From positions 8,224,001-8,288,000 of the forward strand of contig CM000151.3 of the NCBI GenBank assembly GCA_000004695.1: a stretch of 64,000 bases of DNA. The letters run 5' to 3'. This document shows positions 1-64,000 of the stretch, piece by piece. This DNA is from Dictyostelium discoideum. Lineage: Eukaryota. Every line of letters begins with the position of its first letter. Position 1 is the first letter of the stretch. Both the position numbers and the translations under genes were made by a program. The notes under the pieces are model-generated. The model was not told the origin of the DNA, did no database searches, and saw only the letters and a list, made by a program, of their open reading frames with translations.

Positions 1-64
1 TAAAATTATTCGATAGATGATATGTTACTATTGATAAATATCATATAATTATGTTATCTAACTA

Positions 65-152
65 TTTTCCTTAGCAAGTATCGAACTTAGAGACCAATGT
101 GTTACAAATTTTCCTTAGCAAGTATCGAACTTAGAGACTAATGTGTTACAAA
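65..152 (+). repeat. Tandem direct repeat, 2 x 44 bp ('ttttccttagcaagtatcgaacttagagacYaatgtgttacaaa') immediately upstream of the first (degenerate) family copy; 1 mismatch
   Basis: Seen directly: 65-108 and 109-152 are identical except c/t at one position. The unit ends in 'gttacaaaacaaATGGA', resembling the 5' leader of the intact copy at 4640-4655 ('gttgtaaaacaaATGGA'). Confidence 0.8.
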
Positions 153-156
153 ACAA

Positions 157-490
157 ATGGAGGTTCTAGAAATATTATTTTGGAAAGTTTTTAAAAATAA
201 ATATATATTAAAAGAGATATTCAATCAAATTCACAACAATGAATGGATTGAATATGATGAACCAATAAATATAATGTTTACAATAGATGTAAATTAGTGA
301 AGAATTTAAAAGAAAATCATTATCATTAGCAGCACATAGAAAAACTCTTAAAACTACAATCACTGAATACATTTTTAATAATCCATCATTATATTCAATA
401 CCACCATTATCATTAATAAATAATCAAAAACAACAAGAACTATCAACAAATAAAAGATTAAAACTATCTGAAACTATACATTCAAATTTA

Positions 491-549
<59 letters not shown>

Positions 550-2674
550 AGAAATAAAGTATGAATATATTGAATTTAGAGATTTTATGAAATTAAAGTC
601 AAGCAATTTATTAAAATCATTTATGGAATTAGATATAGTTTTAAGTGAAACTGAAACAAATTTTAATCAATTTCTTAAAATGTATCATCCATATGAAAGA
701 TTACAAGTTGGTATTAAAGTTATTCTAAAGTATGATAATACAATTCCAGAAAAAAAAAGAGAAGAAATTTTAGAAGAAATCAATAAAATTGATAGAAAAA
801 ATGAAACAGGTTTTAATAGATTAAAAGAATTGAGAAAATTAGTAGCAATAGAATTCCCAAAGCAAACAAACTTTTATTTCTATTATTGGCAAAGATATCG
901 TGAGAATATTAAAAAACTTGGTAAAGTTCCTAGAAAATGGAATCCTCCAGGTGATAATATTGAAACTTTTGAACATATTATTGTACAAGATGACTTCATT
1001 GAAGATCAAGAAGCCATATATCTAAACCATACCCAAGGTGATGAAAATATAGAACAAGTAGAATTACTATCATATAATTTATATAGATGATTCAAAATGA
1101 GACAATATTTTGTTAAAATATTTTCAATATTGATTTGATCTTTAGTGAGTTTTTTAAACTTGTCTATTATCAATTTAATTATCCTGATTATTTGAAAAAA
1201 ACAAGAATTTTAATATAATGGAATTATTATTAAATAGTGAGTTTTTTAAACTTGTCTATTATCAATTTAATTATCCTGATTATTTGAATTATCCTGATAC
1301 CATCATCAGGTAGCAATTATAATAATAAAAAGTACAAAACTCAATTCGATGCAATATTAAAAGAATTAATTAAACAATTATCACTTGATATTTGTACAAA
1401 CGTGAGTAATAGAGATAGAATTGTTAAGGGTAAAGATTTCTTTAATCATTCATTAAATGTAGATTTAAAATTCAGTTTAGATATTTGTAGAAAAGATTTA
1501 TTTTGGGAATTATTAGATTGGATTCAACAATATATGATTAAAAATGAAAATTTAATGAGCGTCAAGTTTATCTATTCAATTCACCATATGAATCATTATT
1601 ACCAAATGGTACAATATTTTCAAATGTAAATATAATAAAAAAAGAATTACAATCAAAAGAATTAACAACCGAAACAACAGAAGCAGCAATTGAAAGTTCT
1701 TTTTTAAAAATTGATAATTTTGAAAAACCAATACCAAATGAATCAACAATTAAAATTGGTTGGAATTCAGATAAATTAATTGAACCATTCAAACCAATTT
1801 CAAAACTTATAAATTCATTTAAATTTTCAGATGAAGTCATAGTATCAATTTGTAAAGTAATGAATGTAAATGAAATTCAAAGATTTATTCAATATAATTT
1901 CTTTGAATCATTTTTTCAAAATGAAATTTATAAATATTCAGTATTTATGAATAGAGATGATATAATGCCATTCCTATTAAATAATTATAATATTGAAGCT
2001 GATTTCCCATACTTTCATCCAAGCTCAGACTATTCACAATATTTAGAATGTAAATTCATCTTTGAAAATCATTTTGAAAAAGTAAAGAATATTTCAAATC
2101 TCAATCAAAAATGGATCGAAAGTCGTTATTTACAATTCCCATTGATTTTATTAAATTCTTTTTTAAAATACATCTGCAAAGAAAAGAATATCACAACATA
2201 TAATCAATTCATTCAAAATGATAATTTACAAATTAGAAAACAAGTAATTAAAAAAACAATTGAAATACTAATTGGTAGATTCAATCAATTATTGAACAAT
2301 CAGATACTCAAGTATACTTTAAATCAGCTTTGGATCAAGTTTTATTAAAATCAAAAGAAGATAGAAAAAATGATGAAATTAATTCTCCATTCATTGAAAA
2401 TAATAAAAATCCATTCATAGAATCTTTTATTCATGGTGATATTAAAACCTGTGATATCATTCTCAAATATTACCCAAATCAATTCAAAATCACTAAAGAT
2501 TCAATCACTGAAACATTAAAAATGGAAAATATTCATATCATTAAATATTATTATAAAGTTGATAATTGTAAAAATTTAATTAATAATTTTAAAAATGATA
2601 ATAATTTATTAAAACATTTAAAAAATGAATTATCAAAACATCCAATATATAAATACCATTTAACTTGGTTATAA
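157..2674 (+). pseudogene. Degenerate, internally deleted copy of the tandem gene family (N-terminus, middle block and C-terminal third retained, in different frames)
   Basis: The ATG at 157 opens '[36 protein letters not shown]', then the frame breaks. ORFs 587-1090, 1402-1629, 1860-2348 and 2330-2674 match successive, non-contiguous segments of the intact paralogs (e.g. 'MKLKSSNLLKSFMELDIV', 'NRDRIVKGKDFFNHSLN', '[16 protein letters not shown]', '...[12 protein letters not shown]'). About 2.5 kb instead of ~4 kb, so >1 kb of the middle is missing. An unrelated segment with a 52-bp direct repeat occupies 1091-1330. Confidence 0.75.
1144..1308 (+). repeat. Direct repeat of a ~52-bp unit ('agtgagttttttaaacttgtctattatcaatttaattatcctgattatttga'), two copies plus a partial third, inside the pseudogene
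   Basis: Seen directly: 1144-1195 and 1246-1297 are identical. 'attatcctgat' recurs again at 1298-1308. Confidence 0.75.
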
Positions 2675-3289
2675 AAAAAAATAATAAAAACAAATAAAAA
2701 AAAAAAAAAAACTATCTTCTGTGATAAAATCAAACGCATAAACTAGTTTGTGCACATACCCAATTAATACACAACAAATTTAAAAAGTGTCTTGTCATGT
2801 GCAATTCCAAAAAATTTTATTTGTTGCACAATCAATATTAACAGATCGTTTATATGTATTAAACGCTGATAATAAATGTGCAACAAATATTCATTTGGGT
2901 TCAGCAAGAACAACCACAGAACTGGATTCGTCACATGTGATTTTACTTTGGAGAAGAATAATGTCATTGGAAAAAAAAAAATAATTAAAAAAAAAAATAA
3001 ATAAATAAAGTAAAATAAAAAAATAAATAAATAAATAAATAAAATAAAATAAAATAAAAAAGTTAATAAAATAAAAATAAAATAATTTTAAAATCTCTAA
3101 CCTTTACTCTTTACTTTGGGTTTTTGAAAGAATGGATATGGGTGTGAAGTTCGAATAGTTTTAATTCTTTATTTAATTAATCAATATCTTATTTATTTAA
3201 TTTTAATTATTTTTTTTATTTTAATTCTATTATTATTATTCTTTTTATTTGATCGAGTTTGATGATTCAATTAATTATCTTGATTCTTC

Positions 3290-3790
3290 ACTTGATGAAT
3301 CTTCATCTTGTTGTTTTTCTTCCTCTTCTTCCTCTTCCTCTTCTTCACTATTATAATCACTATTTAATCCTTTTGTTAGACTAAGATCATTTACATTTGA
3401 GAAATTACCATTTAAATAACTTGACCCCCACCAGTCACTATAAATTTAAAGTTTTACAATCTATACCAATTGCAATATTATTACAAATACAATTACCAAG
3501 GTGATCATTACATTTACCAAATGGTGAATATTCGACTGAACAAGGAGCTCTATAACAAAATTCATCATATATTAATGTTGCACCATTCCATCTAATAATT
3601 TAATTTGTTGACTACCTTAACCTGCACCTATTGTACATATGATTTGAGATTTATTACTTGAGAAATTAATATCATTACAAATTGAAGTACCAATTCAAAT
3701 TGTAATACTTGTGCTAATATTATAAATATTTGAAAATCACAAGACATTATAACATCACCACCGGTTGTTGGTGTTAATACTGATGATATT
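3290..3790 (-). pseudogene. Possible remnant of a Cys-rich (EGF-like) protein gene with acidic C-terminal tail on the minus strand; interrupted by stops/frameshifts
   Basis: Minus-strand translation gives segments such as '...CSVEYSPFGKCNDHLGNCICNNIAIGIDCKT' and a terminal 'WWGSSYLNGNFSNVNDLSLTKGLNSDYNSEEEEEEEEEKQQDEDSSSEESR*'. The region is less AT-rich than its surroundings but has no single long ORF. It could instead be a multi-exon gene I cannot resolve. Confidence 0.2.
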
Positions 3791-3837
3791 TGCATTTAAT
3801 TGTTGATGTTGTTATGTTGAGGTATATATAATAATGT

Positions 3838-4095
3838 TGTTAATGTTGTTGATGTTGTTGATGTTGTTGATGTATATTTATTTTATTTGGTGTGGTTGCA
3901 GTATGTTGATGTTGGTGTTGTTGTTGTTGATGAATTATGTTGTTGATGTTGTTCATGTTGATGTTATATATACATATTGTTTATTATTTTATTTTATTAT
4001 TGTTGATGTTGTATATATATTGGTTATTATTTTATTTTATTTTATTTTATTTTATTTTATTTTATTTTATTTTATTTTATTTTATTTTATTTTAT
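3838..4095. repeat. Compound microsatellites: (tgttga)n then (ttatt/ttttatttta)n
   Basis: Seen directly; the ORFs 3834-4136 and 3937-4131 are translations of these repeats (poly-LLM / poly-FYFIL). Confidence 0.85.
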
Positions 4096-4650
4096 TATAT
4101 ATATTATTATTATTTTATTTGTACTATATAAAATGAGTTGACATAATTTGCTAAAAGAGAATACTAATTTTATATTATTGAATATCCTATTATAACGATG
4201 AAGAATTGAGTAACTAATTTTGGAAGAACCATTAATTTTGTTACATTTTTTTATTTTATTTTTTGTTCATTTCTCCTCGCCAATTTGAAAATTTTAATAT
4301 TTTTTCTGTACATTAAATATATAAAAAATAATTTTGGTATATTCTGATAATTAATCAATTTACCACGAAAATTATTTACTAGTATTTTACAATTCTATTC
4401 ACAAATTGATTTAGTGTTTTTTTTGAAATACGGTGATTCCCACAACTCTAATAAATAAATTCCCTATCATTACTCTTTAATGAATTATTAAAGAATGGAA
4501 ACATATAATTCCTCAGAGAATATTAAAGTCTAAAAAAAAAAAAAAAATGAAAAAAAAAAAAAAATGAAAAAAAAAAAAAATTTTTTTGAATTTTTTTTTT
4601 TTTTTTGAATATTAATTTTTTTTTTTTTTTTGTGTTGTGTTGTAAAACAA

Positions 4651-5407
4651 ATGGAAATTCTAGAAATATTATTTTGGAAAGTTTTTAAAAATAAATATAT
4701 ATTCAAAGAGATATTTTATCAAATCCACAACAATGAATGGGTTGAATATGATAAACCAAATAAATATAATGTTTACAATAGATGTAAATTTAAAGATACC
4801 CACTCTTTACAAATAATGATAAAAAATGATCTACTCCCATTAATTAAAGATAAAATCAAACATGGTGATCATATAGAGATTACTCTTCATTCAATAAAAG
4901 ATCTTTTTTCAAAATTATCAACAGAACCATTAATAAAAAAAAATAGTAATAATAATAAATATAAAGATGAAGATTATTTAGAAATTATTGAATTATTAAT
5001 GAAACATAGAAGAGATCAATTTGAAATTACTGATTTAATTATGATTGCGGTAAAAGTTTATTCTCCAGATATTATTAGATTATTAGTTAATGAACCATAT
5101 TCAGTTATAATTTATCCAACAACATTTGAATTTGCAATTACAGATTCAAATTTAGAAACAATTAAAGAACTAGTAAATTTAGAACCAATAAATTTTAAAA
5201 ACTATGGTATTAAATTAATCAGTGAAGAATTTAAAAGAAAATCATTATCATTAGCAGCACATAGAAAAACTCTTAAAACTTCAATCACCGAATACATTTT
5301 TAATAATCCATCATTATATTCAATACCACCACCATTATCATCATTAAATAATCAACAAAAACAACGACTATCAAATAAAAGATTAAAACTATTTTTATTA
5401 ATATATA

Positions 5408-5439
<32 letters not shown>

Positions 5440-8400
5440 GATGAAGAAATAGAGTATGAATATATTGATTTTGAAGATTTTATGAAATTAAAATCAAGTG
5501 ATTTATTGGGATCGCTTATGGAATTAGATATAGTAGTTTTAAGAATAACTTATCAAAGTTTTGATTCATTTATTAAAATGTATCATCCATATGAAAGATT
5601 ACAAGTTGGTATTAAAATTATTCTAAAGTATGATATTAGAATTCCAGAAAAAAAAAGAGAAGAAATTTTAGAAAAAGCCAATAAAATTGATAGAAATAAT
5701 GAAACAGGTTTTAATAAATTAAAAGAATTGAGAAAATTAGTAGCAATAGAATTATCAAATCAAATAAACTTTTATTTGTATTATTGGAAAGCATATCGTG
5801 AGAATATTAAAAAACTTTGTAAAATTCATAGAAAACGGGGCCTTCCAGATAATAATATTGAAGATCAAGAAGCCATATATCTAAACCATCCTCAAGCAGG
5901 TGATGAAGATATAGAACAAGTAGAATTATTATCATATAATTTAAATTCAGATAGTGAAGAAGAAGATGAAATTGATAAAAATGTTGTTGAACAAAATTAT
6001 TCTTTTGAAGAGTATTTTAATTACTCGAAAAGATTAAAAAAAGAATCAGTTTTTGATAAATCCAATAGATATTCAGATTTACTCAATTCATATTTAAAAG
6101 CAATTAAAGAGGGTAATATTGAAAAGTTAGAAGATGTTGATACAAATAATCCAATGTTTCAATTAGATGTTTCAAAATACCATAAATTTCAATTACCAAA
6201 TGAAAAAGAAGATGTATTGAAAATTTGGGAATACTTTAATAGACACTCATTTAAACAAATGATTCAAAATTATGGTATTCTCATTGAATTTATTTCAAGT
6301 GTAATTAATGTTATTCCACCTTTAGAATTGAAAATTTCAAATATTGATGACCTACTATTTTCCCCTGAAAAACTTGGAACATTTCTATTTCATCAATTAC
6401 ACAACAAGAATTTTAATGTTATTGAATTATTATTAAATAGTTTTGATGATATTAATTTTAAATATCAACCAATAGAATTGGCATCTCTTATAGATCAAGA
6501 GAGATTTTTATTTGATAATGAGGGTGAATTATTACAAGTTGATAAAAAGTTTGCTTTACAAATAATTAGAGTAATTGAATTGGTAATGGACAAAGTTAAT
6601 AAACTCACTAAAGATCAAAAAAATACTGAAAATATTTTAACAACATCGTATCGTCTCATTTTAAATAATTTATATGATCAATTGCTTAGAGTTAAAGGTT
6701 TAACAATAGATCAATTAGAATATGTTAGATCAATTATTCCTGAACAATTACTTAGTAATAATTATGAAATCTATCGTATCTTTTTCTATCTTAATATCAG
6801 ATCTTCAAAATTAACAAAATACATAATCGAAAGACCTAGGATTCTCAGATATTCAGCTGTATTAATCAATAATTACTACGATACTATTGCACCAATTACA
6901 AATGAAATTTCTTGTTTTGATTTAAGAAAATTTTTTAAATTTGATTTATTCACTTATGATTATATATTAGGTAGAGAATCAATTCAATATAGTAGTGGTA
7001 GTAGTGGTAGTGGTAGTGATAGTGGTAGTGGTAGTAGTAGTAGTGGTAGTAGTGGTGATGATGGTAGCAAAAATAATAATAAAAAGTACATAACTCAAGT
7101 AGATACACTATTAAGAGAACTAATTAAACAATTATCACATGATATTTGTACAAACGTTAGTAATAGAGATAGAATTGTTAAGGGTAAAGATTTCTTTAAT
7201 CTTTCATTAAATGCAGATTTAAAATTCAGTTTAAATATTGGTAGAAAAGATTTATTTTGGGAATCATTAGATTGGATTGAACAATATATGATTAAAAATG
7301 AAAATTTAATGAGGCGTCAATTTTATCAATTCAATTCACCATATGAATCATTATTACCAACTGGTACAATATTTTCAAATGTAAATATAATAAAAAAAGA
7401 ATTACCATCAAAAGAATTAACAACAATTGAAAGTTCTTTTTTAAAAATTGATAATTTTGAAAAACCAATACCAAATGAATCAACAATTAAAGTTAATTGG
7501 AATTCAGATAAATTAATTGAACCATTCAAACCAATTCCAAAACTTATAAATTCATTTAAATTTTCAGATGAAGTAAAGGATTCAGTTTGTAAAGTAATGA
7601 ATGTAAATGAAATTCAAAGATTTATTCAATATAATTTCTTTGAATCATTTTTTCAAAATGAAATTTATTTATATTCATCGTGTATGAATAGAGAAGATTT
7701 AATGTCATTCCTATTAAATAATTATAATATTGAAGCTTATTTTCTACTTGGGCCAAGTGGAGGATATTTAGAATGTAAATTAATCTTTGAAAATCATTTT
7801 GAAAAATTAAAGAATATTTCAAACCTCAATCAATGGTTTGAAAGTCGTTATTCACAATTCTCATCGGCTTTATTAAATTCTTTTTTAAAATACATTTGTA
7901 AAGAAAATAATATCACAAGATATAATCAATTCATTCAACATGATAATTTACAAATTAGAAAACAAATAATTAAAGAAATAATTGGAATATTATTTGATAG
8001 ATTCTTATCATGTGATGGTTATAATGACGATGAATATGATGATGAGGATGATGAGGATGATAATGGTGAAGACACTAATCAGAGTTTAGCATCTATAATA
8101 AAAAATCAAAATAATAAAGTTTTACTCATTCAATCAATTATTGAACAATCAGATACTCAATTATACTTTAAATCAGCTTTAGATCAATTTTTATTAGAAT
8201 CAAAAGAAGATAGAAAAAATGATGAAATTAATTCTCCATTCATTGAAAATAATAAAAATCCATTCTTACAATTTTTTATTAAAGGTAATATTAAAACTTG
8301 TGATATCATTCTTGAATATTATCCAAATCAATTTAAAATCACTAAAGATTCAATCACTGAAGCATTAAAATTGGAAAATATTCATATCATTAAATATTAT

Positions 8401-8523
8401 TATAAAGTTGATAATTGTAAAAATTTAATTAATAATTTTAAAAATGATAATAATTTATTAAAACATTTAAAAAATGAATTATCAAAACATCCAATTTATA
8501 AATATCATTTAACTTGGTTATAA
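4651..8523 (+). CDS. Tandem-family paralog A (1290 aa), uncharacterised lineage-specific protein with conserved N/C termini and low-complexity linkers
   Basis: Continuous ORF. The ORF track starts at a TTG at 4630; the first ATG is at 4651 ('[16 protein letters not shown]...'). It ends '...[12 protein letters not shown]' at 8523. Collinear with the other paralogs over its full length. It contains a poly-N tract, a D/E tract (8030-8070) and an S/G-rich tract 'SSGSSGSGSDSGSGSSSSGSSGDDGS' (7000-7070). Confidence 0.7.
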
Positions 8524-9232
8524 AACAAAATAATAAAAGCAAATTAAATAAAAATAAATAAAAATAATCATTTAACTTGGTTATAAAAAATAATAAAAAA
8601 AATAAATAAAAAAATAAAATTAAAAACAAATAAAAAAAAAAAAAAATAAATAAAATTAAAAACAAATAAAAAATAATTACAAATAAAATAAAACTGACTC
8701 TTTTTCTCACAACAATAATAAAAAAAAAATAAACAAATTCAATTGTTTAGAAAATGTTTGAATTATTTTTTTTTATTTAATTGTGAATTTTAAAAAAAAA
8801 AAAAAAGGAAAGATTACATTTATTTATTTTACTTTTTTATAATTTATTTTATTTATTTATTTATTTTTGGGTTTGAAGTAATATTAGAGTTAATATAATG
8901 ATAATTTCCTGTTATTACACATCATTATTTCATAAACTAAAATCAAATAAATCAATTTATTTATATCATATTAACTCTACAATTTCAATGGTGGTTTATA
9001 AACAGTTTTTATATCTTTATTTTATATAATTTTTTTTTTTTTGTTGATTTATATACATATTATTATGACTTGATAACGTACCATTATTATTATTTTTAAT
9101 AGATTACTTTTACTTTTAAAATACCACTATTACTATGACAATTAATTAATAAAGTACTATTGACACTATTTCACACCACACACTAAGTTTAATTGGTCGT
9201 TCAATTTGATAATATTGTAAACAACAAATGGG

Positions 9233-9288
9233 TAATAGTAATAGTAATAGTAATAGTAATAGTAATAGTAATAGTAATAGTAATAATC
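9233..9288. repeat. (agtaat)n hexanucleotide microsatellite, ~9 units
   Basis: Seen directly ('atgggtaatagtaatagtaat...'). Confidence 0.85.
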
Positions 9289-9559
9289 ACAAACAATAAC
9301 ACCCAACAAACACAACAGCCGCCACAAATTCGTTGTTGTTGGATTTGATTGTGTTAATCTGAAACAAAACTAACCTGTCGAGTTGACAACTGAATCATTT
9401 GAAGTTACAACAAATGGGTATTTATCTGGTTGTGTTGATGTTGCTGTAGTTGTTATGTTGTAGTTGTTGCTGTAGTTGTGCTGTAGTTGTTGCTGTGGTT
9501 GTTGCTGTTGTTGTTGTTGTTGATACAATAATTACTTACTAATAAATGATTGAAATTTA

Positions 9560-9950
9560 ATATCAATATTGGTGATTGTTAACATTTTATTTACCGATAT
9601 CACTTGGTTGTTTGAATCAATCCAAACATGTACCGATTTCATAGAATGGTGATAAACCTAGGTTTTGATTATCAAGTGGTCCTGAAACTGTGAAACATGA
9701 TTTAATAATTGAATCATCTAAAGTTAGAGAGAATGGTGAATATGATGTTTTGACTGGTTAGTATTGATCTGGAATTTTTGTTTCAATACAATAATCACTT
9801 GATGTTCCCCACTTTGAATTGATAATCACCATCTGGATCTGAAGTTGATTAAATAACTTTACCATATTTTTTGGCAAATTACTGGAATACGTCCTATTTG
9901 AGTTGCAACGACGATACAATAATCCCATTTGAATACTGTCTTTCGAAAAA
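9560..9950 (-). pseudogene. Possible fragmented coding remnant on minus strand (three short frames, no recognisable family)
   Basis: The non-AT-rich island translates on the minus strand in shifting frames ('DYCIVVATQIGRIPVI', 'KLFNQLQIQMVIINSKWGTSSDYCIETKIPDQY', 'TSYSPFSLTLDDSIIKSCFTVSGPLDNQNLGLSPFYEIGTCLD'). There is no intact ORF. It could be exons of an unresolved gene. Confidence 0.15.
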
Positions 9951-10080
9951 ATTGAAAATTAAAATTAATGGCAAAAAAAAAAAAAAAAATTAAAAATTTT
10001 TTTTTTTTTTTTTTTTTTTTAACTACAAAGTTACATAATTATTAATAATAATTTAATCAAAAAAAAAAAAAAAACAAAAA

Positions 10081-10560
10081 ATGACAGAAAAGACAGAAAT
10101 ATTATTTTGGAAAGTTTTTAAAAATGATTTTATATTTAAAGAGATATTTAATCAAATTCACAACAATCAATGGATTGAATATGATAACCCAAATAAATAT
10201 AGTGTTTACAATAGATGTAAATTTAAATATATCCACTCATTGAAAGTAATGATAGAAAATGAACTACTCCCATTAATTAAAGATAAAATCAAACATGGTG
10301 ATCACATAGAAATAGATCGTGATTCAATAGAAATTCTTTTCAAAATTATCAAAAACAAATAATAATAAAAATAAATATAAAGATGAAGATTATTTAGAAA
10401 TTATTGAATTATTAATTAAACATAGAAGAGATGAATTTGAAATTACTGATTTAATAAATATAGCAACAAATAAAAATTCACCAGATGTTATTAGATTATT
10501 AGTTAATGAACCATATTCAGTTATAATTTATCCAACAGCATTTTATTTTATCATTAAATC
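10081..10560 (+). pseudogene. Truncated 5' fragment (~160 codons) of the tandem gene family with a frameshift after codon 93
   Basis: ORF 10081-10362 is '[40 protein letters not shown]...'. The homology continues in another frame at 10370-10560 ('[28 protein letters not shown]...[16 protein letters not shown]') and then stops abruptly. No middle or 3' part follows. Confidence 0.75.
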
Positions 10561-11036
10561 CAAAAAAAAAGAAATCAATTTTAAAATAAATTGTTTTTTT
10601 TTTTTTTATTAAACACTCAATTAAAAACTATCCAAATGTTATAAATAAAAATTTTTACGTTATAATCTAATTCTTCAATAACACCTCTAAACTTTTCGCT
10701 TCTATATTGCGCAATTTTTCGAGTAAAACAAGGGAATTATTATGAAAAGTTGATGTAATTTTCAGTAAAAAAAATAATACGTCATCACTTTTTTTTTTTT
10801 AATTTTTTTTTTTTTTTTTTTTTTTTAACTTTTTCTTTTTTATAAATTCTTTTTTTTTATTTTACAAATCAGTTTTTATAATTATTATACATTTGTACAT
10901 GTTTTTTTTTACAAATTTATAACTTTTAACATACATTTATATTATCTTTTTTTTTTTTTTTTTTTTTTTTTCATAACCATCATTATAATTATAATCAGCG
11001 TTTGTTGGTAGCAAAATTAAAAAAAAAACAAAAAAG

Positions 11037-14000
11037 ATGACAGAAAAGACAGAAATATTATTTTGGAAAGTTTTTAAAAATAAATTTATATTCAACGAGA
11101 TATTTAATAAAGTTCACAACAATCAATGGATTGAATATGATGAACCAAATAAATATAATGTTTACAATAGATGTAAATTTAAATATACCCACTCTTTACA
11201 AATAATGATAAAAAATGATCTACTCCCATTAATTAAAGATAAAATCAAACATGGTGATCATATAGAAATAGATCGTAATTCAATAAAATATCTTTTTTCA
11301 AAATTATCAAAAACACCACCAGTACAACTATATAGTCAAATTGAAATAACTATTTTTAGTATAAATATTAATAATAATAATAATAATAAAAATAAATATA
11401 AAGATGAAGATTATTTAGAAATAATTGAATTATTAATGAAACATAGAAGAGATGAATTTGAAATTACTGATTTAATAAAGATGGCAGTAATTACAAATTC
11501 ACCAGATGTTATTAGATTATTAGTTAATGAACCATATTCAGTTATAATTCATCCAACAATATTTGAATTTGCAATTATAAAATCAAATTTAGCAACAATT
11601 AAAGAACTAATAAATTTAGAATCAATAAATTTTAAAAATTATGGTATTAAATTAATCAATGAAGAATTTAAAAGAAAATCATTATCATTGGCAGCACATA
11701 GAGAAACTCTTAAAACTACAATCACTGAATACATTTTTAATAATCCATCATTATATTCAATACCACCACCATTATCATTAATAAATAATCAAAAAGATGA
11801 TGAAGAAGGAATAAAATATGAATATATTGAATTTGAAGAATTTATAGGGTTAAAATCAAGCAGCTTATTAAAATCATTAATGGAATTTGATATAGTAAAA
11901 GGAAAGTTTAAAAAAAATACAGTGAATTCATTTCTCAAAATGTATCATCCATATGAAAGATTAAAAGTTAATATTCAAATTATACTAAAGTATGGTACTC
12001 CATCATTAGATACAAAAGAAATAAAAGAGATTTTAGATAAAATAGATAATATTGATGAGAAAGATTCAAATCATTTATATAAATTACAAGAATTGGCAGC
12101 ATTACAATTCCCAAACCAAAAAAACTTTTGTTTTTATTATTCAAAGAAGTATGGTAGAAATGATGAAAGTAAAGAACAAGTTAATGTTGGTATTCAAGAG
12201 CAATTAGATACATATTCAGATTGGGAAATTGAAAATGAGGTTGAAGAAGAAGAAGAAGAAAACGTTAATAAACAACGAGAGTATTTCAATAATTTTAATA
12301 AATTTAGAAAAGCAACAGTTTATAATTTATCCGAAAGATATTCATCTGTAACTTCTATTTATTTAAATACAATGAAAGAAGGAGATATTGATACAATGAA
12401 AAAGCTTGATAAAATCAAAATTTATGATGGTGCCTCGGGTCCAGTATTTAGATTAGATGTTTCAAGATTTCATTATTTCCAATTACCAAAAGAAAAAGAA
12501 GTTTTAATGAAAGTTTGGGATTATTTAAATGAACACTCTTTTAAACAGATTGGTAATAATTATGAAATTCTCATGGAATTCTTCTCAAGTGTAACAGATA
12601 TAATATCACCATTAGATTTGAAAATTAGTAATCTTGAAGATTTCATGATGGCGAGATTAAGTTTAATGTTATTTAATTCATTGACTAAAAATAATTTAAA
12701 TGTATTTCAATTATTATTAAATAGTTTTGATAAATTTAATTTTTTAAATGGAGTGGTAGTGGAAATGAACAAACTTTTGAATAAAGAAAAGATTTTATTT
12801 GGTAGTGATGGTAAAATCATACAACTTGATAATAAATATATCAATCAATTAATCAAATCAATTGAAATGGCCGTGGAAAAGTATAATAAATTCATTTCTG
12901 AACCAATAGAGAATGGAGTAGAGTCATTTAGCATCATTTTAAATCATTTATACGATCAATTAATTAGAATTAAAGGTATATCAGTCGATCAATTAGATTA
13001 TATTAGATCAATTATTCCTCAACAATTATTAGCATTCAAATGGGATGTCTATCGTATCTTTTTCTATCTCAATATCAGATCTCGAAAATTAACAAAATAC
13101 ATACTCTCTAGGCCTAGAGTTAGTCTGTTTACTGAAGGCAATCGAAATCATTCTCCTCTCTACAATGTCTATACAAGCGAAGGATCTTATACACTTGATT
13201 TAAGAAAATATTTAAAATTAGATTTATTCACATATGATTATATTTTAGGTAGAGAGAATACAAGTAGTAGTGGTAGTGGTGGTGCTTATGAAAATAATAA
13301 TAATAATAATAACAAGAAGTTTATAAATCAATTCGATACAATATTAAAAGAATTGATTAAACAATTATCACTTGATATTTGTACAGATGTTAGTAATATA
13401 GATGAAATTCTTGATGGTGAAGATTTCTTTATGGTTTCATTTAATAAAGATTTAAAATATAGTTTGGATATTGGTAGAAAAGATTTATTTTGGGAATTAT
13501 TAGATTGGATTCAACAATATATGATTAAAAATGAAAATTTAATGAGGTATCAAGTTTATCAATTCAATTCACCATATGAATCATTATTACCAACTAGTAC
13601 AATATTTTCAAAAGTAAAAATAATAGAATTACCACCACCAACAACAACAACAACAGCCACAGTAAAAGCAAAAGAAACAACAACAACAATTGGAAGTAGA
13701 ATATTAAAAATTGATAATTTTGAAAACCCAATAACAAATGAATCATCAGTTAAAATTGGTTGGAATGAAAATAAATTAATTGAACCATTCAAACCAATGT
13801 CAAAACTTATAAATTCATTTAAATTCCAACGAGAAGTCATACGATCAATTTGTAGAGTAATGAATGTAAATGAAATTCAAAGATTTATACAACACAATTT
13901 CTTTGTATCAAATTTCCATATTTTAATTTATTCATGTGCAGTATATAATAATAGAGATGACATAATGTCATTCCTATTAAATAATTATAATATCAAATTT

Positions 14001-14765
14001 AATACATTTCCAATTTTCTCTGAGGAAGAAAAGAAACATTCACAATATTTAGAATGTAAATTCATCCTTGAAAATCATTTTGAAAAAGTAAAGAATATTT
14101 CAAAATTAAAATTAGAATGGCGTGAAAGAAGAGATTTACAATTCCCATTGGTTTTATTAAATGCTTTTGTTTTTTTCCTTTGTAATCAATTCAATATCTC
14201 AACATATAATAAATTCATTCAAAATGAAGATTTAGAAATTAGAAAACAAGCAATTAAAGAAACAATTAAAACATTAATGGGGGTGCACGATGAAGATGAA
14301 AATGAAACATATAATTTAAATGAGAATTTTGTATCGGTAATAAAAGAAGAAAATCATAAAGTTTTACTCATTAAATCAATTATTGAGCAATCAGATACTC
14401 AACTATACTTTAAATCAGCTTTGGATCAAGTTTTATTGGAAATAATAAAGAAAAGAAAAACTGATGAAATTAATTCTCCATTGATTGAATATTGTGGAAA
14501 TTCATTCTCACAAGCTTTTTTTAATGGTGATATTAAAACTTGTAATCTCATTCTCAAATACTATCCAAATCAATTTAAAATCAATAAAGATTCAATCACT
14601 GAAGCTTTACAATTGCAAAATATTCATATTATTAAATATTATTACAAAGTTGAAAATTGTAAAAATTTAATTAATAATTTTAAAAATGATAATAATTTAT
14701 TAAAACATTTAAAAAATGAATTATCAAAACATCCAATTTATAAATATCATTTAACTTGGTTATAA
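11037..14765 (+). CDS. Tandem-family paralog B (1242 aa)
   Basis: Continuous ORF from ATG 11037 '[29 protein letters not shown]' to '...[12 protein letters not shown]'. Collinear with the other paralogs. It has a T-rich tract '[19 protein letters not shown]'. Confidence 0.7.
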   Translation: [1242 protein letters not shown]

Positions 14766-14842
14766 AACAAAATAAAAAATAATAATAATAAAAATAAATA
14801 AAAAAAACAAATAAATAAAATAATTAAATAAAAATGATAAAT

Positions 14843-14881
<39 letters not shown>

Positions 14882-15429
14882 GTAATGGTTCCATTCATAT
14901 CTTTTATATTTTATATCATTTTTAATCTCATGCAAAATCCAAATTAAAAATAAATAAAATTAAATGAATGTTAAAAAAAAAAAAAAAAAAAATGAAAAAT
15001 AACACAACAAATTCAAAAAGTGGGATTTTGTTAAAAGTAAGAATTTTTTTTTATGGCATAAAAAGGATTTGCCAGTGTTTTAGACAATTAAAACCAGTTT
15101 CTACCAAAAAAAAAATTAAAAATAAATATTAAAACTTTGTTTGTAAATTGTGGTATTTTGTTAAAATAAAAAAATTCCCACCAATATTTTTTTTTTTTTT
15201 TTTTTTTTGAAAAAAGATTTTTGCACAATTTTGATTTAACATTATTAAATATTTAATAAAATTGAATATTATTGGATTGGTCTCCTTAATTTTTCTTTTT
15301 TTTTTTTTATTTTTTCTAATTTCTTTCCAAAAAAAAAAAAAAAAAAAAAAAATTAAAAAAAAATTGAAAAACATTTTTCATGTTCATTTCTGTTGTAAAA
15401 TTAAAATAAATAAATAAAAAAAACAAAGA

Positions 15430-15758
15430 ATGACGGAAGAGATAGAAATATTATTTTGGAAAGTTTTTAAAAATAAATTTATATTCAACGAGATACTCAA
15501 TCAAGTTCACAACAATCGATGGATTGAATATGATGAACCATATAATTATAATGTTTACAATAGATGTAAATTTAAATATACATACTCTTTACAAATAATG
15601 ATAAGAAATGGTCTACTCCCTTTAATTAAAGATAAAATCAAACATGGTGATCATATAGAAATAGATCATAATTCAATAAAAATTCTTTTTTTAAAATTAT
15701 CAAAAACACAACCAATACAACCATATAATCAAAAAGAAATAACTCTTTTTAATATATC

Positions 15759-15818
<60 letters not shown>

Positions 15819-18168
15819 TAAAGATGAAGATTATTTAGAAATTATTGAATTATTTATGAAACATAGAAGAGATCAATTTGAAATTACTGATTTAATAAAG
15901 ATGGCAGTAATTACAAATTCTCCAGATGTTATTAGATTATTAGTTAATGAACCATATTCAGTTATAATTTATCCAACAGCATTTAAATTTGCAATTATAA
16001 AATCAAATTTAGAAACAATTAAAGAACTAATAAATTTAGAATCAATAAATTTTAAAAATTATGGTATTAAATTAATCAGTGAAAAATTTAAAAGAAAATC
16101 ATTATCATTAGCAGCACACAGAAAAACTCTTAAAACTTCAATCACTGAATACATTTTTAATAATCCATCATTATATTCAATACCACCACCATTATCATTA
16201 ATAAATAATCAAAAACAACAAACACAATCAAAAAATAAAAGATTAAAACTATCTGAAATTTTACTTTCAAATTTTAATAACAAAAACGATAATACTACTA
16301 GTGAAGAAGATGAAAATGATGGTGTAGAAGATGAAGATGTTCAAGAAAATGAAGACGATGGTGCCGAAGATGAAGGTGATGAAGATGAAGGTGAAGATGA
16401 TGGTGATGAAGATGATGAAGAAGAAGATGATGATGATGAAGATGAAGATGAAGATGATGATGATGATGATGATGATGATGAAGATGAAGATGATGAAGAA
16501 GATGAAGATGATGAAGAAGAAGATGATGATGAAGATGAAGAAGATGAAGAAGGTCATGACAAAAAAATAAAGTATGAATATATTAAATTTGAAGAATTTA
16601 TAAAATTAAAATCAAGCATTTTATTAAAATCATTTATGGAATTAGATATAGTAAAAGGAGAGTTTAAAAATAATAATGTGAATTCATTTCTCAAAATGTA
16701 TCATCCATATGAAAGATTAAAAGTTAATATTCAAATTATACTAAAGTATGGAACTCCATCATTAGATACAAAAGAAACAAAAGAGATTTTAGATAAAATA
16801 GATAATATTGATCAAAAAGATTCAAATCATTTATTAAAATTACAAGAATTTGCAGCATTACATTTCCCAAATCAAAAAAACTTTTATTTTTATTATTCAA
16901 AGAAGTATGGTGGAAAAATTAAACAACTTGGTAAAGTACCACCAAAAACTCCTCCTCAAGGCTCAGGTTCTGGAATTCTACAATACCATCATTTTTACAA
17001 AAATGAAAGTAGTTTTAATAATCAAGATGAAAGTGAACAAGATGAAGAAAAAGAAGAAGAAGTTGATGTTGGTATTCAAGAGGAATTCGAAATATATTCA
17101 GATTTGGAAATTGAAAATGAAGTTGAAGAAGAAGTAAACGTTAATAAACAACGAGAGTTTTTTAATAATTTTAATAAATTTAGAAAAGCAACAGTTTATA
17201 ATTTATCAGAAAGATATTCATCTGTAACTTCAATTTATTTAAATGCAATGAAAGAAGGAGATATTGATACAATGGAAAGATTAGATAAAAGTTGGAATCC
17301 AGTAATTAGATTAGATGTTTCAAGATTTCATTATTTCCAATTACCAAAAGAAAAAGAAGTTTTAATGAAAGTTTGGGATTATTTAAATGAACACTCTTTT
17401 AAACAGATTGGTAATAATTATGAAATTCTCATGGAATTCTTCTCAAGTGTAACAGATGTAATATCACCATTAGATTTGAAAATTAGTAATCTTGAAGATT
17501 TCATTATGAAGAGATTAGGTTTAATATTATTTAATACATTAATTATAAATAATTTAAATGTATTTCAATTATTATTAAATAGTTTTGACAACTTCAATTT
17601 TTTAAGTGAATTAGTAGTGGAAGTGAACAATCTTTTAAATAAAGAAAAGATTTTATTTGGTAGTGGTGGTAAAATCATGCAAATTGATAATAAATATATC
17701 AATCAATTAATCAAATCAATTGAAATGGCCGTGGAAAAGTATAATAAATTCATTTCTGAACCAATAGAGAATGGAGTAGAATCATTTAGCATCATTTTAA
17801 ATCATTTATACGATCAATTAATTAGAATTAAAGGTATATCAGTCGATCAATTAGATTATATTAGATCAATTATTCCTGAACAATTATTAGCATTCAAATG
17901 TGAACTCTATCGTACCTTTTTCTATCTCAATATCAGATCTCGAAAATTAACAAAATACATACTCACTAGGCCTAGAATTAGTCTGTATACTGAAGGCACT
18001 CCAAATCATTACGCAAATCATTCTGGTCTCTACAATATCCATTCAAATCTAGGACCTTCTGCATTAGATTTAAGAAAATATTTAAAATTAGATATATTCA
18101 CATATGATTATATTTTAGGTAGAGAGAATTCAAGTAGTAGTGGTAGTGGTGCTGATGACAATAATAAT

Positions 18169-18200
<32 letters not shown>

Positions 18201-19617
18201 CAGGAAGTTTATAAATCAATTCGATACAATATTAAAAGAATTAATTAAACAATTATCATTTGATATTTGTACAAACGTTAGTAACAGAGATAGTATTGTT
18301 GATGGTAAAGATTTCTTTAATTATTCATTAAATGCAGATTTAAGATTTAGTTTAGATATTGGTAGAAAAGATTTATTTTGGGAATTATTAGATTGGATTG
18401 AACAATATATGATTAAAAATGAAAATTTAATGAAGTATCAAGTTTATCAATTCAATTCACCATATGAATCATTATTACCAACTGGTGCAATATTTTTAAA
18501 TGTAAAAATAATAAAATTACCATCACCAAAAACAAAAACAACAAAAACAATTGAAAGTAGAATATTAAAAATTGATAATTTTGAAAAACCAATACCAAAT
18601 GAATCATCAGTTAAAATTGGTTGGAATACAGATAAATTAATTAAACCATTCAAACCAATTTCAAAACTTATAAATTCATTTAAATTCCAACAGGATGTCA
18701 TAGAATCAATTTGTAAAGTAATGAATGTAAATGAAATTCAAAGATTTATACAACACAATTTTTTTGTATCAAATTTCCAACTTTTAATATACACATATGC
18801 AGCATATAATAATAGAGATGATATAATGTCATTCCTATTAAATAATTATAATATCAAATTCAATGCATTTCCAACTTTCTCTGAAGTAAATAAGAATTAT
18901 TCACAATATTTAGAATGTAAATTCATCTATGAAAATCATTTTGAAAAAGTAAAGAATATTTCAAAATTAAAATTAGATTGGCTTGAAAAAAGATATTTTG
19001 AATTTCCATTGGTTTTATTAAATTCTTTTGTTGTATACCTTTGTGATCAAGATAATATCTCAGACTATAATCAATTCATTCAAAATAATAGTTTACAAAT
19101 TAGAAATAAAGTAATGAAAAAAACAATTATTATATTAATGGAGATACTTTATAATGATGAAGATGAAGATTATAATTTAGATAAGAGTTTTGCATCGTTA
19201 ATAAAATATGAAAATCATAAAGTTTCACTCATTAAATCAATTATTGAACAATCAGATACTCAATTATACTTTAAATCAGCTTTGGTTCAATCTTTATTAG
19301 AATTAAAAGAGAGAAGAAAAATTAGAACTCGATCCATTGATTATGATGAAAATCCATTCATACATGCTTTTATTAATGGTGATATTAAAACTTGTAATCT
19401 CATTCTTAAATATTATCCAAATCAATTCAAAATCACTAAAAATTTAATTAGTGATACTTTACGAATGAAAAATATTCATATTATTAAATATTATTATAAA
19501 GTTGGAAATTGTAAAAATTTAATTAATAATTTTAAAAATGATAATAATTTATTAAAACATTTAAAAAAATTATTATCAAAACATCCAATTTATAAATATC
19601 ATTTAACTTGGTTATAA
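15430..19617 (+). CDS. Tandem-family paralog C (1395 aa) carrying a ~100-residue pure D/E acidic expansion
   Basis: Continuous ORF. 16290-16560 encodes an almost uninterrupted Asp/Glu tract ('EEDENDGVEDEDVQENEDDGAEDEGDEDEGEDDGDEDDEEEDDDDEDEDEDDDDDDDDDEDEDDEEDEDDEEEDDDEDEEDEEGHD') at the position where other paralogs have only a few acidic residues. The termini are as in the family. Confidence 0.7.
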
Positions 19618-19810
19618 AATAGAAAAATAATAAAAAAAATAAAAATAAAAATAAAAATAAATAAAAATTAATAAATAACAATAAATTAAAATAAATAAAA
19701 AAATAAAAAAAGATATTAAATTTTTAATCTTTTTTTTTTTTTAAATAACCTTATCCAAAAACAAAAAAAATAATTTAATTAAATTAAAAAATAAAAAACT
19801 GACTGACATC

Positions 19811-20666
19811 CAACTTGTAAATTAATTTACATCTATTGTAAACATTATATTTATTTGGAAACACTCACTCTTTACAAATAATGATAAAAAATGATCTACT
19901 CCCATTAATTAAAGATAAAATCAAACATAATGATCACATAGAAATTGATCATTTTTCCATTAAAGATCTTTTTTTAAAATTATCAAAAAAACAACCACCA
20001 CAAGAAGAAACTTTAATAGAAAATAATAATAATATTAATAATAATAATAAAAATAAATATAAAGATGAAGACTATTTAGAAATTATTGAATTATTAATGA
20101 AATATAGAAGAGATGAATTTGAAATTACTGATTTAATTGTGATGGCTAAATTATAATTGAATATGGTTCATTAACTAATAATTATTAGTTAATGAACCAT
20201 ATTCAATTATAATTTATCCAACAACATTTGAATTTGCAATTAAATGTTTAAATTTAGAAACAATTAAAGAACTAGTAAATTTAGAATCAATAAATTTTAA
20301 AAATTATGGTATTAAATTAATTAGTGAAGAATTTAAAAGAAAATCAGCACGTAGAAAAACTCCTAAAACTACAATCGCTGAATACATTTTTAGTAATCCA
20401 TCATTATATTCAATACCACCATTGTCATTAATAAATAATCAAAAACAACAAGAGCCGTCAACAAATAAAAAACTAAAATTATCTGAATCGAATTTAAATA
20501 AAAAGAACAATATTAATAACAGTGATAATAGTGATAATAGTGACGAAGGAAGTGAAAATGATGAGGAAGATTATGAAAATGAAAATGATATTGATAGTGA
20601 TAATTGTGATAATAATGAAGGATGTGAAAATGATGAAGAAGATGAAGAAAACGAAGATATTGATAC

Positions 20667-20754
<88 letters not shown>

Positions 20755-21729
20755 AAACAACAACAAAAACAACAAATACAACTACTACAAGTAAAAAATG
20801 TTAATAAACGACGAGAATTTCTTAATGGTTTTGATATACCATTAACTTTTAATGATTCATCCAGTTCACTAAAAACCTTACTTTATTTAAGTGCAATGAG
20901 AGAAGGAGATGTTGATAAAATCAAAATGTATGATGGTGCTTTTAGTGCAAGATTTAGATTGGATGTTTCAGGATTTCATTATTTCAAACTACCAAAAGAA
21001 AAAGAAGTTTTAATGAAAGTTTGGAATTATTTTAATGAACACTCTTTTAAACAGATTGGTAATAATTATGAAATTCTCATAAAATTCTTCTCAAGTGTAA
21101 CAGATGTAATACCACCTTTAGATTTGAAAATTAGTAAACTTCAAGATTTCATGATGGGGGGATTAAGTTTAATGTTATTTAAATCATTACTTAAAAATAA
21201 TTTAAATGTATTTCAATTATTATTTAATAGTTTTGATAACTTTAATTTTGGAACTGGAGAACTAGGTCAAATGAGAGATTTTATTAATAGAGAAAATGTT
21301 TTATGTTGTAAACTGAAGGAACTTGATAATAACTATATCAACAAATCAATCAAATCAATTGAAATGGTTGTGGAAAAGTTTAAAAAACCCATTGATAAAC
21401 CAATAAAGGATCGAGTGGAATCATATAGCATCATTATAAATTATTTATATGATCAGTTAATTAGATTTAAAGGTATATCAGTCGATCAATTAGAATATAT
21501 TAGATCAATTATTCCTCAACAATTATTTACATTTAAATTGGATGTCTATCGTATCTTTTTCCATCTCAATATCAGATCTCCAAAATTATCAAAATACATA
21601 CTCTCTGGGCCTAAAATTAAAATGTTTAATCAAAGACGTCGAAATGATTCTGCTTTCTACAATTATTTAAAACAATATTTAAATTTATATTTATTCACAT
21701 ATGATTATATTTTGGGTAGAGATAATGCA

Positions 21730-21764
<35 letters not shown>

Positions 21765-22908
21765 GTACATAACTCAATTCGATACAATATTAAAAGAATT
21801 AATTAAACAATTATCACATGATATTTGTACAAACCTTAGTAATAGAGATGAGATTGTTGATGGTAAAGATAGAGATTTCTTTAAGCATTCATTAAATGCA
21901 GATTTAAAATTCAGTTTAGATATTGGTAGAAAAGATTTATTTTGGGAATTATTAGATTGGATTGAACAATATATGAATAAAAATGAAATTTTAATGAAGC
22001 ATCAAGTTTATCAATTCAATTCACCATATGAATCATTATTACCAACTGGCATAATATTTTCAAATTTAAAAATAATAGAATTACCACCACCAAAAACAAC
22101 AGTAACAACAGTAACGACATCAACAATTGAAAGTAGAATTTTAAAAATTGATAATTTTGAAAAACCAATACCAAATGAATCATCAGTTAAAATTAATTGG
22201 AATTCAGATAAATTAATTGAACCATTTAAACCAATTTCAAAACCTATAAATTCATTTAACTTCCAACAAGATGTCATACAGTCAATTTGTAGAGTAATGA
22301 ATGTAAATGAAATTCAAAGATTTATACAACACAATTTCTTTGTATCAAATTTCCACATTTTAATTTATTCAAGTGCATTATATAATAATAGAGATGATAT
22401 AATGTCATTCCTATTAAATAATTATAATATCAAACTCAATGGATTTCCAACTTTCTCCAAGGCAGACAATCAACATTCACAATATTTAGAATGTAAATCC
22501 ATCTTTGAAAATCATTTTGAAAAAGTAAAGAATATTTCAAAATTAAAATTAGAATGGTGTGAAAGTAGAGATTTACAATTCCCATTGGTTTTATTAAATG
22601 CTTTTGTTGTATACCTTTGTAACGATCGTAATTTCTCAACCTATAGTGAATTCATTCAAAATGATAATTTAGAAATTAGAAATAAAGCAATTAAAGAAAT
22701 AATTAAAATATTAAAGTATCACTATGAAGATGATGAGGAAGAATATAATTTAGATGAGAATTTTGCATCTATAATAAAAAATCAAAATCATAAAGTTTCA
22801 ATCATTCAACCAATTATTGAACAACCAGATACTCAATTATACTTTAAATCAGTTTTAGATCATGTTACATTAAAAATAAAAAAGGAAAGAAAAATCTGTG
22901 GCGCTTAA
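19811..22908 (+). pseudogene. Rearranged/decayed tandem-family copy: 5' end inverted, internal palindromic duplication, frameshift, and loss of the conserved C-terminal ~70 codons
   Basis: 19811-19858 is the reverse complement of family codons ('ccaaataaatataatgtttacaatagatgtaaatt'), followed directly by forward-oriented sequence. ORF 19881-20156 ends in a stop. A perfect 38-nt palindrome lies at 20163-20200 ('atggttcattaactaataattattagttaatgaaccat'). The 828-aa ORF 20422-22908 ends 'KERKICGA*' without the '[11 protein letters not shown]' tail. Remnants of that tail ('gaaaatcatttaactttgttat') lie in the spacer at ~22975 and ~23125. Confidence 0.7.
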
Positions 22909-23272
22909 AAAAATAAAAAAAAAAAAATAAAAAAAAATAAAAAAAAAAATTAACGGAAAGATATTTTTTTATTATGAAAATCATTTAACTTTGTTATATA
23001 AAAATAAATCTTTTTTTTTTTTTAATGATTTGTTTAATTGTTTCTAATATTTACACAGTGGTCATATGGAAATAAAAAAATAAAAAAATAAAAAAATAAA
23101 TTATCAAAATAATCAATTTATGAAAATCATTTAACTTTGTTATAAATAATAAAAAATTATAAAAAAAAAAAATAAAAATAAAAATAAAAAAATAACCTAC
23201 ACTTATTATTAGAAATGATCAATTTTTTTGAAGTCCAAAAAAAGTTTTAAAAACACTGTGTTTTTATCGAAA

Positions 23273-23306
<34 letters not shown>

Positions 23307-23428
23307 TTATTTTTTTTTTTCACTTTTTTTTTTTTTCACTTTTTTTTTTCACTTTTTTTTTTTTTTCATACTTTTTTTTTTTTCGTTCATTCAAAACGGT
23401 GGTTAAGAAAAAACAAAAAATAATAATT

Positions 23429-23747
23429 ATGGAAATTCTAGAAATATTGTTTTGGAAAGTTTTTAAAAATAAATTTATATTCAATGAGATATTAAATCAA
23501 ATTCACAACAATGAATGGGTTGAATATGATGAACCAAATAAATATAATGTTTACAATAGATGTAAATTTGGAAACACTCACTCATTGGAAATAATGATCA
23601 AAAATGATCTACTCCCATTAATTAAAGATAAAGTCAAACATAATGATCATATAAAAATTGATCATTTTTCCATTAAAAATCTTTTTTTAAAATTATCAAA
23701 AAAACAACCACAACAACAAAATAATCAAGAACAAACCATAAACAATG

Positions 23748-23826
<79 letters not shown>

Positions 23827-26800
23827 TAAATATAAAGATGAAGATTATTTAGAAATTATTGAATTATTTATGAAATATAGAAGAGATGAATTTGAAATTA
23901 CTGATTTAATAATGATGGCAGTAAAAACTTATTCTCCAGATATTATTAGATTATTAGTTAATGAACCATATTCAGTTATAATTTATCCAACAACATTTGA
24001 ATTTGCAATTATAAATTCAAATTTAGCAACAATTAAAGAACTAATAAATTTAGAACCAACAAATTTTAAAAACTATGGTATTAAATTAATTAGTGAAGAA
24101 TTTAAAAGAAAATCATTATCATTGGCAGCACATAGAAAAACTCTTAAAACTACAATCACTGAATACATTTTTAGTAATCTATCATTATATTCAGTACCAC
24201 CACCATTATCATTATTAAATAATCAAATACAAGAACAACCATCAACAAATAAAAGATTAAAACTATCTGAAACTTCAAAACCAAATAATAATAATGACGA
24301 TAATAATAATGATAATGATAATAATGATAATGAGGAAATTAAATATGAATATATTAAATTTGAAGAATTTATAAAATTAAAATCAAGCAATTTATTAAAA
24401 TCATTTATGGAATTGGATATAGTAAAAGGTAGTTTTAAAAAGAATTTTAATTCATTTATTAAAATGTATCACCCATATGAGAGATTAAAAGTTGATATTA
24501 GAATTATATTAAAATATGGAGATATAATGTTACAACAAGTAAGTGGAGAAATTTTAGATAAAATGAATAAAATCGATACAAATAAACAAAAAGGTTTTAA
24601 TAAATTAAAAGAATTAAGAAAATTAACAGTAATAGAATTTCCAAAACAAAATAACTTTTATTACTATTATTGGAAAGCATATGGTGAAAAAATTAAAGGA
24701 CTTGATAGAATACCACCAAAATCAATTTCAAACCCAGATGAACAAGATTTTTTTCAATACCTTGATAGTAATGAAGAAAAACAATATGTTGAAGAAGATT
24801 ATTTTTTTGGAAATGGAAATGATGAAGAAGAAAACACTTCATTGGAGAATTATAATAATAATAATATTAATAATAATAATATTAATAATGAAGAAGAAGA
24901 AGAAGATGATGATGATGATGATGATGATGAAGAAGATGAAGAAGATGAAGATGAAGAGAATGAAGACGATGGAAATGAAGACGATGGAAATGATCAAGAA
25001 CTACCTGAAATGGATTCTGGATCTGATATAGATATTGAAAATGAAGTTGATGAAGAAACTATTAATGATTTAGAAAATAAAAAGAGATTTATAAATGGTT
25101 TTAATAAATTTAGAAAAGCATCAGTTTATGATATTTCTAATAGATATTCAGATTTAGATAATTCATATTTAAAAGCAATTAAAGAATGTAATATTGAAAT
25201 GTTAGAAGAGGTGAATAAAAATAATCCAAATTTTACATTGAATGTTTCCAAATTTCATTATTTCCAATTACCAACAGAATCTGAAGATGTGTTAAAGCTT
25301 TGGAAATTCTTTGTTGGACATGGATTTAAACAATTTCAATATAGTCAAGAAATATTCCTAGAATTCGTTTCAAGTGTAACCGATGTATTATCACCATCAA
25401 AATTGGAGATAGTAACACTTTGTGCTCCTCTTTTGAGAAGAATAGAATTTTTATTATTTGATACACTATTTAGAAAGAAATTTAACGCATTTGAAATATT
25501 ATTTAAAAGATTCTCTTTTTTAGAACCATTTTCAAAAGATGAATATACTGAACTTTTAAATCAGGAAAAGGTTATATTCAACATCAATGGTAAATTAGTG
25601 CAATTTGATAACAGCCATCTCAATCAAACAATCAGATTAATTTCATTAGTAGTGGCAAAGTTTCACCTACAAGCTTTAAACGCACCTCAGCATCCTAGTA
25701 TTAATAATAGTACTAAACCAGCACAACAATCATATAGTATAATTATAAACTATTTATATGATCAGTTACTTAGAATTAAAGGTTTAACAATTAATCACTT
25801 AGAACTTGTTAGATCAATTATTCCTGAACATTTCTTATCAGATGCACACAGTCAAGTGTTTCGTGTCTTTTTCTATCTTAATATCAGATCTTCAAAATTT
25901 TCAAAATACATAATTGAAAGACCTGGTGTTGATACTTTTATGTATATTTCAGAAGATTATGCAGAAAACTATAATTGTAGTGAACCACCAACTACAAATG
26001 TTGATGATATTGGTTTTGATATTAGAAAATATTTAAATTTAGATATCTTTACATATGATTTTATATTAGGTAGAGAATCAATTCAATCATATGGTACTGA
26101 TACTGTTGATAGTGTTGATAAGTTTAATAATAATAATAATAATAAAAAAAATTATAAAAAGTATATAACTCAATTCGATACAATATTAAAAGAATTAATG
26201 AAACAATTATCACATGACATTTGTACAAATATTGATAGAGATAGAATCACTGGAGGTCAAGATTTCTTTAATTATTCATTAAGTGCAGATTTAAGATTTA
26301 GTTTAGCCATTGGTAGAAAAGATATATTTTGGGAATTATTAGATTGGATTCAACAATATATTACTTTAAATGAAAATTTAATTAAATATCAAGTTTATCA
26401 ATTTAATTCACCATATGAATCATTATTACCAACTAGTACAATATATCCAAATGTAAAAATAATTAAAAAAGAATTGCCACCATCAACAACAAAAACAAAA
26501 ACAACATCAACAACAACAGCAGCAACAACAACAACAACTGAAAGTAGAATATTAAAAATTGATAATTTTGAAAATCCAATACCAAATGAATCATCAGTTA
26601 AAATTAATTGGAATGAAAATAAATTAGATGAATCATTTAAACCAATTTCAAAACTTATAAATTCATTTAAATTTTTTGAAGATGTATTGGATTCAATTTG
26701 TAAAGTAATGAATGTAAATGAAATTCAAAGATTTATTCAATATAATTTCTTTGAAACAAGTTTCCAATTTGCAATTTACTCTTATTTAGTATTTATGAAT

Positions 26801-27616
26801 AGAGATGATGTACTTTCATTCCTATTGAATAATTATAATATAGAGTTTGACATATTCCCATTCTTTCTACCAGAAAGAAGATATTCTCAATATTTAGAAT
26901 GTAAATTCATATTTGAAAATCATTTCGAAAGAGTAAAGAATATTTCAAATTTAAATATAGAATGGTGTGAAAGAAGAGATTTAGATTTCCCATCCACTGT
27001 ATTGAATGGGTTTGTTAAATTTCTTTGTAAAGAAAAGAATATCGCAATCTATAATCAGTTTATTCAAGAAAATGGTAATTTAGAAATTAGAAATAAAATT
27101 ATTAAAGAAACTATTGAAGTAATGAAAATAGAACTAGATGCAAACATTGATGAAGATGAAGATGATGATACTGAGAATTTCGCATTCATATTAAGAAATC
27201 AAAAACATAAAGTTTTACTCATTCAATCAATTATTGAACAACCAGATACTCAATTATACTTTAAATCAGCTTTAGATCAAGTTTTATTAGAATTAAAAGA
27301 GAAAAGAAAAACTGATAAAATTAATTCTCCATTCATTGAAAATCTTAAAAATCCATTCTTACAATCTTTTATTTATGGTGATATTAAAACTTGTGATATC
27401 ATTCTCAAATATTATCCAAATCAATTTAAAATCACTAAAGATTCAATCACTAAAGCATTAAAACTCGATAGAATCCATATTATTAAATATTATTATAAAG
27501 TTGATAATTGTAAAAATTTAATTAATAATTTTAAAAATGATAATAATTTATTAAAACATTTAAAAAATGAATTATCAAAACATCCAATTTATAAATATCA
27601 TTTAACTTGGTTATAA
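23429..27616 (+). CDS. Tandem-family paralog D (1395 aa)
   Basis: The ORF track begins at a GTG at 23399; the first ATG is at 23429 ('[30 protein letters not shown]'). Near-identical to paralog E. Contains a long poly-N tract and an acidic tract (24895-24990). Confidence 0.7.
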
Positions 27617-28135
27617 AACAAAATAATAAAAAAAAAAATTTAAATCACAGTGCTTCGAAATTTTTTCGGTTTGCGCTTAAAAAAAAAAAAAAAAAAATAA
27701 ATAAATAAATAAATAAATAAAATAAAATAAATAAAATAAAATAAAAATTAACAGAAAGATATTTTTTTATAATGAAAATCATTTAACTTTGTTATAAATA
27801 AAAATAAATCTTTTTTTTTTTTAATGATTTGTTTAATTGTTTCTAATATTTACAGTGGTCATATGGAAATAAAAAAAAAAAAAAAAAAAAAAAATAATAA
27901 AAAAACATATTAATTTATTTCTTTATTCTTTTTTTTTTAGAAAACTTTTGTCCACGTCATCTTACTGGTGAATTTGAAATGATGTGATCAATTTTTTTCA
28001 AGTCCAAAAATAGTTTTAAAAAAAAAAAATAATTTTTTTTTTAATTTTTTTAATTTTTTTTTTCATCAACCAATACTTTTTTTTTTTTTTCATTCATTCA
28101 AAACAGTGGTTAAGAAAAAACAAAAAATAATAATT

Positions 28136-28450
28136 ATGGAAATTCCAGAAATATTATTTTGGAAAGTTTTTAAAAATAAATTCATATTCAATGAGATATT
28201 AAATCAAATTCACAACAATGAATGGGTTGAATATGATGATCCAAATAAATATAGTGTTTACAATAGATGTAAATTTGGAAACACTCACTCATTGGAAATA
28301 ATGATAAAAAATGATCTACTCCCATTAATTAAAGATAAAATCAAAAATAATCATCATATAAAAATTGATCATTTTTCCATTAAAAATCTTTTTTTAAAAT
28401 TATCAAAAAAACAACCACAACAACAAAATATTCAAGAAGAACAAACCATA

Positions 28451-28512
<62 letters not shown>

Positions 28513-30782
28513 TAAATATAAAGATGAAGATTATTTAGAAATTATTGAATTATTTATGAAATATAGAAGAGATGAATTTGAAATTACTGATTTAATAAAG
28601 ATGGCAGTAAAAACTTATTCACCAGATGTTATTAGATTATTAGTTAATGAACCATATTCAGTTATGATTTATCCAACAACATTTGAATTTGCAATTATAA
28701 ATTCAAATTTAGCAACAATTAAAGAACTAATAAATTTAGAACCAACAAATTTTAAAAACTATGGTATTAAATTAATTAGTGAAGAATTTAAAAGAAAATC
28801 ATTATCATTAGCAGCACATAGAAAAACTCTTAAAACCACAATCACTGAATACATTTTTAGTAATCCATCATTATATTCAATACCACCACCATTATCATTA
28901 ACAAATAATCAAACACAAGAACAACCATCAACAAATAAAAGATTAAGACTATCTGAAACTTTAGAATCAAATAACAATAGTAATAATAATAATAATAATG
29001 ATGATGATAATAATGATAATAATAATGATAATGAAGAAATTAAATATGAATATATTAGATTTGAAGAATTTATAAAATTAAAATCAAGCAATTTATTAAA
29101 ATCATTCATGAAATTGGATATAGTAAAAGGTAGTTTTAAAAAGAATTTTAATTCATTTATTAAAATGTATCATCCATATGAGAGATTAAAAGTTGATATT
29201 AGAATTATATTAAAATATGGAGATATAATGTTACAACAAGTAAGTGGAGAAATTTTAGATAAAATGAATAAAATCGATACAAATAAACAAAAAGGTTTTA
29301 ATAAATTAAAAGAATTAAGAAAATTAACAGTAATAGAATTTCCAAAACAAAATAACTTTTATTACTATTATTGGAAAGCATATGGTGAAAAAATTAAAGG
29401 ACTTGATAGAATACCACCAAAATCAATTTCAAACCCAGATGAACAAGATTTTTTTCAATACCTTGATAGTAATGAAGAAAAACAATATGTTGAAGAAGAT
29501 TATTTTTTTGGAAATGGAAATGATGAAGAAGAAAACACTTCATTAGAGAATAATAATAATATTAATATTAATAATAATAATGAAGAGGAAGAAGAAGATG
29601 ATGATGAAGAAGAAGAAGAAGGTGATGAAGATGAGGATGATGGAAATGATCAAGAACTACCTGAAATGGATTCTGGATCTGATATAGATATTGAAAATGA
29701 AGTTGATGAAGAAACTATTAATGATTTAGAAAATAAAAAGAGATTTATAAATGGTTTTAATAAATTTAGAAAAGCATCAGTTTATGATATTTCTAATAGA
29801 TATTCAGATTTAGATAATTCATATTTAAAAGCAATTAAAGAATGTAATATTGAAATGTTAGAAGAGGTGAATAAAAATAATCCAAATTTTACATTGAATG
29901 TTTCCAAATTTCATTATTTCCAATTACCAACAGAATCTGAAGATGTGTTAAAGCTTTGGAAATTCTTTGTTGGACATGGATTTAAACAATTTCAATATAG
30001 TCAAGAAATATTCCTAGAATTCGTTTCAAGTGTAACCGATGTATTATCACCATCAAAATTGGAGATAGTAACACTTTGTACTCCTCTTTTGAGAAAAATA
30101 GAATTTTTATTATTTGATACACTATTTAGAAAGAAATTTAACGCATTTGAAATATTATTTAAAAGATTCTCTTTTTTAGAACCATTTTCAAAAGATCAAT
30201 ATACTGAACTTTTAAATCAGGAAAAGGTTATATTCAACATCAATGGTAAATTAGTGCAATTTGATAACAGCCATCTCAATCAAACAATCAGATTAATTTC
30301 ATTAGTAGTGGCAAGGTTTCACCTACATACTTTAAACGCACCTCAGCATCCTAGTAGTATTAATAATAGTACTAAACCAGCACAACAATCATATAGTATA
30401 ATTATAAACTATTTATATGATCAGTTACTTAGAATTAAAGGTTTAACAATTAATCACTTAGAACTTGTTAGATCAATTATTCCTGAACATTTTTTATCAG
30501 ATGCACACAGTCAAGTGTTTCGTGTCTTTTTCTATCTTAATATCAGATCTTCAAAATTTTCAAAATACATAATTGAAAGACCTGGTGTTGATACTTTTAT
30601 GTATATTTCAGAAGATTATGCAGAAAACTATAATTGTAGTGAACCACCAACTACAAATGTTGATGATATTGGTTTTGATATTAGAAAATATTTAAACTTA
30701 GATATCTTTACATATGATTTTATATTAGGTAGAGAATCAATTCAATCACATGGTATTAATACTGCTGATAGTGCTGATAAGT

Positions 30783-30837
<55 letters not shown>

Positions 30838-31193
30838 GTACAAAACTCAATTCGATACAATATTAAAAGAATTAATGAAACAATTATCACTTGATATTTG
30901 TACAAATATTGATAGAGATAGAATTACTGGAGGTCAAGATTTCTTTAATCATTCATTAAGTGCAGATTTAAAATTCAGTTTAGATATTCGTAGAAAAGAT
31001 ATATTTTGGGAATTATTAGATTGGATTCAACAATATATGATTAAAAATGAAAATTTAATTAAATATCTAGTTTATCAATTTAATTCACCATATGAATCAT
31101 TATTACCAACTAGTACAATATATCCAAATGTAAAAATAATTAAAAAAGAATTGCCACCATCAACAACAAAAACAAAAACAACAACATCAACAT

Positions 31194-31224
<31 letters not shown>

Positions 31225-32299
31225 TGAAAGTAGAATATTAAAAATTGATAATTTTGAAAATCCAATACCAAATGAATCATCAGTTAAAATTAATTGGAAT
31301 GAAAATAAATTAGATGAATCATTTAAACCAATTTCAAAACTTATAAATTCATTTAAATTTTTTGAAGATGTATTGGATTCAATTTGTATAGTAATGAATG
31401 TAAATGAAATTCAGAGATTTATTCAATATAATTTCTTTGAAACAAATTTCCAATTTGCAATTTACTCTTATTTAGTATCTATAAATAGAGATGATGTACT
31501 TTCATTCCTATTGAATAATTATAATATAGAGTTTGACGTATTCCCATTCTTTCAACCTGAAAGAAGATATTCTCAATATTTAGAATGTAAATTCGTATTT
31601 GAAAATCATTTCGAAAGAGTAAAGAATATTTCAAATTTAAATATAGAATGGTGTGAAAGAAGAGATTTAGATTTCCCATCCACTGTATTGAATGGGTTTG
31701 TTAAATTTCTTTGTAAAGAAAAGAATATCGCAATCTATAATCAGTTTATTCAAGAAAATGGTAATTTAGAAATTAGAAATAAAATTTTTAAAGAAACAAT
31801 TGAAGTAATGAAAAAAGAATTAGATGAAAACATTGAAGATGAAGATGATGATACTGAGAATTTCGCATTCATATTAAGAAATCAAAAACATAAAGTTTTA
31901 CTCATTCAATCAATTATTGAACAACCAGATACTCAATTATACTTTAAATCAGCTTTAGATCAAGTTTTATTAGAATTAAAAGAGAAAAGAAAAACTGATA
32001 AAATTAATTCTCCATTAATTGAAAATCTTAAAAATCCATTCTTACAATCTTTTATTTATGGTGATATTAAAATTTGTGATATCATTCTCAAATATTATCC
32101 AAATCAATTTAAAATCACTAAAGATTCAATCACTAAAGCATTAAAATTCGATAGAATCCATATTATTAAATATTATTATAAAGTTGATAATTGTAAAAAT
32201 TTAATTAATAATTTTAAAAATGATAATAATTTATTGGAACATTTAAAAAATGAATTATCAAAACATCCAATTTATAAATATCATTTAACTTGGTTATAA
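28136..32299 (+). CDS. Tandem-family paralog E (1387 aa), recent duplicate of D
   Basis: The first ATG is at 28136 (the ORF track starts at a GTG at 28106). The protein aligns with D essentially residue-for-residue. Differences are concentrated in the lengths of poly-N, acidic and poly-T tracts. The upstream and downstream spacers also match those of D. Confidence 0.7.
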
Positions 32300-32785
32300 A
32301 AAAAAAAAAAAAACTAAAAAAAAAGACAAACTATAATAATAAATAGATAAAAACTTTAAAAAAATTAATTGTCAAAATAATCAGTTATAAAAATCATTTA
32401 ACTTAAAGTTATGAATGCCAAAAAAACAAATAAAAAAAAAAAAAATAAAAAAAAAAAAAATAAAAAAATAGTAGTAATAAAAATAAAAATAAAATTTTTT
32501 ATTATTTAAATTTATAATAATTTATTCATCAAAATTACATTTTTTTTTTTTTTTTTTTAGAATCAATATTAATTATATTTTTAGAATTTTATTTCAACCA
32601 AACGGATACACTTGGGACCTTTGTTTTACTTTTATACTTTTTTTTTTTTTTTTTTTGGCCTAAATTTTTATTATTCAAAATTGTGTTCAAATATGTTTTT
32701 TTTTTTTTTGATATTTTTAATAATAATAATAAGAAAAAAAAAAAAACATTATCATTTTAATTATAATAATAATAATTTATAACAG

Positions 32786-32845
<60 letters not shown>

Positions 32846-32931
32846 ATCATGATATAATATTATCTAAATTTGCTGTGAACAGATCTTAAAAAATTAAAAT
32901 TATAAAAATTATAAAAAAATTAAAAAAAAAA

Positions 32932-32962
<31 letters not shown>

Positions 32963-33034
32963 TTACCCACATTTTAAAATTTTTTTTTTTTTTTTTTTTG
33001 TCATAGTAATAATAGAAACAAATAGATATTGCAA

Positions 33035-33322
33035 ATGGAAATACATGAAATATTATTTTGGAAAGTTTTTAAAAATAAATTTATATTAAATGAAATATTT
33101 TATCAAATTCACAGCAATCAATGGGTAGAATATGATGAATCAAATAAATATAATGTTACCAATAGATGTAAATTTGGAAACACTCACTTCTTACAAATAA
33201 TGATAAAAAACGATCTACTCTCATTAATTAAAGATAAAATCAAACATGGTGATCATATAGAAATTACTCCCTCTTCAATAAAAGAACTTTTCTCAAAATT
33301 ATCAAAAATAAAACAACCATCA

Positions 33323-33390
<68 letters not shown>

Positions 33391-33874
33391 TAAAAATAAA
33401 TATAAAGATGAAGATTATTTAGAAATTATTGAATTATTAATGAAACATAGAAGAGATGAATTTGAAATTTATGATTTAATAAAGATAGCAGTAGCTACTT
33501 TTTCACCAGATGTTATTAGATTATTAGTTAATGAACCATATTCAGTTATAATTTATCCAACAACATTTGAATTTGCAATTATAAATTCAAATTTAGAAAC
33601 AATTAAAGAATTAGTAAATTTAGAACCAATAAATTTTAAAAATTATGGTATTAAATTAATAACAGAACAATTCAAAAGAAAATCATTATCATTAGCAACC
33701 CAAAGAACAACTCTTAAAACTACAATCACTGAATACATTTTTAGTAATCCATCACTACACTCAATACCACCACCATTATCACTAATAATAAATAATCAAC
33801 AAGACCCATCAACAAATAAAAGATTAAAAACATCTGAAACTTTACTTTCAAATTCAAATAATAACAATAACAAC

Positions 33875-33906
<32 letters not shown>

Positions 33907-34477
33907 TAATAATAATAAAAATAATAATGAAGAAATAAAATATGAATATATTAAATTTTATGACTTTTTAAAATTAAAATCAAGTAATTTATTAAAATCA
34001 TTTATGGAATTAGATATAGTTTTAAAAGGATTAAAAAAGAAATTAAATTCATTTATTAAAATGTATCATCCATATGAAAGATTACAAATTGATATTAGAA
34101 TTATACTAAAGTATGGAGATACAATTTCAGATATAAAAAAAAGAGAAGAGATTTTAGAAGAAATGAATCAAATTGATACAAATAAAAAAACAGGTTTTAA
34201 TAAATTAAAACAGTTAAGAAAATTAGTAGCAATAGAATTCCCAAATCAAAAAAACTTTTATTACTATTATTGGAAAGCATATGGTGATAAAATTAAAGAA
34301 CTTGGTAAAGTACCACCAAAAATTCCACCTCAAAACACAACTGATGAAATTTTTGAATACCTTTATTCTGAAGAATATTTAAATCAATTTAATGATGATG
34401 ATTATGGTGATGATGAAGAACCACAAAATAATAATAACAACAATAACAATAACAATAATAATAACAATATTATTATT

Positions 34478-34562
<85 letters not shown>

Positions 34563-35766
34563 TAAATAATAATGAGATAGAGAATGAAGGAGGGAATATT
34601 CAAGTTGAAAATGAAGGAAATGTTGAAGATATGGATGGTGATGAATTATTAGAGCAATTAGAGACAGTAGTGAATGATGGTGAATCAGATTCTGATAGGG
34701 AATTTAATAATGAAGTTGATGAAGAAAAGGGAGATACAATTACTATTAAAAGAGAATATATTAATAATTTTAATAAATATAAAAAAGAAACAGTTTATAA
34801 TATATCCAATAGATATTCAAATTCTACCAATTTATTTTTGGATTCAATTAGGGAATGTGATATTGAAACCTTAGAAAAGATAGATCAACTCCATAATTTA
34901 GAGTTTAAATTGGATGTTTCAAGATTTCATTATTTTCAATTACCAAAAGAAAGAAAAGATATAATGAAAGTTTGGGAATACTTTAATCATCATGGATTTA
35001 AACAATTTGGGTCAAGTCAAAAAGCTTTTATTGAATTTGTTTCAAGTGTGGCAGATGTGATATCACCACTTTCAGAATTGAAAATAACAAATACTTGTAA
35101 ATCAATCTCTAGAAACTATGATTTTATATTATATAGAACATTATTTAGAAAGAAATTTAATGTTTTCGAATTACTTTTAAGACATTCCACTCTTTCTTGG
35201 TTTCCATTTTTAGAGAATGATCAATTCTTGGAGATTTTAAATCAAGAAAAGGTGATATTCAATCATCAATGTGAAGTGATTCAATTTGATAATAAATATC
35301 TTGATCAAATAATCAGATTAATTGAATTCAGTGTTGGGAAATTTCAATTGGTTGAAAAAGCTAGAGATCATTTATTGGCACAAGGATTTCAAGTTGGTAT
35401 TAGAATTGTAAATTATTTATATGATGAATTAATTAGAATTAAAGGTGTGACAATAGATCAATTAGAATATGTTAGATCAATTATTCCAAAGGAAGCATTA
35501 AATACACCATATGAAATCTATCGAGTTTTCTTTTATCTTAATATCAGATCTCCAAAATTAACAAGATACATAATGTATAGACCTGCAACCATTGAATTCA
35601 TATCAACCTCTGAATTATTTATTAGTCATTATAATTGTAGTGATCCAACAACAATTGATGAAATTGGTTTTGATTTTAAAAAATATTTAAATTTAGATAT
35701 ATTCACATATGATTATATATTAGGTAGAGAGAATATTAGAAATGTTTCTATTAATAGTAGTAGTAT

Positions 35767-35816
<50 letters not shown>

Positions 35817-37279
35817 ATAAAAGATTTATAACTCAATTCGATACAATATTAAAAGAATTAATGAAACAATTATCACATGATATTTGTACAAACATTAGTA
35901 ATAGAGATAATATTGTTCATGGTCAAGATTTCTTTAATCACTCATTAAATGCAGATTTAAGATTTAGTTTAGCTATTGGTAGAAAGGATTTATTTTGGGA
36001 ATTATTAGATTGGATTCAACAATATATAAATAAAAATGAAAATTTAATGAAGTATCAAGTTTATCAATTTAATTCACCATATGAATCATTATTACCAACT
36101 GGTAGTTTATTTTCAAATGTAAAAACAATTATAAAAGAATTACCAACGACAACAACAACAACAACAAGAACAAGAACGACAACAACATCAACAACAACTG
36201 AAACTAAAATATTAAAAATTGATAATTTTGAAAGACCAATACCGAATGAATCAACAATTCAAATTGATTGGAATGAAAATAAATTAATTGGACCATTTAA
36301 ACCAATTCGTAAACTTATAAATTCATTTAAATATATTGATATTGTTATGAATTCAATTTGTAAATTAATGGATGTAAATGAATTTCAAAGATTTATTCAA
36401 TATAATTTCTTTGAATCAGATTTTCAATTTACAATTTATTCATATGCAGTATATAATAATAGAGATGATTTAATGTCATTCCTATTAAATAATTATATTA
36501 TTGAAATTGATAGATTCCCATTCTTTCATCCAGAAAGAGGCTATTCACAATATTTAGAATGTAAATTCATCTTTGAAAATCATTTCGAAAGAGTAAAGAA
36601 TCTTTCAAATTTAACTTTGGAATGGTGTGAAAGAAGAGATTTAGATTTCTCATTCTCTCTATTGAATGATTTTATTAAATATCTTTGTAAAGCAAAGCAT
36701 ATAACAACCTATAATCAGTTTATTCAAGATGATAATTTACAAATTAGAAATAAAATTATTAAAGAAATAATTGAAGAATTAAAGAAACAATATGACTCGA
36801 TCTTAGATGTAGTTGAAGATGAAGATATTAAAAAAGAGAATATCGCATGTCTATTAAAAAATCAAAAACATAAAGTTTCACTCATTCAATCAATTATTGA
36901 ACAACCAGATACTCAATTATACTTTAAATCAACTTTAGAAAAAATTATATTAGAATTAAAAGAGAAAAGAAAAATTAATGAAATTAATTCTCCATTCATT
37001 AAAGATGATCAAAATCCATTCTTGGATTCTTTTATTCATGGTGATATTAAAACTTGTAATATCATTCTCAAATATTATCCAAATCAATTTAAATTCACTA
37101 CAAGTTCAATCACTAAGGCATTAGGATTAGATAAAATTCATATTATTAAATATTTTTATAAAGTTGATAATTGTAAAAATTTAATTAATAATTTTAAAAA
37201 TGATAATAATTTATTAAAACATTTAAAAAATGAATTATTAAAACATCCAGTTTATAAATATCATTTAACTTGGTTATAA
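33035..37279 (+). CDS. Tandem-family paralog F (1414 aa), most divergent intact copy; contains a ~55-residue uninterrupted poly-Asn run and a poly-Ser run
   Basis: The first ATG is at 33035 (the ORF track starts at a TTG at 33029). Poly-N lies at 34430-34570. '(S)n' lies at 35755-35815, at the position where paralog A has its S/G-rich tract. The C-terminus is '...[13 protein letters not shown]'. Confidence 0.7.
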
Positions 37280-37387
37280 AAAACAAATAAAAATAATAAA
37301 AACAAATAAAAACAATTAAAAAATTAAAAATTAACTTTTAAAAATAAAAATAAAATAAAATTCTTTAAAAAGACTGCAAATAACGCT

Positions 37388-37431
<44 letters not shown>

Positions 37432-37907
37432 TATTTTTTTTTTTTTAAAATAAATAATTATAAAATATATGAAAAAATAATTAAATAAAATAATTTTTAT
37501 ATTTTTATTTTATTTATTTTAATTTAATTTTTTTATTTATTTTTATTTAACAATAATAAAATAATAAATAAAAAAATAAAAATAAAAAAATAAAAATAAA
37601 AAAATAAAAATAAAAAAATAAAAATAAAAAAATAAAAAAAAGAAAATAAAAAAAAAGAAAATAATTTTTTTTTGCCCTTAAAATGATTGGTTAGTTGGAA
37701 AAAAAATCTTTTTTATTATCATAAAAGTGAGTAAAAAAAAAAATATAAAAAATTAAAAAAATTAAAAAAATTTAGAAAAATGTTGCTACATCCAAAAATA
37801 AAAATCATCTTATTCCACCAAACTTCGTGCAAGGTTTTTTTTTTACAGTTTCAAATAAATAAAAATGAATAAAAATTGGAATTAAATGGTAAACCGTTTA
37901 CAAAAAA

Positions 37908-38033
37908 AATGTCACTTTGCTGGCATTTTTTTTTATTGATAGATTTGGTTTATTTTTTCTTTTCTTTTTTTTTTTTTTTTTTTTTTATAATGTCACTTTG
38001 TTGGCATTTTTTTTATTGATTGATTTGGTTAAT

Positions 38034-38045
<12 letters not shown>
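37908..38045. repeat. Two copies of a ~55-bp element ('atgtcactttgYtggcatttttttt(t)attgatWgatttggtt...') in the intergenic region upstream of the Stealth-family gene
   Basis: Seen directly at 37908-37962 and 37990-38045. Confidence 0.7.
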
Positions 38046-38064
<19 letters not shown>

Positions 38065-38070
38065 CCAATG

Positions 38071-38102
<32 letters not shown>

Positions 38103-38202
38103 AAAAAAAATTAATAAATGAAAAAATAATAATAAATAAAATAATAAAAATAATAAAAATAAAAAAAAAAAAAAAATAAAATAAAATAATAAAAATAAAA
38201 AA

Positions 38203-38301
38203 ATGTTATTAAAAAGAGTAGATACTTTGACAATAACATTAATACTGATAATTCTTTTTTTTATTTATCAACCTTTATTTTTTGGTCATGTTAAAAATAG
38301 T

Positions 38302-38348
<47 letters not shown>

Positions 38349-39749
38349 TAATAATAATAATAAAAATAATAATTATTATTATTATAATTATAATATAAAA
38401 AATAATAATAAAAATAATAAAAATAAAAATAATAATAAAAATAAAAATAGTAATAATAATAATAATAATAATAATGACGGTAATGAAGCAGGATTACCCA
38501 ATTTAGAATTGAATAGTATAATTAATGAAGAAATAATTTATGATGATTTTAAATCAATACCAATAGAATTGAATGAAAATGAAAAGATAGTAAAGGATAT
38601 TGTAATGTCTAGAGAGTGTGAATATGTCGATTTAGTATATACATGGGTAAATGGTTCAGACCCAAAACATTTTGCAACAAAACAAAAATTAAAAAATAAA
38701 AGTCAAATAGTACCCGCTTCATCTTTTAGAGATATTGGTACTTTAAAATATTCTTTAAGAAGTGTTAGACAATATGCTCCTTGGATAAAGAATATTTATA
38801 TAATTACAGCTGACCAAAAACCTGATTGGTTCGACTCTGAAAATCCTGATAATGTTAGATTTATTTCTCATAGGGATTATTTTCACAATAAGTAAATATT
38901 TACTTCTTTTTTAAAAATAACCTCTTCTTAAATCATAATATATGTTAATTTTTTTTTTTTTTTTTTTTTTTCTTTCTTTTTTTTAGGTCAGATTTACCAA
39001 CATTTAATTCAAATGCGATTGAAGCAAATTTTTGGAATTTACCAGTACAAGTTTCAAATTGTTTTTTATATTTAAATGATGATATTTATTTTAGTAGACC
39101 AGTAAATCAGAGTGATTATTTTGATGAAAATTTTAATCAAGTTGTTTTTACAACACAAGATGAATTGTGGACAAAATCAGAAAATCTTAACAAATTTGAT
39201 CAATATAGTAAAGCGATACTATTCACAAATAGAGCATTAGCATCAGTTTGGCAAGAGATTGTGATAAGGAAATTCCCAGCTCATGGAGTTCAGATTTTTA
39301 ATAGAAAGATATGGTATAAAATTCAAGAAGAATTTGGTACAGCTTTAGAGATAACATCATCAAATAAATTTAGAAGTATTTTAGATTTTCAAATTGGGCA
39401 TTTATATAATCAAGTTGCCATGAAACATTCAAATTGTACAATCAAGAATGACTCTGATGTATTGTATATTTTATTAAATGTAGACAAATACGATCAACAG
39501 TTATCATTGGTGAATTCATCTAGAAATCAAATGAATACAGTATGTTTAAATGATGGTTTAGATTTTTTTAATAATGATCTTCAAAAGAAATTTGATAATA
39601 CATTTAATTATTTATTTCCAAATCCATCACCTTTTGAAATCAAACCATTACCATTTCAAAAAAATTTCATTTTTGCTATTATTTTTGTATTATTACTATT
39701 ATTAATTTTAAAAGTTTTAATAACAAAAAAGAAAATATTTATTTATTAA
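38203..39749 (+). CDS. Stealth-family protein (GlcNAc-1-phosphotransferase-like), type II membrane topology; two exons: 38203..38891 and 38987..39749 (intron 38892..38986, gtaaat...ag)
   Basis: Exon 1 begins with the N-terminal TM 'LTITLILIILFFIYQPLFF', followed by a poly-N tract. Stealth motifs: CR1 'DLVYTWVNGSDP' and CR2 'LKYSLRSVRQYAPWIKNIYIITADQKPDWFDSENPDNVRFISHRDYF'. These resemble human GNPTAB 'DVVYTWVNGTD' and '[46 protein letters not shown]'. The two ORFs 38203-38895 and 39165-39749 are in the same frame once the 95-nt intron is removed. The join continues 'SDLPTFNSNAIE...LYLNDDIYF' (CR3-like). There is a C-terminal hydrophobic segment. Confidence 0.65.
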
Positions 39750-39836
39750 AAATTGTACAAATAAAAATTATTTATTTATTTATTTATTTATTCGTTTAAA
39801 ACCAATTTGTGTATTTTTTTTTTTTTTTTTTTTTTC

Positions 39837-40397
39837 TTAAGAGTCTACACTAAATTTACAAACAACAAAGCCATTATAAATTTTAATGAGACTACCACCA
39901 TTGTATGCTAAATCAGTGATATCATGACCATAGATACCATATCTACCATATGATTTAGCTCTATTTAACATGCCATTGATATTACCAGGATTACCAGATT
40001 CTTTTTCTTCCTCTTGATAAACCCATTGCCAAGCTTTTGAATAAATTGCCAAGAGTTCAATATTTGTTAATGCAATTGATGGATCTGATCTTGTAACTTT
40101 GATAGTGGCTTTATTAGATAAATAACTAGTTATACGACAATAAACATATTTAAAATCAATATTTTTATCAGATAAATTATTTTCAATTATCTTTATTTTT
40201 AATTCTTCTTGTTTTACTCTTTCAATTCTTAATTGGTTATCTTTCAACAATTGTTCTTTAAATTGATCGATATTATTAAATTGATAACATGGACAACCTG
40301 CATATGGTAATAAATCTTCAATTTCATTAAGTACCTCTGAATCTTCAATTAATTTTAAATCTTCTTTACTTGCATCACAAAATAATAATTTATCCAT
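39837..40397 (-). CDS. Hypothetical 186-aa protein
   Basis: Clean ORF with non-repetitive composition ('MDKLLFCDASKEDLKLIEDSEVLNEIEDLLPYAGCPCYQF...'). No family recognised by eye. Confidence 0.4.
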   Translation of the reverse strand: MDKLLFCDASKEDLKLIEDSEVLNEIEDLLPYAGCPCYQFNNIDQFKEQLLKDNQLRIERVKQEELKIKIIENNLSDKNIDFKYVYCRITSYLSNKATIKVTRSDPSIALTNIELLAIYSKAWQWVYQEEEKESGNPGNINGMLNRAKSYGRYGIYGHDITDLAYNGGSLIKIYNGFVVCKFSVDS

Positions 40398-40671
40398 TTC
40401 CTATTGTATTATATATAACCAAACAATTATCTTTTATTTATTTATTTTTTTATAAAAAACTAATTGAACAAACAAAAAAAAAAAAAACAAAAACAAAACT
40501 ATTTATCCTCAAAAAAAAAATAAAAAAAAAACCAAAATAAAAACAAATCATTTCATTGTTTTTCTTAGAAAATGATGTTTTATTGTTTTGTTTTTTTTTT
40601 TTTTTCATTTTTTTTTTTTTTATTTTTTTTATTTTTTTTATTTTTTTTATTTTTTTCTTTGAAACACACAT

Positions 40672-40859
40672 CTATTGACTATCGTAAATAAGTTTTGTTA
40701 ATTGAAAATACATTTTATTTGTTGATTCTTTTGAATTTGTTATTTCAATTAATTGAATTGATTCATGATTTGCTAAAATTTTAATTTTTTCATATTCTGG
40801 GTCATTATCATTTAAATGAGTTTTATCCAAAACTATTATTATTGTTGCTTTTGAATTTA

Positions 40860-40905
<46 letters not shown>

Positions 40906-41361
40906 TTTATTATTGAACCAATTTAACCAGCTATAAATATTAAACCAATCTTTCCAATTATTATTATTATTTGTTTGATTCTTTTTAATTTCGGTTAACC
41001 ATTTTTTTAATATTTCAAAAGATGTATAAAATGAATTGTTATAACTATTATTAAGAGGGTTATAAACTAATATATAACCATCAACACCTTTAAAATAAAA
41101 ATCTTTAAAATATATAAAAGTTTCACTATATTCATTAACATCATAAATAAATAATTTAAACTTTTCACTGGTATCTTTAAATTCTATATTTTTTATTCTA
41201 AACTCTGTTTTAATTTTTACAAGTTCATCATCTTCATCGTCGTCATCACCAAATCTTTTAAAACTCTTTTTTTCATTATTATTAAAATCCCAATAATCTC
41301 CAAACAATACTATCTTATATTTTTTATTATTACTATTATTATTATTATTTTTATTTTGCAT
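40672..41361 (-). CDS. Hypothetical 229-aa protein with a degenerate small-GTPase-like pattern (no intact P-loop)
   Basis: 'KIVLFGD...', 'LFIYDVNEY', 'GVDGYILVYNP...' and 'IVLDKTHL' are spaced like the G1/G3/G4 elements of Ras-like GTPases. The GxxxxGK(S/T) motif is absent. Poly-N inserts are present. Confidence 0.3.
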
Positions 41362-41859
41362 TTAAAAATATCTTTTTTTATTTTGAAATTCCAAAAAAAA
41401 AAAAAAGGGTTTTTTTTTTTTTTTAATTGCAACAAAATTATTTTGGTTATAACAAAAAAAAAAAAAAAAAATAAAGATATATAAAAAAAAAAATAAAAAT
41501 AAAAATTTTTAAAACATTATTAAATAAATTTGAGTTTTCTGTTTTTTTCTTTTTCGATGAAAAAAAAATTTTATAATTAAATTATTTATTTATTTGTTTA
41601 TTTTTTTATTTATATATTTATTTATTTATTTTTTTATATATGGCGATCTATTTTTTCATGCAAAAAAAAATAAAAATAAACAATACAATTAAATTTTTTT
41701 TTTTTTTCATTTTATTTTTCTTTTTTTTACCATTTTATCATAATAATTAATTAATTAATTCAAAAAAACACTAAAAATAAATAAATTAGATTTACCACAC
41801 TAAATTTTTATTTTTTATTTATTTTTATTTATATATTTTATTTTATTTTTTATTTATTT

Positions 41860-44822
41860 TTAAATTGATTGAGGAAATTCAACAGGATTCATTTTAAAGT
41901 TTCTTGCAGAAATTGGACAAATAAAAGGTATTTGGAAACATTTTGGATGAACTATTGTACCATTTGGAAAGTAAACGAAAACACGATCACTAATTGGTTT
42001 TGAACAAACGGCACAACGTCTATCGGGACCAATATAAACCGAAGCAGAACAAACCATCATATATTCGGATTTAGTTGATAGATTTAAAGATTTTTGTAAA
42101 TTTTTAACGATTTTAGATTCACGTTGTTGACTAATTGAATAATTGAAGCTATTTGAAAGATAACTCTCTAATAAATTAATTGGTATAGAGTTTGGTAATA
42201 GTGCCAAAACCTTTATTGGATCCATTTCTTCATAATAATGATTTAAAAATTCAATGATATAACGTGGTATAATCGGCTCACCATTTGAATCTTTTATAAG
42301 TGAATTTGTTAATTGATTCTTTACACTACTCTTTAAACTTTGTTCTTTATAATTTAAATAAGTTCTTAATAAACATAAAAATAATTCTTGTCTTTTTGAA
42401 TCATATAATGATGATTTTGGTAAATTTGAATCATTATTATTATTATTATTATTATTATTTAAATTATTATTATTATTAATTAAATTAAAACCTTGTATTG
42501 GTGATGAAGATATTTGAATATTATTATTTATATTATTTATATTTTGTTGTGATAATCTAATTGAATTTCTTAAATTTGTTGTTGATGGTGAAGTACCCAT
42601 GATTGTTGGTGATGATGAATTTGGTGTATTTGAAGATGTTGGTGTTATTGTAGTTTGAGTACTAACTACATTTGTAATTGATAAACTAAAATTTGGATCA
42701 AAAGATTCACAAATATATTCAGCTTTTTTAAAATTATTTAATTTCCAAACTATAATATTAAACATCTTTTCATATTGACCGATTCTAAGATAAAGTATAA
42801 CCAATTCTTCATAGAGTAAACTATTACGAACACGATGTAACAATGTTGAAGCATTATAACAATTTGATAATTCCAATAGATTAATCAATTTTTGTCTATC
42901 AGAATTTGCAATTGGTATATCGGTTCTACCTTGAGAAGATTGTAATTCTGGGCAATTCTTAAAGATTTGTTCAATATATGAAGTTGCTAACTTTGTATGT
43001 AAATAATCAACCCTATTCTCTTCTTGATAAATTAAATATTCTAAATAGATTTGAAAATAGTAATCACCAAATGGTGTTAAAAATTCAATAACATCATCAA
43101 TTATAAATTGATCTTTTCTTTTCTTTAAAAATATTTTCATTGGTAATTGTTTTATAGAATCATCATCATCATCATCACCATCATCTTGGTTGTCTTTATT
43201 ATTATTATTATTATTATTATTTCGTTGTTGTTGTTGTTCTTGTGTAATTTTAATTAAAAATGGTGTAAATTCCCAAACCAATTCTTTATTTGGTTCTGGT
43301 AATATATCTTGATTTTGTTTACATTCTAAAAGTTGAATTGATTCTTCAATACCATTACAATTGAAATGATCTGATAATTCACCCAATGATAATCTATTCC
43401 AAAGTAATAATGCTTTTCTATACTTTTCAGTATACTGATAAACCAATCCTAATTGTTTATAAAGTTGTTTATTATTTAACCATTCTTCAACATCTTGAAT
43501 ATAGAATTGATTATTAATTACACTATTACCACCATTAACTCTACATTTTGCTAATAATGATATTAATTTTGAAATTTTATTTGATTCAGAATATAGCTTT
43601 AATAAAACTGTTGTTAAATCTTTAAATTCTTCACTACCACTTAACAATGCATTACTACTACTATTAATATTATTTATATAATGTTCTAAATATAAAGTTA
43701 ATTGCGATTTTGAATCATCAATTAATGAATCTACATCTTTTAATTCAATTGTATTTGGTGCATTTGAAATTGCACTATCTTTAATGGATTTGAAAATATC
43801 AGATTGATCAAATGGTGAACGATAGTTAGTTTGATAGGGCATATAAGTTGGAAAGAATGATATGATAGCACGGTGATCCAATTTTGATAATTGGAGATAC
43901 TTGAATGCTGAAGAGAATTTAAATCTATAGAATTCCGACATTGCAACCAATTCATAAACTTTGCAAAGTCTAGCTTGGTGAATTTGTTTCTCCCTATTTG
44001 GGTCGTACCCATCCTCGAGCTCGGCCCTCTCCCTCTTGAAAAATATTTCAAACAACCTTATGGCCTCCTCATGCTCGCCCCTATTAATCAATTGGTGTAC
44101 TAAATCATCGATATTCCCAACATGCAAACAGTACACGGAATTGGGTGAACTGCCATACAAAACTATGAAATCCTTGCCATTACCACGTCCTTCGAAAATC
44201 TGTTGGAATGATATCACTGACGATGACGACGATGCGCCTTTATTATGCGAACTATTATTCAACTCTTGAATGAGTTTTTGGTTTTTCATATCGTGTATGT
44301 TTATGCACCGGTTGTGGAGTATGGTGATGAGGTATGGCTCCAGGTACGACATCGACATTGGATTGCTGTCCCAAATGATTGACCCTTGGACAATGTCACC
44401 TTGCAAATCCACCAACACCGATAGGTCCACTGTCGTCAATAGGAATTTCTCTTGATCCAATATTAACTTTGTACGTGGACCCGGTACATTCTTATCCAAC
44501 TCCAATAGACTCTTATAGAGTCCACTATCGGCATCAACGATTGCATACTCTTTTCTACTTCCAACACATAAACTTGTTTTACACCATTCAACCGTTAATG
44601 CTAACTCTGGTAATGCAATCTCCCTATACATATCAAATACACCAATAAATTCATAAAGTGTTAATTTCCTTTTTGTAACAACACATATCTTAAATTCTTG
44701 ACTCTTTTTCTTTGAACAAAATGTTATTACACCTTTATTTGTTGATATACCATTTTGAGTATTTGGTCCATCTAAATTATACATACTAAAAACATCTAAA
44801 TTACCATCTATATATATTTATA

Positions 44823-44874
<52 letters not shown>

Positions 44875-45194
44875 TAAGTGTAATTCTTTAAATAGGAAAA
44901 AAAAAAAAAAAAAGAATTAAATAATTTATACTTACCACAAAGAGTTAATAATTTACCAATATCTGCAATTAATAATAATTTATCAACAGGTTTTTTACCA
45001 TATCCTAATGATTTACTATTTTCCATTCTACTTTTAAAGGTAATTTTTTTATTATTTTCTACTTTTTCAATGATATATAATAAAATTTGACCATCATTTG
45101 TACCTAAATATATATTATTTTGCCAAATTTCAATCGATTCAATTTTGCATGGTGCATTCTTTATTATTGGTATTAATTCAAATGGATTTAACAT
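41860..45194 (-). CDS. vps39: Vps39/Vam6-like HOPS/CORVET-type tethering subunit (CNH domain N-terminus, C-terminal Cys-rich zinc-finger-like end); two exons: complement(44936..45194) and complement(41860..44807), intron ~44808..44935
   Basis: Exon 1 'MLNPFELIPIIKNAPCKIESIEIWQNNIYLGTNDGQILLY' parallels human VPS39 'MHDAFEPVPILEKLPLQIDCLAAWEEWLLVGTKQGHLLLY'. The C-terminus 'CAVCSKPISDRVFVYFPNGTIVHPKCFQ' parallels 'CMVCKKKIGNSAFARYPNGVVVHYFCSKE'. A 'gtaagt' donor follows 'LTLC' and the acceptor '...atatatag' precedes 'atggtaatttagat'. The phase is consistent with the two ORF frames (total 1068 aa). An inconsistency between the printed sequence and the ORF track in the poly-A run at ~44897-44913 makes the exon-1 boundary uncertain by 1 nt. 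Confidence 0.75.
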
Positions 45195-45606
45195 TTTTGA
45201 ATTAATATCTCTTTTACTATAATATATTATAGTAATTTATATTAATTTTTTTTGATCTTTTTTTTTTTTTTTTGAAAAATAAGTTGTCCCACAACAACTA
45301 TCTCTTTTTTTTTTCAAAAAATAATTTAGAAAAATGAAAAAAAAAAAAAAAAAATAAGAAAAAAAATAAAAAAATATAAATTAAAAAAAAAAAAAATAAA
45401 AAAATCAAAATTTTGATTTTTTTTTTTTTTTTTTTTTATTTTCACAAACACTCCATTGTTTTTTCAACCGGGTTCATCAAAATCTAAACAAAACACTGTT
45501 AAATTAAATAATTGAGATTTTTAATTGTTTAGAAAAAAAAGAATAAAAAAAAATAAAAATAAAAATAATTTTTTTAAATTATCTTTTTATTATTTATTTT
45601 TACTTT

Positions 45607-46113
45607 TTACTTTTTACCAGCTAATGGTTCTGGTTTTTTAATAATAAAGAAAACTAAAAATAATGTAATTGAAAGCATTACCATTACAACTAAAGCAATT
45701 GGACCATAACGATCATCAAATGGACCTTTACCTTTGGTTAGGATTGCTCTTCTACGTAATCTGAAAATGATATAACTGTAAACCAAAAAACCCAATGCAA
45801 TGATCCAAAGACATAGACCAGTGAAGAGTGATAATGATTCTGTTCCGAAAAAGGTAATGATAGATGTACCAATTGCACCCAATGAAAAGGTTGTACCTAC
45901 CCAACTCATCCAAGTTCTTTCATTTGAAAATAATTTTGAATCATCACTTAAAACTTTTCTCCAAACTGGAATCTTTTTACCTTCTGCTGCTGCAATAGCT
46001 GATAATGATACTTTCTTTTCTGTTTCACTTCCACTACCTTTACCAAATATCCATTTTCTACTTTTTAATTTATTTTTATTATTATTACTATTCTCACCAC
46101 CACTACTATCATA

Positions 46114-46154
<41 letters not shown>

Positions 46155-46869
46155 TACTATTTTTATTATTATTTCTATAATTATTATTATTATTATCATC
46201 ACTATTATCATTATAATTTACAACACTACTATTTGGTCTTCTTTTACCAAATGCTTGAATTTCATTATCATAGATACTACCTTTTTTAGGTTTAATTTTT
46301 TGAACAAGTTTTTGTGGTGGTGGTGGAAGTAATAATGAACTACTACCCATTGATGATACTGTTGATGCTGGTAGTTGGTTTTGTTGTTGTTGATTTTGTT
46401 GTTGTTGTTGATTTTGTTGCTGTATGAACCAATTAATATCATTCTCTGCTATTAATGGATTTGTACTTGTGGGTGGTGGTATTGTAATATCAGTATAATT
46501 GTAATCGGTATTACTATTTTGATTCATGGTTTCACCATTCTCATCTATACTACTTAATTGAGAGATATGTAATTGTTGTTGATATCTCTCTTTTTCAAGT
46601 TGTTCAATTTGTAATTGCTGTTGTTCAACTAATTTTCTTAATCTTTTTCTTTCCTTTTTCTTTTTTCCTTTTTTCTTTTTTTTACCACCTCCGTCACTTG
46701 ATCCTGATGATTCTTCATCATTATCTTCATCTTCTGAGTTATTATTATTATTATTAATTATTTCATTTTTTTTAATTTTTTTATTATTATTTGGTGATGG
46801 TGTTGTAGTTGTTGTTGTTGTGGTGGTATTATTACTGTTATTACTATTTAATCCTGGGGGATCTATCAT
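45607..46869 (-). CDS. Membrane protein with C-terminal DUF202-like (YidH-type) domain, N-terminal low-complexity and coiled-coil-like region
   Basis: 420-aa ORF. The C-terminal 'FSNERTWMSWVGTTFSLGAIGTSII...' followed by hydrophobic helices matches the DUF202 consensus 'NERT.L.W.RT.L...G'. Poly-N/Q/T tracts and a K/R-rich stretch are present. Confidence 0.45.
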
Positions 46870-47476
46870 TTTTAAAATTTTATGGAAATTTTTTTTTATA
46901 TATTATATTTAATTTTTTTTTTTTTTTTTAAAAAATCATATACCCATAAATATTTATATATATATTATAAAAATTATCTATTACTAGTAAGTGTTGATGG
47001 GAATTTTAAAAATAATGAAAAATAAAAAAAAAAAAAAAAAACACAATTTAAAAATAAAAAAAAATAAAAAAAAAAATAAAAATAAAATTAATAAAAATAA
47101 AAAAAAATAAAAAAAACCAAATTCTTATCAATTGAATTTTCAGACTTTTGACATTCTAAATTAAAGCAATTGCAATAAAAAAAAAAAAAAAAAAATTAAA
47201 TTTCATAAACGAAAGTATATACATGGATGGATATTTAAATACTTAAGTATTAGATTATAATTTTTTATTTTTTTCTTTTTATTTTTTTTTATTATTTTAT
47301 TTTTTTTCATTTATTTATATATTTATTTTTTCATATTAATTTATTATTTATTTATTTATTTTATTATTTTATTTATATAGAATTCATATAATTATTTTTA
47401 TTTTTTATTTTAATCTTTTTTCCTAATTCAAAAGAAATTAATTTTTATATTATTCTTTATATTAAAAGAAGTGAAA

Positions 47477-47514
<38 letters not shown>

Positions 47515-47818
47515 AAAATTTTCTTCAAAAAAGGATATTTTAATTAAAATTTAAATTTTTAATAAAACTTTGATTGCTTATAAAATATATTTATATCAGA
47601 AATAATATATTTTTCTTTTTTAATTTATTTTTTTTTAATTTTTTTTTTTTTTTATTTTTATAATTTTTTTTTTTTTTTTTTTTTAATTTTCATATTTATT
47701 TGTGAAAATACCACGCGCATTAAAAGAAGAAATAAAAAAACAAATAAAAAAACAATAAACACGATCATGAATAATTAATAATATTATTTAATTATATTTA
47801 TATTTATATTAAAAAAAA

Positions 47819-48437
47819 ATGATAAAAACTTTAATAATTATAATTGTATCTGTTATTGTGGGATACTTAATTTCTCATTTTAATATTTTAAATTTTGTAA
47901 TCTCATCACTAATCGAAGTAACAGTAATTAATAATAAGGTAAATAAATATAATATAATATAATATAATATAATATAATATAATATAATATAATATAATAT
48001 AATATAATATAATATAATATAATATAATATAAAAAGAATAGGTTAAAGCCTTGTAAATTTTTAGTAACTAACATTATTCTCACCAATTGAATATATTTAT
48101 TTAGAAAGTAATAGTTGGGGCCATCGTTGGACAAGCATTAATTTATTTTTTCGTATTCTTCCTACCACTTTCAAGTGTAGCAAATCAAATTGTAAAAGAG
48201 GAGTCATCAACAAACTATAGAGTGAATCCACCTAAAACACCTTCTTTAGTAGGAAATTTGTATCTACAACAACAATTACAACAACAGCAACAGCAACAAC
48301 AGCAATTACAACAACAACAACAACAGCAACAACAATCTCATCATCAACCAATTTTAAATACAGCGACTCCTTTTACACTACAGAATCATCTTATACCAAA
48401 TCCGTCTATTAAAACAACACAATATAATATTAAATAA
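47819..48437 (+). CDS. Small (~150 aa) predicted two-TM protein with poly-Gln C-terminal region; exons 47819..47938 and 48105..48437
   Basis: Exon 1 'MIKTLIIIIVSVIVGYLISHFNILNFVISSLIEVTVINNK' ends at 'aag|gtaaat'. The acceptor 'ttatttag' at 48097-48104 is followed in phase 0 by 'KVIVGAIVGQALIYFFVFFLPLSSVANQIVKEESS...', joining in-frame with the listed ORF 48222-48437. The intron holds an (ataat)n microsatellite. Confidence 0.4.
47947..48031. repeat. (ataat)n pentanucleotide microsatellite, ~17 units, inside the predicted intron
   Basis: Seen directly. Confidence 0.9.
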
Positions 48438-48654
48438 ATTGTAAATATACATATAAATTAAAATAAAAAAATAAATGAGAAACAACCTTGTGGTCCACAA
48501 CAATCTAAAGAAAAAAAAAAAAAAAAAAAAAAAGAATATGAAATAATTATTGATATTTTTTCTTAATAATAATAAAAAACAATGAGAATTGGATAGATAT
48601 TAATAGATCATTTTTATTATAACTTTATTTTTTTTGTTTTTTTTTTCCTTTTTT

Positions 48655-48685
<31 letters not shown>

Positions 48686-48980
48686 TAGAAATACAAATAA
48701 ATAATTAATATTTTTTTCTTTGAATTGATATTAGATCGGGTAGATCTAAAGAAATTTTTGAATTACCTAAACAGAATTATTCTATATATAAATTTTAAAA
48801 AATAAATAATTATAAAAAGAAATAAAATAAATAGAAAAGAAAATTATTATTAATATGTTTTAGTTTTTTTTTTTTTTTTTTTAATATATATATATGATAA
48901 TAATAATTTTTATATTTTTTTTTTATTATTATTATTTATGGATTTTGTTTTTTTTTTTTTTTTTTTGATTTTTTTTAATT

Positions 48981-50558
48981 TTATAATAAAATTAAATTAA
49001 TTATTAAAATAATTGAAATGAAGGAAAATGATAAATAATTGAAATTGTTTTTGTTTCCATCATTTCTATAATAAGTTGAGTCGAATTGATTAATATCAGT
49101 AATATCACCTACATTTGAATTTTTTGAGTTTTTGCCAATGGCAAAGCCAACTCTATTTTCAATGTTATCAAAAATTGTATAATAACCACGCATGAAAACG
49201 TCACCCAATATGGTCATATCATCACCACGATCAATACCCCAACAATAGCCATAGACACCTTGTTGATTAGATTCGGTTTTGATCATATAATTCTTTGGTG
49301 GAATGGCGATTCTGACGCCACCTTCGAAGCCGAAATGTAACCATGGGAAGGTTGCGAAATCTTCTTCTTTTTCAAAACAGACTCTACTTGAGAAAATTGA
49401 TGGATAACTACAAACCATATCGATGTGACAATAGTGTTTTCTAAAGTATTGGATTAGGTGGTCGTATACTCTTGAGGTTAAAATTAAGTCACTTGTACCA
49501 CTATCAACAATTACTTGACCCATTGAATTTGCTGGGAAAGAGGTATTGTCAACACGGAATGATGTTGGTTTAATTGCATAGAATGGACCAGCTGGTTGAA
49601 TTGGCGTATATTGAATTGAACCGATATAATAATGATGATTGATTTTACCCAATGATAAATAACCTTGACCATGATAATCTAAATAAATACCAAATATATT
49701 CTTTATCGATGAATTTGATCTAACCATTGAATCGAAAATGGTTGGAACTAAATTCTTATTATTACTTGTTCTACCTAAACCCATAATACCATCAGCTCTT
49801 GGATATTCGAATGCTCCAACCTCTTCAACATTTGCTCCAAAATAAATTGTACTACTAACTCCACTAACTGTAATTTCATCACTAAAAACTTTACCTTTTA
49901 TCTTTGATCCATCACCATATAAAATAATAAAATCACAAGTTGATTTAGCATTTTGATGTAATTTACATGATGGTGATGCTGATCCTGATCCTAAACATTT
50001 ATCAGATGAACATGCTTTAAAAAAAAATTAAAAAAAAAACAAATAAAAAAAAAACCTGGATGTCAATAATTAATTCAATTTTTGGAAAAAAAAAAAAAAA
50101 AAAAAATACTTACGAATTAATTGTGAGGATGATGATAAAGCTGGATCATAAACTGGTCTATTATCTTTACAACTATTACAACCTTTTAATGGAATTGCAG
50201 TTAAAGTTGAACCAGTATCAACTTGTAAAATGAATTTTTGTTGACCAATTAAAACATTTACATTAATTTGATAGAAATTACCTTGCATATCAATATCAAT
50301 ATTCTTTGATAATGGATTTCTTTTATAATTTGATGGTTGAGTTGGTTTTAATGTCATCATACCATTTTCAATATTTCTATCAAATTCAACACTATATCTT
50401 GATTCAATTGTTAAAGGTAAATCAATTCCAAAATCACCATCTTGATCATGTTCAATATCATCTATATTTAAATTATTTGAATTTAATTCTGTGGTCGATC
50501 CCTTAATTATATTTATTGATAGTAAAAATATTACCAATAAAATATTTGATAATTTCAT
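48981..50558 (-). CDS. Pepsin-family (A1) aspartic protease with signal peptide and C-terminal hydrophobic tail; exons complement(50114..50558) and complement(48981..50014), intron 50015..50113
   Basis: Both catalytic motifs are present: 'LQVDTGSTLTAIP' (exon 1) and 'VIVDSGTSDLILT' (exon 2). Signal peptide 'MKLSNILLVIFLLSINIIKG'. A 'gtaagt' donor follows 'SSSSQLI'. The acceptor 'ttttaaag' precedes 'CSSDKCLGSGSASPSCKLHQNAKSTCDFIILYGDGSKIKG...', typical pepsin disulfide loops. The phase is consistent, giving ~492 aa. It ends in the hydrophobic 'FSFISIILIINLILL'. Confidence 0.75.
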
Positions 50559-51136
50559 TATAAAATATTTAATTGTTTTTTTTTTTTTTTTATAAATTTA
50601 TTTATTTATTATTTATTAAAATTATTATTAATTTTTTTATTATTTATTTATTTAATTAAAAATGATAAATAAAAAAATGTATAAATAAATAAATAAATAA
50701 ATAAATATGGCTTTATTTAAAAAATTATTCTTTGTTTATTGTTTAGTTAATTGATATTATTATTTTTATTAATATTTTTGTTTTTTTGTTTTTTTTTTTT
50801 TTTTTTTTTTTTTTTTTGGAAAAAAAAAAAAAAATTATATAAATAAAATTATTTAAATATTTATTATTCCTATAAAATTATAATAAAAACTAATAAACAA
50901 AAAAAACAAATTAATGTATTTATAAATTTATAAAAAATTAATAGTTATTACTATATAATTTATTTGTTTTTATTTGATATTGTTTTTATCTATTATTTAT
51001 GTATTTTTTTCTTTTTTTTTTTTTTTTTTTTTTAATAAATTAATTTTATTTTTGTATTTATATCTTTTTTTTTTTTCAGATTTTTATTTTTTTTGTTTTT
51101 AGTTTTTAAACTATAACTAAATTAATTTAAGTATAT

Positions 51137-51158
51137 CGTGGTGTGTGTGGGTGGGTTT
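51137..51158. promoter_or_regulatory. G/T-rich 'G-box'-like element (cgtggtgtgtgtgggtgggttt) in AT-only intergenic DNA, ~580 bp upstream of the aspartic protease start
   Basis: Seen directly. It resembles the GT-rich G-box / CA-rich elements bound by G-box binding factor in Dictyostelium developmental promoters (established knowledge). Assignment to a target gene is inference. Confidence 0.35.
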
Positions 51159-51722
51159 AATTTAGTTTAAAATATTTGTTTTTTTCTATTTTAAATTTTA
51201 TTTTTAAATTTTATTTTTTTTTTTTTTTTTAAATTTAATTTTTAAATCAATGTCTAAGCAATGAAGGAATTTCTATATTAAATTCCATAGTAATTTAAAA
51301 ACTCGTTCTAAAAATTTTAAAAATTAAGCCACAATATAATATAAAGTACTATTTTAATTTTTAAAAATGTGTTGGGGTTACTATTAAAATTTAAAAAATA
51401 AAAAAAATAATTTATTGGATTTCCATGGTTTGATATATTATTATTTTTATTTTTGTTTGATAATACAATAATAAAATTATTATTTTAAAATAAAACAAAT
51501 GTTAAAAGTAGTGGTTAAAAAAGTGTTTGTGGGGTTATATATTCATTTTAACCATAATGATCTTATCTAAAATGAAAAAATTAAAATGACTATATTTGTG
51601 TGTTGTTGTGTTTAACCATTATAGAGAAATCAAGTAAAAATTTCCGATATGAAATGAAAAAAAGAAATTACATATTGAAATTAAAATAAAAACTTTTTAA
51701 AAATAATTGATACATAAACCAA

Positions 51723-51780
51723 GTGAGGGGGGTGGTATAAAATTAAAATTAAAATTATTGGTGTGGTGTGTGTTTGTGGT
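51723..51780. promoter_or_regulatory. Pair of G/T-rich elements ('gtgaggggggtggtat' ... 'ttggtgtggtgtgtgtttgtggt')
   Basis: Seen directly. Same class as the element at 51137. Confidence 0.3.
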
Positions 51781-52897
51781 AATTTTTGTATATGTATGCA
51801 TAGTGTGAAATTAAAACTAATTGTACATGTAATATTTTTCATTGTCTCATTAGCAATATTGTTAATTTGTTCTTTTTTAAAAATACCTGGTTGAATAATT
51901 AAATATATATCAAAAAATCTCATTGTCTTTTAAAATAAAAAAATAAAAAAATAAAAAAATAAAGCCCTTTGTTTTTAAAAAAAAAAAAAATAAAAAAAAT
52001 AAATAATAAATAAAGGATTGATATCTTTAGTATTTATTTTTACACTTAAAATTATTTATAATTTTTTTAATTAAAGCAAAGTTTATCATTTTTATTTTAC
52101 AAAAAATAATAATAATAATAAAATAAATGAAAAAGTAAAAAATAAAAAAAAGAGTTAAATGAATATATAATATAAATTAAATTTCAAGTTTATAGAATTT
52201 TTTTTTCTTTTTTCATTATTAAAAAAAAAATCTATAAATTTGAAATTTAATTTATATTATATATTCATTTAACAATATTTTTCCTTTTTTTTTTTTTTTT
52301 ATTTTTTTTTTTTTTTTTTAAAATAAATTATTTCTTCATTATTTATTTAATTATAAAAAAGTTATTAAAGAAAAGGTTGAATAAATATAATAGGAAAATA
52401 AAACGATTAAATTTATATTTTGTTGGTAAAAATACTATGAATTTAATTATATAATGCTTCTTAAAATTATGATTGTTCTCCTGAATCATTACTTCTTTAA
52501 AAATGTAGTAAAAATTAAAACCTATACTATTATTTACTGATCTGCTTTTATAACCATTTAAATTTCAAAAAATAAAACTAAATAAAATTAAATAAAAAAA
52601 AAAATAATAATAATATAATTATTAAAAATAATAATTTAAAATTGATATAAATAAGATTTAAAGGTTATTTCATTTTATTTTTTATTTTCAATGTGGCTAA
52701 CTTCGTAAAATTGGATTGCAAAAATTAAACTCCTGAGGTTTTATTTTTATCAATTTCAAAGAGAATCCATGAGTTTTGTAATATTCAAATTGTTTTTATT
52801 ATTTTAATTTTCACTTTTAAATCACAATATCTGAAGATGTGGCGTTTGTTATGATATTAATTTAAACTTAAAACTATTAATAATTTTTCATATCTAT

Positions 52898-52951
<54 letters not shown>

Positions 52952-53386
52952 GAATAAATAAATAAATAAATAATGAAGAAAAATAAAAATGGGCTTTCAA
53001 TTAAACATCACTAAACAACATCACATGTATTTTTAATTAAACATTTTAAATTATTAAATAATTTTTTTTTTTTTTGTGGGGTTTAAAAAAAAAAAATCTT
53101 GATTAATCTTGTGATTGTTTATTTCAAAAAAAAAAATATAATTGAAAAATATCAAAAATAGATTAAAAAATATAAAAGGGATAAAAGAGAAAATAAAAAT
53201 AAAAATAAAAATAAGAAAAATTAAATAAAAAGAAAAAAAAAAAAATAAAAAAAAAAAAAAATAAAAAAAAAAAATAAAAAAAAATTACATCGTTGTTCAA
53301 AAATGTAAAACATTACAACACATGAATTTATTTGATTTTTAAATTATAATAATTGGGAGAATGTTAAAAATAACTCTGACATATAG

Positions 53387-53423
<37 letters not shown>

Positions 53424-53510
53424 AACCCACATTACAATTGAACAATTTAATATGTGTTTTTTTTTTATCATCGAAAATTATATTTATTTTTTATTTTTTT
53501 TTCTATTGTT

Positions 53511-53550
53511 AGGAGAGTGGGGGTGTGTGTTTGGGTGGGTACACCGTGTT
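53511..53550. promoter_or_regulatory. G-box-like element 'aggagagtgggggtgtgtgtttgggtgggtacaccgtgtt' ~210-250 bp upstream of the IPT/TIG gene ATG
   Basis: Seen directly. The position is typical of a proximal promoter element. Confidence 0.4.
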
Positions 53551-53759
53551 AAATCAAATAATTAAGCTCATTCTTTAGATGGATAATTTTTTTATTATAT
53601 TTTTATTTATTTTTATTTTTATTTTTGTTTTTTTTTTTTTTTTTTTTTTTATGTTAATATTATTTAGACTCTCTTCAAAAAAAAAAAAAAAAAAAAAAAA
53701 AGATTATAATATATCATATATTATATAATTAACCCTATAAAATTTAATTACATGAAAAA

Positions 53760-56433
53760 ATGAAATTAATTATTTTTATTATTTTTATATATTTATTTAT
53801 TATTCCTATTTTTTCTCAACCAAACCCAAAAAGTATATATTTTCGAAAAAAAATAAAAATAAAAATAAAAATTAATAACTAATAAAAATAATTATTAACT
53901 TTTTTTTAAAATAAATAAATAAAAAATAAATAATTTTTAAAAATATTTAGGTTTTTTAAATACAGATACAACAATTACATTTGAATGGAATTTAAATGAT
54001 AATAATTATTATACAAAATGGATAATTATTAGACCCAATGATGCAAAATTAGAAATGCCATTTAATTGTGTAAAAGGCGAAACATCATTAAAGTGTGTTT
54101 ATACTAATTCCGACTCAACAGTTAATCAATTATATGGTAAAAATGTAACAGCATGTATTAATAGTTTAGGAGGTAATTGTGATACCCCATTAAGTCCACT
54201 TCATTATCCAACACCAATTTTAAAATCACCAATTCCAGAAATACCAGTTGATGGTGGTGAAGTTGTTATAACTGGTTCATTTTTAAAATTTGTAGAATCA
54301 CCAAACTACTATGAAATTGTTGGAACTGAAAATAAAATTACATTTATTGATGATTTAACTAAACAAGAATTCAATCCAACAAATGTAACATTAAGATTCC
54401 CAAGTGGTTGTGGTTTAAATAAATCCCTATTATTACCAAATGACCAAAAAATTCCATTTAATTATAAAAAATCAAATATTACAAGTTCATCATTAATTAG
54501 TGATAATGTTGTTGAATTAATTGGTACAAATTTTTGTAAAGACCAAAGTATCTCATTTGATGGTAAATTAATACCATCAAGTGATGTGAAAATATTAAGT
54601 TCTACTAAATTGCAATTTAATATAGTTCAAGAATATTCATCAACTGGTACACCAATTACTATTGGTGATAGTGAAGTTAAATTGGTATTCCCACCAATTG
54701 TTAATTCATATGATCCATTTTGTGGGTTGGATGGTATTGTTGTAATTCATGGTAAAAGATTAAAATCAAATAATCCAAATTCTGAGATAACTGTTAAAGT
54801 TGAAAATACCAATTGTAACGTTTTAAGCGGTGCTAGTAATACAACCTATTTACAATGCCATATTGAGTCTGGTTATGATAAGAATTTAATTGTTAGAATT
54901 GATAATATTGCAAGTCAACCTATAATGTTTTATTATGAACAACCAATAATTTATAAAACTACAATCGTTGAAAATACTGTAAATATCGATGGTTTTTGTT
55001 TATCGAAAATTAACGATATCCAAGTTGATGGTACTACTAAAAATAATAAAACCAAACCTTTATCAACCTCTGATTCAAAGGTGACTTTTAATTTGGATCC
55101 TCAATACTATGGTGAAACTTTTATTACAATTTCAAATGAAAAATATACTGCCACTACAAATGTTACTGCAAAATTGTTTGCTAAAGTATCAGAAAATCCA
55201 AAAGCTGGTGATAAAGGAATACTACTTGATATTTACTATAATGATCCTCAAGGTACATTAAAATGTAATGATAAATCAAAACTAACAGGAAGTGAAGTTA
55301 AAGACTATACATTTGAAATTAATCCAATTTGTGGTACTATAAATTTAACACTTACTGATGGTACCAATGAATTTACTTTTCAAGCTACTTCAATGCCTGG
55401 ATCAATAGATAAGTGTGAACTTCTCTCAAATGGTGAAACTAGGTGTAATGGTAGTTATCTTGTACCTGATGAATTTACATCACCCGTTGGAACTGTAAAA
55501 TTTGCAGGTAAAAATGTAAAAACAACATTTTTGAATTCAACAATATTCACCTTTACTACATTGGATGATATGTATGCTGGAGATTTATATTTAGATTCAT
55601 GTGTAATTTCCAAAAAAACAGAATATAAATTAGAACCTGTGATTTTATCATATGATGCAAACGGATTTTCAAAAACTGGTGGTGTTGCCAGTTTTACTGG
55701 AAAATATTTTGTATTGAATTCAAATCATATGAAAATTCAAAATTGTGGTAATAATCAAACTAGTCAATGTACTGTAACTTCACATACGATTATAGATTGT
55801 CCAATTTCAATTGATGGTCCAAGAGATAGGACTTGTTATTTAACTAAAGATGATAATTCTTCAATTCTAATTGGTGATCAAAAAGATGGTTCATTTATTA
55901 TTTCATTTGGTGAACCAATACCAATTGCATCGACATCTTTAGGAATAGAAGGTGGATCGTTAATTATCTTTGGTAAAAACTTTTATAATACTACTGATTA
56001 TCCATTACTAGTATCAGTTGGTAATGTAACTTGTAATAATCCAATACTAGTTGATGAATCAAATATTCATTGTACACTTGCACCAAATTCAAATACAAAC
56101 TTATTTGGTACCATTTTCGATAATCTACAAGATGTTAATGTAACATTGGCTGGTAGAAGTGGTGTTGGTAAAATATTTTCTTATTCTAGAAATTTAATCG
56201 CAACAACAACAAATGATAATAGTTTTAATTCAATGTATATAATAACTGCAATTGTTATTTTAATTGGTTTAATTGTTGCTTATCTTCAATTTACTTATTA
56301 TTATAAAAAAAATAGAAAAGATTTTATTTCAAATTATAAAATAATTAGAAAACAATGTAAAAAACAACAACACTATGTTCGTCCACATTTACAAATGACT
56401 GAAAAAAGATCTCAAAGTTTTGCAAATTATTAA
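53760..56433 (+). CDS. IPT/TIG-repeat single-pass transmembrane glycoprotein (tgr/'tiger'-family-like cell-surface protein); exons 53760..53832 (signal peptide) and 53951..56433
   Basis: Exon 1 'MKLIIFIIFIYLFIIPIFSQPNPK' ends at 'a|gtatat'. The acceptor 'aaatatttag' at 53941-53950 joins in phase with the long ORF (the upstream frame is open: 'FLNTDTTITFEWNLNDNNYY...'). There are at least four IPT/TIG-like repeats ('IPVDGGEVVITGSFLKF', 'PPIVNSYDPFCGLDGIVVIHGKRL', 'PVILSYDANGFSKTGGVASFTGKYF', 'IPIASTSLGIEGGSLIIFGKNF'). Many N-x-S/T sequons are present. The C-terminal TM 'MYIITAIVILIGLIVAYLQF' is followed by a short basic cytoplasmic tail. ~851 aa. Confidence 0.6.
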
Positions 56434-56727
56434 AAAAAAAAAATAAAAAAATAAAAAAAATAAAAATAAATAATTAAATAATTAAATAAAATCCAATGTG
56501 TAATATCATTTAAAAATAAATGAAAAAACAAATAATAATTTTTATATTTCTTTTTTTTTTTTTTTTTTATATTTTAATGATTATATATGTACAAGGTTTT
56601 ATTTAATTATTATTTTTTTTTTTAAAAGAATAAAATTTTTTTTTTAGTATTTTTTTTTTTTAAAGAACCTTTATTTTATTTGATTATTTAAAAAAAGAGT
56701 GAGAGTCTCGCTAAACTATTAAAGAGC

Positions 56728-58193
56728 TTAGATCTTTGATTTGGCTAAACTTTCTTTGGCTTCAGCTTTTTGACGTTTGGCTAAGATAGCACGAGCTGGA
56801 CCAGATAAAGTGTTACCACCCCAGGTCTTTCTGTGTTCACTGTTATTGTTGAACATTTGTTTGGCGGATTCAACTAATAAAGCGAGTTCGTTTGAGTCAG
56901 CAGAGTTGACACCAGTGAGGGCAACACATGAAGCGTTTCTCATGTGAACTAATTCACCTAATCTGGATTTAGATTTGACGATACAGTATGGGACATCCAT
57001 ACGTCTGCAGAGGGTTGGTAAGTATAAGACGAGCTAAAATGAAAAAAAAACAAAAAAAAGTTAATAATTATTTTATTTTTTAAATATAAAGATAAATAAA
57101 AAATACACTTTAATAAATTTAATAATTAATGATTTTTTTTTTAAAAAACTATTAGATTAAAAGTAAATATTAACTATATGTACTAGATCATATTGATAAA
57201 AATATCAAATATAATTTAAAACATTCTAATTAAATATCCCCAGTATATCAATTACTTAATTATTTTTTTTTAAAAAAAAAAACAATTAAATAATCTAGAA
57301 TACTAGATGGAATTGAACAATAAACTCTGACGTTTAAATTTTCAACTTTTAATTTTTTTTAAGATTCTATTTAAAAAAATAGGAATCATGGAAAAAAATA
57401 GCGACCATAACACGTTGGCAACTAAAAAACCCCTAATAGTTTTACGATTATCATATAATTATATTTACGTATATAAAGTGAAAAAGGATAGAAAGAAAGT
57501 ATATATTAAAATAATTTTATCTTACTTCAACTGGGTCAACATCGTGGGCAATGACGACTAATTTAGCTTTCTTCTTTTCGATTAATTTGGTGACAGAGTC
57601 AATACCGAAACGTAAGTGTTGGACTGGTTTTTCAGCTTTTGGAGCAGCTTGACCTTTTGGAGTGGCAGCACGGGCTTCAGCGATTTTCAATAATCTAGCT
57701 TTCTTGACTGAGGCTTCTTCTGGTCTGTATTTATCTAATAATTTGAATAAATGGACAGCGGTGTTTTTGTCAAAGACACGGGTGAATTGGTTGATTGTTG
57801 GTGGAACCTTTAATCTCTTTAATAAAACACGTCTTTGTCTTTGTAATTTGATGTATCTTGGCCAGTGAGTGAAATGAGTTAAATCTCTCTTTGGTTGAAC
57901 ACCGAAACCAGTACCAAAGTTTTTGACGTTTTTGGTGTATAAGGCGTTGAATAAGGTTCTAGTTTTGATTTTCTTTTCACCCTTCTTGACGACTTTCTTT
58001 GATTTGGTGGTGGCAACAGCGGTTTTGGCTGGAGCAGCTTTGGTGGCAGCAGCTGGTTTAGTTTGTTTTTGAGACTAATATTTTAAAAATTATTTAAATT
58101 AATTTATTGTTCATTTCTTATTTTTTTTTTTTTATTTTTTTTTTTTTTATTTCATTTTTTTTTTTTGAAATTATTTAAATTTTAACATACCAT
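56728..58193 (-). CDS. rpl7a: 60S ribosomal protein L7a (eL8); three exons: complement(58191..58193) = ATG only, complement(57526..58074), complement(56728..57033); introns 58075..58190 and 57034..57525
   Basis: Exon 2 reads '[42 protein letters not shown]...[41 protein letters not shown]...[12 protein letters not shown]'. Exon 3 reads '[30 protein letters not shown]...WGGNTLS...'. These are collinear with human RPL7A ('...[38 protein letters not shown]...[38 protein letters not shown]'). The initiator ATG is followed directly by 'gtatgt'. The acceptors are 'aatattag' and 'cattttag'. 285 aa. Confidence 0.85.
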
Positions 58194-58448
58194 TCTGACT
58201 TGATAAAGAGTAACAACTGAAAAAAAAAAAAAAAAAAATTAAAAAAAAACTTTATAGGCCAAAATTTCGTAAAAAAAAAAAAAAAAAAAAAAATTGAAAA
58301 AAAAAAAAAGTAAAAAAAAAAAATTGAAAAAAATCACGAATTTCGTAAAAAAAAAACGAGCAGGGTAACGTTTGATGGATTTATGAAGATATTTATAGAA
58401 ATAAAAAAAATATAGAAAAAGTACAGAAAAAAAAACAAACATGTCTTT

Positions 58449-58481
<33 letters not shown>

Positions 58482-58559
58482 ATTCAGATACAACAGCACT
58501 TGTGTACCATTTTAATTTTTTATTTTTATTTTTTTTTATTTTATATTTTATAAATATTT

Positions 58560-58761
58560 TTAATATAATTTTAAGTGTTTAGTGACAGCATCAACTGCTT
58601 CTTTTGGTGCTGGACCAACAGCGAGTACAGTTGCAGAACCACTTGGAATTTGTGTATGGCCAGAATCTAAAACTAAATAACTTACAACACCAAGTTCTTT
58701 TGCTTTATTTCTTAAATCAACCCTATTTTTTTTTTTTTTTTTATAAATAAATAAATAATTA

Positions 58762-58819
<58 letters not shown>

Positions 58820-59317
58820 AAATAAATAATTAAAATTATATAATTACAATTCTTCTTTACTATTTGCTTTTAAAGTTATTTTAGCACAACCAAAATTTTC
58901 CCATTGTCTTAAAACTTTTTTAGAATCTTTTAATGCTTTTTGACGAGCACCCAATGATGCATGACAACATTGAGCTATAATTTTACCTTTGGTCATACCT
59001 AAATCAGTTCTAATTACAAGTACTTGTTTACAATCACCAATTTCTTCATCATATTCAATTTCATAATCATCATTTTCATCATAATCACCATCTATTGATT
59101 CACTTTCATCATCATCATCATCATCATCATCACCCTCTTTTTCTTCTTTTTCTTTTTCTTTTTGATTATTATTTTCAATTTCTTTAATTTGTTCTACTTC
59201 TTCTTTATTTTTTGTAATTGTTGAACGTTTAAAACATTTTGCTTGGAAATAACCAAGTAAAACACCACTAAATAGTGAAATTATTGAAACTAATAAAATA
59301 TCTTTATTTAATTGCAT
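58560..59317 (-). CDS. Peptidyl-tRNA hydrolase 2 (PTH2 family) with N-terminal TM anchor and an acidic insert; exons complement(58848..59317) and complement(58560..58722)
   Basis: 'KQVLVIRTDLGMTKGKIIAQCCHASLGA...LRQWENFGCAKITLKA' parallels human PTRH2 '[29 protein letters not shown]...LKQWEYCGQPKVVVKA'. A 'gtaatt' donor follows 'SKEEL'. The acceptor 'aaaaatag' precedes 'LVDLRNKAKELGVVSYLVLDSGHTQIPSGSATVLAVGPAPKEAVDAVTKHLKLY*', which matches '[54 protein letters not shown]'. The phase is consistent, giving 210 aa. Confidence 0.8.
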
Positions 59318-60557
59318 GACCGAATTAATTTTTTATGTTTCATTTTTTTTTTTTTTTTTTTTTTTTCCCACAATTTTCATTTTTTTTTTTTTTTTTTATT
59401 TTTTTTTTTTTTTTATTTCAAAAAAACTAATTGGCAACAAAAAGGAAATTATTTTAATTTGTATAAAAAAAAAAAAAAATAAAAATAAAAATAAAAAATA
59501 AGAGATTTTAAAAATTGTTTTTATAGAAATTTTGATTTCTTTTAGTAAATTACTTAAAAATTTAAAAATGTAAAGATAATTTTTATTTTTTATTATTTTT
59601 TTTATTTTTTTTTTTTTCAACCTTTTAATAAAAGAGGAACATTTTACAATAAAATAGTTTTTGTAATTAAAAAATAGAAATTAATAGAAAAAAAAAAAAA
59701 ATTATTTCTTATTTTTTTTTTTTTTTATTTTCAATAATCAAATTATTGTTTTTATTTGTGTTTTTTTGTTTTTTTATTTGAAGAAAAAGTAAATTAATTA
59801 ATTGAAAAAACAAAATCTTATTCTTGATCACCCAAACCTAAACACATCAATCAAATAAAATTTATTTCATTGAAATTTTTATTTGTTATTTTTAATCATA
59901 AGGGAGTTAATTTAAAAAGAAAACGAGAAAATGATGATGTAGTGTTTTTGGGGTTCCAATTTTAGGGAAAATTGGAGAGGTTTTTATTATAAAATTGTAA
60001 AAAAAAAAAAAAAAAAATTGGAAAAAATAAAAAAAATAAAAAAAATAAAAAAAAAAAACAAAATTTTTTATTTTCAAATAAATCATTCTATAAATAAAAT
60101 TGAAAAAAAAAAAAAAAAAATAAAATAAAAAAAAAAAAATAAAAAATAAAAAAAGAAAAAAAAAAAAAAAACCAATTCAAATGCGATAAAAAAAAAAAAA
60201 ATATTAACCAAATAATTATTAAAAAATTATTAAAATACCGAAAAATTAATAAAAAAAAAATTAAATAAAAAAAAGAAAGAAAGATATATATATAATAACT
60301 TTTTTATTTATTTATTATTTATTATTTATTTTAATAACTCACAATCAAATATTAATATTAATATTTTCAAAAAAAAAAAAAAAAAAAAACAAAAAACACA
60401 ACTTAAAATTTTTAATGCAAAAAATCAAATAAAAAAAAAAAAAAAAAGAAAGTTATTTATTTATTAAACTATCAAATTTTAAATCTATATATCATTTTTA
60501 TATGACAAATTCGATGTAAGTTATTGATATAAAAACAACAATAGTTTTTTTTATTTA

Positions 60558-60592
<35 letters not shown>

Positions 60593-60791
60593 ATTATTAT
60601 TTTTTTTTTATTATTATTTTTTATTATTATTATTATTATTATTTTTATTTATGTGAAAAACCAATAAAATAATAAAAATTCAATCATTATATATGTGAAG
60701 TTTTAATTTTTATTATAATAATTGAAACATTCCTTAAAAAGAAAATAATTTTTTACAACAACACAAATCTTTAATTTTCAACTAAAATACT

Positions 60792-61033
60792 GCAACACAC
60801 CCACTCACCAACCACACATAGATTTACTCCAACACAAACACACTATATATACATATACATCAGTATACCTTCTATATAAAGATCTGTTGACATTTTTTTA
60901 TTGTTATTGCATTCAACAAAAAGGTGTGTTGGTTTTTTTTTTGGTTAAATTATTAAAATAAAGTGTAGGGGGTGATTAAAAAAAAAAAAAAAAATAAAAT
61001 AAAAATAAAAAAAATTACCACACCCAACCCACT
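60792..61033. promoter_or_regulatory. Cluster of C/A-rich and G/T-rich islands ('caacacacccactcaccaaccacacata...ccaacacaaacacac', 'ggtgtgttgg', 'gtgtagggggtgatt', 'ccacacccaacccac') in the PTH2-cyclin-Y intergenic region
   Basis: Seen directly. The composition is starkly different from the flanking >90% A+T DNA. It is CAE/G-box-like (family-level knowledge). The target gene is unknown. Confidence 0.3.
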
Positions 61034-62224
61034 TTTTCTTTTTTTTTTTTCTATTATATGAATAATTTAGCTCATAAAAAAAAAAAAAAAAAAATAAAAT
61101 AAATAAATTAAAAAAAAAAAATAAAAAAATTAATATATATATAAAAAAAAAAAAAAAGAAAAAAAAAAAACCAACAAAAGACAATATTAAAAAATTAAAG
61201 AAAACTAAAGTTATCATAATAACTATAACTTTTTGAGTTTTAGTTATTCTATATATCAAAAATTTTAAAAATAATCAACTCAATCATTTCAAAATCTCAG
61301 TAAGTTTCACCCCACACACTATTTTAAAAAATTTTAATGCAATTTTATTTATTTTTCACCAAAATGGGATTTACAAAAAAAAAAAAAAAAGAAAAAATCT
61401 ATGTTATTTTAATTAGATTTGTAAATTTGATTTCTTTATTTTTATTTTTATTTTTTTTTTTTTTAATTTTTAAATTTTATTTTTTTTATTTTTTTTTTTT
61501 TTTTAAAGATTTCTCCCGAAATGGAAATTTTTTTTTTTTTATTTTTTTTTTATTTTTTTATTTTTTTCCAGAAAAAAAAGGACTTGTCAAATATTTTACA
61601 TTTTTTAATCTGTGTTTTACCCTATTTTTTACTAAAAGAGACAATAACAATAAAGTTCATATTGTTTTCACGAGTTGTATTTTTTTTAAAAGAGAATTAA
61701 ATTATAAAAAAAAAAAAAAAAAAAAAAAGAAACTTAACGAACTAATTTTTTCAAGAAAATAAAAGAGAAAAAAAAAAAATATTAAAGGTTTTTTTTTTTT
61801 TTTTTTAATTTTGTTTTATTTGAAAAAAAATAGTTAGGTTTCAATTTTTATAATAATATCAATTCGTTCGTTTTTAAAACAAAAAATAAATAAAATAATA
61901 AATTAAAAATAAAATAAAATAAAATAAAATAAAATAAAAAAAAAATAAAAATTATTAAAATTTACACTTTTTGTTGTGTAAAAAAGTATAAATATCACAC
62001 ACCTAGTTTTATAATTATCACAATAATTATTACACTTTTTCTTTTTTTTTCTCACCATACATAACTTAAACATAAATTAAATCTTTTCAAATAATTATTG
62101 TTTTTTTTTTTTTATTCATTTTTTAATTTTTATTTTTTTTGGAACAACTGCAATTATCTTTTAAAAAATTATTTTTTATTTTATTTGCAACTTATTATAA
62201 TAATAAAAATTAAAAATTTAAAAA

Positions 62225-62260
<36 letters not shown>

Positions 62261-62816
62261 ACACTGTTTTTCTTCATTTATACTTACACATAAACCATTG
62301 ACATATTACCACACACAAAAATTCACCACCCTTATTTATTGGTTTTTTTTTTTTTTTTTTTCAAAAATTTTATTTTATTTTATTATTATTTTTTTTTTTT
62401 ATCATTGCAAAAATTTTCACACCAAACTAAAATTTTATTTTATTTTATTTTTTCTTTGTTCTAAAAAATTAATAATAAATAAATAAATAAATAAATAATA
62501 TAAAAAAGGTTTTTTAACTTTTTTTTTTTTTTATTTTTTATTTTTAATTTCAAATACTATAATATTATTATTATTATTACTTTCAACTTTAAAAACTTTT
62601 TATTTTTTTTTTTTTTTATTTTCAATTTTATTAATTTTTAATTAATAAAATTTAATGCATATATAAAACAAAATAATTATCAAAAAAATTAAAAACCTTT
62701 TTAAAAAATCATCATCGTCGTCATCGTCGTCTTCTAATAATAATAATAATAATAATAATAATTTAAATAATAATAATAATAATAATAATATTGAAAATAA
62801 TAATAATAGTAATAAT

Positions 62817-63056
62817 ATGGGAAATTGTTGTTCATCATCCAAACGATCAAACGGATATGATTCAACAGATGATAGAATACTAGAAGAATCATTAGATATT
62901 AAAGGTGGTCATAATAACAATAATCATGGTGGTGGACACCATCATCATCACCATCATCACCACCATCACATTAAAAGAAATTCAAATGGTGGATTATATA
63001 ATAATGAAATGAAATCAATTTCATCTGAAAATAATAATAATAACAATAACAACAAC

Positions 63057-63096
<40 letters not shown>

Positions 63097-64000
63097 GAAA
63101 TTCATTAAAATCATCATCACAACATAAATTATTAGTTGATGAAGAGAAAGAAGATTTAATATCAGCATCAGTTCATCAAAAAGATCCATATGATTTATCA
63201 ACTTCATCAACTTTAACAAATCATAGTAGTACAAATACATTGGTTAGTAGTGGTGTTCAAACAACATCTTCAAGTAGTACAAGTAGTATTGATAATTTAT
63301 TAGATGCAACAACTACAACAACTACAACCACTTCGACAACCAATAATATATCATCACAATCAAAAAATACAGGATCACATTCATATCCACATACACATAC
63401 AAGACAAATGTCAACTGAAAAAGTTGGACCACAATTTAAAACACCAATTACATCAATTCCACATCATATGAGAATGGAAGGTTTTCAAAGAGTAAAGCAT
63501 AACTCTACATCTTCATTGTATATAAAAAGTACATTATCAACACCTGATAATGATGAAATTTTAAGATGTATGGCAAATGCATTATTGTATCATATTGAAA
63601 GAGGTTCACAATTCCCTCAAAAAACTGTTGAAATTTTTAGTGAAGAAAAATATCCAATTACTGTAAGTTTATTAATTATTATTATTATTATTAATTAAAA
63701 ATATTAATTAATTATTATTAAATATTAATTTTCTTTATTTTTTTTTTTTTTTTTTTTAATAATAGAAAAATAAAATTGATTTAAAATCAAATCCAACAGT
63801 TGAAACTATTTATAAATTTATTAGAGATATTTTTAAAGCCGAGAAATTAGATAGTGAATGTGCAATTATGTGTTTAGCTTATATTGAAAGAATAATAACG
63901 TATACTGGTATTACATTAAGTTCAATTAATTGGAGAAGGATAGTTTTATCAGCATTAATTTTGGCATCAAAAGTTTGGGAAGATCAAAGTGTTTGGAATG
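62817..64000 (+). CDS. Cyclin-Y-like protein (N-myristoylation/palmitoylation motif MGNCCSS, poly-His tract, cyclin box), 5' partial within window: exon 62817..63662, intron 63663..63765, exon 63766..>64000
   Basis: Exon 2 'ETIYKFIRDIFKAEKLDSECAIMCLAYIERIITYTGITLSSINWRRIVLSALILASKVWEDQSVWN' parallels human CCNY '[66 protein letters not shown]'. Exon 1 ends 'EKYPIT' at 'act|gtaagt'. The acceptor is 'taataatag'. The N-terminus 'MGNCCSSSKR' resembles the lipidated N-terminus of cyclin Y. An 11-residue poly-His run follows 'GGGHHHHHH...'. The gene continues beyond position 64000. Confidence 0.75.

What the first reader, a model, noticed from the sequence alone, without database searches (positions are those of the whole stretch)
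16290..16560. Paralog-specific explosive expansion of an acidic coding microsatellite (GAW)n
At the linker following 'NKRLKLSE...', paralog C has ~90 consecutive Asp/Glu codons (gat/gaa/gag repeats). Paralogs A and B have only about five to ten acidic residues. D and E have about 30-40. F has a poly-N run of 17 interrupted by a few Lys ('[26 protein letters not shown]') instead. The same position therefore toggles between acidic and polar low-complexity states across paralogs. This is consistent with replication slippage driving rapid functional or charge diversification of the linker. Comparable length variation occurs at the poly-N linker after residue ~100 and at the poly-T linker before 'ESRILKIDNFE'.
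Basis: seen in the sequence. Interest (0 to 1): 0.5.

Follow-up and report, generated by a model that had tools for sequence, protein, structure and literature searches.

The report
Acidic repeat linker in Dictyostelium paralog
One gene in a tandem array of uncharacterised Dictyostelium discoideum genes carries a real 84-codon Asp/Glu-rich repeat in a floppy linker, which is an ordinary, old example of the coding triplet-repeat variation this organism is already known for.

Summary
The tract is real. Paralog C (window 15430-19617) has an 84-codon segment (16300-16551) with 72 Asp/Glu (39 GAT, 1 GAC, 32 GAA, no GAG). Its longest uninterrupted D/E run is 49, not ~90. A second assembly encodes the identical protein, so it is not an assembly artefact.

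The window is D. discoideum (A = DDB_G0277585, B = DDB_G0277653). The family is Dictyostelium-only, with a weak ankyrin hit and an all-alpha solenoid-like C-terminal part.

At this linker they have 9-10 acidic residues. Their long acidic runs lie in a different linker about 200 residues downstream.

The same linker is low-complexity in every family member seen: poly-N, D8, (EN)n, D/S/Y. Slippage at a tolerant linker is therefore supported. "Explosive" is not. The orthologue in a lineage 6-7% diverged already has a 77-codon acidic tract with a near-identical 5' half. The two differ only by in-frame indels in the 3' half.

B's short linker is a secondary deletion. C evolves near neutrally (N:S 52:11), and its orthologue is a pseudogene in the other lineage. 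No evidence for functional charge diversification was found. This is a known phenomenon of low interest.

The parts
16300..16551 (+). Acidic tract of paralog C (aa 291-374): 84 codons, 72 D/E, imperfect (GAT/GAA)n
   Evidence: TRF periods 6-36 with 74-83% matches
16405..16551 (+). Uninterrupted 49-residue D/E run (aa 326-374). This is the variable 3' half and contains (GAT)9 at 16453-16479.
   Evidence: all in-tract deletions relative to ACTFIW fall here
16198..16566 (+). Whole linker 2 of C (aa 257-379), between the ankyrin-like N-terminal helices (...SIPPPLS) and the IKYEYI block. Includes the conserved basic motif KNKRLKLSE.
   Evidence: coil with the lowest pLDDT in a poor AF2 model
15430..19617 (+). 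Paralog C, intact single-exon ORF of 1395 aa
   Evidence: identical gene call in GCA_054883475.1
4651..8523 (+). Paralog A (DDB_G0277585). Linker 2 at 5341-5448: N8 plus 5 acidic residues.
11037..14765 (+). Paralog B (DDB_G0277653). Linker 2 at 11778-11810 is reduced to LINNQKDDEEG by a secondary deletion.
19875..22908 (+). Cx, a degenerate copy sister to B and C. It has an acidic S/D/N/E linker (from 20443) followed by (CAA)41 polyQ at 20667-20790, a frameshift in the N-terminal part, an internal deletion and a truncated end.
23429..27616 (+). Paralog D. Linker 2 at 24212-24337 is N/D-rich with 9 D/E. A separate 23-residue D/E run lies in linker 3 at 24890-24958.
28136..32299 (+). Paralog E. 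Linker 2 at 28898-29038 is N/D-rich with 10 D/E. Separate D/E runs lie in linker 3 at 29582-29641.
33035..37279 (+). Paralog F. Linker 2 at 33782-33934 is poly-N (N15 K N4 K N3). Linker 3 holds (AAT)49 at 34427-34573.

Best explanation
The tract is a cryptically simple coding repeat of the two AT-rich acidic codons, GAT and GAA. It lies in an unstructured inter-domain linker of one member of a Dictyostelium-restricted, tandemly arrayed, fast-evolving family of about 1,300-aa helical-repeat proteins (weak ankyrin hit at the N-terminus, alpha-solenoid-like C-terminal part).

The linker tolerates almost any hydrophilic low-complexity insert. Point changes (AAT<->GAT, AAA<->GAA) seed new codons in an ancestral N-rich tract. 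Replication slippage or unequal exchange of 3n units then lengthens, shortens and homogenises it.

The acidic bias arose in the ancestor of the Cx/B/C clade. B later lost its linker by deletion. C kept and enlarged it before the AX4 and ACTFIW lineages split. Since then only the pure 3' half has changed.

Shown: the anatomy, reproducibility, age, 3n indel pattern, phylogeny, and weak constraint on C. Inferred: slippage as the mechanism, disorder of the linker, and the absence of a specific function.
For: - Organism and family. The family has 29 representatives among 1.84e9 proteins. All ten that were looked up by name are Dictyostelium 'hypothetical proteins'.
- Pfam gives only Ank_2, 28.6 bits against a cutoff of 27.3. 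There are no PDB sequence relatives.
- The AF2 model of the C-terminal 835 aa (pLDDT 74.8) is all-alpha. Its low-confidence segments include the poly-N/S and poly-T tracts. Foldseek finds only generic solenoids at E >= 0.04.
- Tract composition and short perfect runs.
- The same tract is present in a second assembly.
- The orthologous tract in ACTFIW is 77 aa with 62 D/E. Its 5' half is near-identical, and only 3n indels occur in the 3' half.
- Linker states across paralogs and other family members.
- Tree (Cx,(B,C)), (F,(D,E)), (A,DDB_G0277643).
- Relaxed constraint on C: AX4-branch N:S is 52:11, not different from the neutral 3.32 (p=0.37), while B gives 67:35 (p=0.01 against neutral). Crude dN/dS across the family is 0.46-1.1.
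- Literature: coding triplet repeats are exceptionally abundant and length-variable in D. discoideum and appear to evolve mainly by mutation and drift (PMC3460934). Slippage indels are frequent even in coding regions (PMC7466956; review PMC9234386).
Against: - Perfect repeat runs are short ((GAT)9), so simple slippage is not especially favoured now.
- The AX4 3' half is a pure 49-residue D/E run, while ACTFIW has runs of about 10. That could reflect selection for purity in AX4, or decay in the ACTFIW pseudogene.
- The literature says coding repeats are dominated by N, Q, T and S, and that others are often eliminated. A long acidic tract is therefore less typical (PMC3460934).
- C keeps a 1395-codon ORF with no frameshift, while the ACTFIW copy has 11. 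Some selection therefore still acts on C.
- Linker disorder rests on a poor model (pLDDT 39.9).
Confidence: 0.75

Rival explanations
1. Adaptive charge diversification. Selection favours different linker charges and lengths in different paralogs. In C, for example, the acidic tract next to the conserved basic KNKRLKLSE motif could act as a functional acidic domain, either masking a basic or NLS-like motif or binding basic partners.
For: - The linker state differs sharply between paralogs.
- Acidic runs recur at the same site in distant family members P0064 and P0065.
- The AX4 tract is purer than the ACTFIW one.
- C's ORF is intact despite a high N:S ratio. This is also compatible with diversifying selection.
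Against: - C's orthologue is a pseudogene in ACTFIW, yet it keeps the tract.
- N:S on the C branch is indistinguishable from neutral.
- B functions under constraint with the linker deleted.
- Published comparisons find coding repeats as variable as matched non-coding ones (PMC3460934).
- No functional data exist for any family member.
Confidence: 0.15
2. C is a gene on its way to loss. The tract grew because constraint on the whole gene has lapsed, and the intact ORF in AX4 is only a transient state.
For: - dN/dS is about 1.1 for C against both B and ACTFIW-C.
- The AX4-branch N:S of 52:11 is at or above the neutral value.
- The ACTFIW orthologue has 11 frameshifts.
- The neighbouring Cx and the copy at 587-2674 are already degenerate.
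- The exact C-F proteins are absent from the large protein collection that holds the AX4 models of A and B.
Against: - C has zero frameshifts or stops in 1395 codons. The other two frames have 128 and 268 stops, and the ACTFIW copy acquired 11 frameshifts over the same time (P about 2e-5 if the rates were equal).
- The tract was already large before the lineages split, so it is not a late symptom of decay.
Confidence: 0.1
3. Sequencing or assembly artefact, or a non-coding (intron) stretch misread as coding.
For: Low-complexity repeats are a classic source of assembly error. The AX4 gene models splice out or skip low-complexity parts of A and B.
Against: - The identical tract is present in a second assembly record.
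- An orthologous tract is present in a diverged isolate.
- The tract is in frame, at 36% GC within a window that is about 20% GC.
- A gene caller calls it as one exon.
Confidence: 0.01

Closest known systems
Coding trinucleotide simple-sequence repeats (amino-acid repeat tracts) of Dictyostelium discoideum (Eichinger et al. 2005 as cited in PMC3460934; Scala et al. 2012, PMC3460934; review PMC9234386)
   Same: - In-frame triplet repeat built from AT-rich codons.
- Located in a hydrophilic, apparently unstructured segment.
- Varies in 3n steps between lineages and paralogs.
- Little sign of selection.
   Different: - It encodes Asp/Glu rather than the dominant Asn/Gln/Thr/Ser.
- It is a two-codon mosaic with short perfect runs, (GAT)9 and (GAA)3, rather than a long perfect microsatellite.
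- Its 5' half is a stable interrupted sequence conserved across 6-7% divergence.
Cryptically simple, slippage-generated low-complexity regions in fast-evolving eukaryotic proteins (for example the polyQ/polyN hypervariable regions discussed in PMC5358852). This comparison rests on my own knowledge.
   Same: - A mosaic of a few related codons.
- Paralog-specific lengths.
- Embedded in disordered linkers.
   Different: Here the same site can be followed across at least 15 family members within one genus. It switches composition between N, D, D/E, EN and D/S/Y.
Long acidic D/E tracts of nuclear or chromatin proteins (for example ANP32, nucleoplasmin or nucleolin-type acidic tails). This is a resemblance recalled from memory, not tested.
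   Same: A long, nearly pure D/E stretch lies next to a short basic motif (KNKRLK).
   Different: There is no sequence or domain homology (Pfam gives only a weak Ank_2 hit). Sister paralogs lack the tract, and nothing is known about localisation.

Membership tests
D. discoideum coding triplet-repeat (amino-acid repeat) tract | Tandem in-frame trinucleotide units inside an ORF | tested here: met
   72 of 84 codons are GAT, GAA or GAC, in frame within a 1395-codon ORF. TRF detects the array.
D. discoideum coding triplet-repeat (amino-acid repeat) tract | Long perfect single-motif run (Scala et al. count perfect runs, and 3064 loci have >=20 units) | tested here: not met
   The longest perfect runs are (GAT)9 and (GAA)3. 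The tract is a two-codon mosaic, so it is a cryptically simple region rather than a classical perfect microsatellite.
D. discoideum coding triplet-repeat (amino-acid repeat) tract | Length differences between lineages in multiples of three, confined to the repeat | tested here: met
   AX4 against ACTFIW shows +9, -12, -12 and -27 bp in the tract and at its 3' edge. The 11 frameshifting indels of the ACTFIW pseudogene all lie outside the tract, the nearest (+4 bp at 16285) about 15 bp upstream of it. Only two lineages were available.
D. discoideum coding triplet-repeat (amino-acid repeat) tract | Lies in a non-structured, surface or linker segment | tested here: inconclusive
   In the AF2 N-terminal model, residues 250-386 are coil with pLDDT 23-42, but the whole model is poor (mean 39.9). 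In the better C-terminal model (74.8), the other low-complexity tracts lie within low-pLDDT loops.
Ankyrin-repeat proteins (Pfam Ank_2) | Significant match to an ankyrin-repeat profile | tested here: inconclusive
   C aa 136-208 scores 28.6 bits against a gathering cutoff of 27.3. F gives no Ank hit.
Phase-variable contingency locus (SSR on/off switching) | The repeat unit is not a multiple of 3, so length change shifts the frame | tested here: not met
   The unit is 3 nt and all observed tract indels are 3n.
Acidic-tail chromatin or nuclear chaperone families | A recognisable chaperone or LRR/NAP/nucleoplasmin domain accompanies the acidic tract | tested here: not met
   No such Pfam domain was found in C or F. 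There are no PDB sequence relatives. Foldseek finds only generic alpha-solenoids at E >= 0.04.

The most novel reading that the evidence does not exclude
The family could be under diversifying, conflict-type or recognition-type selection. C keeps an intact ORF with N:S at or above neutral. The array shows birth-and-death turnover, divergence between 'D. discoideum' isolates at this locus is very high, and a Tgr-like gene lies nearby. On this reading, the fixed linker site would be a tolerated 'evolvability cassette', where slippage supplies heritable charge and length variants that selection uses to tune each paralog.
Probability: 0.06. Interest if true: 0.5.

Novelty: new member of a known kind. 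Interest (0 to 1): 0.15.

Why it matters
It matters little beyond annotation. It shows that one linker site in a Dictyostelium-only gene family is a recurrent sink for low-complexity inserts of changing composition. It also shows that a long acidic tract can persist with a stable 5' half and a labile 3' half across a deep split. This gives one concrete, datable case for how coding repeats in this repeat-rich genome are born (AAT to GAT seeding), grow, are purified and are deleted. It also flags gene-model problems in the AX4 annotation of this array. It does not open a new question.

Tried and rejected
- Protein homology searches with C and with its tract-free N-terminus were lossy. They returned only some family members plus acidic-tract noise such as BAZ2B. 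No named homologue was found.
- Exact look-up of C-F in the protein collection found nothing.
- I looked for further C orthologues in ACTFIR and ACTFIY by walking loci L003-L006. These hold only A-like, F-like and Cx-like copies, so tract polymorphism could be assessed in just two lineages.
- The AF2 model of the N-terminal half was too poor (pLDDT 39.9) for fold search.
- Foldseek of the C-terminal model against the PDB gave no significant hit, and PDB sequence searches were empty.
- I considered triplex or H-DNA formation by GAA repeats and rejected it, because (GAA) runs are at most 3 units and T interrupts the purine strand.
- I considered an intron and rejected it (in frame, 36% GC, called as one exon).
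- No tRNA genes are in the window.
- The Eichinger 2005 paper is not held in the library.

Full report
**What the window is.** GC content is about 20%. Seven large same-strand ORFs are mutually 53-64% identical to the first. Best hits are D. discoideum AX4 chromosome-2 hypothetical proteins. A matches DDB_G0277585 at 100% from residue 56. B matches DDB_G0277653, which is identical apart from a 15-codon stretch of B's poly-N linker that the AX4 model skips, with one changed residue at the junction. The array on the + strand is:
- a broken copy at 587-2674
- A at 4651-8523
- B at 11037-14765
- C at 15430-19617
- a degenerate copy Cx at about 19875-22908
- D at 23429-27616
- E at 28136-32299
- F at 33035-37279

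The rest of the window holds ordinary genes: a Stealth-family gene, a Vps39-like gene, an aspartyl protease and a Tgr-like Ig/TIG gene.

**Checking the observation.** In C, residues 291-374 (window 16300-16551) read SEEDENDGVEDEDVQENEDDGAEDEGDEDEGEDDGDEDDEEEDDDDEDEDEDDDDDDDDDEDEDDEEDEDDEEEDDDEDEEDEE. This is 84 codons with 72 D/E and 12 interruptions. The codons are 39 GAT, 1 GAC and 32 GAA, with no GAG.
- The longest uninterrupted D/E run is 49 residues (aa 326-374), not about 90.
- The longest perfect DNA runs are (GAT)9 and (GAA)3.
- D+E is 12% elsewhere in C, so chance is excluded (P about 1e-53).

At the same linker:

| Paralog | Linker content |
|---|---|
| A | N8 plus 5 acidic residues |
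| B | only LINNQKDDEEG |
| D, E | N/D-rich, with 9 and 10 D/E |
| F | N15-K-N4-K-N3 |

The claimed variation at the poly-N and poly-T linkers is real.

**Not an artefact.** Exact-sequence look-up finds the same 1395-aa product called as a single-exon gene in GCA_054883475.1. That record matches 24.2 kb of the window with no mismatches. It differs only by four indels, all in intergenic A/T homopolymers. Every coding triplet tract from the 3' part of A through the 5' part of E, including C's acidic tract, is therefore identical in two assemblies.

**Age of the tract.** A 12-kb contig of another isolate (locus tags ACTFIW, L002) carries B and C orthologues in the same order. They are 94.3% and 92.8% identical in DNA to AX4.
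- Its C orthologue has a 77-residue acidic tract with 62 D/E.
- The 5' half (EEDENDGVEDED..VQE.NEDDGAEDEGDEDE) is almost identical base for base.
- The 3' half differs by in-frame indels (+9, -12, -12, and -27 at the 3' edge) and by GAT/GAA/GGT changes.
- The longest pure run is about 10 in ACTFIW and 49 in AX4.
- Divergence of 6-7% is about 80 times the species-wide pi of 0.08% (PMC2895654).

The expansion is therefore old, not explosive. Only its 3' half is labile.

**Phylogenetic polarity.** An NJ tree on 531 gap-free C-terminal columns gives (A,DDB_G0277643), (Cx,(B,C)) and (F,(D,E)).
- Cx also has an acidic S/D/N/E linker. Its orthologue in 'D. cf. discoideum' has N19 plus (EN)12.
- B lacks not only the tract but also the KQQ..NKRLKLSE motif conserved in all other copies, and B's ACTFIW orthologue shares this deletion. 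B's short state is therefore a secondary deletion.
- Acidic bias dates to the Cx/B/C ancestor.
- Distant family members (31-32% identical to C) have D/E or D/N runs at the same position.
- Other copies in other isolates have N27, N46+, D8, or N26 followed by a D/S/Y-rich stretch.
- D, E and F differ here by 15-30 bp in-frame indels and AAT<->GAT substitutions. This shows how a poly-Asn tract can be seeded with Asp codons.

**What the protein family is.** HMMER against 1.84 billion representatives finds only 29 proteins. The ten looked up by name are all Dictyostelium (discoideum group and D. dimigraforme) 'hypothetical proteins'.
- Pfam gives one marginal Ank_2 hit in C (aa 136-208, 28.6 bits against 27.3) and nothing for the C-terminal 835 aa.
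- PDB sequence searches are empty.
- AF2 on the C-terminal 835 aa with a 29-sequence alignment gives pLDDT 74.8 and pTM 0.68. The model is all-helical and solenoid-like. Its low-confidence segments include the poly-S/G/N and poly-T tracts.
- Foldseek against the PDB finds only generic HEAT/ARM/TPR-type solenoids at E >= 0.04.
- The N-terminal model is poor (pLDDT 39.9), but it places residues 250-386 in coil between helical blocks.

**Constraint.** Crude Nei-Gojobori dN/dS is 0.46 for B (AX4 against ACTFIW), 1.10 for C (AX4 against ACTFIW), 1.11 for B against C, and 0.6-0.9 for the other pairs. Single-step codon changes were polarised with the sister gene as outgroup:

| Branch | N:S | Against neutral 3.32 (PMC7466956) |
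|---|---|---|
| C, AX4 | 52:11 | p = 0.37 |
| C, ACTFIW | 33:10 | not tested |
| B, two branches | 31:18 and 36:17 | combined p = 0.01 |

C against B gives p of about 0.02. The ACTFIW C copy has 11 frameshifting indels, while B on the same contig has none. AX4 C has none in 1395 codons, although its other two frames carry 128 and 268 stops. C is thus the least constrained intact member of the array. Something still keeps its ORF open in AX4.

**Interpretation.** The simplest account is a weakly constrained, probably disordered linker. In it, point mutation between AT-rich codons (AAT/GAT, AAA/GAA) and slippage or unequal exchange of 3n units generate and reshape low-complexity inserts.
- C carries an old acidic insert whose purer 3' half is still turning over.
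- This matches what is published for D. discoideum. Coding triplet repeats are about 50-fold denser than in other taxa, highly length-variable, as variable as matched non-coding repeats, and seemingly governed by mutation and drift (PMC3460934). Slippage indels are frequent even in coding DNA (PMC7466956; review PMC9234386).
- The only atypical aspects are the amino acids involved (D/E rather than N/Q/T/S) and the mosaic rather than perfect repeat.
- No evidence here supports functional charge diversification, although it is not excluded.

**Verdict.** The feature is real but its size was over-stated, and the D/E counts were mis-assigned. The slippage mechanism is plausible. 'Explosive', 'paralog-specific' and 'functional' are not supported. 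It is a further example of a well-known phenomenon, and interest is low.

Noticed in passing
window 19875-22908: Cx is a degenerate family copy. It lacks the first ~45 codons and has a frameshift in the N-terminal part. The IKYEYI...YYSKKY block is replaced by a (CAA)41 polyQ tract (20667-20790), and the copy ends early. The same fused architecture, with an (EN)12 tract, exists in 'D. cf. discoideum' (L004 from 19704).
   Followed up: partly
L002 7218-11572: The C orthologue in isolate ACTFIW has 11 frameshifting indels, while the adjacent B orthologue has none. It is therefore a pseudogene there. NCBI nevertheless models it as a 1219-aa protein with introns. It also has 66- and 105-bp insertions that enlarge the second (linker 3) acidic/Q-rich tract.
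   Followed up: yes
window 11037-14765 and 4651-8523: The AX4 gene models look imperfect. DDB_G0277653 skips 15 codons of B's poly-N linker as a 45-bp 'intron'. DDB_G0277585 starts 55 codons into A's ORF. The exact C, D, E and F proteins are absent from the 15-billion-protein collection, although C is a called gene in GCA_054883475.1.
   Followed up: partly
window 587-2674: Three ORF pieces (587-1090, 1860-2348, 2330-2674) are fragments of a further, broken family copy upstream of A.
   Followed up: no
window 11037-19617 vs L002: AX4 and ACTFIW differ by 6-7% in DNA at this locus. This is about 80 times the published species-wide diversity (0.08%, PMC2895654). Either ACTFIW is a deep cryptic lineage labelled D. 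discoideum, or this array is unusually divergent.
   Followed up: no
window 34427-34573; 38292-38475: Longer triplet arrays than the acidic tract occur nearby. (AAT)49 lies in F's linker 3. An N-rich array of about 61 units lies in the N-terminal part of a Stealth-family gene (38203-39749, split into two ORFs).
   Followed up: partly
L005 12944-14338: A DDE_1 transposase gene sits inside the family cluster of isolate ACTFIR, between two family copies.
   Followed up: no
window 64-152; 9232-9285; 37908-38064: Three intergenic tandem repeats were not examined further: a 44-bp x2 repeat (97% match), a perfect (GTAATA)9, and a 79-bp x2 repeat (92%).
   Followed up: no
window 54055-56433: A Tgr-like gene (TgrO1-type Ig domain plus IPT/TIG) lies about 17 kb downstream of the array.
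   Followed up: no

Follow-up and report, generated by a model that had tools for sequence, protein, structure and literature searches.

Unequal crossing-over (non-allelic homologous recombination) is the textbook source of young tandem duplicates. In Dictyostelium discoideum, mutations are reported to be extremely rare and the rate of duplication to be low where it was measured (PMC7466956, PMC9849192), with 2.47e-11 substitutions per site per generation and a low base-substitution rate combined with a high slippage rate (PMC7466956). The nucleotide diversity of its genes has a mean of 0.003 and a median of 0.0014, and the tgrB/tgrC cluster of this species consists of clustered paralogs in which intact genes and pseudogenes are mixed (preprint 10.1101/2025.10.22.684067).

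In the window, by which we mean the whole 64-kb stretch of DNA that was analysed, members of one gene family, at least nine when copies and fragments are both counted, stand head to tail in an array that runs past the window. The gene family is Dictyostelium-restricted and has no Pfam domain. Two neighbouring members, D and E, had been described in a sequence-only reading as a very recent segmental duplication of a unit made up of gene and spacer. We report here how far this duplication extends, how old it is and how it may have arisen (Table 1).

Results

The segmental duplication of gene and spacer was borne out, as D and E lie head to tail and the upstream spacer is included. The two genes align end to end by blastn (95.1% over 4,314 columns), and the global alignment of leader and coding sequence gave 100 substitutions in 4,194 ungapped columns, so that the near identity claimed for the nucleotides amounts to 97.6% over the aligned bases (about 2.4% divergence), together with 13 indels of 128 nt in all. 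The period from the start codon of D to that of E is 4,707 nt. No other pair in the array is as close as D and E, with a dS of 0.038 against 0.088 for B and C and about 0.3 (up to 0.35) for the remaining pairs, and in each 100-column window of the codon alignment their synonymous divergence is again the lowest. At the polarisable sites, derived changes are roughly symmetric (15 in D, 21 in E).

Over 24 kb, 2 SNPs and 5 homopolymer indels separate the record GCA_054883475.1 from the window. The record is built in the same way and its D and E products are identical, although it may be the same or a sister strain and its support is not fully independent. When the exact products of C, D, E and of the 186-aa gene downstream were looked up, this record was the only one to match, while the product of F, with one amino-acid difference, had no match in the exact-product look-up. 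It could be asked whether a single gene appears two times in the assembly because long reads were mis-joined or a variant was left uncollapsed, since the source assemblies appear to be Nanopore-based and the window and the second record differ mainly in homopolymer lengths. However, D and E differ by their 100 substitutions and 13 indels, by a replaced spacer segment and by their 3' flanks, and the second record contains both of them. D. discoideum is haploid, which also counts against an artefact, and we regard this explanation as very improbable.

Table 1. Positions in the window of D, E and the features discussed in the text
Feature	Position	Strand	Remarks
C'	19851..22908	+	decayed paralog adjoining the duplicated unit on its upstream side
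Shared spacer block, copy 1	22899..23091	+	unique core 22951-23075; relic gene 3' end 22977-22998
C'-D spacer segment without D-E partner	23092..23215	+	A-rich repeats and ~50-nt relic gene 3' end (23097-23146)
Second shared upstream block, copy 1	23216..23253	+	94.7% identity to 27985-28022
ATG-proximal leader, copy 1	23386..23428	+	one mismatch against 28093-28135
Gene D	23429..27616	+	intact ORF, 1,395 codons; exact product annotated in GCA_054883475.1
(AAT)n, poly-N	D 23744..23829 / E 28451-28515	+	TRF: 28.7 units in D, 21.7 in E
Further D/E trinucleotide arrays	24284-24331/28970-29032; 24848-24889/29549-29581; 24890-24986/29582-29642	+	TRF, indel list
Further D/E trinucleotide arrays	~26125/30784-30834; 26484-26538/31161-31224	+	TRF, indel list
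Substitution hot spot in D	26090..26370	+	residues ~890-980; mostly D-specific derived changes
D 3' flank	27617..27672	+	27617-27638 matches the flank of E; 27639-27672 unique in the window
Shared spacer block, copy 2	27673..27886	+	(AAAT)n expansion; relic 3' end 27775-27796
D-E spacer private segment	27887..27984	+	unrelated to the C'-D spacer; unique in the window
Second shared upstream block, copy 2	27985..28022	+	38-nt partner of 23216-23253
ATG-proximal leader, copy 2	28093..28135	+	pairs with 23386-23428
Gene E	28136..32299	+	intact ORF, 1,387 codons; exact product annotated in GCA_054883475.1
End of D/E high identity	32300..32323	+	E-F spacer beyond it unrelated to the D-E spacer, except for a relic
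Tgr-type gene, same window	54055-56433		Ig_TgrO1 and TIG domains

The leaders of D and E had been said to match, and they do so with one base different; this 43-nt leader is private to the two genes, and the upstream regions of the other paralogs lack it. The examples given for the spacers are equally real. The first shared block is collinear over about 190 nt (blastn 22911-23109 vs 27711-27903: 91%, E 1e-72), and its unique core of about 125 nt shows 2 substitutions (~1.6%) and 3 small indels; the 38-nt block follows further downstream. A spacer similarity made only of A/T-rich low complexity, with the coding regions alone duplicated, would account for most spacer-to-spacer blastn matches in the array, which are poly-A, poly-T or (AAAT)n, and an unmasked all-against-all comparison of the spacers was so swamped by poly-A and poly-T matches that it was not usable. 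This explanation, which had been set as the refutation of the sequence-only reading, fails against the collinear block with its complex core, the 38-nt block and the leader: a 32-nt diagnostic motif of the spacer occurs only at 23024 and 27823 in the 64 kb and a 25-nt motif of the second block only at 23217 and 27986, each with exactly these two occurrences where chance would give 0. It is already refuted and the least credible of all explanations. The shared spacer sequences are found only in the C'-D and D-E spacers and are absent elsewhere in the window and in the other loci fetched. The duplicated unit therefore takes in upstream DNA, and the claimed length of about 4.7 kb stands at ~4.7-4.8 kb with the spacer blocks and the leader inside.

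The spacers are not collinear over their full length. Their interiors (23092-23215 and 27887-27984) are unrelated over about 100-125 nt, with T-rich tracts of unequal length; 27887-27984 was matched nowhere among the other loci fetched, and the alignment gave no partner for 27639-27672 in either neighbouring spacer. The high identity of D and E does not continue to 32420; it stops 22-24 nt past the stop codons (27638 / 32323). Relic gene 3' ends were found in four spacers. The relic at 23097-23146 (motif at 23123) matches the real 3' end of E and the E-F relic (32357-32412) at 81-85%. The last 300 nt of the array genes form the repeat family D11, with 88-92% identity among seven copies. C' is missing from this family, its last 92 codons being gone; according to the translations it also lacks the N-terminal start and ~300 central residues and changes frame near 20160, and GCA_054883475.1 annotates it as a spliced gene model of 952 aa. 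The decayed members of the array are A0, B' and C'; as the underlying assemblies are probably Nanopore-based, homopolymer lengths are uncertain, and so are the frameshifts seen in A0 and C'. The array evolves fast, with a dN/dS of 0.7-1.0, and intact and decayed copies are mixed.

The differences between D and E had been said to cluster in coding microsatellites, with the poly-N, the acidic tract and the poly-T tract as examples. All three examples are real, and the statement holds for the indels: the 12 coding indels are all multiples of three, most of them lie inside TRF-called arrays, and each of the six coding trinucleotide arrays differs in length. It does not hold for the 100 substitutions, which are spread over the gene. 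One 300-nt bin (26072-26371) carries 23 of them against about 7 expected (Poisson P about 2e-6). The polarity in this hot spot is 9 D-derived against 2 E-derived states; at the 9 D-unique sites E agrees with A, B and C, and at most of them with F too, and only one or two sites match F. The clustered differences at 26090-26370 thus do not carry the states of a donor paralog, and conversion from F as the cause was rejected since the states are unique to D.

The Nei-Gojobori dN/dS of D and E is 0.57, which taken alone would point to purifying selection on the protein. This interpretation is tempered by the synonymous share of 28/99, which is neutral-like under the observed transition bias (transition/transversion-adjusted neutral 0.254; P = 0.29). 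In simulations, 99 random substitutions left the ORF without stop codons in 1.6% of cases. Both D and E are kept open, and amino-acid change is close to neutral.

The prediction for the protein of D and E is that it is soluble, helical and ankyrin-like in its N-terminal part and all-helical in the rest; the model has only moderate confidence (mean pLDDT 63.5), and the C-terminal 870 residues had no specific fold match. Some likeness to ankyrin-repeat proteins is seen in sub-threshold Pfam Ank_2 matches of relatives from D. firmibasis and D. dimigraforme; the relatives P0014 and P0028 scored 19.7 and 17.4 bits against the Ank cut-off of 27.3. In contrast, no window copy reaches this cut-off with the Pfam Ank models (D, E, C', F or A). 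A convincing transmembrane segment was not seen in D and E, where the maximum 19-residue hydropathy is 1.35-1.45, nor was any N-terminal signal peptide obvious, and Pfam, PDB sequence profiles, Rfam and a tRNA scan returned nothing on the duplicated unit. In a collection of 5.8 billion proteins, D, E and C were absent by exact look-up, and queries with D, masked D and a C'+F chimera gave no proteins of the D/E/C/F type. The longest homopolymer run in the family members returned is at most 9 residues, whereas C to F have runs of 18-27; the absence of the AX4 orthologs from this collection is therefore not evidence of absence.

Discussion

We consider it likely that D and E arose when a unit of ~4.7-4.8 kb (spacer and gene) was duplicated once by unequal crossing-over, and that they were changed afterwards. 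The recombination would have been non-allelic, with the ancestor of D and E and the gene before it (today the decayed C') exchanging at the conserved 3' end or immediate 3' flank that each of them had. A full copy of the old spacer, the one that ran from C' to the gene, would thereby have come to lie behind D and in front of E. The divergence of ~1.6% in the spacer core and of 2.4% in leader and coding sequence argues for a single event over gene and spacer. The conservation of D11 would provide the substrate for misaligned exchange, and the relic 3' ends suggest earlier events of a like kind. The stop of the identity just past the stop codons and the unrelated flank of E are as a crossover at the 3' ends predicts.

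Since then, substitutions have accumulated in each copy and the six trinucleotide arrays have slipped in frame. Of the further changes, whose order we infer, a segment of ~100 nt would have been swapped out in one of the two spacers, and a deletion would have taken the last 92 codons of C' together with the partner of 27639-27672. The D/E junction is not clean, in view of this partnerless stretch and the unrelated spacer interior. Deletion and replacement at a later time could account for it, and at least two further events must then be assumed. It also weighs against this reading that no genome with a single copy of D/E was seen. With both genes open and amino-acid change close to neutral, the pair fits an array that evolves by birth and death with patchy gene conversion, where a new copy may persist, diverge from the others or decay.

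The same pair could have been produced if D and E were older separate paralogs, one of which was overwritten from the spacer to just past the stop by long-tract interlocus gene conversion, in which case the 2.4% divergence would date the conversion instead of the duplication. Older pairs are patchy, which indicates that paralogs do exchange sequence in this array: along D and F, pS ranges from 0.03 to 0.62, with 0.03 at residues 99-197, 0.05 at 1244-1339 and 0.4-0.6 in the centre. Such exchange could mimic or reset the apparent age of D and E. The identity also breaks off sharply at either end (27639-27672 and the sequence from 32324 onward are unrelated flanks), the unrelated spacer segments could be unconverted islands, and D residues 589-769 (two adjacent 100-column alignment windows) have zero synonymous differences from E, although the variation of synonymous divergence along the pair is weak. 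On the other hand, a tract of at least 4.7 kb that includes non-coding DNA would be needed, when the mosaic patches seen in other pairs measure a few hundred bases; the shared spacer sequences have no further copy in the window or the other fetched loci, and the hot-spot differences are derived in D and not copied from a paralog. Taken together, conversion of this length is unlikely, and a duplication by unequal crossing-over remains our preferred reading.

The duplication had been called very recent, and this is not supported, since a dS of 0.038 is 13-27 times the nucleotide diversity of D. discoideum genes. At the published substitution rate it corresponds to about 8e8 cell generations by our own arithmetic. 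The split has been followed by derived substitutions in both copies, 12 in-frame indels and a spacer replacement. D-E is the youngest event in the array, but it is ordinary and moderately young. The pair had been considered by itself, and it is one step in the history of the array.

In the strain ACTFIR (GCA_054859385.1), the loci L005 and L007 reach the equivalent of window position 10374, ~13 kb short of D and E. The syntenic part A0-A-B' is 84-94% identical between the strains and likely orthologs show 86% protein identity, against a genome-wide nucleotide diversity of 0.0014-0.003, although the compared copies may be paralogs. The array looks very different in this other wild strain.

The D/E finding alone is an ordinary one, in that a lineage-specific array holds a tandem duplicate which is moderately young and shows just the in-frame microsatellite slippage to be expected in this genome. 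The pair is well delimited by 100 diagnostic substitutions, by private promoters already diverged in spacing and by a copy-specific burst in a segment of ~90 residues, and it is usable for studying the early divergence of duplicates under an extremely low mutation rate. The wider array may merit more attention, being confined to Dictyostelium, with its dN/dS of 0.7-1.0, its mixture of copies and its difference between strains. We can offer only as a doubtful suggestion that D and E are the newest members of a Dictyostelium-restricted ankyrin-like array that is among the most polymorphic loci of the species, an intracellular conflict or recognition locus with tgr-like dynamics, in which the D/E duplication is specific to a haplotype class. 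If this were true, haplotypes 6-16% apart would gain, lose and decay copies between strains, with near-neutral or diversifying amino-acid change.

The D/E arrays behave as the slippage-prone coding microsatellites of D. discoideum (PMC7466956) in all respects, as expected for this genome. Like textbook duplicates from unequal crossing-over, D and E lie head to tail on the same strand, their homology takes in the gene and flanking DNA and stops on one side in sequence conserved among neighbouring paralogs, and relics of earlier events are present; unlike them, the junction has 34-72 unmatched bases and an internal replaced segment. Compared with the tgrB/tgrC cluster (preprint 10.1101/2025.10.22.684067), the D/E family differs in having no Ig or TIG extracellular domain, no membrane anchor in the form of a convincing transmembrane segment and no known recognition function. 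Both loci hold clustered paralogs with intact and decayed members, mosaic patterns that suggest interlocus conversion, a paralog dN/dS near 1 and, in comparisons whose orthology is not secured, structural differences between strains.

Results

Six long plus-strand ORFs of a single family are arranged head to tail in the window (A to F), which has a G+C content of about 20% and also holds the decayed paralogs A0, B' and C'. Some of the frameshifts in the decayed copies could be Nanopore homopolymer errors. The family continues beyond the upstream edge of the window, where one of the additional members is an exact copy of AX4 DDB_G0277643. A corresponds to AX4 DDB_G0277585 (100% over 1,235 aa), whereas B matches AX4 DDB_G0277653 at 98.7% identity and belongs to the same 90% cluster. 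Given the complete identity of A and DDB_G0277643 to AX4 proteins, AX4 would be expected to have D as well as E. The products of C, D and E are identical in GCA_054883475.1 (contig JBTAPE010000033.1, locus tags ACTFIT). Over the 24 kb compared, the window differs from this assembly only by 2 SNPs and by 5 length indels in homopolymers or simple repeats; one of the SNPs causes an amino-acid change in F, and one of the indels is a 42-nt difference in an A-run. So few differences indicate that the window represents either another assembly of that strain or one of its sister isolates. Conserved single-copy genes adjoin the array on the right, and a Tgr-family gene is found about 17 kb downstream of it.

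Coordinates of the array, its spacers and its neighbours (window positions)
Feature	Position	Strand	Description
A0	~1-2675		decayed; split into short ORFs
A	4651-8523	+	family ORF
B'	~10027-10617		decayed; 5' fragment only
B	11037-14765	+	family ORF
C	15430-19617	+	family ORF
C'	19851-22908		decayed; directly upstream of D; lacks start, ~300 central residues and last 92 codons; frame change near 20160
D	23429-27616	+	family ORF
E	28136-32299	+	family ORF
F	33035-37279	+	family ORF
Spacer block 1	22899-23091 vs 27673-27886		~125-nt complex core: 2 substitutions, 3 short indels
Spacer block 2	23216-23253 vs 27985-28022		94.7%
Leader next to ATG			43 nt; 1 mismatch D vs E
Gene 3'-end relics	8564-8585, 22977-22998, 23097-23146, 27775-27796, 32357-32412		degenerate
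Differences from GCA_054883475.1	14875, 23293, 27679, 32714, 32786-32827, 35894, 37392
Stealth CR1-CR4 protein	38203-39749	+	95-nt intron 38892-38986
CNH/Vps39-type protein	41860-44784	-
DUF202 protein	45607-46869	-
Aspartyl protease	48981-49784	-
Tgr-family gene	54055-56433	+	Pfam Ig_TgrO1 and TIG domains; 792-aa ORF

The similarity of D and E is real and well above chance. In blastn, 23372-27638 aligned with 28079-32323 at 95.1% over 4,314 columns, and the global alignment of leader and coding sequence contained 100 substitutions (63 of them transitions) in 4,194 ungapped columns (97.6%), with 13 indels totalling 128 nt. All 12 coding indels were multiples of three and lay mostly within trinucleotide arrays, called by TRF in both copies with differing unit numbers; the arrays of different length were three (AAT)n, one (GAA/GAT)n, one (TAA)n and one (CAA)n. 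The sequence-only reading, that the differences cluster in microsatellites, thus holds for the indels but not for the substitutions: no 300-nt bin was free of them, and bin 26072-26371 held more than expected, namely 23 (Poisson P ~2e-6).

Upstream of D and E, three collinear blocks were found, namely two spacer blocks and the leader next to the ATG. The diagnostic motifs of the two spacer blocks each occur exactly twice in the 64 kb, with 0 expected by chance; the leader was not found upstream of A, B, C or F, and the unique spacer sequences had no match among the other loci fetched. These findings refute the possibility that the spacer likeness is only low-complexity A/T matching. On the other hand, collinearity does not extend through the whole of the spacers: 23092-23215 and 27887-27984 are unrelated to each other, the T-rich tracts are of unequal length (132 vs 70 nt), no counterpart exists for 27639-27672, and the 3' flanks of the genes diverge 22-24 nt past the stop codons. 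The unequal T-tracts and the replaced spacer segment predict that the two copies may differ in the timing of their transcription.

The divergence of the pairs was estimated by the Nei-Gojobori method on the codon alignment. D-E showed a dS of 0.038 and a dN of 0.021, B-C 0.088 and 0.094, and all other pairs about 0.29-0.35 and 0.22-0.26 (dN/dS 0.67-0.88). Moreover, D-E was the closest pair in each 100-column window of the alignment, so the pair stems from a single event, the youngest in the array.

At sites polarised by agreement of A, B, C and F, 15 differences were derived in D and 21 in E, so neither copy is simply decaying. The hot spot at residues ~890-980 is a burst specific to D, with 9 D-unique changes, including a complex change of 4 in 6 nt, vs 2 E-unique changes; a patch copied from F was rejected, as the changes are unique to D. 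Synonymous differences made up 28 of 99, a share that did not differ from the 0.254 predicted once the observed transition bias is taken into account (P = 0.29). When 99 random substitutions were simulated, the ORF stayed free of stop codons in only 1.6% of runs. Taken together, these data show that both reading frames are maintained, with amino-acid replacement either nearly unconstrained or subject to a mixture of constraint and diversification.

Discussion

In this study, we found that D and E are best explained by a tandem duplication of a gene plus its spacer, supported by the collinear unique spacer blocks, the leader and the closeness of the pair throughout. The chief alternative is that two paralogs already existed and were made alike by gene conversion over a long tract. 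The paralogs do exchange sequence, since the synonymous divergence of D and F is as low as 0.03 at residues 99-197 and as high as 0.62 in the centre, but a conversion producing D and E would require a tract of 4.7 kb that includes private non-coding DNA and is far longer than the D-F patches. Among the older paralogs (4651-37279), synonymous divergence is likewise a strong mosaic, with 0.03-0.10 at D residues 99-197 and 1244-1339 and 0.4-0.6 in the centre, a pattern that points to gene conversion between loci or to homogenisation of particular segments.

The tandem duplication could have arisen by a crossover in which the 3' end of the D/E ancestor recombined with the 3' end or flank of the gene that lay before it. 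Such a crossover would be expected to give the observed pattern: D/E identity ends just past the stop codon, and the D-E spacer opens with a short private stretch and goes on as a copy of the C'-D spacer, which the E-F spacer does not resemble. The final 300 nt of the genes (repeat family D11) are 88-92% identical across seven copies, and the spacers hold degenerate relics of the last 22-50 nt of the genes (the ...YHLTWL-stop region) that look like scars of earlier unequal or misaligned exchanges or truncated copies. The similarity restarts exactly at the truncated end of C' ('GCGCTTAAAAAAA', 22899 vs 27673). The unmatched 27639-27672 is most simply accounted for by a later deletion, which would have removed its partner together with the last 92 codons of C'.

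The sequence-only reading took the duplication to be very recent, a view that our estimates do not support when judged against genome-wide values. The mean nucleotide diversity of D. discoideum genes is reported as 0.003 and the median as 0.0014 (preprint 10.1101/2025.10.22.684067), so the D-E dS is 13-27 times larger. With a base substitution rate of 2.47e-11 per site per generation (PMC7466956), dS/2mu gives by our arithmetic an age of ~8e8 generations. Spontaneous duplications have likewise been measured as rare, at 1.18e-8 per gene per generation (PMC9849192). The array locus may, however, evolve far more slowly or coalesce far more deeply than average, in which case the duplication could yet postdate the split of haplotype classes.

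The D. discoideum strain ACTFIR (GCA_054859385.1) carries family genes of 1899, 1191, 1405, 771 and 1355 aa at two loci, with a DDE_1 transposase gene inside the array between the 771- and 1355-aa genes. The right end of these loci is syntenic with window 1-10374 (A0-A-B'), a comparison that stops short of the D/E position, but identity reaches only 84-94%. Most of A is absent there, and A0 has an intact equivalent, the 1,355-aa gene. The proteins of two likely ortholog pairs, DDB_G0277643 vs ACTFIR_005890 and DDB_G0277653 vs ACTFIW_000910, share 86% identity. Elsewhere in the family, the identity of likely orthologs from different strains is 86-97%, which is far lower than is normal for the genome. 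If the compared copies are true alleles, polymorphism at the array locus would exceed the genome average by a wide margin; the ACTFIR differences could instead reflect paralogy.

The D/E duplication, an ordinary kind of event, took place in an uncharacterised, fast-evolving, genus-restricted array, and the whole array is of more interest than the pair. Of 1.84 billion cluster representatives, a profile built on the C-terminal 865 positions retrieved just 27, and every named one is a hypothetical protein from D. discoideum, 'cf. discoideum' or D. dimigraforme. A separate homology search retrieved a sole relative in D. firmibasis, 33% identical (CM069768.1), which has no tandem copy in the 10 kb to its left or right, and this lone relative suggests that the large array may be specific to the D. 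discoideum complex. The solitary gene adjoins a LARP1-like gene. D/E-type proteins are seemingly absent from the large protein collection, which an exact look-up confirmed for C, D and E. The longest homopolymer run was at most 9 residues in the family members returned and 18-27 in C, D, E and F. The absence seems to be due to long poly-N runs, as the collection appears to leave out long-run proteins, and many Dictyostelium proteins would thus be hidden from such searches.

No Pfam model reached threshold for the family proteins, and no PDB sequence profile matched them. AlphaFold models were of moderate quality: the N-terminal 470 aa had a mean pLDDT of 63.5 (~90 at residues 137-250), and the all-helical C-terminal 873 aa had 60.2, with only generic helical fold matches. 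No convincing transmembrane segment was seen. The family would thus encode a soluble binding protein built of helical repeats. In a published I-TASSER note, DDB_G0277585 is compared with the IP3 receptor, which is also a helical-repeat protein (PMC8280847).

Follow-up and report, generated by a model that had tools for sequence, protein, structure and literature searches.

The stretch of Dictyostelium discoideum DNA analysed here, referred to below as the window, is 64,000 nucleotides long and carries a Stealth-family gene at positions 38203..39749 of its forward strand (Table 1), whose two exons join in frame to encode a protein of 483 aa. The ATG at 38203 is the first to follow an upstream stop, stands in the context AAAAATG and supplies a start Met that is shared by the orthologues. 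Reading the intron unspliced leads to an immediate stop, and its GC content is 12.6% as compared with 19-24% in the exons. The splice boundaries and the in-frame join put forward in the original prediction are borne out: the frame is kept, the match to Stealth region CR2 is continuous over the join at aa 230, and the identical phase-2 site is occupied by an intron in the annotated orthologues of two other Dictyostelium genomes (121 and 206 nt) as well as in three paralogues (93, 77 and 124 nt). In the two orthologues, intron identity is 65% and 32% versus exon-2 identities of 96% and 85%. Judged by its sequence, 38203..39749 is a real, intact two-exon gene. No second Stealth gene or tandem duplicate was found in a search within the window. 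An 81-bp duplicated element is present upstream of the Stealth gene and is not conserved at the orthologous loci.

The neighbours of the gene encode Vps39, two proteins of 186 and 229 aa, and one large protein that is unknown. Based on the supplement of PMC3188802, the region around vps39 (DDB_G0279169) on D. discoideum chromosome 3 is collinear with the window; of the IDs given there for the ten named gpt genes (gpt1-gpt10), none maps to that neighbourhood. The cysteine proteinase genes cprF and cprG (DDB_G0279185/7) might be nearby, to judge by ID number; a six-frame motif scan of the window revealed no papain-type gene.

Table 1. Features of the Stealth-family gene and its predicted product (positions are those of the window; aa, residues of the 483-aa protein).
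Feature	Position	Strand	Residues	Details
Exon 1	38203..38891	+	aa 1-229 + 2 nt of codon 230	
Intron	38892..38986	+		95 nt, GTAAAT...TTTTAG, GT..AG, phase 2, long poly-T tract
Exon 2	38987..39749	+	codon 230 third base to stop	TAA stop at 39747..39749
N-terminal TM helix (predicted)	38224..38283	+	aa ~8-27	Kyte-Doolittle window >1.8; AF2 helix 8-27
Asn/Lys/Tyr-rich low-complexity stalk	38293..38514	+	aa ~31-104	predicted disordered, pLDDT <50
Stealth CR1	38620..38703	+	aa 140-167	DLVYTWVNGSDP; PF17101 E 2.1e-12, 47.0 bits (cut-off 27.2)
Stealth CR2	38725..39140	+	aa 175-281	split by intron; PF11380 E 1.5e-41, 141.3 bits (cut-off 39.4); motifs PTFNSNAIE (S238, I241, E242) and LNDD (N260, D261, D262 at 39075..39083)
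Stealth CR3	39279..39413	+	aa 328-372	PF17102 E 6.3e-9, 36.1 bits (cut-off 24.2); proposed catalytic base H329 (39282..39284), phosphate-binding R359 (39372..39374), Q365
Stealth CR4	39522..39665	+	aa 409-456	PF17103 E 4.7e-9, 36.5 bits (cut-off 27.4); motifs CLND (N418 = human N1151) and FPxPSPFE
C-terminal TM helix and basic cytosolic tail (predicted)	39666..39746	+	aa ~457-476 (helix)	hydropathy up to 3.36; AF2 helix 453-482

A HMMER search against the Pfam profiles Stealth_CR1-4 recovered all four regions in order and above their gathering scores, separated by 7 (CR1-CR2), 46 (CR2-CR3) and 36 (CR3-CR4) residues. The family assignment originally made on CR1-CR3 thus stands, and CR4, which had gone unmentioned, can be added to it. 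Notch, DMAP and EF-hand domains gave no Pfam match at E<=1 (PF00066, PF06464, PF18440 and PF26737 included), in keeping with the description of the product as a compact member of ~480 aa devoid of the spacer, Notch and DMAP modules.

The topology of the protein departs in part from the type II arrangement that had been proposed. The N-terminal helix, preceded by the short basic tail MLLKRVD, is predicted to act as a signal-anchor with a cytosolic N-terminus, as that proposal had it; a plain type II layout appears incomplete, since hydropathy and the AF2 model both indicate a second, C-terminal TM helix, which suggests a two-anchor hairpin. The latter helix is followed by the predicted cytosolic tail TKKKIFIY, containing KKK, and recurs in the two syntenic orthologues (P0001 and P0002) and in a D. 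firmibasis protein (P0006), in contrast to the other compact paralogues. The stalk varies in length among orthologues, the proteins measuring 483, 480 and 465 aa. Seven N-glycosylation sequons lie in the middle part of the protein; together with the two TM helices and the positive cytosolic ends, they fit a lumenal catalytic domain, which is the compartment and orientation that we predict.

Sequence matches in the PDB covered aa 142-447 and comprised GNPTAB catalytic constructs (5e-36) and M. tuberculosis CpsY (1e-30). The AF2 model has a mean pLDDT of 84.6, with values >90 through the catalytic domain, and a Foldseek search with it returned GNPTAB catalytic domains as the best matches (5e-26). 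The top 13 matches were all GNPTAB, Drosophila PTase or CpsY, with E values from 5e-26 to 2e-19, followed by GT-A glycosyltransferases at ~4e-5. The protein is therefore predicted to adopt the GT-A-like Stealth fold.

The equivalents of human GNPTAB S385, I388, E389, N406, D407, D408, H956, R986, Q992 and N1151, whose roles are reviewed in section 6 of PMC9388126, are all kept. Five of the active-site residues (D261, D262, H329, R359 and N418) are each at least 90% conserved in a 59-sequence alignment, and H329 and R359 are spaced by 30 residues, exactly as are human H956 and R986. With the catalytic residues conserved and a modelled fold resembling GNPTAB and CpsY, the proposal that the gene encodes a candidate phosphoglycosyl transferase appears credible. 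Three differences from GNPTAB were noted in the active-site area, namely R322 to S174, H959 to Q332 and N1153 to G420. Almost all Stealth proteins have an Arg at the position of human R322, so that its replacement by S174 may entail reduced or altered activity; mutation of R322 in GNPTAB lowers activity at least 20-fold (PMC9388126). In the window gene and in its sister group, probably the gpt8/gpt9 tandem pair, Ser, Ala or Gln takes the place of this Arg. Conceivably, the absence of the Arg together with the C-terminal helix is the sign of a phosphoglycosyltransferase that has been neofunctionalised and acts on a new acceptor, such as a membrane-proximal GPI or glycolipid; we regard this as unlikely.

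Syntenic orthologues of the window gene, two in number, were found only in two close relatives. Comparison with the D. citrinum orthologue gave a dN/dS of 0.17-0.25 (about 0.2), and the window gene is under purifying selection. Against the nearest orthologue the ratio was 0.46-0.55, a value obtained at just ~4-7% divergence. The exons differ by ~4% from those of the assembly GCA_054859355.1, labelled 'D. discoideum'; the whole 18-kb region is similarly diverged (87-92% identical), and hence nothing points to diversifying selection on this gene in particular. The youth and restricted distribution of the gene, the loss of the near-universal Arg and the higher of the two dN/dS ratios could also be read as signs of a recent duplicate that is decaying or catalytically weakened, on its way to becoming a pseudogene or serving as a non-catalytic partner of its paralogues. 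This we consider improbable, because three genomes retain an intact reading frame and intact splice sites, the ratio is low over the longer comparison, and the residues for metal binding, phosphate binding and base catalysis are all retained; in addition, the replacement of the Arg by Ser is common to the sister paralogues (P0005 and relatives), which makes it a stably inherited change and argues against decay.

In a neighbour-joining tree built on 345 trimmed columns, without bootstrap, the window protein groups among compact dictyostelid and amoebozoan proteins, and insect GNPTAB and a Notch-bearing Acytostelium protein (P0052) form another clade. The window protein shares 61-64% identity with the P0005 group and 38-43% with more distant paralogues. 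The nearest relatives of its gene are a tandem pair, probably gpt8/gpt9; unlike that pair, the gene stands singly beside vps39. It is a young paralogue in the dictyostelid expansion of 'gpt' (putative glycophosphotransferase) genes and resembles gpt2-gpt10 in being compact, with CR1-CR4 only, an N-terminal anchor and a phase-2 intron just before the motif (S/D)xLPTF. The window gene and its syntenic orthologues differ from most gpt paralogues in the extra C-terminal TM helix. Recent horizontal transfer from bacteria was considered and rejected on account of the intron shared with paralogues, the host-like composition and the nesting within the amoebozoan clade.

The original prediction also implied a link between the gene and the Man-6-P/methylphosphate tag of lysosomal enzymes, which we find unsupported, since this step is assigned to gpt1 and the window protein lacks the gpt1 linker and falls in a separate clade. 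gpt1 (XP_638036) is a Notch-bearing gene, different from the one described here. Its disruption by Qian, West & Kornfeld in 2010 reportedly abolished the activity. N-glycan GlcNAc-P transfer in D. discoideum has been assigned to gpt1 (DDB_G0285815; PMC3188802 supplement, PMC11795075, PMC6994554, PMC9388126), the only one of the ten named gpt members to carry this assignment, and the others are expected to participate in peripheral N-glycan modification or Ser/Thr glycophosphorylation (PMC3188802). Set beside the dictyostelid GlcNAc-1-phosphotransferase type, the window protein does not conform: its 40% identity to the Acytostelium P0052 extends over CR1-CR2 only, the linker of P0052 and its ~430-aa CR2-CR3 insert (which contains PF00066) are missing, and so is the 39-aa CR1-CR2 linker of D. 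discoideum gpt1 (PMC9388126). Most likely, therefore, the lysosomal mannose-phosphate tag is not made by the product of the window gene.

Comparison with GNPTAB itself leads in the same direction. The two proteins have in common the Stealth core, the metal, phosphate and base residues, the predicted GT-A-like fold and membrane helices at both the N- and C-terminus, as in a hairpin precursor; such a hairpin is not sufficient for membership in the GNPTAB/gpt1 group. Unlike GNPTAB and gpt1, the window protein possesses no spacer-1/RRM region, Notch repeats, DMAP domain or EF-hand, and without a CR2-CR3 insert there is no room for the site-1 protease activation site of GNPTAB. The catalytic fold and residues shared with GNPTAB could nonetheless belong to a (redundant) UDP-GlcNAc:glycoprotein N-glycan mannose GlcNAc-1-phosphotransferase acting towards the Man-6-P-GlcNAc or methylphosphomannose tag, and an engineered minimal GNPTAB (S1S3) without Notch and DMAP is active, even hyperactive (PMC11418123), so that a compact enzyme could in principle phosphorylate mannose. 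Of the alternatives weighed here we hold this one the least probable. Besides the assignment of the step to Notch-bearing gpt1, a member of a different clade, the acceptor-side residues R322 and N1153 of GNPTAB, which are implicated in positioning the terminal mannose, correspond to S174 and G420 in the window protein; as the Drosophila homologue illustrates, even a Stealth protein of the GNPTAB type may have no part in the M6P pathway (PMC11418123); and D. purpureum methylphosphorylates its N-glycans (PMC11795075) with three gpt genes only (PMC3188802 supplement).

In the size of its catalytic domain and its contiguous CR1-CR4, the window protein is like the bacterial Stealth proteins M. tuberculosis CpsY (PDB 8j2n) and Neisseria SacB/CsxA, CpsY being the best structural match when scores are normalised by target length (TM 0.85-0.89). 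Unlike these, the window gene is eukaryotic and has a spliceosomal intron, and its product bears two predicted anchors, an Asn-rich stalk and N-glycosylation sequons. Proximity to the bacterial proteins in fold and size, and the proposal that Stealth proteins act as hexose-1-phosphoryl transferases in the synthesis of phosphodiester-linked polymers (PMC1285062), might point to a processive or oligomerising phosphoglycan synthase of the SacB/CsxA kind, building chains of repeating sugar-1-phosphate on a primer. We attach little credence to this possibility. The cited literature describes no poly(sugar-phosphate) polymer of D. discoideum, and the phosphoglycans mentioned for the organism (reference list of PMC1285062) are short: GlcNAc-1-P-Ser, carried by cysteine proteinases of the lysosome, Fuc-GlcNAc-1-P-Ser, carried by proteins of the spore coat, and Fuc-1-P-Ser. 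Moreover, in contrast to the bacterial capsule polymerases, the gene is not part of a capsule or exopolysaccharide cluster; it has no operon-like context, its neighbours being Vps39 and the three proteins listed above, and it lies in a locus of 21% GC with Dictyostelium synteny.

Taken together, we judge it likely that the window gene encodes a functional, lumen-facing Stealth hexose-1-phosphate transferase that is distinct from gpt1 and anchored in the membrane at both ends. This reading builds on the gene structure, family, fold, conserved catalytic residues, purifying selection and phylogenetic placement obtained here, from which, for donor sugar, acceptor, compartment and orientation, we infer the following scheme. 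The enzyme would reside probably in the Golgi or ER, with its catalytic domain facing the lumen, held away from the N-terminal signal-anchor by the disordered, Asn-rich stalk of ~75 residues and, after the last catalytic motif, leading into the second helix almost without a spacer. By analogy with GNPTAB, the donor would be a UDP-sugar, most likely UDP-GlcNAc; the conserved GlcNAc-contacting residues found here are also conserved in Stealth proteins with different donors. On the same analogy, D262 and N418 would hold Mg2+, R359 would bind the phosphate that is transferred and H329 would take the proton from an acceptor hydroxyl, such that sugar-1-phosphate may be transferred in one step, with release of UMP and a phosphodiester left on the acceptor. 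The enzyme would work without the modules that regulate GNPTAB (spacers, Notch, DMAP, EF-hand and site-1 protease cleavage). As the protein is not the gpt1 N-glycan mannose enzyme, its acceptor is most likely something else; candidates are Ser/Thr of proteins, in phosphoglycosylation of the GlcNAc-1-P-Ser type that D. discoideum is known to carry out, or a peripheral position on a glycan.

According to a glycomics paper of 2025, little is known on dictyostelid phosphoglycosylation (PMC11795075), and the cited literature names no gene for the transferases that make the three unusual, phosphodiester-linked D. discoideum phosphoglycans listed above. Stealth proteins have been proposed for them (PMC1285062), and the compact gpt paralogues, put forward in 2005 and 2011, are still the candidates (PMC1285062, PMC3188802). 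The window gene is an ordinary member of this already described gene family and opens no new question, though two of its peculiarities, the missing counterpart of R322 and the anchor at the C-terminus, can be tested. Its value lies in a correct annotation, from which the misleading link to mannose-6-phosphate has been removed, and in one more candidate for phosphoglycosylation, with a clean gene model and a defined, expressible domain that is predicted to be lumenal.

The two-exon gene on which the original prediction centred proved correctly placed, its hand-derived join included (see table), and on sequence grounds we regard it as real, correctly delimited and a member of the Stealth family. 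It lies in DNA of 21% G+C whose composition resembles that of dictyostelids. Its exons join in frame to give 483 residues, and unspliced reading of the intron meets a stop codon at once. The Pfam CR2 match runs unbroken over the splice join (residue 230), which independently supports the intron. All four Stealth regions occur in order, each above its curated Pfam threshold, so that the family call, first made on CR1-CR3, stands and CR4 can be added.

Features of the Stealth protein gene and its neighbours (nucleotide positions in the window; aa, residues of the 483-aa protein; residue roles from PMC9388126)
Feature	Position	Strand	Remarks
Exon 1	38203..38891	+	ATG at 38203, frame open to 38891
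Intron	38892..38986	+	95 nt, GTAAAT start, TTTTAG end, 12.6% G+C
Exon 2	38987..39749	+	second open frame; TAA 39747..39749
N-terminal TM helix	aa ~8-27		hydropathy, helix in AlphaFold model
Stalk	aa 31-104		Asn/Lys/Tyr-rich, predicted disordered, pLDDT < 50
Stealth CR1	aa 140-167		Pfam E 2.1e-12
Stealth CR2	aa 175-281		Pfam E 1.5e-41
Stealth CR3	aa 328-372		Pfam E 6.3e-9
Stealth CR4	aa 409-456		Pfam E 4.7e-9
C-terminal TM helix	aa ~457-476		hydropathy, helix in AlphaFold model
Uracil sandwich (human V82, I388)	V145, I241		retained
GlcNAc contacts (human S385, E389, N406, Q992)	S238, E242, N260, Q365		retained
Ribose / Mg2 (human D407)	D261		retained
Mg1 (human D408, N1151)	D262, N418		retained
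Proposed base (human H956)	H329		retained
Beta-phosphate (human R986)	R359		retained
Ser for R322-equivalent Arg	aa 174; 38722-38724		
Large upstream ORF	33029-37279	+	1416 aa, no Pfam domain above threshold
Two small genes between Stealth gene and Vps39	40672-41361 and 39837-40397	-	conserved, syntenic in both related genomes
Vps39 homologue	41860-44784	-	CNH, Vps39_1, Clathrin/VPS repeat, zf-Vps39_C
420-aa protein	45607-46869	-	long low-complexity N-terminus, then C-terminal DUF202 membrane domain, E 2.4e-10
Two adjacent ORFs	48981-49784 and 50070-50558	-	pepsin-type motifs, VDTGST in one, VDSGTS in other

The closest database relatives are Dictyostelium proteins, namely P0001 from a D. discoideum isolate (91%) and P0002 from D. 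citrinum (84%), followed by paralogues at 38-64% identity, a ranking drawn from a protein collection that seems to lack reference-strain proteins. In all three loci the Stealth gene is preceded by the large unknown protein and followed, on the opposite strand, by the 186-aa gene, the ~229-aa gene and the Vps39 homologue; given this common gene order, P0001 and P0002 are positional orthologues. Their gene models were re-derived by testing every GT..AG excision for one that reproduces the annotated protein, and each has one intron (121 and 206 nt) at the same phase-2 position. The paralogues P0005, P0009 and P0015 also carry a phase-2 intron (93, 77 and 124 nt), in the codon directly before the (S/D)xLPTF motif, and this shared site makes the intron ancestral to the dictyostelid compact family. 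Intron identity to the two orthologues is 65% and 32%, versus 96% and 85% for exon 2. By the Nei-Gojobori method dN/dS comes to 0.17-0.25 with the D. citrinum orthologue; with P0001, so close that substitutions are few, it is 0.46-0.55. The gene is under purifying selection. A frame kept intact in three genomes, the conservation of the catalytic residues and a dN/dS of about 0.2 speak against a decaying duplicate.

Several features of the surrounding DNA were also recorded. Window 29000-49000 is about 87-92% identical throughout to the corresponding locus (L001) of GCA_054859355.1, an assembly labelled Dictyostelium discoideum; the window and that isolate clearly belong to different lineages. 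The L001 gene matched by 30089-37578 at 89% is also aligned by 29007-32362 at 76%, and the 1416-aa ORF thus appears to have a tandem paralogue directly upstream. An ~81-bp tandem duplication (37908-38064) is located 5' of the Stealth gene in the intergenic region, 140-295 bp before the ATG. Each copy begins AATGTCACTTTG(C/T)TGGCATTTTTTTT...TTGAT(A/T)GATTTGGTT; within the window the 16-mer TGTCACTTTGYTGGCA is confined to these two places, against a chance expectation of 0.02, and it was not found in the two orthologous loci. The 229-aa protein resembles a divergent small GTPase broken by poly-Asn, and its D. citrinum orthologue gives faint Ras/Roc matches; for the 186-aa protein no family was matched. 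The two pepsin-type ORFs probably belong to a single intron-interrupted gene for a secreted aspartic protease, whose upstream piece opens with a signal-peptide-like sequence. From its Vps39 homologue and the coordinates in the PMC3188802 supplement, the window corresponds collinearly to about 1.72 Mb on D. discoideum chromosome 3.

The type II topology first proposed is incomplete: the second helix, which follows CR4 with no gap, makes the protein a predicted hairpin, as in the GNPTAB precursor. Both tails are basic (MLLKRVD and TKKKIFIY) and seven N-x-S/T sequons lie in the middle part, an arrangement that, with the two helices, fits cytosolic ends and a lumenal catalytic domain. AlphaFold pLDDT is mostly above 90 for residues ~110-450. 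Of the compact dictyostelid paralogues compared, only this protein, P0001, P0002 and D. firmibasis P0006 have the C-terminal helix.

A PDB sequence search retrieved GNPTAB catalytic constructs from zebrafish and human (E about 5e-36), CpsY of M. tuberculosis (E 1e-30, aa 142-447) and the Drosophila enzyme. The same structures fill the top 13 Foldseek hits of the predicted model (E 5e-26 to 2e-19; TM 0.85-0.89 to CpsY, normalised by target length), ahead of generic GT-A glycosyltransferases (about 4e-5). Residue equivalents were hand-mapped from the PDB-search alignment and checked in a 35-sequence alignment, with roles taken from PMC9388126 section 6. Three human positions are changed, H959 to Q332, N1153 to G420 and R322 to S174. 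Nearly all other aligned sequences, among them bacterial, fungal, insect and Entamoeba proteins and other dictyostelid paralogues, keep the Arg equivalent to R322. Ser, Ala or Gln stands in its place only in the window orthologues, the sister P0005 group and P0006, a derived change that this one young subclade shares.

If the enzyme works as GNPTAB does, its lumenal domain would bind a UDP-sugar with Mg2+ through D262 and N418, R359 would neutralise the transferred phosphate and H329 would activate the acceptor hydroxyl; sugar-1-phosphate would then pass to the acceptor in a single step, freeing UMP. UDP-GlcNAc is the most likely donor; the protein retains five of the six residues that contact GlcNAc, but these are conserved family-wide and do not discriminate between donors. 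In GNPTAB the acceptor mannose is thought to be positioned by R322 and N1153 (PMC9388126); loss of both, together with the existence of gpt1, argues against N-glycan mannose as acceptor. The phosphoglycans cited for D. discoideum in PMC1285062 include GlcNAc-1-P-Ser, Fuc-GlcNAc-1-P-Ser and Fuc-1-P-Ser, obvious candidates for the product. The C-terminal helix would keep the catalytic domain near the membrane, which is no more than compatible with a membrane-proximal acceptor. A capsule-like polymerase, the other activity considered, has against it that no polymer is known and that the gene-cluster context is missing.

The PMC3188802 supplement lists a gpt family of "putative glycophosphotransferases", ten in D. 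discoideum and three in D. purpureum, and labels gpt1 (DDB_G0285815) alone "N-glycan: GlcNAc-PO4-transferase"; its text expects the others to perform peripheral N-glycan modifications or Ser/Thr glycophosphorylation. In later glycomics papers (PMC11795075, PMC6994554) the enzyme identified for the GlcNAc-1-P intermediate is gpt1, the only member whose biochemical function they give as proven. The Notch-bearing Acytostelium protein P0052 has an almost identical copy of the 39-residue CR1-CR2 linker of this enzyme (XP_638036), which GNPTAB structure papers (PMC9388126) reused. The window protein has no such linker; it is 40% identical to P0052 over CR1-CR2 only and lacks its ~430-residue insert. 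As originally supposed, no Notch or DMAP domain was detectable by Pfam search, nor any EF-hand. In a neighbour-joining tree (345 trimmed columns, no bootstrap values) the protein falls within the dictyostelid compact Stealth clade, with Entamoeba and Pelomyxa proteins nearby, and insect GNPTAB and P0052 form a clade apart. A redundant N-glycan phosphotransferase is accordingly unlikely, and the suggested part in lysosomal Man-6-P tagging is disfavoured: that step is assigned to gpt1, from whose type the comparison sets this protein apart in linker, insert and clade.

The closest paralogues, P0005 and its 376-aa neighbour, form a tandem pair, probably gpt8/gpt9 given the adjacent IDs of those genes; P0015 adjoins a 2-hydroxyacid dehydrogenase gene, as gpt10 adjoins ldhA. 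Such head-to-tail Stealth pairs were seen in three Dictyostelium genomes (L003 6001-9194, L004 6001-9247, L008 6232-9411), downstream of an RMD1-3/TPR gene and of a 147-149-aa gene of unassigned function, itself repeated in tandem three or four times. None of the ten gpt IDs in the supplement maps to the chromosome 3 vps39 neighbourhood collinear with the window. The missing linker, insert and Notch, the separate clade and the gpt1 assignment together point to one of the scattered genes of the gpt expansion rather than to the enzyme that phosphorylates mannose. Its family has been described in Dictyostelium since 2005-2011, and what is mildly unusual in this gene is confined to the subclade-specific loss of a near-universal Arg and the extra C-terminal anchor.
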